From positions 186,001 to 250,000 of the forward strand of contig NIVC01001075.1 in NCBI GenBank assembly GCA_002269645.1: a stretch of DNA of 64,000 nt, read 5' to 3'. Below are positions 1 to 64,000 of the stretch, piece after piece. This stretch comes from Macrostomum lignano (lineage: Eukaryota). Each line of letters starts with the position of its first letter. The first letter of the stretch is position 1. Both the position numbers and the translations under genes were made by a program. Under the pieces are notes generated by a model. It was not told the origin of the DNA. It ran no database searches and worked only from the letters and a program-made list of their open reading frames with translations.

Positions 1-594
1 GATGACGGGAAGACAGCGGTGGTAGCGGTGGCGGTGACAACAGCTGGACGCAGCCCGTTGGACGCTGCAACGCGCTGACACCATCGCGGATTGCTGATCG
101 GCGGTACATTGTTTGATTCTTCCCAGCTGCCACTGTGGACTTCTCATCCCAGATCTTTTCCAGTTGGCGATTGTTGTCTAGATTCTTTAAATCTCTCTCT
201 TATTTTTCTCTTAGCGAATTATGTGAACACAGGCCCCGGTCAGCCAATGACTGTTGGTCTTCGACTCTCGTTCACTTTCTATCTAACAGCCCGAGCATTT
301 GGAGACTTTTCGACAGATCCTGCAAACACGGAAATTTCCAACCTTGAAGGACGCATCTGCGAATTCACGTCAAATAAGAGAGAACACGACAGCTACTGGG
401 ATAGAAGATAGTTAAGACAGATTCTTGGACGTACTCTGGAGATGTCCTGCAGTCAAAGAGACTAATGAGCAAAGCTTGACGTGTTCATGTTCGTTTGTTT
501 TTTTAATTCTCCGCTTTAATTTGCAGAGACGGGTCTCGTTCTGCTACGGATTGATCAAAAAGAATACGAGAGTCCGTGTACGGACCCCAAATTA

Positions 595-655
595 ATTTGA
601 CCAAGCCGCGGACTCGAACCCCAGGAAAGCGCCTGATCGTTGACCACCTATAAGG
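595..655 (-). mobile_element. possible tRNA-derived SINE head
   Basis: Minus strand reads ...TATAGGTGGTCAACG...GGGGTTCGAGTCCGCGG: a perfect Pol III B-box with a weak A-box-like motif upstream. Too short for a tRNA cloverleaf. Confidence 0.25.
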
Positions 656-1159
656 CTTGTGCAAGACAGCTCCTTGCCCTAATACTCAGCGTTGTCTCAA
701 TATTTTTCGGCTGTTTCAGTTATCTTCAAAGAATTTCGGTTTGCTTTTAACAAAATCTTGCGCAGCAGATAAGTGCGCAGTGGCAGGTGAAGAGAAATCT
801 CCCATTTTTCTCCAAGCTCCAAGTTTTTTTCAGAGTTTTCCTTTACTTCTTGTGTCCGCTATTCAATTTTTTAGCACACGCCAGTTCACGACAATTTCTT
901 CCCACTTGTACCGATCTGGGACTGGAAGTCTTCGAGTGGCATTTTGCAGATATCCCACCTGCTGGGAAGACTATGCCTTTGCTTCTCTCTGCGTAAAACT
1001 GCACCATTTCCCATCCGTACGGATTCCTTCAGGTCGACTTTGGCGATTTGACGATTTTCAGTCGCGGCTTCTCTGAACCTACAAGTTTACGTATATCCTT
1101 CTAATTCGTACTTTCAGTCATTCTCCACGTTCTCCATCTGGTTTAGCTAGCAGCTTAAT

Positions 1160-1606
1160 GCACAGATACTAGAATAACTAGATGGGCCACTCAGCGCATA
1201 TGCGTGTAAGCTACTTTCAGTTCAGTAGTGAGTTAAACAGAAGCTTTTAATTGTATTTTTAAAGCCCAGGCTCAATTTTGGCTCTTACCCCCAGCTTAAA
1301 CCCTCCAACCGGGCCTTTCCACACTACCCCCGCCCCGCCCCAAATTTTATTGCCTTTCTCGGACTTCCAGCCTAAATCGGCTATGTACATTTCAGTGGAC
1401 TGGCCAATGTACATTATTGCTGAACCAATTAGCAAGTTGTTTACGCCTGCAAGCTTGGGCTTCTAAACTTATCAAAGTCATTTCAGCTGCCTTTATTTTT
1501 ATGAAATAGTTTATGTATTCTTCTTTGCTACTGAACTGAAAGTAGAAAGCTGTTTTACTAAGTATATATGCCTGAGTGGCCCAACTAGTTATTTTAGTAG
1601 CTGTGC
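1160..1606. mobile_element. MITE-like non-coding element with ~70-bp imperfect terminal inverted repeats
   Basis: CTACTTTCAGTTCAGTAG (1211-1228) is the exact reverse complement of 1528-1545. AATAACTAGATGGGCCACTCAG pairs with 1572-1593 (1 mismatch). Outer GCACAG/CTGTGC ends lie next to TTAA on both sides. Confidence 0.55.
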
Positions 1607-2894
1607 TTAATTTAATGTCTTATAAAAAATCTATATGCGAGCGTATCTTCTAGATAAAAGGGTCATCTCATATCTGACTCTCTGTCGTTCGGTTATTTTC
1701 TACCCTATAATAGCGAACTAGCATCTGGAAACTGAAGCCGATCCTGCAGCTTTCTCGACACTGAAGATTTCTAATAATAAGAACAAAACTTGCAGAAAGA
1801 CCCTGGCGCAACGTCTTCTGCGATATCGTTCCACTGCCAACCAGCTCTGACGGCAATTCTGCCCTGGTGACTTTCTAATCGTCAGGCATGTGCAGTCTCT
1901 GTGCCTTGTGTACGTCACTTTTCGTACGTACCACTGAGCTGCCCGCCCCCAAAGAGATTCCTAAAAAGACATTTATTTAGGCCGGGAAAGTTCAGCTGAG
2001 ATACTAAAAGTAACAACATGCGAATTTTTAAGAAGCATTTTTTTAAATTCGATGCCAATGAGCGCTTTATAGTAATTATCTACTGAACATGCACCAGCCT
2101 ACTGATAGTAAGAACAAGCGATTTTTTCGCAACTTTTAATGACACGACTACAAAAATGTCACTTCAAGATTTGCCCGCCGACTGTCTTGAAATGTTTTTT
2201 GTCAGCAGTTTTTGTTGGGAAGACTTTGAAGAAAAATTTGACTGAAAATCTTTATTTCAGGGATCAGACTGATGTCGCACTTTTAAACTATTGCTCAGCT
2301 TCGTCCCTCATCTCTCATTTTCTTTATCTCATTTTCGCCTCGGCTCATCAGACGGGGTCCTTATCTGAGTCTGCCCGCACCCACCCACCTCCCTCTCTTC
2401 CCTACCCTGCCGTTCATTTTCTTTCGCCATTTATTGAGAGCACGGTGGGCGAGCCAGCGACTGCAAGAAGAGGGTAGACATGTTCCGTGTAATTCTTGCT
2501 CTTGAAAGTCGTCCATATATGAGTAGAAGTATTACTAATTTATTAAATAATATACCTTAGGCTTCAGTAAGATAGATATGGATGGGTGGGTGGATTTACT
2601 GACGAAGGTGCTTGTAGGCGAACGCAATGTTGGTGTCCTGGCGTGCAAGGTGGGCGGGGATCTCTAGCCCAGAGCAAGCACTAAAACCGTACCGGGGTTA
2701 AGGCAGTCCATCACGCAACTGAATTTTGGGATTTTGGCTCGGAGGGATATTTAAGATGTAATTGGCAAGGAAGGCTTCAGGGCGAACACGGATGAAAGGA
2801 GTTGAATTGAAAAGCTGCGCAATATTGAATCGCTGGGAGGCGGGGCACTTAAGACAGTGGATAAGATGTGCGTGTAACAAACGCGTCACTGCTA

Positions 2895-3768
2895 GTGTCA
2901 GTAGTTTGTGTCAGTAGTTTGTGTCAGTAGTTTGTGTCAGTAGTTTGTGTCAGTAGTTTGTGTCAGTTGCTTGTTTCAGTAGTTTGTGTCAGTAGTTTGT
3001 GTCAGTAGTTTGTGTCAGTAGTTTGTGTCAGTTGCTTGTTTCAGTAGTTTGTGTCAGTAGTTTGTGTCAGTAGTTTGTGTCAGTAGTTTGTGTCAGTAGT
3101 TTGTGTCAGTGGTTTATGTCAGTAGTTTGTGTCAGTAGTATGTGTCTGTAGTTTGTGTCAGTTGCTTGTTTCAGTAGTTTGTGTCAGTAGTTTGTGTCAT
3201 TAGTTTGTGTCAGTGGTTTGTGTCAGTAGTTTGTGTCAGTAGTTTGTGTCAGTAGTTTGTGTCAGTAGTATGTGTCAGTAGTTTGTATCAGTGGTTTGTC
3301 ATTAGTTTGTGTCAGTAGTTTGTATCAGTAGTATGTGTCAGTAGTATGTGTCAGTAGTTTGTGTCAGTAGTTTGTGTCAGTTGCTTGTTTCAGTAGTTTG
3401 TGTCAGTAGTTTGTGTCAGTAGTTTGTGTCAGTAGTATGTGTCAGTAGTTTGTATCAGTGGTTTGTCATTAGTTTGTGTCAGTAGTTTGTATCAGTAGTA
3501 TGTGTCAGTAGTATGTGTCAGTGGTTTGTGTCAGTAGTTTGTGTCAGTTGCTTGTTTCAGTAGTTTGTGTCAGTAGTTTGTGTCAGTAGTTTGTGTCAGT
3601 GGTTTGTGTCAGTAGTATGTGTCAGTGGTTTGTGTCAGTAGTTTGTGTCAGTAGTTTGTGTCAGTAGTTTGTGTCAGTAGTTTGTGTCAGTAGTTTGTGT
3701 CAGTAGTTTGTGTCAGTAGTTTGTGTCAGTAGTTTGTGTCAGTAGTTTGTGTCAGTTGCTTGTTTCAG
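2895..3768. repeat. 13-bp minisatellite (TGTCAGTAGTTTG)n
   Basis: Direct tandem array seen in sequence, with variants TGTCAGTTGCTTG and TGTCAGTAGTATG. Confidence 0.97.
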
Positions 3769-3970
3769 TTTCGTAGCCTTCTATTTCTGTTTTCTGTTTT
3801 CAGAAGGCTACGTCGACCGCCTTTTTGAAGATGCGCGAGCACCCAGCCAGGCGGCCGGTGTGAAGCACATTAGAGACCTAGCTCTGAAACGCGCGATTTG
3901 ACGCTCCCCCCTTTTGGCCACTTCTGTGGCTGGCATGGGGCGTAACTATTATTATTATTATTATTATTGT

Positions 3971-4135
3971 AGTTTGTGTCAGCAGTTTGTGTCAGTAGTA
4001 TGTGTCAGTGGTTTGTGTCAGTAGTTTGTGTCACTGGTTTGTGTCAGTAGTATGTGTCAGTAGTTTGTGTCATTAGTTTGTGTCGGTGGTTGTGTCAGTA
4101 GTTTGTGTCAGTAGTTTGTGTCAGTAGTTTGCGTC
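3971..4135. repeat. second block of the 13-bp TGTCAGTAGTTTG minisatellite
   Basis: Same unit as 2895-3768, separated from it by ~200 bp of unique sequence. Confidence 0.95.
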
Positions 4136-4168
4136 AGCAACAGAAACTGCACAGCCAGCAGGACTCAC

Positions 4169-4270
4169 CGTGTTGCAGGTGTCGATCCGGGTGCCGCAGT
4201 TCAGGTAGTCCAGCACCTTCGCCAGATTGCCAGCCCGGGCCACTCGTAGGAAGTTCTGACTGGGATCCGC
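4169..4270 (-). CDS. Ank: canonical ankyrin, internal exon encoding the start of ANK repeat 1
   Basis: 102-nt phase 0/0 exon (ttttttaag|GCG ... ACG|gtgagt) encoding ADPSQNFLRVARAGNLAKVLDYLNCGTRIDTCNT. Matches the ankyrin N-terminal motif xDxxxSFLRAARAGNLxKVLxYLxxGxDINTCN (ANK1/2/3, unc-44). Further exons lie left of the window. Confidence 0.9.
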
Positions 4271-5316
4271 CTTAAAAAATTGAGTGTGATTGTATAAGAT
4301 TTTTTTGGGATTGCTAAAATTGTACTTCGATATCTGCACATTTTAAGCAACATCGTCACACAACCGGCGAGAGGCATCGCTGCCCATTCCGCCGACTCCC
4401 CTGAGCAGGCACACAAGCGCGCGGATACGTACGCAGTCACACGCACAGGCACACAGTCACACAGGAGTGTACAGTGGCCCTAACTGTATTTATCGTTAGG
4501 CATGTACGCTTCAAGGGTGTTAATTGCACGAGCAGAGCCAAGCCGAGATTCCAATTTAGCTCTAAAATTAATGTGACTGCACTTGGAATCGAGCCTGGGC
4601 CGCCCCTAAAGCGATCTTGCTCATGTTTGGATGAATCTTTACACGCTGGAGACACATTGAGAAGCAGAATAGCTGGGAGAAACTGGGACGCACCAGCAGC
4701 TGCAAGCGTGCAAGTCTAAATCGGTCTTGCCCTCCCTGAAACTTTCCCAGGTCAGCTAGTAGGGGAATTTCACTACACCAGAAGCAGAACGCCTTAACAC
4801 ACTTTAAAAAACGTACAAACACACGTGCTAGCGGACGGCCAACAGATGCTAAGAGGCATTGGGGCCAGCTACAGAACGAAAGAGTGATGAGGAATAGGGA
4901 GAGACTGGGGAACAAGGAAAGTAGTTTTGCCCGATGCCCAGGCCGAGGCCACTGCTGCAGTGAAACCCAACACTGATGGGACTGCAGGGTTGGCCGAAGT
5001 AGCATTGCCTAACCAAGCCACTGCTACCGTGCTGGCTGTGTGCTGTCAAAGTGTTCCACAGCGGTTGCGGTTGCAAATCCGCTTATACACTTCCCGTTCC
5101 TTCCCTTCCCCCACAGGCGCTGGGCGAGATCAACGGCCGTGTTAATTTTGCTCTCCAGTGTCTCCCTATCGTTTCTGTATCTCCTGCACAGACTGGCTTT
5201 TGTTTGACCACCAGAAATTGAAAACTTTCCTTTACACCGTAGCCTAAAATAGCAGAATCCGTTCCTGCCTGCGCAGCCTGCAGGGCTTGGCCATAGACAT
5301 AGCAGCGGCTAAGGCT

Positions 5317-5605
5317 CAAGGACCACTGTAGCATAACAGGATCAAGGACCACTGTAGCATAACAGGATCAAGGACCACTGTAGTATAACAGGATCAAGAA
5401 CCACTGTAGCATAACAGGATCAAGGACCACTGTAGTATAACAGGATCAAGAACCACTGTAGTATAACAGGATCAAGGACCACTGTAGCATAACAGGATCA
5501 AGGACCACTGTAGCATAACAGGATCAAGGACCACTGTAGCATAACAGGATCAAGGACCACTGTAGCATAACAGGATCAAGGACCACTGTAGTATAACAGG
5601 ATCAA
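5317..5605. repeat. 26-bp minisatellite (CAAGGACCACTGTAGCATAACAGGAT)n, about 11 units
   Basis: Direct tandem array. Confidence 0.97.
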
Positions 5606-5703
5606 CGACCAATTTGATCCTGTATAAGTACCTGTATAACTGTATAAGTACCTGTAATACCTGTATAATTCCCTAATTCATATTGAACCATTTTGACTCT
5701 CAC

Positions 5704-5727
5704 CTGTTGAGCGACAGTGTTTCCCAT
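5704..5727 (-). CDS. candidate first coding exon A of the ankyrin gene (MGNTVAQQ)
   Basis: ATG GGA AAC ACT GTC GCT CAA CAG|gtgaga. The phase-0 donor is compatible with the phase-0 acceptor at 4270. Splice-signal inference only. Confidence 0.3.
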
Positions 5728-7613
5728 ATGTGCAGATGCAGTTCTTATATTCTTTTAGAGTCACAAATTTCTTTTATTTTAGTAAAAATATATTCAAAGA
5801 AATTGTCGAAAAAACGAGATTAGCTGCTTGCTCAAAGAAAGTCCGAGCAAAAAAGGTGAGGAGACAAAAGCTTTCTTCTCCTAGCCGAAATAGTAATTAT
5901 AATTCTCGCCAGGCGGGAAGAAGAAAGATGCTGAGCTGAGAAAATACTTTAATAGGTCACTTCGGGTAAGAAACAGGCGGATAAAAAGGCGCTTTTTAAA
6001 GGTCCTGCTTGGATCTTTTGCGGAGCAGCGACTTCTCCGAATTTTGCTACTCAAGCCCCTTTTCTCTCTGTCTCTCCTCTCTCCTTCTCTCTGTCGCCTT
6101 CGCGACTCGCTCCGGAATAAAAAACTTTCCCAGCAATTGACGTGATTCACCTTAAAAGATCCAGGAGGAAAACAGGGCGGAGGGATGCCAACAGGAAGAA
6201 TTGGACGCAGGTGCTACCTGGGAGCGGCAGCAGCGGAGGCGGGTGGAACTGCCGGAGTTCGACCCCTCCCCTAGAAGGAAAAATAAGAAAGAGGCGTATT
6301 GGGGGCCTAGCTGCTATCTGGGCTGCGCCTTCGGTAAAAGAAGATGTTCCGCACACTTTCGGCTGATAGGGAGAAGACAATTGCGGATATCCGTGTCCCT
6401 TGGACGATTTTTCACCAACACAAATTTCCTCGAGCTTCGCTTTTTTGTTATACTGAACAGCATTTTTTTCTCTGGGCAGAAGCTGGCCGTCCATCTCCCT
6501 GACCCAGCTGCGCACGGATTGTGCTGAATCAGTACATCAGTACACGGTGGGTCGAACTCTGGTTGGACAGGGAGGGGGCTGTGGCTCTGGGGTGCATTCG
6601 GCCAAGACAGTAGCAGCAATTTCTTCGTCAAAAGTTCAGCGGAATCTTCCATCACTGTCTTGTGCAATAAATGACTGCGCTGGACTATGCTACGCTGCGC
6701 AACATCAAAGATGGGATTGCTTCTAGAAGAGAGAAAGAAAGCGCTGTTCGAAGCGCTGTAAAGCCTTCCAACCGTCAATTAATTAACCCCAGATTCCAAT
6801 TATAAAGCAGAGCGCAAGACCCAGCCGTCATAATAAACTGTTATTGCAGGCCGTACAGAATTGGAATACAAAATCTATGGAAACAATGGAGGGAAGTCAC
6901 GAACGCCTCACCGGCTTCTGCTGTTGCTGTTGCCGCAAGTCCCTTGCTGCTTCATTGGCAGCAGCCATGTTTAGCAGCTAAAAGCAGCCAACTGAATTAT
7001 TTCTTCGACTTCGCTACTTGACAATTGTTTAACAGACACGTCAGGACTCCAACGCCTTTGGGATGCTTTTTTTACACAACATCCCCGCGTATATACGCCA
7101 TTCCTACTCACTGTACGGAGTGGCGAGAAAGTGTGGTTGAAACGAGCGGATCGGGATACTGAGCAGGCATGTACTTGCTCAGCACACTCTCTGTGCCAGT
7201 CTGGGGGATTGGGGAGATGGCGAGACAGGGAGAATCCCACTTTCTTCCCGAGCCAGTCTACCTCATTCCCCCGCTGTCGTCTCCCTCGTCTCGCTCGCAT
7301 GGGCTCACCCTGCTTTTAGTCTGCTCCAGTGGCCTCTCTCAAGAGCCAATCCTTTCTTTGCAACACGCTTTCTCCCCGGCACTAATGTGTTTCTTTTTTG
7401 GCTCAGCTCAGAGCCGGAGAACAGAGTAAGAGAAACAACGGATGTCATGAAATGCTGAATACGCGGCAGCACCAGCAGGAGGACTGAATGCTTGTACAAT
7501 GGCGGTTGCCTCTGTTGGTGTCAAGCTGGAAGCTCTCACACAAGCTCTGGATTGCCAAGACACCTGCCCCCCCTCCTATGGGCAAATGATGGCACCTGAA
7601 CATTTAATTAAAT

Positions 7614-7615
<2 letters not shown>

Positions 7616-7656
<41 letters not shown>

Positions 7657-7663
7657 GCCTGCC

Positions 7664-7744
<81 letters not shown>

Positions 7745-7747
7745 GAC

Positions 7748-7804
<57 letters not shown>

Positions 7805-7937
7805 TTGTGTCTTAGTGTCTGTCTGTATTTGTGTCTTAGTGTCTGTCTGTCTTTGTGTCTTAGTGTCTGTCTGTATTTGTGTCTTAGTGTCTGTCTGTCT
7901 TTGTGTCTTAGTGTCTGTCTGTCTGCCTGCCTGCCTT
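7616..7937. repeat. (GTCT)n/(GCCT)n microsatellite
   Basis: Direct tetranucleotide array. Confidence 0.98.
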
Positions 7938-8468
7938 AATTACTCAATTCGCTCTAATTAGTGTCAGACACATGCTCTCCTTGACTATTACCCTACTTCC
8001 ATCCTTCAATTATTCGACAAACTCATCTGTCAGCGGACAGGCTGTTGCAGAGAGGCAGCAGATGCCTCTGAGGCAGCAGCAGACCCTCGCACCGACACCC
8101 CCACCCACCCGCCTCACTGTAAGACCTCTTGAGCTGCCCTAATTCAATACTTGGACTGGGAATCGCCAGCGTTTGGGACAGCAACGATAGAATTGAGAAG
8201 GAAGCAAAGTCAGCGCTAGTGAGTTCGGAAACAGTTGGAGCAGAGGAGAACTGAAATTACAGAGGCGCTCAAAGTTCATGGGAAGTTATATAAAATTAAT
8301 TGGTATTATTTTGTATAGACTGTACGCTGATATAGATGGCTACAATTATTCTGAAGTTTTTCGAATTATCCGAGCTGCCGCTCAGTTGGTTGTCATATTT
8401 TTACTGCACTGTGCATGAGACTGAATTGACTGGGCTCGCTTGATATGACTGCAAAAACAGAAATGTGT

Positions 8469-9372
<904 letters not shown>

Positions 9373-9911
9373 TCTGAATTTCGCATCCTGCTCAGAGCTG
9401 CGTACAGCATGAGAGCTCAAACTCAATAAATATTGGATAAACACTCACCATACTAAGAGCTTTCGGCAGAGATGTTTTTCTCACCCAACCGCGCCTCTTG
9501 AATGCAGCAACTGGCAGCTGCGACTGCCAAAAAAATAGTCGCCTCGCGGTAAAAAAGGCAAATTATTATGAAGAGCAGAGAGACAGAGTGAGATCCGCAG
9601 CAACTTGCCAGCAACCCCCAGGAAGTGTGACACCAAATTTCTGCATTTCCTGCCCCAGCCTACACAGCACTCCGACAGTCAGTAATCCCGGATCAGGGCG
9701 GCTCTTTCTTACGACCCGCCTGTCTGCTGTATCGATCAATCACCAACCTCCACTCCGCCAGCCTCTGATGAGGTGCCAACTGCTCTTGCCTGGCTTGATT
9801 CCAAATATCTTCCGAATCCAAATCTCTGTCAGCTCAAGCTTAGGCTTGAGACAAATCTCTTATTAACTCTCGGAGTATATTGCGGCCAGCTCTATCACTG
9901 TAACTGAGCAA

Positions 9912-10630
9912 AGTCTCTCTGAGTCTCTCTCTGAGTATCTTTGAGTGTCTCTCTGAGTCTCTCTCTGAGTATCTTTGAGTGTCTCTCTGAGTCTCTCTCT
10001 GAGTATCTTTGAGTGTCTCTCTGAGTCTCTCTCTGAGTATCTTTGAGTGTCTCTCTGAGTCTCTCTCTGAGTATCTTTGAGTGTCTCTCTGAGTCTCTCT
10101 CTGAGTATCTTTGAGTGTCTCTCTGAGTCTATTTGATCTCTCTGAGTCTCTCTGAGTCTCTCTGAGTCTCTCTGAGTCTCTCTGAGTCTCTCTGAGTCTC
10201 TCTGAGTCTCTCTGAGTCTCTCTGAGTCTCTCTGAGTCTCTCTGAGTCTCTCTGAGTCTCTCTGAGTCTCTCTGAGTCTCTCTGAGTCTCTCTGAGTCTC
10301 TCTGAGTCTCTCTGAGTCTCTCTGAGTCTCTCTGAGTCTCTCTGAGTCTCTCTGAGTCTCTCTGAGTCTCTCTGAGTCTCTCTGAGCCTCTCTGAGTCTC
10401 TCTGAGTCTCTCTGAGTCTCTCAAAGTATCTCTGAGTCTCTCGAAGTATCTCTGAGTCTCTCTGAGTCTCTCTGAGTCTCTCTGAGTCTCTCTGAATCTC
10501 TCTGAGTCTCTCTGAGTCTCTCTGAGTCTCTTTGAGTCTCTCTGAGTCTCTCTGAGTCTCTCTGAGTCTCTCTGAGTCTCTCTGAGTCTCTCTGAGTCTC
10601 TCTGAGTCTCTCTGAGGTTCCCTCTGAGTC
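9912..10630. repeat. 34-bp unit array (9912-10125) followed by 10-bp (CTGAGTCTCT)n
   Basis: Direct tandem arrays. Confidence 0.97.
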
Positions 10631-11080
10631 TCCGCGGTCATCGCAAATCTCATTCAACTTATTTTAATCAAAGCTCAAGCAAGTGTACGAAACCCAGAAG
10701 TATTCTTCCTTAAAAATCGATTTTCAGAAGGCCTGCACCCGAATCTCGATCTCTGAGTCTTCTTATATTGCCCGAGGGCAGATGGGCTACTCAGCTACTC
10801 AATTCAATTGAGTTCGGGCCAAGATGCATAGAGAAGGCTGCGAAATCGAGATTGAAATTGAAGTCCTGGTCTTTTTTATCCGGGCTACAAATCAGTTGGG
10901 GAAATTGTAGATCGTATAGCGAGGGGATTTGAGCAGAGGAGAGAGGAGTGTCTCCTGAGCAACTAGTCGTATTTCTTTGATTTACTTGATTGAAGTTCCG
11001 CCATCTCGAGTTGAAGTTATCCCGTGGAGACCTGTACTTTGGTGAATTATCCAAATAAGGCCGCTAAAATTTTCAGAAGG

Positions 11081-11370
11081 AGTCTTTCTGAGTCTCTCTG
11101 AGTCTCTCTGAGTCTCTCTGAGTCTTTCTGAGTCTCTCTGAGTCTCTCTGAGTCTCTCTGAGTCTCTCTGAGTCTCTCTGAGTCTCTCTGAGTCTCTCTG
11201 AGTCTCTCTGAGTCTCTCTGAGTCTCTCTGAGTCTCTCTGAGTCTGTCTGAGTCTCTCTGAGTCTCTCTGAGTCTTTCTGAGTCTCTTTGAGTCTTTCTG
11301 AGTCTCTCTGAGTCTTTCTGAGTCTCTTTGAGTCTCTCTGAGTCTCTCTGAGTCTTTCTGGGTGTCTATT
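11081..11370. repeat. 10-bp (CTGAGTCTCT)n
   Basis: Direct tandem array, same unit as 10135-10630. Confidence 0.97.
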
Positions 11371-11394
11371 AGTGTCTCTGAGAGACGTGGTGAG

Positions 11395-12590
11395 AGGTAG
11401 GGAGCGAGATAGGGAGATAGGGAGAGAGATAGGGATAAAAACAGTGAGAGAGATAGCGGGAGACGTAGGGAGAGGGAGAGATAGGGGGAGACGTAGGGGG
11501 AGAGAGATAGGGGGAGAGATAGGGAGAGAGAGAGAGATAGGGGGAGAGATAGGGAGAGAGAGATAGGTGGAGAGATAGGGGGAGAGATAGGGGGAGAGAT
11601 AGGGGGAGAGATAGGGGAGAGATAGGGGGATAGATAGGGAGAGAGAGATAGGGAGAGAGATAGGGGGAGAGATAGGGAGAGAGAGATAGGGGGAGAGATA
11701 GGGTGAGAGAGATATAGGGGGAGAGATAGGGGGAGAGATAGGGAGAGAGAGATAGGGGAGAGATAGGGAGAGAGAGATAGGGGGAGAGATAGGGGGATAG
11801 ATAGGGAGAGAGAGATAGGGAGAGAGATAGGGGGAGAGATAGGGAGAGAGAGATAGGGGGAGAGATAGGGTGAGAGAGATATAGGGGGAGAGATAGGAGG
11901 AGAGATAGGGAGAGAGAGATAGGGGAGAGATAGGGAGAGAGAGATAGGGGAGAGATAGGGAGAGAGAGATAGGGGAGAGATAGGGAGAGAGAGATAGGGG
12001 GAGAGATAGGGGGAGAGATAGGGGGAGAGATAGGGGTAGAGATAGGGGGAGAGATAGGGGGAGATAGGGGGAGAGATAGGGGGAGAGATAGGGTAAGAGA
12101 TAGGGGAGAGATAGGGGGAGAGATAGGGAGAGAGAGATAGGGGGAGAGATAGGGGGAGAGATAGGGGGAGAGATAGGGAGAGAGAGATAGGGGGAGAGAT
12201 AGGGGGAGAGATAGGGGAGAGATAGGGGGAGAGATAGGGGGAGAGATAGGGAGAGAGAGATAGGGGGAGAGATAGGGGGAGAGATAGGGGGAGAGATAGG
12301 CGGAGAGATAGGGGGAGAGATAGGGGGAGAGATAGGCGGAGAGATAGGGAGAGAGAGATAGGGGGAGAGATAGGGGGAGAGATAGGGGGAGAGATAGGGA
12401 GAGAGAGATAGGGGGAGAGATAGGGGGAGAGATAGGGGGAGAGATAGGCGGAGAGATAGGGGGAGAGATAGGGGGAGAGATAGGCGGAGAGATAGGGGGA
12501 GAGATAGGGGGAGAGATAGGGGGAGAGATAGGAGAGATAGGGGGAGAGATAGGGGGAGAGATAGGAGAGATAGGGGGAGAGATAGGGAGG
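11395..12590. repeat. purine-rich 11-12 bp (GGGGGAGAGATA)n-type array
   Basis: Direct tandem array with variable G runs. Confidence 0.97.
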
Positions 12591-13065
12591 CAGAAAAATC
12601 ATTAGAGAAAGAGCTCAGCTTGACTTGCACACGAGCACAGAACAGATTCAGTACTGCAAAATAATATTGTGTAACACGAGCGGAACCCGCACGAGACTCA
12701 TGACTTCATATGCATGCATACTGTGTGATTCCAGCAGCGCAAGTCTCCCTGGCTGTCTCAGTCTATCACGGGGCTGAGGCTGGCCCGAAAGCAATTCTAA
12801 TTCGATAGAACGACTCTCGGAATCATGATTGATTAGACCTGCCCGAGGCATAGCGGTCCTATGTAAGGCTATGAACCTTACAAACTATTATTATTACCGT
12901 CTGGTGTGCTCTGGCATATGCCTCGATAAAGCCATTCTCTATACATTCAGTTCGAATTCTTGCCGCAGTTCATTGTCCTGCATCTGGGATCCAAGTTGCC
13001 AGGAACTTAGGAGATTTATCCCACTTGAAAACGATGGGGTGAGGCATGAGAGACACGGGAGGTTG

Positions 13066-14200
13066 AAAGATGATGGGAGAGAGATGATGGGAGAGAGATG
13101 ATGGGAGAGAGATGATGGGAGGGAGATGATGGGACGGAGATGATGGGAGGGAGATGATGGGAGAGAGATGATGGGAGAGAGATGATGAAAGGGAGATGAT
13201 GGGACGGAGATGATGGGAGGGAGATGATGGGAGGGAGATGATGGGAGAGAGATGATGGGAGAGAGATGATGGGAGGGAGGTGATGGGAGAGAGATGATGG
13301 GAGGGAGATGATGGGAGAGAGATGATGGGAGGGAGATGATGGGACGGAGATGATGGGAGGGAGATGATGGGAGAGAGATGATGGGAGAGAGATGATGGGA
13401 GAGAGATGATGGGAGGGAGGTGATGGGAGAGAGATGATGGGAGGGAGATGATGGGAGAGAGATGATGGGAGGGAGATGATGGGACGGAGATGATGGGAGG
13501 GAGATGATGGGAGAGAGATGATGGGAGAGAGATGATGGGAGAGAGATGATGGGAGGGAGATGATGGGACGGAGATGATGGGAGGGAGATGATGGGAGGGA
13601 GATAATGGGAGGGAGATGATGGGAGAGAGATGATGGGAGAGAGATGATGGGAGGGAGATGATGGGAGGGAGATGATGGGAGGGAGATGATGGGAGAGAGA
13701 TGATGGGAGAGAGATGATGGGAGAGAGATGATGGGAGGGAGATGATGGGAGGGAGATGATGGGAGGGAGATGATGGGAGGGAGATAATGGGAGGGAGATA
13801 ATGGGAGGGAGATGATGGGAGGGAGATGATGGGAGGGAGATGATGGGAGGGAGGTGATGGGAGAGAGATGATGGGAGGGAGATGATGGGAGGAAGATGAT
13901 GGGAGGGAGATGATGGGAGGGAGATGATGGGAGAGAGATGATGGGAGAGAGATGATGGGAGGGAGATGATGGGAGGGAGATGATGGGAGGGAGATGATGG
14001 GAGGGAGATGATGGGAGGGAGATGATGGGAGGGAGATAATGGGAGGGAGATGATAGGAGAGAGATGATGGGAGGGAGATGATGGGAGGGAGATGATGGGA
14101 GGGATATGATGGGAGGGAGATGATGGGAGGGAGATAATGGGAGGGAGATGATAGGAGAGAGATGATGGGAGAGAGATGATGGGAGAGAGATGATGGGAGG
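13066..14200. repeat. 16-bp (GATGATGGGAGRGAGA)n
   Basis: Direct tandem array. Confidence 0.97.
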
Positions 14201-14779
14201 GAAGGAGGAGAATTCTTTGCCTATTTGAGCTCATTTCGCTCTGCATGAATCTGGATTTAAATTCTAGTCTCAAATTTCCGAGTTGGAACTGCTTGGGAAT
14301 TTTATCCCACTCAGATAGCAGACAGTTCCCTGTTCTATCAAACAATTTTCTGCTCATTGGCACTATTCACAGCCCCTATTATGCGGTGACATGGGCAGGT
14401 TTTTCGGGGATTCAGGATCCCATTGGGGGAAGAGAATTTACATGAGTTGCCTCTTTTTTCTGGGCTCTGCTCAGTTGACTCCGGCTTTTTCTTGAAACGA
14501 GCTGAAAGCAGCTTCAGAACTGCCTTTGAAAGCAGCTGAAAGCTAACTTGTCTGCTCTCTTCTTCTTTGCCGAGGCAGTTCAATTTGTATGCAAATGTCA
14601 GCTTCTGCGGTCGGGTTTGCTGACTGAACTCGACTGAAAAAATACGTTAACTTTATTGAATTTAAAAAAAATTGTGGTAAAACTGAGCATCCAAAAAAAT
14701 TGGATTCTGTGCACGCAGCAAACTACTGTATAGTAGGAATAGCGATTTATGCAATAGGAAATGTTTTTGGTCTTCGGCG

Positions 14780-15720
14780 ATGAGTAGAGGGAGAGAGGAG
14801 AGATGAGACGTAGAGGGAGAGTGAGAGGGAGAGAAAGAAAGGAGGGGAGAGAGGAGAGGGAGGAGAGGAGAGGGAGAGATAAGAGGGAAATAGGAGGAGT
14901 AGAGGGAGAGAGGAGAGCAGATAGAGAAGTTGAGTAATGGATGAGGAGAGGAGAGGGAGAGAGGGGAGGGAGAGAGGAGAGGGAGAGAGGAGAGGGAGAG
15001 AGGAGAGGGAGAGAGAGGAGGGAGAGAGAGGAGAGGGAGAGAGGAGAGAGGGAGAGAGGAGAGAGAGGAGAGGGAGAGAGAGGAGAGGGAGAGAGGAGAG
15101 GGAGAGAGGGGAGGGAGAGAGGAGAGGGAGAGAGAGGAGAGGGAGAGAGGAGATGGAGGGATGAGAGGGAGAGGAAGAAAGGAGGGGAGAGAGAGGAGAG
15201 GGAGAGAGAGGAGAGGGAGAGAGGAGAGGGAGAGAGGAGAGGGAGAGAGGAGAGGGAGAGAGGAGAGGGAGAGAGGAGAGGAAGAGAGGAGAGAGAGAGA
15301 GAGGAGAGGGAGAGAGGAGAGAGAGAGAGGAGAGGGAAGGAGGAGAGGGAGAGAGAGGAGAGGGAGAGAGGAGAGGGAGAGAGGAGAGGGAGAGAGAGAA
15401 GAGGGAGAGAGGAGAGCAGATAGAGAAGCTGACTAATGGATGAGGAGAGGAGAGGGAGAGAGGAGAGGGAGAGAGGAGAGGGAGAGAGAGGAGAGGGAGA
15501 GAGGAGAGGGAGAGAGAGGAGAGGGAGAGAGGAGAGGGAGAGAGAGGAGAGGGAGAGAGAGGAGAGGGAGAGAGAGGAGAGGGAGAGAGGAGAGGGAGAG
15601 AGGAGAGGGAGAGAGAGGAGAGGGAGAGAGAGGAGAGGGAGAGAGGAGAGGGAGAGAGAGGAGAGGGAGAGAGGAGAGGGAGAGAGGAGAGCAGATAGAG
15701 AAGCTGACTAATGGATGAGG
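14780..15720. repeat. poly-purine GAGAG array with higher-order units ending in GCAGATAGAGAAG(C/T)TGA(C/G)TAATGGATGAGG
   Basis: The marker motif recurs three times (~14917, ~15416, ~15692). Confidence 0.95.
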
Positions 15721-16364
15721 GAAAGCAGAAGTGGACAAAGTGAATCTAGGGCAGAGGAATGGGGAGACTCAGCACAGATATCTGTAACATTTGAACACGA
15801 GTTGCGCATGCCAACGGGGCCCATGAAGCGCGAGACAGCCGCCATCTGGCGGTCTCTTGGATTAGAGCCGGAGCCATCCTCCCTACTTCTAGACAGTAGT
15901 ACTGCCCGGAGCAGTAGGCATTAGAATAATCCCCTCTACAATCCTTGATAATCCTAAACTGCTCCAGCCAAGGCGGTACAGCGAGTGATTGATGCGGTGG
16001 GGCTTGAACTGGAGCCTGAGCCCCCGGACTCAACATAATTGCTGGCGGGGCTTCATCAAATCTTCGGAACCGCCCTCGCATGTTCCCGGCTTGCAGCCCG
16101 GCCGGCTCGTTAAGGCCACTCTGGAAAATCTGCTTTTGCTGCTACTGCTGCGGAGTCCTGCAACGCTGTTAAATTCTCTGTCGCCCAGAAGAGAAAAAAT
16201 GTTCTCTAGAAATTCTCCTCCTCCTAGAAGCGACAGACTCTTCGCGAGATTATTCAAATTAACCAATCAGATTTCGGAGGATTGAGGATGACTTGGTAAG
16301 CCGTGAGGCAGGAGGCACTCTCTGGATTGATTTTTATCTCTGAGGTTCTCAGTTGGAAATCTAA

Positions 16365-17232
16365 AGATTCACTCTAGGAAATCTCTAGATTCACTCTAGG
16401 AAATCTCTAGATTCACTCTAGGAAATCTCTAGATTCACTCTAGGAAATCTCTAGATTCACTTTAGGAAATCTCTAGATTCAATCTAGGAAATCTCTTGAT
16501 CCACTTTAGGATATCTCTAGATTCGCTCTATGAAATCCCAAGATCCACTCTAGGAAATCTCTAGATTCAATCTAGGAAATCTCTAAATCCACTCTAGGAA
16601 ATCTCTAGATTCGCTCTATGAAATCCCAAGATCCACTCTAGGAAATCTCTAGATTCAATCTAGGAAATCTCTAAATCCACTCTAGGAAATCTCTAGATCC
16701 ATTCTAAGAAATCTCTACATATAGATTCACTCTAGATAATCTCTAGATTCGCTCTAAGAAATCTCTAGATTCATTCTAGGAAATCTCTAGATCCATTTTA
16801 GGAAATCTCTAGATCCATTCTAGGAAATATCTACATATAGATCCATTCTAGGAAATATCTACATATAGATCCATTCTAGGAAATCTCTAAATTCACCCTA
16901 GGAAATTTCTAGATCCATTCTAGGAAATCTCTACATATAGATTCACAGTAGGAAATCTCTAGATTCGCTCTCTAAAAAATCTCTAGATCCATTCTAGGAA
17001 ATCTCTAAATCCATTCTGTGAAATCTCTAGATCCACTCTAGGAAGTTTCTAGATATAGTTTAGGAAATCTCTACATCCATTCTTGTAAATCTCAAGATCC
17101 ACTCTAGGAAATCTCTAGATTCATTCTAGGAAATCTCTAGATCCATTTTAGGAAATCTCTAGATCCACTCTAGGAAATCTCTAGATCCACTCCAGGAAAT
17201 CTCTAGATCCACTCCAGGAAATCTCTAGATCC
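16365..17232. repeat. 22-bp minisatellite (CTAGGAAATCTCTAGATTCACT)n
   Basis: Direct tandem array, degenerate in the middle. Confidence 0.96.
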
Positions 17233-17909
17233 GCAAAAATCTTACATGACTCTTCCAAATCTTAGAAATTATGTAAGATGTAGGTCCCTATTATCTAGTA
17301 ATAAATCTAGGTTTATATATTAATATATGGCTCGTATTCTATAAGAGCAGACCATAGAGCCATGATCATCTCTGTGCACATAAAATTGCTTGTCTGGACA
17401 AGCGGGCTCCCGAAGGGATTCAAATCCAATTGTCATGAAGCAGGCAGGATGCACTGCCCAGCAACTAAATCGGATTAGGCCTGTGGCTGTGGCGGTGTCT
17501 ATCTGGGGGGGATTAAGCTAGAAGGCGGTGCGTGAGCAGTCGGACTCAAACTGGATTCCCGAGTTCGAGCTGAAATCCAGGAAAAAAATTTATCGCATGA
17601 AACAGCTCCTCAGACATGTGCTTGTTAGCGTCTGGGTTACCGCGTCCAGATTAAAGTGTAAGTAAGAATCTACATGCACATGAGAAACAGAATCCAATGT
17701 GCCTTAATAAGCTGGGCACGGCTCGGATTCTTTGTGGTCGATCGATGCTCTGAGGGGGGGCAGCTGCCGCTCAGACCGACAGGCTCACCGGTGCGTGCAT
17801 TAATACTTGTGCGCCCCACCGACATCTTGGTGAGGGAGACCTGATCAGAGTTTGAGCTACACTTGAGGGATTTGTCCTCAAGGCTGACTAGTTGAGAGCA
17901 TAGGTTTGA

Positions 17910-18278
<369 letters not shown>

Positions 18279-18292
18279 TAGCCCGAGCTCAC

Positions 18293-18379
18293 CTGAGCTT
18301 CCGACTGCAAGTCACCAATGGTTTGCGAAGCCACCAGCCGAGACGCGGCCCCAGATTGAGGCTGCGGAGCCGCCGACAT
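18293..18379 (-). CDS. candidate first coding exon B of the ankyrin gene (MSAAPQPQSGAASRLVASQTIGDLQSEAQ)
   Basis: ATG-initiated, GC-rich 87-nt segment ending CAG|gtgagc (phase 0), compatible with the exon at 4270. The link to ankyrin is inferred from strand and phase only. Confidence 0.3.
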
Positions 18380-19082
18380 CCCTCGCTAGATAATGACTGG
18401 ATTATCTAGGGAGATTATTGAGGAGGCTTAACAATACGCCAATTCGGCAAAGTGCCAAAATGCTTTGAATGATTGCTTCTAAAAAATAGACGTCTGAATC
18501 TCGCCTGGAGGTTTTGACCAATGCGGCAACCCCAGCTGCCTACTATAATATCCTGCTCAGCTGCCCCACCCGTCATCCGGTCTCACCGCGCCCAGCCTCT
18601 CCGCGTCAGTCGGTCTTAGCCAGCAGACTGTCCTGCTCTCCTCTGCTGACATCCTTGAGCTGTTATTGGACCATAGAAGAGTGCGAGAAGGGGAGGAGAG
18701 AGGGAGAGAGGGAGGGGCAGACAGAATTCCGGACGCACTAATTTTTCCCCCAACGCTGAGACGGATTTTAGGGTTGCCGGAGAAGTGCTTCACTGATGCA
18801 TATTTTTGGTCTCGCAGGGAGTCTTGTTGTCTGCGTCTGTCTGGCTGTCTGTGCGGTCTGTCTCCTTCCTGTCCTTCGTCTCCCTGTAGCCTGAATTGCG
18901 CGTTAAGTGTTCTTCAACCTCTGTGGGGTGCCAATGGTTTCGGCATTCAAGAGCGCCGTGGAGAAGCTTGGCTGAGCAAACCAATAAAATGGGAAAACTT
19001 CTGGCGTCTAGGGATTATGGAAAGGGATTTTAGATTGTCTTCTTTAGAGCTCGTCTGTTTGAGGTCTGTTTTTTCTCACTTT

Positions 19083-20125
19083 CTTAGTGTCTGTTTTAAT
19101 GTCTGTCTAAGTGTCTGTCTGAGTGTCTGTCTGAGTGTCTGTCTGAGTGTCTGTCTGAGTATCTGTCTGAGTGTCTGTCTGAGTGTCTGTCTGAGTGTCT
19201 GTCTGAGTGTCTGTCTGAGTGTCTGTCTGAGTGTCTGTCTGAGTGTCTGTCTGAGTGTCTGTCTGAGTGTCTGTCTGAGTGTCTGTCTGTCTGAGTGTCT
19301 GTCTGAGTATCTGTCTGAGTGTCTGTCTGAGTGTCTGTCTGAGTGTCTGTCTGAGTGTCTGTCTGAGTGTCTGTCTGAGTGTCTGTCTGAGTGTCTGTCT
19401 GAGTGTCTGTCTGAGTGTCTGTCTGAGTGTCTGTCTGAGTGTCTGTCTGAGTGTCTGTCTGAGTGTCTGTCTGAGTATCTGTCTGAGTGTCTGTCTGAGT
19501 GTCTGTCTGAGTGTCTGTCTGAGTATCTGTCTGAGTGTCTGTCTGAGTGTCTGTCTGAGTGTCTGTCTGAGTGTCTGTCTGAGTGTCTGTCTGAGTGTCT
19601 GTCTGAGTGTCTGTCTGAGTGTCTGTCTGAGTGTCTGTCTGTCTGTCTGTCTGAGTGTCAGTCTGAGTGTCTGTCTGAGTGTCTGTCTGTCTGTCTGTCT
19701 GAGTGTCTGTCTGAGTGTCTGTCTGAGTGTCTGCCTCAGTGTCTGTCTGAGTGTCTGTCTGAGTGTCTGTCTGAGTGTCTGTCTTAGTGTCTGTCTTAGT
19801 GTCTGTCTTAGTGTCTGTCTGAGTGTCTGTCTGAGTGTCTGTCTGAGTGTCTGTCTGAGTGTCTGTCTGAGTATCTGTCTGAGTGTCTGTCTGAGTGTCT
19901 GTCTGAGTGTCTGTCTGAGTGTCTGTCTGAGTGTCTGTCTGAGTGTCTGTCTGTCTGTCTGTCTGAGTGTCTGTCTGAGTGTCTGTCTGAGTGTCTGTCT
20001 GAGTGTCTGTCTGAGTGTCTGTCTGTCTGTCTGTCTGAGTGTCTGTCTGAGTGTCTGTCTGAGTGTCTGTCCGAGTGTCTGTCTGAGTGTCTGATTGTCT
20101 GTCTGAGTGTCTGTCCGAGTGTCTT
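19083..20125. repeat. 12-bp (CTGAGTGTCTGT)n
   Basis: Direct tandem array. Confidence 0.98.
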
Positions 20126-20849
20126 TCAGCCTGTCCGCCACATGCCCCAGTGCAGCTGGGTGATCATCTCCCCAGCCGCAGATGAAGCTTCGGTGCCTAC
20201 TAAAAAATACATGCTCAGCTTGAATATTTAAAATTTTGTTCCTCAGCAGCAGCTGTCGGACTAAGTAAAGCAGCAAATGGCTCTTTTGCTTCCAGAAGAG
20301 AAGAAATGACACAAGGAGTCGGAGCCGACAGGGCTGCATCTTGAGGAGATTGGTTTGCTCAGAGAATTCCTCGCTCTAGTTGCCTCCAAAGCTGCCACTC
20401 AGCCGTCCCTCTTGGCCGCGCGGCTTTTCCAAGAAACCTCTCTTGTGTCCGGGCAAAGTTCAATAATTAACTTCCCCTTGGCAACTCCTCCTGCTGAGGA
20501 CTAAGGTTCTAGAATAGATTTGCTTTCTACCACTGCCGGCCCTCCCGCCTCCTTCATCCAACAGGCACCCATCTCCCATCTCAGCCACTCTGTCTCGCGT
20601 GGCCAATTTCCTTGCGGCTTCTAAAATGGCTGACTGGGGGGCAGTTGGGAGTGAAAGACTGGGAAAGTAATTTGCCCGACTGACTTTGTTTCGACCGGAT
20701 CTGTCGCTAGGGACTGTGGCTGCGTATTCCTTTTATAGTATCTGAGTCTCCTTGGGTTTTATTTTTCTAGAAGATTTCTGAATTTTATGGTTTCGATTAG
20801 ACTTTTCCATTTGAAGAGTAGACATGCTCGTAGATGATGGGAGATGATA

Positions 20850-22142
20850 GATGAGGATATTAATGAATGATAGCTAATGTTAGACGATTGGTGAATGATT
20901 ATGGATGATGGCAGATGATGGAAGATGATAGCAGATGATGGAAGATGATGGTAGATGATGGCAGATGATAGTAGATGATGGTAGATGATGATAGATGATG
21001 ATAGATGATGGTAGATGACAGCAGATGACGGTAGATGATGGTAGATGATGTTGGATGATAGTAGATGATGGTAGATGATGGTAGATGATGGTAGATGATG
21101 GTAGATGATGATAGATGATAGTAGATGATGGTAGATGATGGTAGATGATGGTAGATGATGGCAGATGATAGTAGATGATGGTAGATGATGATAAATGATG
21201 GTAGATGATGGTAGATGATAATAGATGATAGTAGATGATGATAGATGATAGTAGATGATGGTAGATGATGGTAGATGATGATAGATGATGGTAGATGATG
21301 GTAGATGATAGTAGATGATGGTAGATGATGGAAGTTGATGGTAGATGATGGCAGATGATGGTAGATGATAATAGATGACGGTAGATGATGGAAGTTGATG
21401 GTAGATGATGGCAGATGATAGTAGATGATGGTAGATGATGATAAATGATGGTAGATGATGGTAGATGATAATAGATGATAGTAGATGATGATAGATGATA
21501 GTAGATGATGGTAGATGATGGTAGATGATGATAGATGATGGTAGATGATGGTAGATGATAGTAGATGATGATAGATGATAGTAGATGATGGTAGATGATG
21601 GTAGATGATGGTAGATGATGGTAGATGATGGTAGATGATGGTAGATGATGGTAGATGATGATAGATGATAGTAGATGATGGTAGATGATGGTAGATGATG
21701 GTAGATGATAGTAGATGATGGTAGATGATGGTAGATGATGGTAGATGATGGTAGATGATGGTCGATGATGGTAGATGATGGTAGATGATGGTAGATGATG
21801 GTAGATGATGGTAGATGATGGTAGATGATGGTAGATGATGGTCGATGATGGTAGATGATGGTAGATGATGGTAGATGATGGTAGATGATAGTAGATGATG
21901 GTAGATGATGATAGATGATGGCAGATGATGGTAGATGATGGTAGATGATGGTAAATGATGGTAGATGATGGTAGATGATATTAGATGATGGTAGATGATG
22001 GTAGATGACGGTAGATGACGGTAGATGATGGTAGATGATGGTAGATGATACTAGATGATGGTAGATGATGGTAGATGACGGTAGATGACGGTAGATGATG
22101 GTAGATGATGGTAGATGATACTAGATGATGGTAGATAATGAT
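20850..22142. repeat. 10-bp (GTAGATGATG)n
   Basis: Direct tandem array. Confidence 0.98.
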
Positions 22143-22749
22143 GAATCCAGCGTAAAACTCCTTTCATTTAATTTTTCTAAAGTACATTGGGTTGTTTTTT
22201 CCTCAAACTAAAGTTTTTACAATCCATCACTTTTGCCACTGCAGCATTGATGGGAAAGCATTGTAAAAACGCTCCAATGAAGCTGTCAAATTTATCTGTC
22301 AATTACTCAAACTGGTGTTGAAATGGCAGGGCAGAGGGGGACCCAGGAGACTAATAGGAACGAGAAGGCAGTTAAAATATAAAATAATTGCAATATTTAT
22401 ATCCTTAGTCCTGCAGTGTGTATTTTCTGCCCATCTAGCCCAATATAAGATAAAAATCCCAGACATTACGAGTAAATCCTATAAATTAATCACCCGCCCG
22501 GAAACCAAAGGGGTCCCATTTTATGGACACACGCAAGTCTGCGATCGGAATTGCTTGGCAAACATTAGAAAGTCGGGGGAGATTGGAGAGAGAAAACCGG
22601 GAAGACTGGCTCGCTACCCATTGGAAAGATCATTGATTTAATTGGCGAAAGTCAGATAAATAGAAAACTGGGTTGGTGGCTTGGCTGTTGAGGCTACTGC
22701 ATCAATAATATAACTGTGTCATGCACCATTGCGGCACATTGCAGTCCTT

Positions 22750-22995
22750 GCAGGAGAGGAGAGGAGAGGAGAGGAGAGGAGAGGAGACGAGACGAGAGGA
22801 GAGGAGACGAGAGGAGAGGAGAGGAGAGGAGAGGAGACGAGACGAGAGGAGAGGAGACGAGAGGAGAGGAGAGGAGAGGAGAGGAGAGGAGACGAGAGGA
22901 GGAGAGGAGAGGAGAAAGAAGAGGAGAGAGTGGAGCGGAGCGAGGAGAGGAGAGAGGGGAGAAGAGAAGAGATAGTGGAGAGAAGAGGAGAGAGA
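22750..22995. repeat. (GAGAG)n/(GAGAC)n pentanucleotide array
   Basis: Direct array. Confidence 0.95.
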
Positions 22996-23344
22996 GCGGA
23001 GTTAGCCAACCCCAAAAGCAGTACCACGGCAACGCAGATGTTTAGGCAAGTAAGTGCTGATATTTCGAATATTTCATAGTCTTCCTCAGGCCTAATAATT
23101 GAGAGGAGAGGAGGAGACAGTTAACAAAGAGACGGAATCAAGAATCCAATTAGGTTAGAAACTCATCACAGACAGGAAAATGACCCTCGATAATTTTCCC
23201 GCCTCTGTCTATTTCCCGTCAGCGTAATGGTGGGAATGAATATCCTGTTTTGGGACAATCTCTTTCTTTTGCCCAGCCAGAGTTGTAGGCTGCCTTGCAT
23301 CTTTCAAGAGAAACACCATGAGACACCCAATTCGAGTACAGATA

Positions 23345-23982
<638 letters not shown>

Positions 23983-24454
23983 CTCCCTATCCCATGACTC
24001 CCTAAGCCTCCCCCATCAGCTGACATTAAAGGTGCTCATGAACAGTTCAATGGCCAGAGAAGGGTATCCCGGCTGCAATAATTCCCGGCCAGATCACTGA
24101 ACTGAGAGACTATAATACTTTGCCTAGACTGGAACATAAAAACGTAGATGGTAATCAGATGCCTAAGCGGATGATGATTATTACTTTTTATTTGAGTCCG
24201 CAGCAACTCAGCGTTGAGTGGCGGCTTGCGTGAGCGAGAGAGAGCGAGAGCGAGAGCGAGAGAGAGAGAGAGAGAATGAAAACAGTTCCAGACAGGCAGG
24301 AAGGCTGGCTGATTGAGAGATAAGGATGATAAATTATAGATTTGGCTACTGACTCAATAAGTTGCACGTATCGATTCATGCACGTTCATTTTTAAAGGAT
24401 CAGCTAGACGCGACCAATTCGTTTTTTAACGAAAATAATTCTTTGCACATGTGC

Positions 24455-25398
24455 TTTTGCGCTTCTGTTTTGGCGCTTCTGTTTTAAGCGCTTCTGTTTT
24501 GGCGCTATTATTTTGGCGCTACTGTATTGGCGCCAAACTGTTTTGGCGCCAAACTGTTTTGGTGCCAAACTGTTTTGGCGCTATTTTTTTGGCGCTACTG
24601 TATTGGCGCCAAACTGTATTGGCGCCAAACTGTTTTGGCGCTGTTGTTTTGGCGCTACTGTTTTGGCGCTTCTGTTTTGGCGCTATTGTTTTGGCGCTAC
24701 TGTTTTGGCGCTTCTGTTTTGGCGCTACTGTTTTGGCGCTTCTGTTTTGGCGCTATAGTTATGGCGCTTCTGTTTTGGCGCTATTGTTATGGCGCTTCTG
24801 TTTTGGCGCTTCTGTTTTGGCGCTACTGTTTTGGCGCTTCTGTTTTGGCGCTATTGTTATGGCGCTTCTGTTTTGGCGCTACTGTTTTGGCGCTATTGTT
24901 ATGGCGCTTCTGTTTTGGCGCTATTGTTTTGGCGCTACTGTTTTGGCGCTTCTGTTTTGGCGCTACTGTTTTGGCGCTTCTGTTTTGGCGCTTCTGTTTT
25001 GGCGCTACTGTTTTGGCGCTTCTCTTTTGGCGCTATTGTTTTGGCGCTACTGTTTTGGCGCTTCTGTTTTGGCACCAAACTGTTTTGGCGCTACTGTTTT
25101 GGCGCTTCTGTTTTGGCGCTTCTGTTTTGGCGCTTCTGTTTTGGCGCTTCTGTTTTGGCGCTACTGTTTTGGCACCAAACTGTTTTGGCGCTATTATTTT
25201 GGCGCCAAACGGTTTTTGCGCTTCTGTTTTGGCGCTGTTGTTTAGGCGCTACTTTTTTAGCGCTTCTGTTTTGGCGCTGCAGTTTTGGCGCTATTATTTT
25301 GGCGCCAAACGGTTTTTGCGCTTCTGTTTTGGCGCTGTTGTATAGGCGCTACTGTTTTAGCGGTTCTTTTTTTTGCGCTGCAGTTTTGGCGCTATTTT
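24455..25398. repeat. 14-bp minisatellite (TTTTGGCGCTACTG / TTTTGGCGCTTCTG)n
   Basis: Direct tandem array with GGCGCCAAAC variants. Confidence 0.97.
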
Positions 25399-25992
25399 GA
25401 AATCCCGACCACGGTTAGGCTCAAGATTTAGCATCAAGCTGAATATCAAAGAACTTTTAGAGATTTTGCTCTTCGAGTCTTTGCTGTTCGTCTGCAGACA
25501 CGAAACTGCTTGTAAAGAGGAAAATTTGCATCCAAACTCCTCCTCTTTCTACTCGTCTCTGTCAATCTCTTCCTCTCCTCTTCCCATCTTCTTACAGCCT
25601 CCACTTTGTAATCCTATAGCCCTTCGCTTCAGCTTACGAGTTTTTGCAGATTTCTGCAACAAGACGAGGCGAGCAACTCGCAAGCATTATTTAACTCACC
25701 AAGGTCAGGCTCTTGACTGGTAAACACTTGTAGATACTTTCGATAGTTGTTTTTATTTCCAGAAGATATTGGTTTCCTACTGACAGGTACGCGATGTACT
25801 TTTAAAAAAACACTTTTTACAAATGTCATTGCAATCAATATTGCTGAATATACTGCAAAGCGAAGCTATGTACATTGAATTCAATGAAATTAAGGGCTGA
25901 CGCTATTGACGACTGAAGCAGATGGCTGCTGCACAGAATCCATTGGCGAGGTAGAAGATATGAAATTTTTAGTGCTGAAAATTCACAATTCA

Positions 25993-26153
<161 letters not shown>

Positions 26154-27048
26154 ATTTTTAGCTTAAAAAAACTGCTAACGTCCTGCCTCGGTGACGCATT
26201 TTGCAGCAAAAAACCGCGGCCTCCAGCAAAATTTTCACGATCTGAGAGTTCAGCTCCCTTCTGCTTTACCGTAAGTTGTTTTTACACAGATTGGGGGTGA
26301 TGCAGTCCCAGTTACTGTTGTTATGACGGTCACAGTGCGGTCTCTCGCACGCCAGCGTTGGCCATCAGAAAAATCTCGCACGCTGGGAAGCCGCTGTCCG
26401 AGGAGAAACTCACAGCGGGGTGCCTCTGTGAGCGATGATTTCGTTTCCGGTTATCGTCAGCCTCGCAGTTGGTCTCGGCCGCGGTGATGGCGGTGGTGTC
26501 GAAGGTCCGGCCTGCGGTCAGGCAACCGGGGCAGAAGGTTGGGACGTCATCATGACTCTCACGAGTTAAAGCAGGAATCTTTCGTTTTTACTTATAGTAG
26601 TATTATTTCACAGTCATTGTATCGTTTCATTGTGCCGAATTTGATGTTATTGCAACCTCACATCCGTCATATGGTCGTGAACACGTTCAATGTAGCTTAG
26701 TTTTAGCCGCTATAGAAACTATAACAGAGTCTACTGAAGAGTAGCTAGAAAAGAATTTAAAGGCTGTATATGTGTCTGTCTTAGTGTCTGGGTGTCTGTC
26801 TGAGTGTCTGTCTGTCTTAGTGTCTGTATTAGTGTCTGTCTTAGTGTCTGTCTTAGTGTTTGTCTTAGTGTTTGTCTTAGTGTCTGTCTGTCTGTCTGTC
26901 TGTCTGCCTGCCTGTCTGCCTGTGATTGTGCTGCCATCTGTCAAACATTGGTTTGCTTCGTCCATATTGTTTCTCATTGGAATTCTCAGCGAGCTACCAG
27001 AGTTTCTGGTTCCTGGTTCAGAAGGTAGACGAAGCTGTTTTGCGTCAT

Positions 27049-27543
27049 TCAAATGAGCCAATTACAAAGAGCCCCTGACTCACGGGACTCCATTGGTGAA
27101 TCGTCGATGTACCGGGACACTCTACGAGAGCTTTTGGGCGACGTCGTCGACTCTTCTCTGTTCTTCGTAGCTTCGCACGCTGGCAGGGCGCCGTTTTTAG
27201 CGCCACCAGCGTCACTGAGCACCACAGCAGCGGTGGTTGTTGCGGTCCATCCGGCCCTCTCGTCGAACACGCTGTCTTCTTCATCCGCCGCGGTGCCGCC
27301 TGCCGTGGTCGCTGCTTCGCCCTCCGATCCGGACGTTGTAGTTCGCGCGCGCACCAGCAGCGGCCGTTTCTGAGGCGAGAACATCGGCCGCCGGTCGCTG
27401 CCGCCGCGGACGCTGGACGAATTGGCTCGGCGAACGTTTTTGTGCGGCTGAAACAGCACGATGTAGACTTTGGTGGCGAACATGCAGCCGAGGGTCACCG
27501 CGGCGCTGATGCTGATGCACACGCAGAGGGCCGTCTGCTTGAT
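27049..27543 (-). CDS. GRM: mGluR-family class C GPCR, exon 7 (TM7 and cytoplasmic tail)
   Basis: ctctcag|ATC; encodes IKQTALCVCISISAAVTLGCMFATKVYIVLFQPHKNVRR... to TGA at 27049. An internal donor at 27083 may give an alternative end. Confidence 0.9.
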   Translation of the reverse strand: MKQTALCVCISISAAVTLGCMFATKVYIVLFQPHKNVRRANSSSVRGGSDRRPMFSPQKRPLLVRARTTTSGSEGEAATTAGGTAADEEDSVFDERAGWTATTTAAVVLSDAGGAKNGALPACEATKNREESTTSPKSSRRVSRYIDDSPMESRESGALCNWLI

Positions 27544-27724
27544 CTGAGAGGGCCAGGTGTGGTGGATGAAACTTTTTTAAGTTTTACAGACACATTCGCA
27601 TAGACACAAATATGGACATGTTGGCAAGGAATCGCTGGGATGTCAATGATAAATCAGAATTATGCCAAAATCTTCTACGATTCTGCTATTCTACTAATAG
27701 TACAGTTCAACGCGCAGATCATAC

Positions 27725-28012
27725 CCGAAAATTCTTCAACGATCCAAAGTAGATGGGTATAAAAGCCAGCCACACAATGCACGTTGAATACATGGTAAAC
27801 GCGATGTATTTCGCTTCGTTGAAGTTCTCCGGAATGTTCCTGGTCTTGAACGCGTAGATGGTGCACAGTGCAATGAGGATCATGTTGTACAGCAGGGATA
27901 CAATAATGGACGCGTCGTCCACAGCGCAGCGCAGCACCTTGTGGTCCCGGTCGGGATAGTCCAGCCGCGTCCTGGGCAGCTCCATTCCCAGCCAGGTGAT
28001 GTCTCCGATCAC
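27725..28012 (-). CDS. GRM: mGluR exon 6 (TM4 end to TM6)
   Basis: 288 nt, gttcag|GTG...CGG|gtatga; contains KTRNIPENFNEAKYIAFTMYSTCIVWLAFIPIYFGS, the class C ICL3/TM6 signature. Confidence 0.96.
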
Positions 28013-28223
28013 CTGAACAGGAAGGCGTTTCATGAGCTCGGAACTTCAATATCTTCAAAAAGTCTTGATACCTTCATAGTCACTTTCGCTGGCTTGAAGG
28101 GTGACTAAGGGGATACAAGTGGAGAATAGAGGCCGGAAGACACACACAAAAGACTTTACCTACACAGAGACCAGACATACAAGTGGAGAGTAGAGGCCGG
28201 AAGGCACACACAAAAGACTTCAC

Positions 28224-29212
28224 CTGCACAGAGACGAGGCAGCAGCACAGCATGAGCTGCGACCTGGGACTCGTGTAGGACGGTTTCTTCATGAGCGACT
28301 TGACGGCCCGATTGAAGATCCGGCTCAGTCTGTTTGTCTTGGTGAAGATGGCCGAGTAGATAACGCTCAGACTGAGCCCGTTGAACACGCGGAAGAAGCC
28401 GCAGGTCACCGGTGTAGGCGGCGCCAGCATCACAAAAGTGGTGCAGAAGGCCATCATGGCGCCGCCTAGCATGACGTAGCAGAGCTCGCGTCCCGACGCG
28501 CGAATCAACGGCGTCTGATTGTAGCGGACAAAGACTGCGAGAATAAAGACAGTGCAGGCCAAGCCGGCCATGCTGAGCGTCATCGGTAGGATGCCCCACA
28601 CGCTGTCCAGTCGAAGAGTTTCAACCGGCAGAGAATTGCACGCATTGTAGAAACGGTTTGGCACGCTGCCAAGAGGACAGTCAGCGCAGAGGCTATCGTT
28701 GAGAACGATTTGGTACTTGCTGTCGCAGGGCACGCATTCCCAACAGCAGGTGGCCGTCTCTTTGTTCGGTTTCACGGTTCGATTACCTCGCCCGCACGGC
28801 TCCGAGCAGACAGACACGGGTGGCGATGATGAAGCTCCTTCGCCCCAGGCGAGGCGGTCACTGTCCAAGCTGAGCGACCCGCCCCAGCTGCCAATCTTCC
28901 GGTAGCGAAATCCGCCCTTACCTCTCCTGTGCTGGTACTGGAACACTTCGTACAAGGACTCGCGATCGCCCAGCTGATTGAAGCGTACTGTGTCACCTGA
29001 AGTGCCCGTGAAATTGACTCGGCTGATGAAATCTCGCAGCAGAGTGCCGTTCAGTGTCGCGTTCATTGGGGCGCAACCCTTGGGGTACTCGTCCGGGCAC
29101 AGAGCCTCGTGCATGCGGTCGATGGCGTGAGCCATGGCTAGCACAGCATCGACTACCATTGGAACCAAGCCTTCCTGCTCGTAGCGGCTGTGAGTGCCAA
29201 TGACTTCCTTGC
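28224..29212 (-). CDS. GRM: mGluR exon 5 (Venus flytrap C-terminal part, cysteine-rich domain, TM1-TM4)
   Basis: 989 nt, cgcag|GC...CAG|gtgaag; contains YEQEGLVPMVVDAV, VCSEPC...CCWECVPC, ASGRELCY, TKTNRLSRIF. Confidence 0.97.
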
Positions 29213-29286
29213 CTGCGAATGCGTGGTTCACAGAGAGGCCGCTTGGACTTGTTTTAGATGGGTCTACAGCAAATCTACAGTCCATA

Positions 29287-29400
29287 ACCCTAACCTCGAA
29301 GCCCTAACCCTTAACTCGAACCCCTAACCCTAAACTCGAACCCCTAACCCTAAACTCGAACCCCTAACCCTAACCTCGAACCCCTAACCCTAACCTCCAA
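29287..29400. repeat. ~20-bp repeat containing telomere-type CCCTAA (CCCCTAACCCTAAACTCGAA)n
   Basis: About 5-6 units inside mGluR intron 4. Confidence 0.85.
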
Positions 29401-31182
29401 TCGTCAGCAGTCAATTGCTGGCGATTTAATAACGGCATCCCGTTTTGGAAATACTCTAAGACTATTTGAAACCAAGTAGGCTTATAGATCTTTGACGAGG
29501 CTTATAAGAGATGGCCTCTAGCTTCAAGGTACCCAGCTATATTAATAATTCAATCTGTTGAAAATTAGGTCCGCTATAAATATACCTAGTAGATATGCAA
29601 GGTTCAAGGTAAAGTACATCCTATTCATCGCTAAACCTAGCGCACTCCCTTCCTGAGTACTTGGTTGCCTATCTGTCACTTTCCCTTTCCTGATGTCTTT
29701 GTGAGAGGCGCTCAAACGGCAAGAACGCTCTGGCGACATGGTCATTCAGGTTTGACGCAAATATTCTCAATGGTAAACTAAGTAAGCCCCCCTCATTGAA
29801 TCATTATTAACTCGCGCATCAAAGCTTTGAGACTCAGCCAAATCGCTCTTTGTGAGCGAACTGAAGCACACGATCTCTCAGGCTCTTTCTGTACTCCCCG
29901 TGTTTCTTGCTTAATGGGCTTTCATAGTAAACCCTTTCAGTTCAAAGCTCGCAGAGTGTACAAGGAACCAAATCTCTGTGCAGTCCTCTGTACGCACTGA
30001 GATGCAGGTATTGAATTCACTTCTTCTCCGATGATAATTTTATCATGTCACTTCCCGTTGAGGCTAATATTAATGAATTCCAATCCTCCTGAGCGCTGAT
30101 AATAGTACGGAGTTCAACTATTCTTCATGACGAATGAAGTTTATTTTTTATCCAAGCCAACCAAGCTTTGAATCCCCCCCAGCTGGGGAGGGGCCTGGCG
30201 CATTAAAAATTCTCAAACCGGAAATGGAACTGCCTTCCCAATGAAGCGAAGAGACCACGGGTACGCTAAAGGGATTGAGTGCTTTTTTATTATAAAAATG
30301 CAAATTAACGTCGCACAGGCTCAACAACTAAAACTCCCAGCCTCTCGCTCAAATGGCGGCGCTGGAAATCAACTTCAAAACACACACACACGCAATCTTT
30401 TCATCGGGGTTGAGGCAACATTGTTGAGTCTGTCAGCCGCGTGATACTCTAGTTGCCATGGTTACTTAGTTTGACGAGTTGTAAAAAAAACGATTTTTCC
30501 TCTCGCTCTGTCTGTCTCCTCTGATCAACCTTGGTCGTGTAAATAAGTAATACAATTTAGTGCTGTCTCGGCTCATAAATTATTCAGTGACCGGTGGTGC
30601 TGTTTGAGCCCTGGCAGGTTACTGATGCGCCTTATCGCTGTTCCAATGCGGTCTGTTTAGGTTTTGACTGCATCAGGCGCCTGATCCGCGTGCGCGGCCC
30701 CATTCATTTGGGACAAGCCAGCCCCAGGGCACAGAGGACAGTGTACATGCCTGACATCCAGTGTGAGCGTGTGTATGAGTGGCTGTGCCTGTGTACAGCA
30801 TTGGTGCGCTTGTGTGTGCCTAGGACCCAGCGAATGGGCAGAATTGCATCAGCGCTGATTGTGTGACAATGTCGAAGTCTCCCGCAATTATCATTACTTA
30901 ATCCCAAACAGTACACGAAAAGCACTATTAGAGGGTACAGAGTTGGATAGTACATGCATCACCAGCGATGTAAGTTAAGCATAGTTGGCTGTGGTTAGCA
31001 ATTAGGTGAATAGGATGTTTGCGTCACTGAGCGAGTGGTAGATGAAGCTGATCTCCGAGTCTACGCTGCTGCTCCCCACACAGATTCAGAGCTTTACAAG
31101 CCTAAAGGCCTCAATTGTACCATAAATCATTCTCCTTTTTCATGACTTATTTTCGCGGGCCAGACAGCCTCGTGCAACTCAC

Positions 31183-31308
31183 CTGAGCACCGGGGCCCGG
31201 GCTTGCTGGCTGACAGGCTGCACTTGAAGTGACTTTCCCAAAATTCTTCCCACCATGGATTTAGCGCCCGATGATCCAGGCTCAAACTTTTGAAGTAGTC
31301 GTCAAATC
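31183..31308 (-). CDS. GRM: mGluR exon 4
   Basis: 126 nt, phase 1/1; GFDDYFKSLSLDHRALNPWWEEFWESHFKC matches the mGluR NPWFxEFW motif. Confidence 0.96.
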
Positions 31309-31895
31309 CTGTCAAAATGAACGTCGAAGATAAATGAATTTAATACCTGGTACTAGACCTAAGGCATTAAAAAATCTGCTTTATAATAATTTCTTTCAGT
31401 TCGGAAGAACCTGCATAGGGAAATGGAGAGAGTAAGGACTAAAAGTCATCCCAGTTGATGATGACAATATGCATCTGTACTGATCGGATTGGTAAAAGCT
31501 TGATCAATGTTTTCAGCTAAGCTTAGCTTTTTGCTAATGCGATTTCTGTTTACACACTGAGCCATCGAATTTCCACAGGGGGGCAGCTCTCGCGCCTAAA
31601 GCTCCCGTCTGCAGGTTCGCAAAGTAAAACTTTCTAAAAGCTTACTTTTAAATGGAATTCGATTTTATGCATCTTTCCCTTCATCCATGCTCTGCTTAAC
31701 TATAGATCCTGCATGTATGTTCTACAATAGCATTCACGCCTCCTTTCCGTGTACTCTTTTGTAGCTAATTACTGTAATACTGTATACAGGATCAGCCAGT
31801 CCACAATAGACCCTTAATGCCCCCTCTTGCACTGCCAGTTGCTATGTGTACATGGTAGCATTACAAAATGACGCGGCGGGGGAGGGGTTAATCAC

Positions 31896-32192
31896 CGACA
31901 ACTGGACGCCTCTCTGGCAGCAGACTGATGGCTCCCTCGGCGATGTCTTCAACCCCAGCCAGGTGGTCCGTTTTGCGTCCCCAGCCGTCGCTGGCCACCC
32001 AGAATAGGCGCCGAGCCTCTCGCTGGTTCTCGCTCCGGCCGAGTAGCCAGAACAGCGTGCGCAGCGACTCGGCCTGGCAGAATGCAACGACAACTCGCGA
32101 CTTCTCCATGTTCAATAGGCTGGCGGCGATGTCTTCCAGGCTGCCGTTGCGATGGTTGCGCGGAATCAGATGCGTGCGACTGATGCAGATGC
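31896..32192 (-). CDS. GRM: mGluR exon 3
   Basis: 297 nt, phase 1/1; GICISRTHLIP...VVVAFCQAES...FWVASDGWG...AEGAISL. Confidence 0.95.
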
Positions 32193-32279
32193 CTGCGGGG
32201 AATTATGCGACGGGTGATGATGGCTCAATTGGTTCGATAAATCAGAGCCTTTTTAAACCCTTCCAACGCTTACCTGGCA

Positions 32280-32636
32280 AACCCTCCAACTCCTACCCCG
32301 TCCGAACCCCCTACCCCCAACTCCTACCCCGTCCGAACCCCTACCCCCCAACTCCTACTCCGTACAAACCCATACCCCTCCAACTCCTACCCCGTACAAA
32401 CCCCTACCCTCCAACTCCTACCCCGTACAAACCCCTACCCTCCAACTCCTACCCCGTACAAACCCCTACCCCTCCAACTCCTACCCCGTACAAACCCCTA
32501 CCCCTCCAACTCCTACCCCGTACAAACCCCTACCCTCCAACTCCTACCCCGTACAAACCCCTACCCCTCCAACTCCTACCCCGTACAAACCCCTACCCCT
32601 CCAACTCCTACCCCGTACAAACCCCTTACCCCTCCA
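32280..32636. repeat. 31-32 bp minisatellite (CCCTCCAACTCCTACCCCGTACAAACCCCTA)n
   Basis: Tandem array inside mGluR intron 2. Confidence 0.96.
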
Positions 32637-32690
32637 GAGATCTCCGATAGTCCAACTGTAGGATTGTATCCACCAATCTTCCCAACTCAC

Positions 32691-32907
32691 CCAACTCGTT
32701 GGCGTGGCTTTTAAACTCCTGGAAGCCTCGCTCGCCGTAGGTGCCCTCGTCGTACAGAGCGGCCACGTAGTTCCAGCCCATCTGCTTCACAATATCCGCC
32801 ATGGCCTTCGCCTGGCGCGTGTCCGACGGTACAACTCGGAAAAAGAAATCAAAACGACTGTTGTCGCTGAGTTCCGGACTGGTTGACGCGTAGCTGATCT
32901 GCGGGAT
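32691..32907 (-). CDS. GRM: mGluR exon 2
   Basis: 217 nt; IPQISYASTSPELSDNSRFDFFFRVVPSD...GWNYV...EGTYGE. Confidence 0.97.
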
Positions 32908-33790
32908 CTGCGGGAGGGGATAAACTCTGTGCACTGCAACGCTTGCGATAATCGAGAGTTATAGTCAATAACCGATAAAGTGCTCTCAAAAGAAGCTGCA
33001 GGATTAGCGCAAAGCCAGGCCTGCTCAGCTTATCGAAGAAATTCAGAAGTTCGCCAGGTTCGAAGTGCACCTACTTGGCGCACCTGAGCCTTAGCTGATT
33101 ATTTTGAAAGGGGAAAAACTGGGAGAGGAAAGCGTTCCAGAGCGTTCGATAATCCCAAAATTGGGATGGGATCTTCTTCGCGTCCAAGCAGTTCTGATGG
33201 AGGGTTAAATATTGATTTGCTCGAATCGAAGGTTCGACTCCTGAACTCCAGGTTCGCAGGCATGACTACAGAGAGTGAGTAGCACTTTGGGGCTCCTTTC
33301 TCCTCTCCCATTATTCTACTAAAATGAAAATCGTTTTTTAATTTTGATTTTTGCATCAAGTGCCATTAAAATTCATTTTTTGCTGAACAATCGACTCTAA
33401 AAGGCAATTTTCATTAACTTGTTACTTATTGCTTTGTTTACAATGCTTTTTCTGTCTGGGATACGCAATGCACTGTTAGGTCATCTGATATTTACTGACT
33501 AATTGTTTTCAACGAACTGATTATTTTAATGAGTGACGCAAAAAAACCGAATCAAAGCCAAGGGGAAGTCAAAAACATGGCAACGGAAATCTTCAAAGCC
33601 AATTTTTCAGGCTTCTGGTTCGCTGATCAAAAACTGAGGTATGAGATTGCGAAATCCTGTTGAAAGCAGTGCGGACAGCAGCAACTCCCCACTGCTCTCC
33701 TTTGGCAAAGCTTTTCTGCTTGTTCGCCTGAAGGCTTGACGACAGGAAAAATGAGAGATCCGAAAGAATGGGGAGACATGAAGAGAGACT

Positions 33791-34287
<497 letters not shown>

Positions 34288-34317
34288 TCTACCCGAAATC
34301 AGTAACCCAAGCCGCAC

Positions 34318-34851
34318 CTTGAACAGCCGCAGAATGTTGGCAATCATGATGCTCACTGAAGAATCCGCCGCCCCGATCACCCCCGCCACTGGTTGCCGGA
34401 TTTTCCCTCGGCCGCCGCCGCCACCGCCGCCGCCTTGACAACGAAGCTCGCCGCTGCCCATGCTCAAACCGTCAAGGCTGCTCAGCCTGTCGGCCACGAA
34501 GTCCATGCTCTGCTCAAGCGCGTGGGTGTCCCTGGCGCAGGTGTCGAACAGCCTGGCACCCAGCCGGAGCCGCGGCATCGGGCCTCGGCCGGAGTTGGCC
34601 AGCCGGAGCGCGTATACCATCGCTTCGAGTCGTTGAACTCCCCGATTCTCGCTAATCTGCCCGCAGCCTCTCGGCGAGGCCTTTTCGTGCACCGGGAACA
34701 GGCCGCCCAGTGCAATGTCGCCTGGCAGGGCCAGACTGGCCAACTGGCACGGGACTGGCGCCAGGTGGAGCACCAGTGCGAGCGTCACAGTTCGATGCAG
34801 TTTCGATGCTGGCATGCTGAACAGCTGCAGACTTAAACTCAGTAGCCGCAT
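34318..34851 (-). CDS. GRM: mGluR exon 1 (signal peptide and Venus flytrap start); whole CDS about 981 aa
   Basis: LPGDIALGGLFPVH, GVQRLEAM, LFDTC, GVIGAADSSVSIMIANILRLFK|gtgcgg. The start may be ATG 34851 or 34815. All seven exons join in frame (2946 nt). Confidence 0.95.
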
Positions 34852-35129
34852 AGCCTAGAATTTTATATAAGACAAGCTAAACTTTGTTGACCTTGGCATT
34901 CTATTGGCCCAATGAGGCAGTCGGAATTCTCCATATGATGCCCAGCAGGAGCTGGCAATATTGGTTCAATACACTGGAGAGTATCTGATTCGCTTGTGCA
35001 GTTGTAAGGAGGAGGGATTAACTCCTGCGGCAGATTTTCAAAAAGAAGTTCAAAATACTACTATCTATAGTAGCATTCTTAGAAATCTGTCCTTGAAAAA
35101 TACAGAAAGTTGGCAAAAATAGTGGATAC

Positions 35130-36030
35130 ACAAGAGAGAAAGGGGGAGGGGAAGGGAGAGATGAAAAGGAAGAGAAGAAGGGGAGAGAGGAAGGGAGAGA
35201 TAAAAAGGAAGAAAAGAAGGGGGAGAGGAAGGGAGAGAGGAAGGGAGATAAGAAGGGGAGAGAGGAAGGGAGAGAGGAAGGGAAATAAGAAGGGAGAGAG
35301 GAAGGGAAATAAGAAGGGAGAGAGGAAGGGAGAGACGAAGGGAGAGAGGTAGGGAGAGAGGAAGGGAGAGAGGAAGGGAGAGAGGAAGGGAGATAAGAAG
35401 GGGAGAGAGGAAGGGAGAGAGGAAGGGAGAGAGGAAGGGAGATAAGAAGGGAAGAGAGGAAGGGAGAGAGGAAGGGAGAGAAGAAGGGGAGAGAGGAAGG
35501 GAGAGAGGAAGGGAGATAAGAAGGGGAGAGAGGAAGGGAGAGAGGAAGGGAGAGAGGAAGGGAGAGAGAGAAGGGGTGAGAGAAGGGGGAGAGGAAGGAA
35601 GAGAGAAGAATGGGAGAGAGAAGGGGTGAGAGAAGGGGTGAGAGGAAGGGAGAGAGAAGGGGAGAGAGGAAGGGAGAGAGAAGGGAGAGAGGAAGGGAGA
35701 GAGGAAGGGAGAGAGGAAGGGAGAGAGAGAAGGGGTGAGAGAAGGGGGAGAGGAAGGAAGAGAGAAGAATGAGAGAGAGAAGGGGTGAGAGAAGGGGTGA
35801 GAGGAAGGGAGAGAGAAGGGGAGAGAGGAAGGGAGAGAGAAGGGGAGAGAGGAAGGGAGAGAGGAAGGGAGAGAGGAAGGGAGAGAGAGAAGGGGTGAGA
35901 GAAGGGGGAGAGGAAGGAAGAGAGAAGAATGGGAGAGAGAAGGGGTGAGAGAAGGGGTGAGAGGAAGGGAGAGAGAAGGGGAGAGAGGAAGGGAGAGAAA
36001 AGGGGAAAAGAAGGAGGACAAAGGGGAGAG
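35130..36030. repeat. purine-rich (GAGAGGAAGGGA)n array
   Basis: Direct array. Confidence 0.96.
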
Positions 36031-36389
36031 AGAATTAATAGAGAAGGTGAGATGGGTTTGTCAATAAATGTATTTGCTTTATTGAATAGTAGGAAAGTAG
36101 AAAAACTTTAGCATTTTTTTCATCCAGGCATCATATCCACCGCTTCTATCAAACTGCAGAATCAGCTGTTTAACCTAAATTAGAAAATCTTAAACAGATT
36201 TAAAACAAGATTGATGATTTTGCGAAGTTTCTTCACGAATATTTCGCCTGTTGTAATTTGAATAAACTTTCCCTGGCTTAGCTCGGCTGTGGTAGAACCA
36301 CACAGCAGCGGTTTGGGTATCTTAGATGCAGCACCACAGCACCAGTCGCTTTCGCACATTCATAAGTGTTATGTTAATATGCAAATGCT

Positions 36390-36662
36390 TAACCCTGTCA
36401 CCCTGTCACCCCGTCACTGTCACCCTGTCACTCTGTCACTCTGTCACTCTGTCACCCTGTCACTCTGTCACTCTGTCACCCTGTCCCTCTGTCACCCTGT
36501 CACTCTATCACCCTGTCACCCTGTCACCCTGTCACCCTGTCACTCTGTCACTCTGTCCCTCTGTCCCCCTGTCACCCTGTCACCCTGTCACTCTATCACC
36601 CTGTCACTCTGTCCCTCTGTCACCCTGTCCCTCTGTCACACTGTCACTCTGTCACCCTGTCA
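36390..36662. repeat. 8-bp (GTCACCCT/GTCACTCT)n
   Basis: Direct array. Confidence 0.96.
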
Positions 36663-36894
36663 TTATTTCTCCATGTATGTTTTGCATATGATGAGAAAGA
36701 TATTTATTTAATGCTCGTATTTACAAAAAAATCATAGCCAAACAAGGATAGCGCTTGACGCAGGTGTCTAACAGAATTTAACAGCAAACTTGTGTTCCAT
36801 TTCGTATTTATTCGACACCTGTGCTCAGCAGTTTTCAGCTGATGGCAATTTTTTATAAACCATGGATAATTTCAAGAAATAGGAATCGTGTTTA

Positions 36895-37452
36895 TAAGAG
36901 ATTGATAGAGAGTTTAAGAGATTGATAGAGTGTTTGAGAGATTGATAGAGAGTTTGAGAGATTGATAGAGTGTTTGAGAGATTGATAGAGAGTTTGAGAG
37001 ATTGATAGAGAGTTTGAGAGATTGATAGAGAGTTTGAGAGATTGATAGAGAGTTTGAGAGATTGATAGAGAGTTTGAGAGATTGATAGAGAGTTTGAGAG
37101 ATTGATAGAGAGTTTGAGAGATTGATAGAGAGTTTGAGAGATTGATAGAGAGTTCGAGAGATTGATAGAGAGTTTGAGAGATTGATAGAGAGTTCGAGAG
37201 ATTTAAAGAGAGTTTGAGAGATTGATAGAGAGTTTGAGAGATTGATAGAGAGTTTGAGAGATTGATAGAGAGTTCGAGAGATTGATAGAGAGTTCGAGAG
37301 ATTGATAGAGAGTTTGAGAGATTGATAGAGAGTTCGAGAGATTGATAGAGAGTTTGAGAGATTGATAGAGAGTTCGAGAGATTTAAAGAGAGTGTGAGAT
37401 ATTGATAGAGAGTTTGAGAGATTGATAGAGTTTGAGAGATTGATAGAGCGTT
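36895..37452 (+). repeat. 20-bp satellite (GAGATTGATAGAGAGTTTGA)n, left flank of the Maverick
   Basis: About 28 units, ending in the variant ...GATAGAGCGTT that abuts the element. Confidence 0.97.
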
Positions 37453-37909
37453 ATACCATACAAAATCACCAGCAATCCATGGCCAGCAACCAAACTAATT
37501 TTAATGTTGTTAAGGTAAAATTATAAATTTTTCGCTTCATTTTCGCTCGTCTTCACTTCGCTCAACTCGCTCCGCTCATCCTCGTTTCATTTCGGTAAAA
37601 ATGTATAATTTTACCTTAACAACATCAAAATTACCTTTTGTTTCTGAAATTTCGCTCTCGTCGTTCGCTTGTGGTTTGCTGGTGATTTTGTATGCTTCCA
37701 ATACTTCCAACACTTCCAACACTTCTAACACTTCCAAACAATTCCAACACTTCCAACACTTCAAACACTTCTAATACTTCCAACACAACCAACACCAACT
37801 AACTGATAATAAACCTCACCCGCCCGTGCCGCAGGCACGCGGACGAAGTCCGACCGCCCCGAAGGGGCTTGGGGCACAGAAAAGCATGATTTTTCTGTTA
37901 GTAAAAATA
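37453..37909 (+). repeat. Maverick terminal repeat copy 1 (~457 bp)
   Basis: Aligns by eye with 49291-49794 along its whole length; lacks the first 9 nt (AGTAGTATT). Confidence 0.9.
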
Positions 37910-37986
37910 AACCGAGTTTACAACTTTTCAGTAAGTGATACTTCGAAACTGTTGCTAAAAATGCTGAGATAATAAAACAGCATATA

Positions 37987-38394
37987 TTGAATGGAATAAT
38001 CGATGAGGTTTTTTTAAAATACAACAACGGCGAGGAACTAAAACTTTATCCACTAGAGTTAGACGGTTTATATGATTTAGAACAGGAGGGAGAGCTAATT
38101 TTTCAACTTGGTGATTATTTAAATTCAGACGATTGGGAGGTTCGTTCAACGGATTCTGAGTCAACAAATAGTTCGTTTGAAACTAGTGAATGAAGTGAAT
38201 AGAGAATGAAAGTGAAATTTTTATGTAAAAAAATGGAATTAGGCAGCAGACCCCACTTTTCAATAACTGAATCAACTCAAACAATATTTAATGCACTCGA
38301 TTCAATAAAAAAACTTATAAAGGATGAAATACTCGATGAAGTATATATATACAACCAAATAAAAAGATATATCCACTTGAAATTGGAGAATTAG
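37987..38394 (+). CDS. two small hypothetical viral ORFs (68 aa acidic; 62 aa, probably frameshift-truncated)
   Basis: ORFs 37987-38193 and 38206-38394 inside the element; no recognisable motif. Confidence 0.4.
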
Positions 38395-38678
38395 ATTATA
38401 TTTGGGATAAGGGGGAAGAAAGTCTTCTTCTAGCACAATGTTTAAACTGTTAAAAATTATAACTAAAAATCACCCCGATGAATTACTATTCAGTGACAAA
38501 AACAAATTTATTGCGAAAAATATAAGTAAAAAATGAACTTAAATTATTCCTACATTGGCAAAGTGCCAATTAAAGATTTTCAAGATAATGTTAGTTTGAT
38601 AGCAGTTGAACAAGTTACAATAATATTTTTAGTTCTAGTATTAATAATAATATTGTTTTTATTTGTTATAATTTTTTA

Positions 38679-38930
38679 TTACCTTGTTGCCTTAAGTAAT
38701 TGATTCTTATAAAACGATCCTAATATTTCTTCAAGTAAAACATCTAATATGGTTAAAATATACTTATACCCTCCGTCGTTCGGCATAGCCATTAAATCAG
38801 CATACCAAATTTCATTCTTTTTAAAGTCCATGATTTTTCGATAAAATTTAGATTTTCGGTATTCTCTATGAAGATTTTTGCCTCATCAGAACTTAACCCA
38901 CCACCACTTAATACTCGTAACAAACATTCA
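38679..38930 (-). pseudogene. int: Maverick retroviral-like (rve) integrase, internally deleted
   Basis: Reads LHREYRKSKFYRKIMDFKKNEIWYADLMAMPNDGGYKYILTILDV, then directly LLEEILGSFYKNQLLK*. These match the N-core (WQADL..M...GYKYILTVIDV) and C-terminal (GE.I.GSFY..EL) motifs of Maverick integrases. Confidence 0.8.
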
Positions 38931-38959
38931 ACACAATTATTTCCATGTTGATTGTAATT

Positions 38960-40314
38960 AATTCCTAAACCAAATTTAACTTTAGATTGCAGAATCTTAT
39001 TAACGATGCACCGAGTTAATCTTTGGCCAACCGGGTTACATGGGTTATATACCAGAAACGATGGAACCGCTCTTACAGCTCCCGATATCGCCGATCGTTC
39101 AGGTATTGTTATAGAAAATGATTGGTTTTATAAATGTTTTTCCCAAGCGCAACTAAGAATTGATGGAGCCGAGGTTGAGACATCTAGCAATCCCGAGGAG
39201 ATTAATGGAGTTTTGAAACATTTAAATTATACCTATTTAACAAAACAGGTTGGTGACAATGTTGGATGGATGCCAGATAAGGGTGATGGTGGAGCAATTA
39301 ATTTCTCTCAAGTACCACCGGCAGCCGGAGCCGATACGGCAGCACTCATTAACTATCTGAATACGAATATAGTTCCAGTTGTAACTACTCTAACCAACCC
39401 TAAAAACATGAACACCGGATTCATAGATCGTCAGAATAAATTCCCAGTAGCAGTTTTAACCGATGCAGCCGCATATGAGCAGGACTTTTAAATCTTCCCA
39501 TTATTAGGTTTCTTCTCACCAAATCGTGTTTGGAAAGGATTAAGATTTGGTGTACAATTGAAAATATTTGGCGGGTATCTGGGCAGAATACTTTTTGGAA
39601 ATTCAACCTCAACCGATTTAGCAGCTAGAATAGTTTCAATTCAATTAGTTTTCCCAACGATTGAGGTAACAGCTCCACTTATCTCTTATAAACGATCAGT
39701 TAATGAAGGATCAGGAAATGTTCTATTTGAATCGTCGGCACTTTATGCGAACTATAAATAAAATCAGGATTCATTCCAGAGGCAAATTCTCACATCAAAA
39801 CGTCGCGTGAGATATATTTTTGCTTGGTTTAAAATCACAAACAGAACTAGCAAAAGAGCTAATGGAGATTTATATTGGATTCAATCTGATGCAGTAGCAG
39901 TTCAAGCCGCCACCGAAACTGACACCGCAGCCTTAGCAACTACCGCATTTAATCTCCAGAATATTCGCTTGCAGGTTGATCCTGTAGGATATTATCCTGT
40001 AAAGATGCCCTTAATCTAAACATGGCTAATAATGACGTTAATGATTTGATAAAATATTATCAGGATTATGCCAAAAACGAGGTGTATGCAGTACCACAAT
40101 ATACTCCCACAGAGTTTCTAAACATTCATCATTTTGGTTTCTAAACATTCATCTAACTGCAAAAAAAGAAAATGTAGCCAATATTGGTTTGAATTATATG
40201 TTAGAGATTAATAAAACCGGAAATCAGGCGGTTGACGCACATGTTTTGTTTCTCGAGGAGTATTTGTCAATTGCTGGCGCCGATGGAACAATTATTCAGG
40301 ACACCCCGCTGTAG
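38960..40314 (+). pseudogene. major capsid protein (double jelly-roll, Maverick/PLV type), frameshifted
   Basis: ORF pieces 39006-39491, 39558-39761, 39807-40019 and a tail to TAG 40314. Motifs: DGT...END.F..CFSQAQLRIDGAEVE, G.N.GW.PD, RVRYIFAWF, NLQNIRLQV...YYP. Capsid call from recalled motif pattern and gene context. Confidence 0.75.
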
Positions 40315-40399
40315 GCGGTGCAGGACATAGTCCGTCGCGCCATTGTAAATGTCGCAGTTCTCCGAACGTCGCACCAATGTAAATTTTTTTTCCTAAAAA

Positions 40400-51306: not shown

Positions 51307-54300
51307 ATGGAACAAAGATTAACCCCAAATCAGATTCGACAACTACTTGCTAATGAGCGCGCACAGTTCAATCGATTACAAAGACAGATTGAACAAATCG
51401 AAATGCGCCAAAGAAACTTAGAAAGACAAAGACGAGATGAAGAAATACAAGCATTAGCAACTAATTTAAGAGCCGAATATGAAATGAAAAGATTAATAGA
51501 AAATGCACAATATGAAGCAAGAATAGCAGAGTTAGAAAAAAATCAAAAGAAAACCAGACGTCGAAAACCACGGAATCAATCACCTGAAAAATCACTAGAA
51601 GAGTTTATTCGAGTATATCGGTTTGAGCCAATGGAGAATGTATTAGATTTTATTGAAACACAACTCTCAAACGGATATAGTGTTGAAAATACTAATGCGA
51701 GAGTCCAATATTTCTATCGCAATAGCGGAGACGATCGAGAAGAAATTAATCAATACTTAGCAACGTTTTATAATATAAATCAGTTTCAAGCTTGGTTTAA
51801 ACATTTGGTTGAAAACTATGACATGAATCTAAGCGTGTTTTCGGGAAGACTCAAAATGACACCAAACATAATCACATTGAAACACGAAAGATCAAAGCAA
51901 GGTATGGGCACCAACGTCATGTGTGAAATTGCAGAGTACCAAGACGATTATTGTTATATACCTAGTGATGGAAATTGTTTCTATAAGTGTGTTCAATTTA
52001 TTTATGGTGATAACGCACCATCCAAAGAAGAATATGGAGCTTGGTTGTACGACTCAAGAACCCAAAGAGGTTTAATGACAAATTCAAGAATTGGAAAATT
52101 CAACGAACATTTTAATTTGAACATAGGTTTATATAATCCAAATAATCGCGGCATCGAACCAAAATCCCAAAGGCAAATAAAACACGATTGGTTATTGATA
52201 AATTATTATCACACGACAGATTATCATATTGGCCACTACTGTTTAATATCCAATTAACAAAGAGGAATCGGCCTCGAACGCATAAAAGAAAATTATAAAG
52301 TAACATTCAAAAACTCAACATCGGAAACAGTTAAAGAGATAAAAACGTTTAATACTCCAACAAATCCAAATAATGCTAATGTATTTATATTTGATTTTGA
52401 AACATATTTAAATGATAATCAACAAGCATGCCCCTATGCAGTTGGTCTTTCAAATTATTAAATCTTTTTTCAAAATTCCAACGAAAGCACAGAGACAATA
52501 AAGGCACTAACTAAGGTTTTGATTTCCGATCGAGGGTGTGATTTCAAAACAGATGGAGAGGGTTCGCAACCAAAGGTTGATTGCGTTAGAAAAATGTTTA
52601 AATACCTTGGTTCAATTATGTCAAAAAGATTGTTTTGATAGCACATAATTCATCTAGATTTGATTCATATATACCACTATTTTGCAATATAAAACCAACT
52701 AAATTCTTAAAACACCTAGAGGAATATTATCAATAACTTTAGTAAATGATTATACAACAAAAGAAGTATTATCGTTTATAAACAAAGATAAGAAGAAGAA
52801 TCAAAAGTATTCAAAACAAACAATTACAATGCTTTGTTTGTATCAACACGCATCAATGAGTTTAAAAAAAATTGTTCGTCAGTGACAATTAGAGAAGATT
52901 TGCGCAAGACCGAAATGGTTCATAATATTAGCGAGAGCGATTATTTAGAACGGATAGATGAATGGTATGAATATTTACAATTTGATCTTATTTCTCTATG
53001 TGCATGCATTCATAAGTATAATGAAATTGCATATTCAATTGGAGGAATGACAATGTTTGACACTCTTACATGTTCAAGTTTAACATTAAAATGTTGGTTT
53101 AAAGATTTTGTTAGAGTTGAAGACAAAATGAAGCAATACCTAAAGACAAAAGAAAAAACCAATTACATTAATAAAGTTGAACAAACAATTTCTCCGTTGA
53201 AAATTGAAGATTATTTTGACTTGACTTTTGAACTTGATACTTGAACTTGATATTTTGAAACATCAAAAAAGGAAATATCAAACTTTATTAAGAAAAGAAT
53301 TTTCAATTCACTCACACATAGACCCATATATAAGAAGGTTTTTGCGGGACGCAGTCAAAGGAGGCAGAGTATTTGCACTAACAAATAAATATGAATTAAA
53401 AGCGACTGTTTTCAAACAATTGTAGACATTGTAAAAGATCATTTAAAACACCAACCGCCGACCCATGCGAGGTTATATCAACCTATCTTAAATGTGATCT
53501 TAAATAAAAAAATAAAATAGCAATCAAACAAAAAATCAATTAGGTACGGTATCTGATTGTTTAATGAACTTTGATGGAGTTTCATTGTACCCATCTGCAA
53601 TGTCTGATAAAGATAGCGAATATCCAAGAGCAGAAAGTGCTAGAGTTTTTGATATAAGCGAAGAAAAAGATTCATTGGCACAATTGAACTCACAAACTTT
53701 TAGACCAAAAACAGAGGTTTTGAAGATTATGTATGAGAATCCTAACACTGTTTTTCTCCAACATCTACTATCTAAAGACAAAGAGAAATTTTATAATCCG
53801 GAAACAAAAGCAAATGAAAAAAAAACATTAAATAGATTTAGAAACGGAAAAGTAATTGACACCCTTTGCTCAGTAGACAGACAAGAAATTGTAAGAATGG
53901 GGGAAAGATATTAAAGATATATAGTGGAATCATGTATGAAAAAAATTACGACTTTTCGCTATTTCAGAATTATATTACAAATCTTTTTGAAATGCGTAAA
54001 ATATTTAAAAAAGTAAATAATGAGGCGGGTTCTGAATTATTAGAAACACTACTAAATTCTTTAAATGGTAAAACGGTTCAAAAGGCCATTACCTTCACAA
54101 CCCATCTTCGGAATTTGAATACCTTAAAAAAAGAATACGACGACACAATTAAGTCATATGAGAAAATATGTGATGACCTATTTTTTGTAGAAAAAAAGAA
54201 AGACACAGAAGAATATATAGAAGATGACGATAATCCAGCAATGGGTCTTTGCCCAGCACAATTAGGTATATTTATTTTGGCTCATTCAAGAAGAATTATG

Positions 54301-54898
54301 AATAATTTTATCACATAATTAACGGATCAAAGACTCCGCAAATTTATTATGGCGACACCGATTCTTTGTATATACACAAAAACATTGGGATACTTTGAAT
54401 ACAAATGGTCACGTCGGAAATAATTTAAGTCAAGGAAAAAACTACTATGGAGAAGGTGAAATTATTTTCAGATGTTTCATTGCCCCTAAAATTAAATATT
54501 GTCTTTTGTTGAAAGATGATTTTATAATGGAAGAGAAAAAACATATAAAGGTTGTGCAATGATAAAATTAATTTTGCATCTTTCAAAACTTTATATGATG
54601 GTCAATCAATAAAAGTAAATAATAATGCACCATGGAAACGATCGTTTGAAGGAGGGATAACAATTCCTCAAGGAGATAACGCAAGCATATAAAAAACATA
54701 TACGTCTACAGTTAACACATATAAAGAGAAAAACCTGATAAAAACGGCGTTATGAAACCTTTCTTTAAAAACTATTTTGACGACAAACCAGAACACGAAC
54801 AAACAATTGAATTTTATAATAATTTACTTTTTGACATCGATTATAATTGTTTTGAGTTGGATATTGATGAGCTAAACGCTATTACTTGTAAAAACTAG
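51307..54898 (+). pseudogene. polB: protein-primed family B DNA polymerase (terminal-protein region, vOTU, exonuclease, polymerase) with multiple stops/frameshifts
   Basis: vOTU IPSDGNCF (51958-51981) and GHY (52231); ExoI FDFET (~52390); ExoII AHNSSRFD (52641); ExoIII YLQFD; KGGRVF; motif A FDGVSLYPSAM (~53570); motif B LLNSLNGK (~54050); motif C YYGDTDSL (54345). Confidence 0.95.
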
Positions 54899-55439
54899 TC
54901 GAACAAAGTTCCCATGCCCATCAGGCATGTTATTTTTAAAAAAACAAAACATGTTATTCCTTAAGTAGAATATCCATTTCAATTTCATATTTAATGGAAC
55001 ACTAATTTTCCTCACAGTCAGAAGGATAACTTAAATATTCTTTTATTTTTTTCTAGGTATTTTTATTCTTTTTACAAGTCGATCTATTTCGTTTTCAATG
55101 ATCATTTCAGCATAATTAATGGCAGATTTAAGAAAACGTTTTCTTTTACCAAATTCATATCGAACGCTAAATAAGTCTTCATCATTATTTTTTTCTATTT
55201 TGATTATAATTCATTGCATGTATTTTGTTTAATTTATTATTCGTGAGAACACCAAGTCTATGAGACTAGGAAATATTCAAAGCGAAATGTTATTGAAAAA
55301 GTCATTAGAATTTTTATGTATTGATAAAAAATTTAAACCTCGAATCAAAAGACAATTACCATTATGGGAGGAATATATAACTTATGCAATAAATAAATTA
55401 CGGAATGTACAGTTCGACCGTTGAAGAAGTTGTTGGTTG

Positions 55440-55694
55440 TTAAACAGGCTGGTCGTCCCGAAGGGTCGCGTCTATAGTTTCTATTGGCGGAGGTTTGGGG
55501 ACGTCCAAACGCAATTCTGTCAATTCCATATCAGTAAAAGATTCAACATCCAAAATTCTATTTCTTTCATCTAAATACTTTTTATATAATTCAATGGCGG
55601 TTGGTAATTCATGTATTGTAATATCACTATCATCTAAAAAATTTTGAACATATAAATATAATTGATTTTTATATTGATTTGCAATGTTTCTCAA
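55440..55694 (-). CDS. hypothetical viral ORF, 84 aa
   Basis: Open frame inside the element; no motif recognised. Confidence 0.35.
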   Translation of the reverse strand: MRNIANQYKNQLYLYVQNFLDDSDITIHELPTAIELYKKYLDERNRILDVESFTDMELTELRLDVPKPPPIETIDATLRDDQPV

Positions 55695-56511
55695 AGATTT
55701 ATATTTTTCCTTTTTAAGATATAATTTGATAGCTAAAAGAATTGAAAGAAATTAAAATTGTAAATTGTAATTGTTAATTATAAATTGTTAATTGTAAATT
55801 AAAATTGTAAATTAAAAGAAATTTCTTATTAATTCAAAACTCGATATTGAACCAATTGCAATACCTAAAAATAATTGAGAGATACTAAGGATTGGAATCG
55901 ATTGAATTATACCCAAAACAATTACACATAACATTGATAAGCTTCCAAAACCAATATTAAAAAAAATCTATATTCCTAATATGATTTGAAATTCTAATTA
56001 CTTTTTTGTATATAAATCATAATCGCTAGTTATTCTTTTTACATTGCTTCTCATGCGCCCTTTACGTTGGTTAAATAAATCGCGTTCCTTTTTATCCGCT
56101 TCAGACACCGACATTGTCGTCTATTTTTAATAGCACCAAAATGAATTCCCCACGCTCTTTAGGAATTTGTCCAGAACTCAATAGATATTGGATTGGAGTA
56201 ATTCTTTCTTTTTTCTCCCATTTAAATGTAATCTTCCAAAATTCTTGAAGTATAATATGATTTTTTAACTAATTCTAATTTAGTTAAACTAATTTTTCTA
56301 ACTAACTAATTTCTCTAACTAATTTTTTAACTAATTTTTTTTAATTAATTCTTGAAGTCTCTTATTGTCTTAAACATTCACACCACTAAATAAAATTCTA
56401 GTATGAGATTTAAAAGTTTTTATATTTGATTCTTGTTTTGGAACCGGAATAACAATATTGTTCTGTCTAATTGATGAAGTTCTGCTAAAACCATTTTATA
56501 TACCAACATTT

Positions 56512-59259
56512 TTATATAGCTACAGGTGGCTCTTCAAGATATGCGCTAGCAGCAAAATTACATCCAGCAGATGTGCTACCACAAACGGCGGCGCAGCGAA
56601 TAAAATGTGCAGCATCCGCTCCTCCGGTTCTTGCTCCAAATCCCATAAGAGTTCCAGTTTTATCCAACTCTCCCCAATTTCCACTATCATATGTAAAAAA
56701 AAATTTGCCCAATTGGCGTATATGCTTTAGTTGAAACATTGAATGTGCTTAATTGATACCAAACTCTTTGATTTAAAATATTAATTTCAAATAGATGCCT
56801 ATCTCCATTATCAATATTAGCGTAGGTTACTGTTTGATCGGAGTCATTAAGAACATCAGCACGCGAGGATCCATCTGCTTTTTTAGAACTCCAAAGTAAG
56901 TCAAATCTATCATGCCACTCACTCGCAAATACAATTAATCCAGCATCAGTTGTTAATCCAGCCCCACTTTCAGTTGTTGGCCGTTCATGACAATATGCAT
57001 AAAACCAAACTGCGTCCGCTCCTGTTCCTGAGTGTCACGTTTTTGTAGTCGTTGTAGTCCCAAATTAATGGTGAAGTCAAACTCTTGCGGAGTGGGTTGT
57101 GTAGCGGAAGCACTTGGCGTATGATGGCAGAGGACTGCCGTAAACCGTTTATTGTCGTTATCAATATGGTTAATGTCAATACAAGAGTTATAGCGTTCTG
57201 GGGCACTGGCGGCTGCAACAACGGGTCGATGTAATTGAAGTTATGAAGTCAAGCAGATGATGGAGGATGATGGTGAAGCAAAGTAGCAAGTGATGGTGCT
57301 GAGTACGGTGGTGGCAGTGAGTAGCAAGTAGGCAAGTAGTGGCGTGATTGGGCGCTAGCCCGTGGCAGTACAAGGTGGAGCACGAATGCGTAAACAAGTC
57401 TGGCCCAGACAGGGTGGGGCCGTGGCGAGAGATAAGGAGAGACAAGCGAGAGGGAAAGAAGGAAAGGAAGGAAGGAGGAGGAGGAGCAAAACCCCCCAAC
57501 CCGCCGCCAGGCGGGGTTAATAAAGGAGCGCAGGAAGGTTAGCATAATAAATGCGGAGAGTTTTCATTGGCTGGCGGGGGAAAAGCGAGAACTGAAATTA
57601 TTGATCGCGCGAGACCCTACAGACGTACGCAAAGATTACCATGTACGCAATGATTAGCAATTGATACAGATTCGTTGGGCGCTACTACAAGTAAATGTGA
57701 GAATACACGATTGGAGAATATTAAATGAGAAATTGCAGTGAAATTGTAGTCCAACGGCCCTTTTGCGGGACCACCTTAAACTGACAACGTCACACTGAGG
57801 AATTAGCAACTTTGAAAAAGAATGATTCAGCAATATTTTTAAAATGTGTGAAATTAAATTGTAATGCCCCACTTACACCACCGGTTTTACGAGTAATTCT
57901 AGCTCCATTTTGATAATCAATATAAGAAGCATCTCCAATAAAAGACCCCGTTGGAAAAATATCACCAGCAGTTGTTGGATTTTGGTAACCAGTCCAATTA
58001 CAAATTACGGCTTCATATAACGCGGCATCAATCGCGGGAATACCATCCAATTAAATTTTATCATTAAAAGACATTATTCAATCTGCTGTTTGTGTTACGC
58101 GCGTATCTACATAATCTTTATTAACAACCGATCTGTTGTGATTTATAACTGAGATATTTGTAAGTGTATTACCACCCATGTCAATAGATTGATTAACTAC
58201 TCCTAAATTCAAATCAATAACTGTAAAAGTCTGTCGATAAATTTGGAATGTAAAAAGACCTGGATTTGTAGCACCTGAGGTTGAAGTATGACAAAATAAT
58301 CTGAAATATAAATATTCTTTATCAAAATTTTGAGTCACATTAAATGTTTGAGTTGAATTATTTAATGCAGTATTTTCCATTGGATTTAAAATATCCCAAC
58401 TTGTATTGTCATTACTCACTTCAAATCTCCACGACGCGGGGTTTTCGGTTGAGGGTGATGGCCTAACACACAAGTCAATCTTATAACACATTATCGCGGA
58501 TGGACATTGAACTTTAATCCAATAATCAGTTTGTGTTGCAGCAGTTGCCCAATCCGTTGCATCATCGCCATCAAACGCTTTCCAACTTGCAAAGGTGCTT
58601 GCAAGCATTAAATGCCGTGCTTGCTGTAATCGCAAAACCATTTCCACTCCAATCTGACATTGTTGGTATATGTCCAGTTTCAACAGTTTGGAATATATTT
58701 TGTTTAGGGTTTCCACCATTTAATAAATTATCAACTTCTGTTTTAGTATAGGAATCAGCAATGTTTATTTTTAAATTTAATGAATTATCAACTTCTGTTT
58801 TTGTATAGGAATCAGCAATATTTCTTTTTAAATTTAATGAATTATCAACTTCTGTTTTAGTATAGGAATCAGCAATATTTCTTTTTAAATTTAAGGAATT
58901 ATCTATTTGCGTTCGAGAATAGGAATCGGTTATATCTCTTTTTAAATTCAAGGAATTATCTATTTCAGTTCGAGAATAAGAATCAGTTATATCTCTTTTT
59001 AAATTAACAGCAGAATCAACTTCAGCTTGACTGTAAGAATCTAATATATTGCATTTTAAATTTAATGAATCATCAATTTGAGTTTGGTTAATTTGGGTTT
59101 TAGTATATGAATCTGCTATATTCCGTTTTAAATTTAATTTAGTATCTATTTCACTTTTTTATACCTTTCATGGAAAGCAAACGAAACATTAATGCCAGTT
59201 GATTCCCCACCACCAGTTCTTGCAGTTCCATTCCATGAGGGTGTTCCAGTAACTAACAT
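56512..59259 (-). pseudogene. putative fibre/receptor-binding protein: 19-aa YTKTEVDNSLNLKRNIADS repeats, F5/8-type-C (discoidin)-like domain, MGG.TLTN...KDYVD motif, L-type-lectin-like domain
   Basis: 57-bp repeats at 58720-59150; WKAFDG...WAT...WIKV...SWRFEVSND..SW (ORF 58078-58719); ARITRKTG...FFFKV..SSGTGADAVWF...IDNGDRH after removing the solo LTR. May be two adjacent genes. Confidence 0.7.
57033..57794. mobile_element. solo LTR, 762 bp, 5-bp TSD CTGAG
   Basis: CTGAG|TGTCACG...CGTCACA|CTGAG. Removing it restores ANSS-GTGADAVWF in the lectin-like frame. Confidence 0.88.
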
Positions 59260-59284
59260 TTTTAGAGTCTATTTTTACAATTTT

Positions 59285-60108
59285 AAAATGAATCTAAAAT
59301 CTTCTTAAAAGCTTCGGGTGATTGAGTTAGCGATTTCAGTGCTGGGGTACTGGCGCTGTAATCGCGTTTAGCTGACAGGGCGGTCGCCTTTGTGCGTGCT
59401 TGCGCGGGCTGTTCTTTGTGCCGGCGTGTGGGGGGTGGGGGTGCGCAGGGTGTTGGGGCGGTTGGCTTTTTGGCGGTTGGCCTTTTATGTGCGTGCGCGA
59501 TGTTCTGTTCAGCGCATTTGCCCTCGCAATTTTTTTTCTGCTTTTCCTTGCTTTTTCTTTTATCCTATGATTTTGGTTCTCCTGTTTTACTCAGCAATTG
59601 TGTTTCTCTTAAGCTTCGATACTATCGAAATATACTTGTAATTGCTAGCGGGCTCGCTTCGCCTGCCCTTCGTCGTCCTCGCCACCCCCGCGCCTTCCGT
59701 CTTTGTCCTGTTAGCTAATTAGAATTATTAATTCGATACCAAAAAATACAGCGCCGCCTGTCCACAATAACTTGTATCAAAGGTTTGAAACTGTTCGTGA
59801 TAATCTCCACAAAAAACGATTTTTGGTATGATTAAATTTGTCTTTTATTTCCTGCAATGGAGGTAATGCATACGAATAAAAAATATAACAAGTTTTGGTT
59901 TTGAATAAACTGCTGACCAATGTACGCCGTTTTCTTTAGTCGTTTCAATATTGACAATGAATGATCCAAATTGTGGTAAATCTTTTATTTTATCGCGCAT
60001 AACACATCTGAATGGTTTTATTTTTAATTGACGCGCCCAATTTGTTAATTCTATATTATTTGTTGTGCCGGTTCCATATCTTTGTTTGAAAGTATTCCAA
60101 TCGGTCAT
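59285..60108 (-). pseudogene. adenain-like cysteine protease, interrupted by a solo LTR
   Basis: FIVNIE...GVHWSAV (catalytic His), F(D)SY.LPP, FQTFDTSYCG (Gln and catalytic Cys); frameshifted. Confidence 0.88.
59357..59750. mobile_element. solo LTR, 394 bp, 4-bp TSD GCGC
   Basis: GCGC|TGTAATC...AAATACA|GCGC; a GC-rich island in the AT-rich adenain gene. Confidence 0.85.
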
Positions 60109-60292
60109 TTTATGTTGCCGAAAAACTTTTTGTTTTTGGTAAGTTTATTAGTTGGCGGTTTTAATAGTTCCTTTCTGGTTTTTTCTGCTTGAAGCTGTCA
60201 TAATTTGGTTAATCCCGTTTCATAAATATTATTTGCTTTTTGAACTGTTTCTGTTTGTTTTTTTATATTATTATTGCCCATTTTTAACCTAA

Positions 60293-61078
60293 TTAAACTT
60301 GTTTTATTCTTAAAATTATTGTTATTGCTTGACCGCCAAAACTAGTTAATCTATCTGAATCATCTACAACTCGTATATAAATAGATTGTAAATGATATTG
60401 ATTCAAAGGATAATAAATTGGGGTTTGGGGTGCAACTATCATTTTATCTCCAATTGGCACCGCCAGAAAGGGAATTGAATAAATGATTCCACACTGAACC
60501 AAAAATCCATTATCGTCCGTTATATATCCACCGTTTGAAATATCCGTGGTAATATTTATTGTATTAACTCCGCCTTCAATGTTTCCTACGGTATCACCCG
60601 TGCTTGACGTGGTAACAATTCTTGAATTAAATCCTAAAATAGTTCTAAATGAATTTGCAATTGTAAAATAAACTTGATATCCTGCCGCTAATGTCAATGT
60701 GAATCTTCCTGATGGTAAATCAACTCCTATAACAATTGCATCCGTTACCTAATCTCCATTTGCTGTTAAATCGGTCTGTATTACAGTGTTCAAATCAGTA
60801 TAATTATATGCTCCTGGAGTTATGGTAATTGTTGTCCAATTTGCTTCAGAATCTTTAGAATATCTAAATTGATTATTTGTTGCATTAATTAATTGTGGTA
60901 TATTGAAAACTGAAAACATAATTAAACCAACTTGATAACTTAAACTTTGATCTAGACTTAATGGATCACGCAATTGAATCCTTTGCTCGCTGGTTGTCAT
61001 TACAAATTGTAATGTCGGGCTAAATTTTGAACTGGTTCTATCAACCAGTTGTTTTATTGTGTCTAAGTTTGCTGCCAT
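60293..61078 (-). pseudogene. minor capsid protein (penton, single jelly-roll), one in-frame stop
   Basis: ITITPGAYNYTDLNTVI, TILGF, P..PIYYPL...SIYIRVVDD..RL..FGGQAITIILRI match the Maverick/PLV penton pattern; ORFs 60749-61078 and 60293-60697 share a frame. Confidence 0.85.
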
Positions 61079-61093
61079 TTTATAGTGTTAAAA

Positions 61094-61639
61094 TCAGTCC
61101 TCTTCCTCTTCGTTATCTTCTTTTATTAGTTTTGTTATAATTCTATTTCTACTTTCTAATCTTGGGTTAATAAACATATGTTTGTACCGACTTTCTTCCC
61201 AAATGTTTCTACACATATTTTTGAATGATTTTGAATCCAATCCGGGATTAAATCTCCTTTGAATATTTTGTAAATCATAATCATCTAAATCAAACATTAC
61301 ACAACAACTTGCATTCTTTTTTTATAATTGTATCTAATTCTCTAAATGATTGAGTAAGGAAAAATGCGCCAATTCCATCTCCTCTACCGCTAACAAAATT
61401 TCTTTTTGCAATTCTTGATTACCATCATTATCACAATCATCAAATACAATAAGTGTTTTATCATCTTTTGGAATTTGATCATATATTTGTTTTTTGATAT
61501 TTGAATTGTTGGGGCGTTGTTGGCAATGTTTTCTGGATGTTGGGCGGTTGTTCTAACCAAATCCTTTATGTCATTAAGTGTGAATCGCGGTTCATCATCA
61601 TCCTCATATTGCTCATATGATCTTCTAAACGAGATATAT
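61094..61639 (-). pseudogene. packaging ATPase, C-terminal half
   Basis: ISFRRSYEQ...KTLIVFDD (Walker B), FVSGRGDGIGAFFLTQSF...IKKNA (A32 motif), HMFINP. Confidence 0.9.
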
Positions 61640-64000
61640 TGTTGTAACCCGTCTCTAGCTCCTTGACGAAATTTACATGCGAATCGACAGGCTGTGGCGG
61701 CTGGTCAGTCAAGTCTATCGGTAGGCGCATCTCCGTGCCATAGACCATGTAGTGGGGAGTATAACCCGTTGCTCGATGCACGCTTGATCGGTACGCCATT
61801 AACGCAGAGCTGACAAATTCTTCCCAGTCGTTTCGTCCTGAGTCCTCTAGGCAGCACTTGAGGATGGATTTTAAACTTTTATTGAAGTTTTCTACTTGTC
61901 CATTTCCGCTCGGATGATAAGCTGTGGTTCTGGACTTGCGGATCTCGAGTATCCTGCACATTTCGCGCATCACTTGCGATTCGAAGTTCCTTCCTTGGTC
62001 ACTGTGCAAAGTACTCGGACATCCATGCTGGCTAATCCATCGATTGAAAAGCGCCCTTGCCACCGTCCTTGCCTTCTGGTTGCGAAGCGGGTACGCGTCA
62101 GGCCACTTCGTAAACGAATCTTGGACTGTCAGGAGATAAATGTTTCCAGCCTTACTCCGCGGTAGCGGCCCGACAATGTCCATCATGACGCAATCGAATG
62201 GTGCTGCGAATGTCAACGGTTGCAGGGGTGCTCGGTTTCGCTTGCCCGGCTTTGACTTGCAGCAGGTGGCACAACCGCGAATATATTCTTCAATGGCACG
62301 AGACAATCCTGGACGCCAGTAGCGCTGAAGCACTTTAAATTTTGTCTTCGCAAAGCCCATGTGGCCACCTCCCACTCCCTCGTGTAGGGTTTTCAAGATA
62401 CGATCCAATGCCTTTCGTGGCAGCACCATTTGATACTCATCGCGCCTGTCTTTGTTTCTCACAAGGAGCACGTTCTCTTGCAGCACCAGGTCGTCTTTTC
62501 GAGTCCAGACGGCTCTAGCCAGTGGACTCCAAGCTGTCTCGCTTTTATCTGGAACTGGGTTTGAGCCAAGCGCTTCCTTTACTGTTCTCAAATCGTCGTT
62601 TTGATCCTGCTCGCTTGCCAGATTGCCGGCTGAGAATCGTTCAAATTCGACTGCATTTAGTCCTTCTGGATGCTGCGCACATGCCGGGCATGTCTCCGCT
62701 CCGAAATGTCTCCGTACTGGCTTCCTCGACATTGCGTCCGCGTTGCCATGCGATCGACCTGGTCTGTGAACGATGCGGTACTGAAATGGAGCCAACTTCT
62801 CCAACCAGCGAGCAACCTGTCCCTCGGCGTCACTGAAGTTTTTTAACCATTGCAGGCTGCTGTGGTCCGTTCGCAGACAGAACGCTTTTCCCAGCAGATA
62901 GTATCTGAATTTCATGATGAAAGTCACAACCGCTAGTAGTTCTAAACGAGTCGTACAATAGTTGCGTTCGGCTTGATTTAGTGTCTTGGACCCATAGGCG
63001 ATCACTCGTTCTGCTCCATCTGGCTGGACTTGAGAAAGTACCGCTCCTATGCCCATCTTCGAACTGCCATCAGTATCGAGGATAAACTCTCCGGCATCCG
63101 GGGAGAAATCCGGATGAGCCATAACCTCTGAACTTGTCATTCGTTCCTTCAATGTTTCGAACGCCAGCTGCTGTTCCGTTTTCCATTCAAACTTTGCGTC
63201 TTTTGTTGTCAACCGAGTTAGAGGCGCTGCTATTGCGGCGAAATCTTTAATAAACTTTCTGTAATAGCCACACAGGCCCAAGAATGAATGCAGCTCCTTT
63301 GAGGATCGCGGTGTTGGCCAGTTCTTCACTTCTTGAACTTTCTCCTCATCGGTACTGATGCCAGCAGCCGACAGCGTGTGACCGAGAAATTTCACTTGCT
63401 TTTGCAAAAAGTGACACTTCTGGGGCTTCAGGCACAAATTTGCTTGCCGCAACTTGCTGAATATTTCCTCCAGTCTTCTCAGGTGTTCATCCACGTCGGT
63501 TGACCAAACCAGTAGATCGTCGATGTAGACGAGACAGGTTTTCCACATCTGCTTGTCCAAAACGGCTGCCATCAACCTGGTGAATGTTGCTGGGCTGTTC
63601 ACTAAGCCGAACGGCATAACCTTCCATCGAAATTGTCCGCGATGCGGCACTGCAAACGCCGTCTTGTCCTGATCCTGAGGTCTCACCCCTACTTGCCAAA
63701 ACCCGCTGTGAAGGTCCATTGTCGAGAAGATCTTGGCGCCGTGTACTGCCTCCAGCGCATCATCGACCCTCGGCATCGGCACTGCATCCTTGACGGTGAC
63801 CTCATTCAACTTCCGATAATCGACGCACATCCTCATTTCCCCTGATTTCTTCTTTACGCACACCAAAGGAAAGCACCATGGTGACTGTGCTTCTTCGATC
63901 TGCCCCTTTTCCAGCAACTCGTTGACTTGACGATCTACTTCTGGCTGTAAGTGGGGAGGCAGACGACGCGGTGGGATCTTGATTGGGCGCGCATTCTCGG
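61640..64000 (-). mobile_element. pol: Ty3/Gypsy LTR retrotransposon pol (RT-RNaseH-IN), open frame, 3' end truncated, continues off the window
   Basis: SPWCFPLVCVKKK, RMCVDYRKLN, YIDD, DTDGS...GAVLSQ, HHCC zinc finger, MDIVGP, SDQGRNFES, GNGQVENFN; RT-RH-IN order. Confidence 0.97.

Follow-up and report, generated by a model that had tools for sequence, protein, structure and literature searches.

Viral genes in two blocks

The window, the whole stretch of 64,000 nucleotides analysed here (Macrostomum lignano, assembly GCA_002269645.1, contig NIVC01001075.1, positions 186,001 to 250,000), contains two blocks of viral genes. It holds 71 tandem-repeat rows and no N gaps, tRNA genes or Rfam families.

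The first block, after a terminal repeat (37453–37912, plus strand), contains a putative 67-aa fragment of a retroviral-type integrase (rve; 38682–38882, minus strand; PF00665, E 0.0021, under the Pfam cut-off), and no full-length relative of it was found among 16 candidates. Next on the plus strand is a major capsid protein gene broken by stops and frameshifts (38958–40311), matching P0124 in three frames at 45–57% identity (48% over 333 columns). The structure model of P0124 (pLDDT 64.7, pTM 0.72) retrieved with Foldseek the Faustovirus MCP (E 3e-13) and also the capsid proteins of Sputnik and mavirus, while a PDB sequence search for the capsid gave nothing significant; judged by the predicted fold of this relative, the product is a double jelly-roll major capsid protein. 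The block ends in the N part of an A32-like packaging ATPase (40400–40615, plus strand; in-frame stop at 40604–40606), matched at 73–81% by three relatives, two of which carry PF04665.

The second block opens with another terminal repeat (49282–49797) and continues on the plus strand with an ORF (50451–51083) whose weak match to adenovirus protein X/mu (PF05829, E 0.0058) is a lead only, and with a protein-primed DNA polymerase B (pPolB) with an N-terminal extension (51292–54900, right end approximate). PF03175 matches the polymerase at E 8.5e-8, above the cut-off, and at 1.3e-4; the gene is broken across three frames, in which its motifs were located. On the minus strand lie a frameshifted accessory gene with 57-bp repeats and an F5/8 type C domain (58078–59158), the N part of an adenain-like maturation protease (59848–60144), a probable minor capsid (penton) gene with a stop inside (60293–61087) and the C part of the ATPase, with stops and frameshifts (61094–61639). 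The protease is counted as such on its atlas match ('Adenovirus endoprotease', 0.96; recognition 2428; Peptidase_C5 on 13% of one atlas cluster), the Pfam search of the ORF giving no match. The putative penton matches unnamed viral atlas clusters at 0.98 and Sputnik V18/19 only at 0.89, the latter a lead only, with a recognition of 1905, under the reliable level. For two GC-rich stretches of this block the search for TG...CA termini returned chance-level 4-bp candidates only.

Terminal repeats and target satellite

Mavericks/Polintons are recognized by terminal inverted repeats, which measure from tens of bp to ~1500 bp, (AGT)2 or (AG)3 ends and a 6-bp target-site duplication. The two terminal repeats of the locus, of ~460 and ~515 bp, are 95.5% identical (19 mismatches in 421 gap-free columns). 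Both lie on the plus strand and face the same way; they would have been inverted to each other only in the arrangement before the flip. The AGTAGT cap is present at 49282, and the first 9 nt are gone from the left copy; neither additional copies of the repeat nor AGTAGT/ACTACT caps tied to such copies were found in the window.

Outside both repeats lies a 20-bp satellite, found in the window at 36897–37452 (plus strand, 28 units) and 49107–49278 (minus strand) only, the second array of ~9 units being continued to 49281 by the end of the duplication. The initial annotation had read AGCGTT (37447–37452) and AACGCT (49276–49281) as the two copies of one 6-bp duplication, and both are present in this satellite at opposite orientations. 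The broken units measure 17 nt and 9 nt, so that an overlap of 6 nt restores exactly one 20-nt unit. Moreover, the AGCG variant of the junction occurs in one of the 28 left units, the final one, and four times in the second array. The phase would match by chance in ~1 in 20 cases and, with the variant included, in roughly 1 in 1000, which is an estimate. The duplication pair is thereby sustained, but not the intactness of the left terminus, and the final TT of the left hexamer may equally be terminal-repeat sequence.

Very probably a single element

The blocks stop within one gene. Three relatives of the ATPase align with the N half as far as residue 64–67 and with the C half starting at residue 78, which falls at 61623, in the frame named beforehand (shuffle p 0.002, 0.001 and 0.019; among the remaining frame/relative pairs p<0.05 in one of six), and about two codons of their linker are unaccounted for at the join. 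The halves, both of which match, thus adjoin in the relatives. The exact in-frame rejoining, offered as further proof, carries little weight, because the N half has the stop at 40604–40606 and the C half is interrupted by more stops and shifts of frame.

Core genes are divided between the blocks and none is present in both. Without the terminal repeats, the blocks share no protein match at E<=0.1 and one DNA match of 20 nt (E 0.094), which bears out the complementary gene content noticed earlier. Satellite phase, adjoining ATPase halves, complementary genes and two same-facing terminal repeats support the proposal of one cut-and-flipped element, and both blocks are very probably halves of a single decayed Maverick/Polinton, whose summed size of ~15.5 kb lies inside the 12.7–24.6 kb range of intact vertebrate Mavericks. 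Two independent insertions of one family, each truncated, are highly improbable: the incomplete left terminus makes the left duplication partly ambiguous and the terminal repeats diverge by 4.5% plus two larger indels, but neither block has an inverted copy of the repeat, the satellite phase is exact, no gene is common to both, and the blocks end at adjoining positions of one gene with a matching 4-bp repeat. Two such insertions, each block having a second terminus of its own, had been named as the refuting observation and are already nearly excluded. That the locus arose as an inverted segmental duplication was ruled out, the flanks having no long inverted homology except the terminal repeats.

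The element is dead and its terminal repeats have been converted to direct repeats; no function is implied. Its closest capsid and ATPase relatives are unnamed proteins, a literature search returned no paper combining Maverick, Polinton and Macrostomum, and the lineage may be undescribed.

A probable LTR nested in the ATPase

The ATPase is interrupted at 40616 by an LTR-like element (40616–44195, plus strand) with a TG start, one AATAAA at 43806 and five 19-nt repeats. As read initially, ATAT at 40612–40615 precedes TG, and on the minus strand CA is followed by ATAT (61641–61636, the second ATAT at 61636–61639). TG at 40616, CA at 61641–61640 and ATAT on both sides thus form the TG...CA ends and 4-bp duplication of an LTR insertion. 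A 6-bp reading of the duplication (ATATAT) is possible too. The element stops 1 nt before the terminus seen at 61640. It seems to be an LTR, classified so from its own features, since the window holds no second LTR with which to compare it; no primer-binding site follows it. Four short motifs gave no matches in supplement file 5 of PMC12801592, which covers six flatworm LTR families and was available as a text version with long runs shortened. An AT-rich 2.7-kb insert with repeated subterminal motifs (40806–43522, boundaries by eye) is probably a non-autonomous DNA transposon. A self-contained element at 40616–43952, with CA at 43952 and a 5-bp duplication, was rejected as probably due to chance, as its end cuts through the five-copy repeat family.

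A young Gypsy pol at the second junction

Beyond the ATPase C part lie the terminal 12 nt of the LTR (61640–61651, minus strand) and, adjoining them with no 3' LTR in between, an open Ty3/Gypsy pol on the minus strand (61653–64000, running off the window) with reverse transcriptase, RNase H and integrase in the order typical of the group. The visible frame stops in the integrase at codon 782, and 188 residues of an intact relative are absent; up to that point only 4 of 782 residues differ (99.5% identical), with no stops. The LTR-type insertion into the ATPase with a 4-bp duplication, proposed initially, is supported; this pol and the LTR may belong to one family.

The main clue, absent from the initial annotation, is an 11-nt word: the end of the nested LTR (44185–44195, plus strand) recurs inverted at 61641–61651. 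Each strand of the window has it once; it is the longest word common to both 200-nt junction neighbourhoods, and would match at these pinned positions by chance with a probability of ~6e-6. That the word is native integrase sequence was ruled out, since the intact relative differs from codon 783 on. An inverted LTR end beside a truncated pol implies that both breaks touch the same LTR end.

From 44196 to 49106 the DNA is host sequence on the minus strand, with minisatellites and a two-exon gene (47149–46600) that appears whole and encodes a cysteine-rich protein, which is probably secreted. A continuation of the Gypsy integrase after 44196, which would be proof of a breakpoint inside the window, was ruled out: the integrase tail of P0001 gave no tblastn match there, and an HMM of 85 integrase tails reached at best E 0.19, although it recovered 114 of 120 relatives.

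Proposed origins of the inversion

The initial proposal of an inversion that broke at 44195/44196 on one side is supported; its extent, >20 kb and reaching past the window, was not established. A flip of 44196–61640, with both junctions at one LTR end, needs fewer events. Because the same LTR end lies at both breaks, an inversion of ~17 kb entirely within the window is favoured over one of >20 kb plus a separate deletion, and is probably the correct reading.

The best overall account, to be held tentatively as a whole, starts from a core that is very probably right: one Maverick/Polinton integrated into the 20-bp satellite with a 6-bp duplication and then decayed. An LTR retrotransposon would have entered the ATPase with a 4-bp duplication, leaving what is now a single LTR with its own insert. 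A staggered or template-repaired break may then have occurred at the very end of this LTR, and a second in the host flank, where a young Gypsy copy was cut ~17 kb away, with 44196–61640 flipped between them. Through end-joining, each junction would have received the terminal 11 nt of the LTR, in opposite orientations, and the far one would have lost the integrase tail. The near-identical pol (4 of 782 residues), set against the diverged Maverick repeats (19 of 421 sites), indicates a recent junction and favours one late event over three. Three observations count against this account. What follows 44196 is no continuation of the integrase, so that a deletion or an older truncation must be added; the far break would have to fall by chance in a pol oriented like the interior of the LTR, an orientation that the rivals expect outright; and the duplication of 11 nt is shorter than the 46-bp minimum of the Drosophila inversions (PMC1885836).

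A modified form of the initial proposal is possible, if unlikely. A full-length Gypsy, LTR and pol, would have inserted in the ATPase, a deletion would have taken the integrase tail and the 3' LTR bar 12 nt, and an inversion distinct from it, at least ~22 kb long and starting 1 nt before the 5' LTR end, would have run past the window. The pol does have the orientation of the LTR's own interior (deduced from the single AATAAA on the plus strand), and both the missing primer-binding site and the DNA from 44196 on, unrelated to the integrase tail, agree with it. However, two independent events would each have struck the final 12 nt of an LTR, one of them an extra deletion, absent from the initial annotation, ending 12 nt from an LTR end, and a Gypsy with a pol 99.5% identical to that of its intact relative must also have acquired the 2.7-kb insert, the deletion and the inversion.

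Less probable is ectopic recombination of the ATPase LTR with the 3' LTR of an oppositely oriented same-family Gypsy ~17 kb away, which would produce the inversion within the window. A later deletion would have taken most of the right-hand LTR along with the integrase tail. Host DNA starting at the LTR end and a sense-oriented pol at the other junction are then explained without coincidence, and repeat-mediated inversions have been proposed for C. elegans Polinton remnants (PMC11414722) and cod transposons (PMC12368964). Nevertheless, the left LTR lacks the terminal A expected of a young integrated 3' LTR, and the reading requires both a second copy of the family close by and a deletion that stops 12 nt from the LTR end.

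It is doubtful that the arriving young Gypsy made the inversion in one step, by aberrant one-ended integration in which its damaged end was ligated to a staggered cut where the resident LTR ends. If it did, 17 kb of host and Maverick DNA would have been flipped, and the locus would be a case, fixed in the germ line, of the inversions by aberrant integration known for retroviruses in culture (PMC5041404).

The contig join offered initially as the alternative, with a segment of one element mis-oriented by assembly, is improbable. The DNA is very rich in repeats and the locus is known from assembled sequence alone, but there are no N gaps, and the integrase tail and 3' LTR, instead of lying at a wrong place in the window, are missing from it. 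Only 11 nt are common to the junctions, too short to mislead a long-read assembler, and a faulty join fails to explain their inverted repetition at two reciprocal junctions.

Relation to known systems

The 6-bp duplication, ~0.5-kb terminal repeats, size of ~15.5 kb and the pPolB, ATPase, major capsid and protease genes agree with degraded Mavericks (PMC8097293), and the (AGT)2 cap at one of the two termini, the probable penton gene and the putative rve fragment would add to the likeness. Stops, frameshifts and large insertions also occur in the degraded vertebrate loci, which are 96% of the total. Unlike the copies described there, this element is split by an internal inversion, and its capsid, ATPase, probable penton and protease genes would have been co-oriented, with pPolB opposite. 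At C. elegans eri-6/7 (PMC11414722), a local inversion likewise turns Polinton terminal repeats into direct repeats. That inversion is explained by Polinton copies recombining with each other, and the host gene that it divides is rescued by trans-splicing, whereas here the break coincides with the end of a nested LTR, a dead viral gene is split and the host gene looks whole.

In Drosophila, inverted breakpoint duplications in 17 of 29 inversions are ascribed to staggered breaks (PMC1885836). There, as here, the sequence of one breakpoint is duplicated inverted at both junctions, but the duplications span 46 bp to ~1.9 kb and the inversions several genes, against 11 nt and ~17 kb. A retrotransposon inside an integrated polinton-like or virophage genome is known from Ngaro in EMALEs (PMC8547959); Ngaro uses a tyrosine recombinase, unlike the LTR-type insert with ATAT duplication found here, and the word 'inversion' is absent from that paper. 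A 4-bp ATAT duplication is reported for the Ty3/gypsy-type Spoink (PMC10965091).

Decayed Mavericks, retrotransposons nested in them and inversions with inverted breakpoint duplications have each been described before. The locus, in which a dead Maverick carries an LTR and has been cut by a local inversion, is a clean case of ordinary genome churn and not a new kind of element, and its significance is small, every part being well precedented. Its modest use is that the series of events, from Maverick to LTR to inversion, is ordered at base-pair resolution. It also holds a warning for annotators, in that two seemingly separate viral blocks with direct terminal repeats may be one insertion.

Gene content and termini of the Maverick

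The window is animal-type DNA (0 N) dense in micro- and minisatellites, with 71 tandem-repeat rows, and two AT-rich blocks stand out in it, at 37453-40615 and 49282-61639. To the left, a long exon of a class C GPCR lies at 28080-29303 (minus strand; domains ANF receptor, NCD3G and 7tm_3), and a short inverted repeat pair in host DNA (1155-1228 and 1528-1610, 77% over 84 columns) is possibly a MITE.

The first block contains an rve fragment (E 0.0021, the single match among 44 short ORFs scanned), the start of an ATPase gene and a capsid gene; the fold of the closest capsid relative resembles the major capsid proteins of Faustovirus, Sputnik and mavirus, and a PDB sequence search returned nothing significant. 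The second contains pPolB, an adenain-like protease, an F5/8 accessory gene, the remainder of the ATPase and, as a lead only, a probable penton gene. The gene content had been described in the initial annotation as complementary and not redundant, and so it proved: apart from the terminal repeats, the two have no protein match at E<=0.1 and a single 20-nt DNA match in common. Their summed length, about 15.5 kb, falls within the range of intact vertebrate Mavericks.

Several features interrupt or adjoin these genes. A 57-bp coding tandem repeat (58718-59076, 6.3 copies) lies upstream of the F5/8 type C domain, and the protein carrying both is possibly a fibre-like Maverick accessory protein. 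Beside the protease lies a GC-rich block (59280-59750) in which CTAG comes after a hairpin, at 59662-59645 (minus), an arrangement that resembles a Helitron 3' end. A second one (57200-57750, core 50-59% GC) interrupts the accessory genes; a search for its termini gave none convincing.

Masking of tandem repeats leaves just one substantial repeat in the window, present as two copies of about 0.5 kb (37453-37912 and 49291-49797), both on the plus strand, which differ in 19 of 421 gap-free columns and by two larger indels. The second begins at 49282 with AGTAGT, reported as the commonest Maverick cap (PMC8097293). A 20-bp satellite occurs in the window solely beside these copies, in opposite orientations; its interrupted units measure 17 and 9 nt and, when overlapped by 6 nt, add up to a single 20-nt unit. 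The join carries an AGCG variant, found on the left in one of 28 units, namely the last, and four times in the second array of about nine. Satellite phase and variant have the look of one insertion into one array, one end being later flipped. The matching duplications proposed for both termini are borne out by these units, with the caveat that the first copy lacks its first 9 nt and that the TT at its flank is assignable to either side. Each copy also carries an internal inverted repeat of about 45 bp (86-88%; 37484-37646 and 49322-49566) that could form a hairpin, whose loop in the second copy holds an extra TGTAAA run of about 77 nt.

The split ATPase gene

Of 25 candidates, three proved to be relatives of the ATPase N part (73-81% identity), two of them with PF04665. 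Their residues 1-67 correspond to 40403-40603 and residues 112-246 to 61501-61121 (minus). When the C side alone was compared with the relatives' linker, the sole frame fitting all three was the one originally named, from residue 78 at 61623 (shuffle p 0.002, 0.001 and 0.019); one of the six other frame/relative pairs reached p 0.009. ATAT stands at both flanks of the interruption, where a 6-bp duplication can also be read, and a Ty3/gypsy element with a 4-bp ATAT-type duplication is on record (PMC10965091). Since the relatives match both sides and ATAT is at both ends, the halves are adjacent parts of one gene. The claim that they rejoin exactly in frame stands as to the frame and the ATAT flanks, but about two codons are unaccounted for, and exactness adds little weight because a stop interrupts the N part at 40604-06, and frame changes and two stops break up the C part. 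Satellite phase, adjoining ATPase halves and complementary genes together make it very probable that both blocks are one Maverick, as first proposed.

Gypsy pol and the two junctions

The ATPase is interrupted by an LTR-like element (40616-44195). An AT-rich insert within it (40806-43522) repeats GTCTT-AAGAC-type motifs at either end, lacks a clean terminal repeat and is probably a non-autonomous DNA transposon. The two ends of the last 40 nt (44155-44194) form an imperfect inverted repeat of about 10 nt, and the 17-nt stretch ahead of them resembles the ATPase/LTR join (40603-19) at 88%; both are possibly chance in AT-rich DNA.

The Gypsy pol on the minus strand (61653-64000), whose best named relative is a Macrostomum lignano protein (57% identity), agrees with P0001, an intact relative of 1240 aa, at 778 of 782 residues as far as 61653, beyond which the two diverge. 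The last 188 residues of P0001 had no tblastn match in the window, where an integrase tail profile (85 tails) reached a best E of 0.19; the same profile recovered 114 of 120 relatives. No 3' LTR follows pol. Instead, the last matching codon is followed by one base, 12 nt of LTR end and ATAT. Of these 12 nt, 11 repeat the final 11 nt of the LTR (44185-95). In the window this word is found a single time on each strand, and its chance at pinned positions is near 6e-6. Beyond 44195 lies host DNA, and no primer-binding site was found there. The shared word, overlooked initially, and the host DNA after 44195 thus indicate that the same LTR end is involved in both junctions.

Mechanism and extent of the inversion

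Gypsy pol differs from its relative by 0.5% in protein and has no stops; the Maverick differs by 4.5% between terminal repeats, and its pPolB, capsid and ATPase frames are broken. By these measures Gypsy pol is much younger, and models with several late events are therefore penalised.

We tentatively prefer a history in which the ATPase held a single LTR, whose end would have suffered a break, staggered or repaired from a template, that duplicated the 11 nt; the far break would have struck a young Gypsy some 17 kb off and removed its integrase tail. Inverted breakpoint duplications, ascribed to staggered breaks, mark 17 of 29 Drosophila inversions, although the shortest reported is 46 bp (PMC1885836) against 11 nt here; this history also requires a pol of suitable orientation at the far break, and Gypsy pol is not continued from 44196 onwards. 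Less likely is the original model in amended form, in which a full-length Gypsy would have suffered a deletion reaching to 12 nt from its 3' end, and an inversion would have run from 1 nt off the 5' LTR end to beyond the window. It accounts for the orientation of Gypsy pol, but LTR ends must be struck twice, independently. Recombination of this LTR with an opposite one of the same family, followed by deletion, would account for the positions of both junctions but leaves the missing terminal A of the LTR unexplained, and is rather unlikely. An assembly artefact is improbable, and two separate insertions are highly improbable given the evidence for a single element. These weights are rough judgements, not computed, and the three inversion mechanisms lie within about one order of magnitude.

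Under both the preferred break-and-repair history and LTR recombination, the flipped segment would lie within the window. An inversion of more than 20 kb running beyond it is probably not what occurred, and extent and mechanism probably differ from those first proposed. A two-exon gene (47149-46600, minus) sits intact within the flipped segment; it has a 30-nt first exon and a 76-nt GT-AG intron. Its product, about 157 aa long and without a Pfam match, has an N-terminal hydrophobic stretch, and exon 2 encodes 16 cysteines.

Parallels are on record. Degradation is reported for 96% of vertebrate Maverick loci (PMC8097293), and in Cafeteria roughly a quarter of endogenous virophages carry a nested retrotransposon (PMC8547959). 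Polinton remnants in C. elegans are tied to inversions turning terminal repeats into direct repeats (PMC11414722), and retroviruses that integrate aberrantly in culture can leave host DNA inverted (PMC5041404). The literature search found nothing on this locus, and no open-access paper joining Maverick, Polinton and Macrostomum. The locus is a real, well-supported yet ordinary rearrangement of a dead Maverick.

Follow-up and report, generated by a model that had tools for sequence, protein, structure and literature searches.

A decayed Maverick of Macrostomum lignano, split by a gypsy-associated inversion, is an old member of a large and recently multiplied family

Introduction

How did the genes of a Maverick (or Polinton) come to lie on both strands, with foreign DNA between them, beside an mGluR gene of the flatworm Macrostomum lignano, and what has become of their relatives in the same genome? 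The window, that is, the whole 64,000-nucleotide stretch of DNA that was analysed, had been described in an initial annotation as holding a near-complete viral element. We favour, at a probability of roughly 85%, the reading that the ATPase gene of a single Maverick was interrupted by a gypsy element and its halves were parted by a 17.4-kb inversion, likely through recombination between two opposed gypsy copies. On this reading the element is an old representative of a large family that has multiplied recently and whose conserved capsid gene suggests likely spread through a particle stage.

One element in two halves

A single decayed Maverick/Polinton lies in the window as two halves, at 37453-40615 and at 49282-61639, beside the mGluR gene (ATG at 34849-34851). 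The halves total 15,515 bp, or 14,353 bp once two inserts are subtracted, in good agreement with the earlier estimates of about 15.5 kb with and 14 kb without two 'solo LTRs', and the distance of 2.6 kb from the mGluR start codon is also as first given. The genes lie where they had been placed (tblastn, with the natural frames of sister copies as queries), but the single span of 37453-61639 includes 8.7 kb (40616-49281) that are not Maverick, namely a solo LTR of gypsy, in which a 2.7-kb repeat is nested, plus host DNA. No functional link to mGluR was found, this gene being spliced in two sequencing runs whose contigs are not assignable to one copy.

The insertion target was a 20-bp host minisatellite (36897..37452, plus strand), which ends in AGCGTT (37447-37452). 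This hexamer is the left copy of a 6-bp target duplication present at both element ends (right copy at 49276-49281, AGCGTT on the minus strand); the 556-bp left array contains a single instance, located exactly at the junction, and the 175-bp right array contains two. The left terminal repeat (37453..37909, plus strand; 37451-37909 by repeat comparison) lacks its first 9 nt with the AGTAGT end, so that the left duplication is read beside a 9-nt gap, and the second repeat (49282..49794, plus strand; 49289-49794 by repeat comparison) has its AGTAGT end. A terminal repeat pair with one such terminus is thus present as annotated, but the repeats, 11.8 kb apart, are direct as they lie rather than inverted, because a 17.4-kb block has been inverted. 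Direct repeats at such a distance could also come from two unrelated half-elements inserted near each other by chance, which we find scarcely credible: the hexamer is common to both ends, the complementary halves meet at one duplicated site, and the repeats are 96% alike (16 of 420 aligned bases differ, or 3.8%) versus 70-89%, over part of the repeat, for the other copies found. Together the two halves cover the whole length of a sister element, at 75-86% identity, and meet at ATATAT.

On the left, a small ORF (37942..38169, plus strand), 89% identical to a 104-aa sister ORF, is followed by an integrase remnant (38742..39031, minus strand; residues 13-107 of 325, core deleted), the major capsid gene (39045..40311, plus strand; 5' end deleted, with stops and a frame shift) and the 5' piece of an A32-type packaging ATPase gene (40400..40615, plus strand; tblastn 40400-40603), which has the Walker A motif and ends in ATATAT. 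The right half has two GG-motif core-protein-like genes (49802..51109, plus strand), the second of which is broken and shows a weak, below cut-off match to adenovirus pX, the gene for pPolB (protein-primed DNA polymerase B; 51307..54874, plus strand) with an OTU-like Cys/His stretch and many stops and frame shifts, and four small-ORF remnants (54939..56615) that comparison shows to be common to sister copies. It continues with an interrupted fibre-like gene (56690..59259, minus strand) encoding 19-aa repeats, an F5/8 type C (discoidin) domain and a further C-terminal domain, a predicted adenain-type protease (59740..60099, minus strand; His, Asp, Gln and Cys motifs only, one stop), a predicted minor capsid or penton (60296..61078, minus strand; one stop) and the ATPase 3' piece (61121..61639, minus strand), which begins at the second ATATAT (61634-61639).

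Every long core gene of this copy contains stops or frame shifts, and the window copy itself is incapable of replication, packaging, attachment or re-integration. Comparison with sister copies shows three gaps: one of about 2.1 kb that takes in the 5' end of the capsid gene, two ORFs and the start of the integrase, one of 0.65 kb that removes the integrase core, and one of 0.8 kb; with some 3.5 of 17.5 kb deleted, 'near-complete' was an overstatement. As for the two 'solo LTRs', the insert in the fibre-like gene (57033..57794) fits that description, with TG..CA ends and a 5-bp duplication (CTGAG), but the other (59325..59719) comes from an RT-bearing retroelement whose repeats are split, presumably Ngaro/DIRS-like, and is its terminal repeat. 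The gene order that had been reconstructed is that of the 17.5-kb sister copies, but applies in the window only after inversion of the block. The original view of an old, inactivated insertion with the Polinton/Maverick gene set is borne out.

A gypsy-associated inversion

The inverted block spans 44196-61639. At its left breakpoint is a gypsy solo LTR (40616..44195, plus strand) with the nested interspersed repeat at 40796-43524, and at its right breakpoint a young gypsy element (61640..64000, minus strand, running on to C1075:253814), which is deleted between integrase and LTR end. The host DNA within the block (44196..49281, minus strand) comprises a Cys-rich gene, the remaining minisatellite and the right target duplication. 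A gypsy element interrupts the ATPase gene and is bordered on either side by ATATAT; another copy, in the opposite orientation, lies in the host flank, where 44201-44389 is duplicated in inverted form at C1075:253815-254003. The inversion is recent, because the gypsy LTRs are 97-100% identical and at least 25 of the 40 scored gypsy matches are 100% identical.

Two other contigs carry the locus. In C420, a third copy that is un-inverted and without the Maverick element, mGluR, minisatellite, flank and downstream DNA are all in one orientation and 44201-44389 is single. Its flanks diverge from the window by 2.0% and 3.2%, less than the 3.8% between the terminal repeats, so that the site in C420 may be empty or the element may have been lost from it. 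The minisatellite of C420 holds other retroelements. C3733 shows the same left junctions as the window, across a full-length 9.8-kb gypsy where the window contig has a solo LTR; it provides no independent support, since window-to-C3733 divergence drops near 34 kb from 1.2-2.4% to 0-0.36%. The right breakpoint and the right half are known from one contig.

These observations are consistent with the following sequence of events: (i) an rve integrase would have made the AGCGTT duplication on entering the minisatellite, (ii) the element decayed through stops, frame shifts, three deletions and two inserts, (iii) gypsy would have entered the ATPase gene, with its opposed second copy in the host flank, (iv) crossing-over between the two would have flipped 44196-61639, which would leave the terminal repeats direct and (v) the left gypsy, full length in C3733, is a solo LTR in the window contig.

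Both breakpoints sit at near-identical LTRs, which is also where an assembler could have mis-joined two opposed gypsy copies, the chromosome itself having the halves in order; the switch in divergence near 34 kb hints at chimeric contigs, and the contigs were compared at the level of assemblies rather than reads. We nevertheless judge a mis-join quite improbable: the window has only 180 bp of shared LTR ahead of the nested insert, two contigs with different TE content share the left adjacency, and the inverted 195-bp duplication is single in C420. A better contender, although still unlikely, is that one aberrant gypsy integration or a staggered break made the inversion, duplicating gypsy and 195 bp of host DNA together. 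Each is indeed present as inverted duplicates at the two ends, as staggered breaks would leave them, and one of the LTR ends is short of its final base and carries 5 filler bases; yet all four junctions are at LTR ends, and the duplication at the ATPase site is clean, like that of an ordinary integration. The 195-bp duplication at the second gypsy site differs from a normal target duplication, which counts against the preferred account. Recombination between opposed gypsy copies is the origin that we prefer, and the locus records base by base how nested retrotransposons made an inversion by which copies of a single locus are set apart in this recent polyploid.

A young family with a conserved capsid gene

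Pfam or fold supports the identification of pPolB, the A32 ATPase and a double jelly-roll capsid, and the penton and protease are predicted on weaker evidence. PF03175 matches pPolB (E 8.5e-8 on a window piece, 1.1e-18 on a 1206-aa sister protein), which has Exo and Pol motifs and, towards its N-terminus, GNC and IGHY motifs at 236 and 322 that are OTU-like (Peptidase_C65 E 0.027, under cut-off). PF04665 matches the sister ATPase above cut-off (E 8.4e-7), both pieces of which are in the window. The 325-aa sister integrase matches PF00665 (rve) at E 7.7e-7 and 29.8 bits, under the 32.6 cut-off, and also matches gypsy integrase (1e-8). The protease has its His, Asp, Gln and Cys motifs at a spacing that we take to be adenain-like, and no Pfam or PDB sequence match (best PDB E 0.42). 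The penton-like protein resembles unnamed Preplasmiviricota clusters (atlas features 0.97), with a predicted model whose pLDDT is only 34. Pfam scans left the capsid, penton-like and protease proteins without a match; they showed neither a helicase nor a tyrosine recombinase family in the 18 sister proteins, and no PLA2X or gasdermin match.

The initial annotation's major capsid withstood the refutation proposed for it, a failure to match jelly-roll capsids: judging from its predicted model, of mediocre quality (pLDDT 51), the family major capsid is a double jelly-roll. Foldseek retrieved Sputnik, iridovirus, mavirus and PBCV-1 capsids (E 9e-12 to 1e-9), VIA Z being 11.8 with mavirus (rmsd 19.7, 281 aligned) and 11.6 with PBCV-1 (rmsd 3.7, 167 aligned), and 29 of 36 remote homologues tested match PF21738. 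Only three full-length relatives exceed 40% identity (P0001-P0003, 41-50%, all unnamed), the next ones being at 22-27%; word searches with and without a shared-word profile, which scored 8,000 candidates of near length, both gave these same three. The family capsid and these three fall into a single clade with a long stem (FastTree, support 100, length 1.11). Identity to adintovirus and MELD models in BFVD is 11-12%, and none of 426 metagenome and 70 viral contig pattern matches was confirmed by capsid alignment. The suggestion of a possibly undescribed lineage is therefore borne out to the extent that the capsid lineage has no named close relative among the sequence matches, and since this capsid escapes Pfam and has few relatives, profile-based surveys may miss it.

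The window copy is one old fossil of a large, recently multiplied family of more than 100 copies, many of them young. The genome holds at least 115 capsid matches (115 scored of 336 candidates), 61 of which are 97-100% identical over the probe and without stops, and 62 have open frames of at least 490 aa. Full-length sister copies of about 17.5 kb carry different 6-bp target duplications, perfect and mutually different in five of seven end-paired copies and without a match in two, and all five young copies examined have inverted 321-bp repeats with AGTAGT ends, 98.8-100% identical within each copy. The search for intact sister copies turned up many young ones, but most long genes are unbroken in only one to four of the five, which may reflect assembly error or real decay.

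Across 136 pairs of 17 open frames the capsid has a dN/dS of about 0.13 (median 0.11-0.14, dS to at least 0.66), which points to purifying selection; the window copy gives 0.16-0.28. Such conservation suggests that the family likely still spreads via a particle stage. By analogy with known Polinton biology, young copies would be replicated by protein-primed pPolB; the A32 ATPase would load their DNA into capsids of the double jelly-roll type, which the protease would mature, and attachment through the fibre-like protein would be followed by re-integration.

Might the anatomy be right and the family nonetheless multiply only within the genome, as a self-synthesising transposon whose capsid constraint is left from an earlier viral phase? 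Particle evidence is lacking here, a dN/dS of 0.13 is modest and many young copies are broken, and we put this a little short of an even chance. Against it, dN/dS is already low in the closest pairs (median 0.11 at dS 0.05-0.15, 6 pairs), more than half of the capsid frames are open, and penton-like, ATPase, protease and fibre-like genes have all been kept. Of the 30 bins of a sister half, 29-30 are covered by contigs from each of four public sequencing runs; those of two runs bridge mGluR introns, so these two hold RNA, and most mGluR intron bins have no cover in the four runs, which proves nothing alone. These contigs, from which neither strand nor level is readable, list no GT-AG joint on the sister element and could be DNA carry-over from a family of more than 100 copies, no run being recorded as RNA. 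The boldest version of a particle stage would make the family a living DNA virus of M. lignano that forms particles, belongs to an unnamed polintovirus lineage with a capsid less than 30% identical to all but a few unnamed sequences, and is transcribed and still integrates in laboratory worms; this is possible and on balance doubtful.

The fossil in itself is ordinary, and the interest lies in the young family elsewhere in the genome. Particles of animal Mavericks had not been observed as of 2021, according to the abstract of PMC8097293. With dozens of near-identical copies having open, constrained capsid genes in a cultured worm, the question of particles is testable by purification alone and, were the virus living, a cultured model animal would be a source from which animal Maverick virions could be isolated. 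Recent amplification of such elements is given for only 10 of 435 element-rich assemblies in bioRxiv 10.1101/2025.04.19.649669. No report of a Macrostomum Maverick/Polinton was found in the literature searched (Repbase, subscription papers and bioRxiv supplements excluded), and neither Macrostomum nor Lottia nor Schmidtea appears in the supplement of PMC8502044; the family may be listed in the tables of 10.1101/2025.04.19.649669 (flatworm insertions) and 10.1101/2023.08.22.554363 (7,897 assemblies).

Comparison with known systems

Virophages (Sputnik, mavirus) and Polinton-like viruses offer the best solved fold matches for the family capsid, virophage capsids being 10-13% identical to it, tied with those of iridovirus and PBCV-1. 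Unlike them, the family has a full exonuclease-bearing pPolB, and it has rve and pPolB where Polinton-like viruses are defined by a tyrosine recombinase or Tlr1-type helicase in their place. The closest polymerases are environmental proteins P0005-P0009 and P0010 of Lottia gigantea (pPolB 35-51% identical, the next at 22-26%); this limpet is the only host assigned to a relative, P0001-P0003 and P0005-P0009 included. Named adintoviruses (which we take to be Eupolintoviridae) are absent from the sequence matches, for capsid and polymerase alike. PMC8502044 nevertheless describes Alpha and Beta adintoviruses as likewise animal-associated, with an OTU-like N-terminal stretch in pPolB and a protease (both predicted here), pX-like GG proteins, a fibre-like gene and an integrase. 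Mavirus also has pPolB and rve integrase, as extracts of PMC11071308 and PMC6431247 state.

The nearest likeness is to the Polintons/Mavericks of Kapitonov and Jurka. The family differs from them in that its capsid and penton-like proteins miss all Pfam models, and the window copy in being split and inverted. Excerpts of PMC8097293 report a capsid dN/dS of 0.001 for fish Mavericks, far stronger constraint than in the flatworm family, and describe most Mavericks as decayed, fossils being their usual state. By the criteria in the same excerpts, the family shares with Polintons/Mavericks (i) the (AGT)2 ends, inverted repeats at the termini and a target duplication of 6 bp and (ii) pPolB, rve integrase, A32 ATPase and double jelly-roll capsid (as predicted here), arranged in two gene modules over about 17.5 kb.

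A single Maverick insertion, split and partly inverted

The decayed Maverick lies in two halves (37453-40615 and 49282-61639), and comparing the window with itself reveals, over this region, a single pair of long repeats (37451-37909 and 49289-49794). The initial annotation was right that a terminal repeat pair is present and that one member has an AGTAGT end, namely the second (49282), but as they lie both repeats are on the + strand, one half being inverted. Each repeat adjoins a 20-bp minisatellite with the same array unit in opposite orientations. The left repeat, which lacks its first 9 nt, is directly preceded by AGCGTT (37447-37452), and the right one by AACGCT, the same hexamer on the other strand. 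In the left array (556 bp) AGCGTT is found only at the junction; the right array (175 bp) has two copies. The shared hexamer at both ends, between arrays in opposite orientation, is the 6-bp target duplication of a single insertion, the right part of which is now reversed. The two terminal repeats differ at 16 of 420 bases. At the third copy of the locus, the minisatellite (L042, G000:C420:367286-373948, where G000 is assembly GCA_002269645.1) contains LINE-like and gypsy-like fragments, so this array has been struck repeatedly by insertions.

Genes were mapped with probes made from sister copies' natural open frames, and the breaks of the window copy were kept as they stand. In the left half, a small ORF is followed by what is left of the integrase (-), then by a major capsid gene (+) that has lost ~69 codons from its start and by codons 1-68 of the ATPase (+), which run to 40615. 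The right half carries two GG-motif genes, pPolB (+) followed by four small ORF remnants and, on the - strand, the remainder of the ATPase and the penton-like, protease and fibre-like genes. Pfam matches exceed the cut-off for pPolB (PF03175), the ATPase (PF04665) and, in the fibre-like protein, an F5/8 type C domain, and fall short of it for the integrase (PF00665) and for a stretch resembling pX (PF05829); the predicted protease is recognised by its motifs. The element had been called near-complete, which overstates its condition: the halves total 15,515 bp (14,353 bp minus two inserts) and, because of deletions of ~2.1, 0.65 and 0.8 kb, fall short of the 17.4-17.5 kb of sister elements. Every long core gene contains stops, frame shifts or an interruption, and this copy is a fossil.

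A young gypsy element and the host locus

Both ATPase pieces terminate in ATATAT (40610-40615 and 61634-61639). Directly after the left piece, the sequence reads as an LTR beginning TGTAG (40616-44195), inside which is nested a 2.7-kb repeat (40796-43524) with many copies at 97-100% identity. After the right piece come the last 11 bases of the LTR (- strand), fused directly to gypsy integrase sequence, and this gypsy has an open pol and extends to a 5' LTR at C1075:252947-253814, on the window's own contig. Two further copies of the locus exist. Contig C3733 runs from the same left half through a full 9.8-kb gypsy, whose LTRs are 99.7-99.9% identical over 671 bp, to the same host flank. In contig C420, mGluR, minisatellite, flank and downstream DNA all lie in one orientation, and the 40 kb examined gave no Maverick match at E 1e-10. 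A 195-bp host stretch (44201-44389), single in C420, is duplicated in inverted orientation at C1075:253815-254003, the second gypsy site. Since C420 is collinear and holds this stretch once, 44196-61639 is inverted relative to it.

The simplest cause would be crossing-over between two opposed copies of the young gypsy. The 195-bp duplication, far longer than a target duplication, suggests an irregular second gypsy integration and keeps alive a model in which the inversion arose in one step. The right breakpoint is present in a single contig (C1075). The window and C3733 diverge by 1.2-2.4% up to 33.8 kb and by 0-0.36% from 34.3 kb onwards. This drop (at about 33800-34300) reflects either a contig that switches haplotype or exchange between subgenome copies; owing to the near-identity, C3733 is not fully independent support. 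The left half in C3733 contains two extra inserts (L002): G000:C3733:58003-59254, with an 8-bp duplication and short inverted ends, and G000:C3733:59731-64368, with TC..CTAG ends, which we take to be hAT-like and Helitron-like, respectively.

PMC10733133 describes three subgenomes, ~2% apart, in Macrostomum lignano, and the three locus copies fit these; the window and C420 flanks diverge by 2.0% and 3.2%. The neighbouring host gene (27052-34854, -), which has several exons, codes for an mGluR-type receptor (ANF_receptor, E 3.9e-11); sequencing-run contigs bridge two of its introns. Its proximity to the Maverick looks incidental. The inverted block also includes a host gene (46603-47043, -) whose predicted product is a secreted peptide of 147 aa, 16 of them Cys, with no Pfam match; the gene was found only at the three copies of the mGluR/minisatellite locus.

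A young and abundant family

Probing the genome for the capsid gave 336 candidates, 115 of which are scored matches; 61 of the 115 are 97-100% identical along the probe and free of stops there, and 62 have open frames of at least 490 aa. These counts are lower bounds, and as insertion numbers they are inflated by triplicated loci and uncollapsed haplotypes. The window capsid ranks near the bottom (75% identity). Five of seven end-paired sister copies have perfect, mutually different 6-bp duplications and two lack matching ones. Among five full-length young copies, pairwise identity is 94-99.5% and the inverted terminal repeats of 321 bp are 98.8-100% alike, against 16 differences in 420 bases in the window copy; their long genes are intact in one to four of the five and three short genes in all, and some of the breaks may be assembly errors. 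No young copy of the window copy's subfamily turned up: 87% is the highest identity of any other penton-like DNA match. One Maverick is inserted into the capsid gene of a same-family copy (L007/L008, G000:C2140:94-17640). In an older copy (L054, G000:C1197:52687-53127), the slot beside integrase holds a nuclease-like ORF differing from that of young copies, and this slot is a variable gene position. Another Maverick-like family, distinct from this one, has left a remnant (L017, G000:C986:330478-333936) with other polymerase N-terminus, integrase and GG protein and a similar terminal repeat start.

For dN/dS, we sampled 20 of the 115 capsid loci across the identity range, excluding three that are broken. 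The 17 full open frames (136 pairs) gave medians of 0.11-0.14 by dS class (range 0.06-0.20), and the window stretch gave 0.16-0.28; in the tree, the window capsid is a long end branch near the family base (placement unstarred). The young capsid gene occurs in 20 of 24 listed sequencing runs (eight studies), none recorded as RNA. Contigs of four runs span 29-30 of the 30 bins of a 9.2-kb sister half; in two of these runs, contigs cross mGluR introns that have canonical ends, so the run contigs contain RNA. This cover is no more than a hint of element transcription, since carried-over DNA of a high-copy family could produce it too.

Lineage and comparison with known elements

The polymerase is 100% identical to a protein labelled Macrostomum lignano by NCBI. 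Next come five proteins without a name, at 35-51%, and one from Lottia gigantea (47% over 44%), beyond which identity falls to 22-26%. Full-length relatives of the capsid number three, at 41-50% identity and all unnamed; together with it they form one clade on a long stem (44-row FastTree). A full HMMER scan of 1.84 billion representatives returned 233 matches at E 0.001 and 13 at 1e-30; apart from the three relatives and three fragments, identity is at most 27%, and none of 20 match clusters looked up had an informative name. PF21738 (double jelly roll-like) is matched by 29 of 36 remote hits scanned. An AlphaFold model built from four sequences (pLDDT 51) has exclusively double jelly-roll capsids as top matches in PDB and BFVD (7-15% identity), and the Atlas result agrees; Atlas also gave a lead for the predicted penton-like protein. 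The initial annotation had staked the virus on a jelly-roll match, and with these fold matches the major capsid therefore survives.

The value of this fossil is the family it reveals, which is young, abundant, capsid-constrained, divergent and found in a culturable animal. Repbase contains planarian Polintons. Our literature search found no published description of this family, although paper supplements may list it. General reports of recent expansions and of insertions in flatworms are given in 10.1101/2025.04.19.649669, PMC11131425 and 10.1101/2023.08.22.554363. The OTU-like stretch of the family's pPolB fits the description of polinton pPolB in PMC11071308 and PMC8502044. The element spotted initially is real and its class correctly assigned, with ends, 6-bp duplication and gene set that agree with the Polinton/Maverick criteria as quoted from PMC8097293 and PMC6431247.

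Follow-up and report, generated by a model that had tools for sequence, protein, structure and literature searches.

Each of the two terminal inverted repeats (TIRs) of a Maverick-type element in Macrostomum lignano can be folded into a long hairpin of its own, in which one A:T pair of the first copy is replaced by a G:C pair in the second. This raises the question whether the structure has been maintained for a function, or whether matching arms and a matched base change can arise without one. The locus lies in a stretch of 64,000 nucleotides (contig NIVC01001075.1, positions 186,001 to 250,000; hereafter the window, in whose own coordinates all positions are given), of which the following features define the element and its flanks:

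36897..37452, plus strand: 20-bp host satellite (TRF, 27.9 copies), flanking copy 1 and serving as insertion target
37447..37452, minus strand: target site duplication (TSD) of 6 bp, reverse complement of 49276-49281
37453..37912, plus strand: TIR copy 1, the capsid-side end, read inward
38682..38882, minus strand: broken rve integrase fragment of 67 aa (Pfam rve, E 0.002)
39045..40311, plus strand: double-jelly-roll (DJR) major capsid gene, with stops and frameshifts
40403..40603, plus strand: packaging ATPase, N-terminal part, closing segment A (corresponds to residues 1 to about 67 in homologues)
49107..49281, minus strand: 20-bp satellite as at copy 1 but oppositely oriented, with the TSD (49276-49281) as its last 6 bp
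49282..49797, plus strand: TIR copy 2, the polymerase-side end, beginning with AGTAGT
51307..54874, plus strand: protein-primed DNA polymerase B (pPolB) with an OTU-like stretch, broken by frameshifts and stops
61121..61501, minus strand: packaging ATPase, C-terminal part, closing segment B (corresponds to residues about 112-246 in homologues)
61566..63836, minus strand: Gypsy-type RT-RNaseH-integrase ORF, abutting the breakpoint

The original prediction regarded the two repeats as the termini of a Maverick-type element, with which the TSD, the AGTAGT end, pPolB, the DJR capsid and the ATPase all agree. A 5'-(AGT)2 end and a 6-bp TSD are Maverick hallmarks (PMC8097293), and besides these and the TIRs the element shares with Mavericks/Polintons of the adintovirus type a pPolB, a DJR capsid, an A32-type ATPase and an arrangement in two convergent gene blocks, with an rve integrase as a candidate further trait (PMC8097293, PMC8502044). 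By its pPolB, capsid, ATPase, TIR and TSD it is thus of the Maverick/adintovirus type. The TIRs (460-516 bp, 96% identity in aligned columns) lie 11.8 kb apart in direct rather than inverted orientation, and copy 1 lacks the terminal 9 nt, including the AGTAGT motif, that are present in copy 2. Both are flanked by the same satellite in opposite orientations, in phase across the 6 bases of the TSD, and all three full-length homologues of the A32-type ATPase (two with PF04665) map to the window in two parts on opposite strands. Because the TSD and the satellite phase join up and the ATPase homologues map in two parts, the copies are the two TIRs of one decayed insertion. Segment A (37453-40603) carries the rve fragment, the DJR capsid gene and the first ATPase part, and segment B (49282 to about 61640) carries pPolB and, on the other strand, the last ATPase part (with about 45 codons unaccounted for between the two). 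A single inversion with a breakpoint inside the ATPase would explain this layout, as might a mis-join. At the second breakpoint, around 61500-61640, the Gypsy pol ORF runs in and no LTR was seen. The end of segment A is followed by an insert (40620-43800), possibly a non-autonomous transposon, whose ends are GC-rich and each lie close to palindromic repeats of the TCTTAAGA/AAGACGTCTT type (40819-40976, 43363-43520). An inversion-split Maverick of this kind would escape TIR-finders that seek inverted ends.

The gene assignments differ in strength. One piece of the polymerase matches DNA_pol_B_2 above the cut-off (E 8.5e-8), homologues span 51307-54874, and the nearest named polymerases are from M. 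lignano itself (~80% identity; 10 of 10 cluster members). The window's own capsid protein gave no direct Pfam match; among its 12 homologues, six were scanned, three of which pass the Pfam DJR cut-off and one more falls below it. The rve fragment is a weak match (18.7 bits versus a cut-off of 32.6), and protease and minor capsid candidates (60144-59848 and 61087-60293) were picked by eye, without Pfam support. An accessory gene at 58078-59158 (minus strand) encodes a stalk of 19-aa repeats followed by a discoidin domain (F5/8 type C), and its product is probably a fibre or spike; a weak Adeno_PX (mu core protein) match at 50451-51083 (plus strand, E 0.006) is below cut-off. Elsewhere in the window, 28080-29285 (minus strand) is an exon of a host class C GPCR (ANF receptor, NCD3G, 7tm_3).

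Within the TIRs, the hairpins are built from the following parts, all on the plus strand:

37457..37479, plus strand: outer stem, left arm, copy 1 (22 of 23 positions pair with 37672-37694)
37496..37532, plus strand: inner stem, left arm, copy 1 (35 of 37 positions pair with 37597-37633; covarying site 37518)
37533..37596, plus strand: loop of copy 1, ~64 nt, pyrimidine-rich, with repeated TCGCT/CCGCT motifs
37597..37633, plus strand: inner stem, right arm, copy 1 (covarying site 37611)
37672..37694, plus strand: outer stem, right arm, copy 1
37695..37795, plus strand: 9-bp tandem repeat, 11 copies in copy 1 and 6.4 in copy 2
49295..49317, plus strand: outer stem, left arm, copy 2 (22 of 23 positions pair with 49592-49614)
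49334..49369, plus strand: inner stem, left arm, copy 2 (covarying site 49356)
about 49448..49524, plus strand: TGTAAA-type insert of 77 nt that splits the right arm of copy 2, with internal 8-bp inverted repeats
49528..49553, plus strand: inner stem, right arm, copy 2 (covarying site 49531)

The arms that had been reported were recovered as such, with 37457-37475 pairing with 37676-37694 at 19 of 19 positions and 37497-37525 with 37604-37632 at 28 of 29 in copy 1, and 49335-49359 pairing with 49528-49552 at 25 of 25 in copy 2. When the registers are extended the stems of copy 1 become longer than that, with 23 outer and 37 inner pairs, and in copy 2 the inner left arm makes 26 perfect pairs with 49528-49553 followed by 8 with 49441-49448 across the insert. 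Folding as single-stranded DNA, proposed earlier as a check, gave z = -9.35 for copy 1 and z = -8.69 for copy 2, and of 100 shuffles of each copy none was as stable as the natural fold. Perfect stems of at least 15 bp with a spacer below 340 nt occur only four times in the 64-kb window, three of them being TIR arms; the fourth (1211-1545, 18 bp, arms ~300 nt apart) is possibly a MITE. Rfam returned only four matches to miRNA models, at 18-29 bits versus cut-offs of 94-211, and a 122-aa ORF across the TIR of copy 2 (49317-49685) was taken as spurious, as it has no Pfam match and is closed in copy 1. All seven TCGCT/CCGCT motifs of the copy 1 TIR are on one strand. The expansion of TGTAAA repeats noticed earlier is real and amounts to 77 nt in copy 2, but it interrupts the inner end of the right arm and not the loop proper; similar AT-rich repeats at 55749-55826, near the convergence of the two gene blocks, are 78% like this insert and may have served as its template.

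Each of the 60 stem pairs is Watson-Crick in one copy or in both, the spacers between the two stems being unrelated, and nowhere in the stems do the two copies share a mispair. The arms therefore matched when the two TIRs were last identical, at which time the stems appear to have been perfect or nearly so, which could be due to recent creation, repeated homogenisation or selection.

The change from A:T to G:C is real, being 37518(A):37611(T) in copy 1 and 49356(G):49531(C) in copy 2, but it has to be seen against the other differences between the TIRs. Among 423 aligned columns there are 17 differences, 13 of them transitions, with 8 changes in the 120 stem positions versus 9 in the 303 others (Fisher p 0.10, in the direction opposite to protection). 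The stems have thus been unprotected since insertion, and both TIRs have decayed neutrally. Six of the eight stem changes break a pair, always on one side only and three in each copy, which had been overlooked before. When 8 stem changes were simulated 200,000 times per setting, chance produced one or more compensatory pairs within the same copy in 3.9-6.1% of cases. Since both copies are TIRs of one insertion they are not independent examples, and the G:C versus the A:T haplotype amounts to one pair in two non-independent copies (p 0.04-0.06). The conclusion drawn in the original prediction, i.e. that the covariation shows the structure to have been maintained, is therefore unsupported: there is one source sequence, the stems are not depleted of changes, six of eight changes break pairs and chance gives such a pair in 4-6% of cases. 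The lone compensatory pair is suggestive, being a single event spotted after the fact, and the matched change between the ends is weak evidence for a function of the long hairpin.

Other copies of the family were sought in public sequencing runs, of which 16 were listed and 10 had the stretch; four of these (X1, X5, X6 and X10) were aligned on copy 2 at 80% likeness, as contigs only, and what follows holds among the matches listed for these four. Other insertions start exactly at 49282 in all four runs, and their flanks (loose ends) are non-satellite among the matches listed. The loop is the most deeply covered part of the TIR, at 31,440 in X1 versus 420-749 for the right arm, values that were not taken as copy numbers. 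A record in run X5 (record 17, 49388-49576, 0 differences) matches the right-arm letter and the insert of copy 2 exactly, and the loop form of copy 1 was found in X1. The inner left arm (49337-49361) has no cover in any of the four runs, which was likewise not read as a copy number, so that its letters come from this assembly alone. As to whether other family copies have the arms at all, on which the original prediction was to stand or fall, the picture is mixed: a third form, found in three of the four runs, keeps the right arm without the insert and, where the pair covaries, resembles copy 1 more than copy 2, while forms in X1 and X5 lack the right arm (the loop joins the 9-bp repeats directly) and one form in X6 skips the inner left arm. 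The existence of right-arm-less forms means that the long stem is not universal; they could be dead deletion derivatives. In X10, a more distant contig has an outer right arm that can still be recognised despite two changes. Contig X6/26, with the insert and 8 differences (six listed, all copy-1-like), was rejected as being simply the right arm of copy 1, since copy 1 has 10 differing sites in that register.

Searches further afield remained empty: a 17-mer of the outer arm hit 47 viral loci, none of which extends beyond chance, and the inner-arm pattern hit one metagenome locus with a match of only 19 nt. No related loci were found by capsid protein (viral contigs), capsid alignment or polymerase, a polymerase alignment likewise found none among the genome contigs of viruses and prokaryotes, and a word-index search with capsid read-through gave 0 of 5662 candidates.

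The explanation that seems to fit the A:T/G:C pair best, and to which we would give slightly better than an even chance, is template-switch correction on a neutrally decaying relic. The hairpin, copied as it is into both ends of one insertion, is a built-in part of the TIR of this Maverick subfamily, and it was presumably perfect or nearly so at the element's last replication. According to the Polinton model the ends anneal and pPolB copies the element (figure legend in bioRxiv 10.64898/2026.07.28.741278). Protein-primed strand displacement would, in terms of that model, peel off the 5'-AGTAGT strand as single-stranded DNA, TIR first, upon which the long hairpin and three small GNA hairpins (see below) might fold before the stronger end-to-end panhandle. 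The predicted TIR-TIR duplex has about -474 kcal/mol versus -47 and -58 for the internal hairpins, so that the latter would matter only while one TIR is alone and single-stranded. At such an end, fold-back or template switching by the polymerase can produce the arms and maintain their match, with no need for selection to act on individual pairs. Following integration and neutral decay of both TIRs, a template switch would then most likely have transferred one substitution to the other arm (a quasi-palindrome correction); the TIR so affected was probably that of copy 2, at a site near its slippage insert.

Template switching is described as yielding both arms and compensatory changes in one event (10.1101/2021.04.15.439925), and the homogenisation of arms by an intra-strand event, which the original prediction had offered as its alternative, is indeed a good explanation. 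The covarying site in copy 2 lies 6 nt from the 77-nt insert, and the presence of an insert with its own inverted repeats at this distance suggests polymerase slippage and fold-back at the copy 2 stem. That the third form lacks the insert and comes nearer to copy 1 at the covarying site (joint 49448-49534, three of the four runs) points to copy 2 as the one that changed. An unpaired site in the left arm of copy 2, 4 nt from the covarying one, implies that a conversion tract, if any, was short or predates that change. Clustering of differences (7 of 17 in 94 nt, Fisher 0.07, scan-corrected 0.64) was rejected as proof of such a tract. It is also possible, as proposed earlier, that the termini were not identical at insertion.

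The next candidate, possible though in our judgement rather unlikely, is that the long hairpin is a selected single-strand signal (for an origin, end-protection or packaging), with A:T and G:C representing two viral haplotypes. The ends would then differ through a recombinant incoming genome or later conversion of one TIR by another copy. This agrees with the Watson-Crick state of the 60 stem pairs in at least one copy despite unrelated spacers, with the chance of only 4-6% for the compensatory pair, and with the 5-nt indel by which the loops of the two copies differ, both states of which occur at high depth in all four runs; exchange between family variants fits such a family-wide polymorphism as well as a private event does. 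The retention of the right arm in a form with 12 differences in 121 nt, of the outer right arm with two changes in the distant contig, and the recurrence of palindromes within the TIRs of protist virophages and PLVs (bioRxiv 10.64898/2026.07.28.741278) also speak for selection. However, forms without the right arm occur, the insert was found at single-record depth only, the differences are not clustered like a conversion tract (scan p 0.64) and the panhandle beats the hairpin about tenfold in predicted energy.

Chance alone, i.e. two independent transitions that fell on partner positions of one TIR during neutral decay, is improbable. Most differences are transitions (13 of 17), the pattern was picked post hoc from a scan of 64 kb and its simulated probability is 0.039-0.061, but then about 95% of simulations are without such a pair. 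It is very improbable that the arm match is partly an artefact of assembly or polishing, with reads of one arm correcting the other: although the left inner arm is without cover in the four runs and the rearranged element could be a mis-join, X5 matches the right arm and insert of copy 2 exactly, X1 has the loop form of copy 1, each copy retains several mispairs that polishing would have removed, and the window is free of N. Two separate insertions into the satellite, with each copy being one end of each, are highly improbable in spite of the direct orientation, the distance of 11.8 kb and the multicopy family, given the exact reverse-complement 6-mer, the in-phase satellite, the complementary gene sets and the split ATPase.

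Template-switch correction concerns the long stem, and it is at the inner ends of the TIRs that a second kind of structure was found, which is absent from the original prediction:

37825..37868, plus strand: three tandem C(GNA)G triloop mini-hairpins, copy 1 (5-6 bp stems)
49710..49753, plus strand: three tandem C(GNA)G mini-hairpins, copy 2, identical to copy 1

All six C(GNA)G mini-hairpins in the 64 kb are in the TIRs (three of them independent), versus 0.83 +/- 0.9 in 30 block shuffles, and all are on the strand that starts with 5'-AGTAGT. A fourth, AT-rich stem follows the trio, and the first open frame on the inner side begins 50-70 nt downstream of the cluster. The lack of changes between the copies (0 in 41 bases, p 0.19) is not significant. 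The formation of the mini-hairpins, like that of the long hairpins, is a prediction from folding. GNA loops are distinct in that no others give a DNA mini-hairpin of extra stability, a structure present at the phage G4 origin, RSF1010 ssiA and phage N4 promoters (PMC13037366); identity with the RNA GNRA tetraloop was ruled out from the sequence. The strand bias is better evidence for a signal at the single-strand level than the lone covarying pair, and judged by sequence the likeliest selected signal would be this strand-specific cluster, not the long stem. A pattern search gave two viral loci with nothing shared beyond the motif. Three C(GNA)G mini-hairpins also cluster in a non-coding stretch (near 1500) of an unrelated viral contig of 72 kb; one of them equals the middle one of the Maverick, which is likely to be convergence.

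Among known systems, the element departs from the Mavericks in the literature searched by the two-stem hairpin and the GNA cluster inside its TIR; in addition, an inversion has split this copy, which is also decayed. For the TIRs of animal Mavericks, no account of long internal stems or GNA clusters was found in that literature (Repbase, supplements and most subscription papers lying outside it), and TIR alignments in such sources may bear on the novelty. Parvovirus termini form a long imperfect hairpin near the genome end, a trait shared by the present element, but here the terminal bases are outside the stem (the first 13 nt are unpaired in copy 2) and priming is by pPolB. With the terminal bases outside, the end as it stands cannot prime itself, and among the 29 + 6 pieces scanned no match to a HUH Rep was found, so that this is not a self-priming end of the parvovirus type. 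Quasi-palindrome mutation is usually described for short spacers, unlike the partner sites here, which are 93-175 nt apart. The inverted arms and one-step compensatory changes that template switching yields (10.1101/2021.04.15.439925) are shared by the present element. The ITRs of bidnaviruses, which are thought to be Polinton-derived, form no hairpins of the parvovirus type in the account of PMC4061559.

The Halocafeteria virophages and PLVs, reported on in 2026, also have self-complementary sequence inside the TIR near the terminus, for which the authors weigh a role in replication versus accidental annealing (bioRxiv 10.64898/2026.07.28.741278). As described there, however, these palindromes adjoin the TSD, were sought with gaps of at most 10 nt and belong to elements whose replication genes are of a non-pPolB kind, whereas in the present element the stem starts 13 nt inside, the loop is about 64 nt and pPolB is encoded, i.e. 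a short gap, TSD adjacency and non-pPolB replication are all absent. With G4, RSF1010 ssiA and N4 the element shares C(GNA)G triloops on 5-6 bp stems that are strand-specific and lie in non-coding control DNA, but those hairpins serve bacterial primases or a virion RNA polymerase (PMC13037366), and no enzyme of that kind was found in this element.

Taken together, the structure is real and a variant on a known Maverick element, with a weak covariation and a putative function. Where the two ends of an insertion differ by a compensatory change, template switching or chance can be the cause, and the change is no proof of function. Maverick/Polinton replication is still a model, in which a single-stranded intermediate has been proposed (bioRxiv 10.64898/2026.07.28.741278), and strand-specific mini-hairpins together with a near-perfect TIR stem are the footprint expected of such an intermediate, which is cheap to survey in assemblies. 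It is conceivable, though doubtful, that the TIRs of animal Mavericks hold a control region that is structured as a single strand, consisting of a long two-stem hairpin with a conserved, motif-rich loop followed by a GNA cluster. Equally tentatively, it might fold only on the displaced 5'-AGTAGT strand and be used in replication, excision or packaging, and the sequence of the arms may perhaps, with no greater confidence, be free to co-vary between subfamilies. If true, such a control region would provide direct sequence evidence for the long-proposed single-stranded intermediate of Polintons, as well as cis-signals that can be tested.
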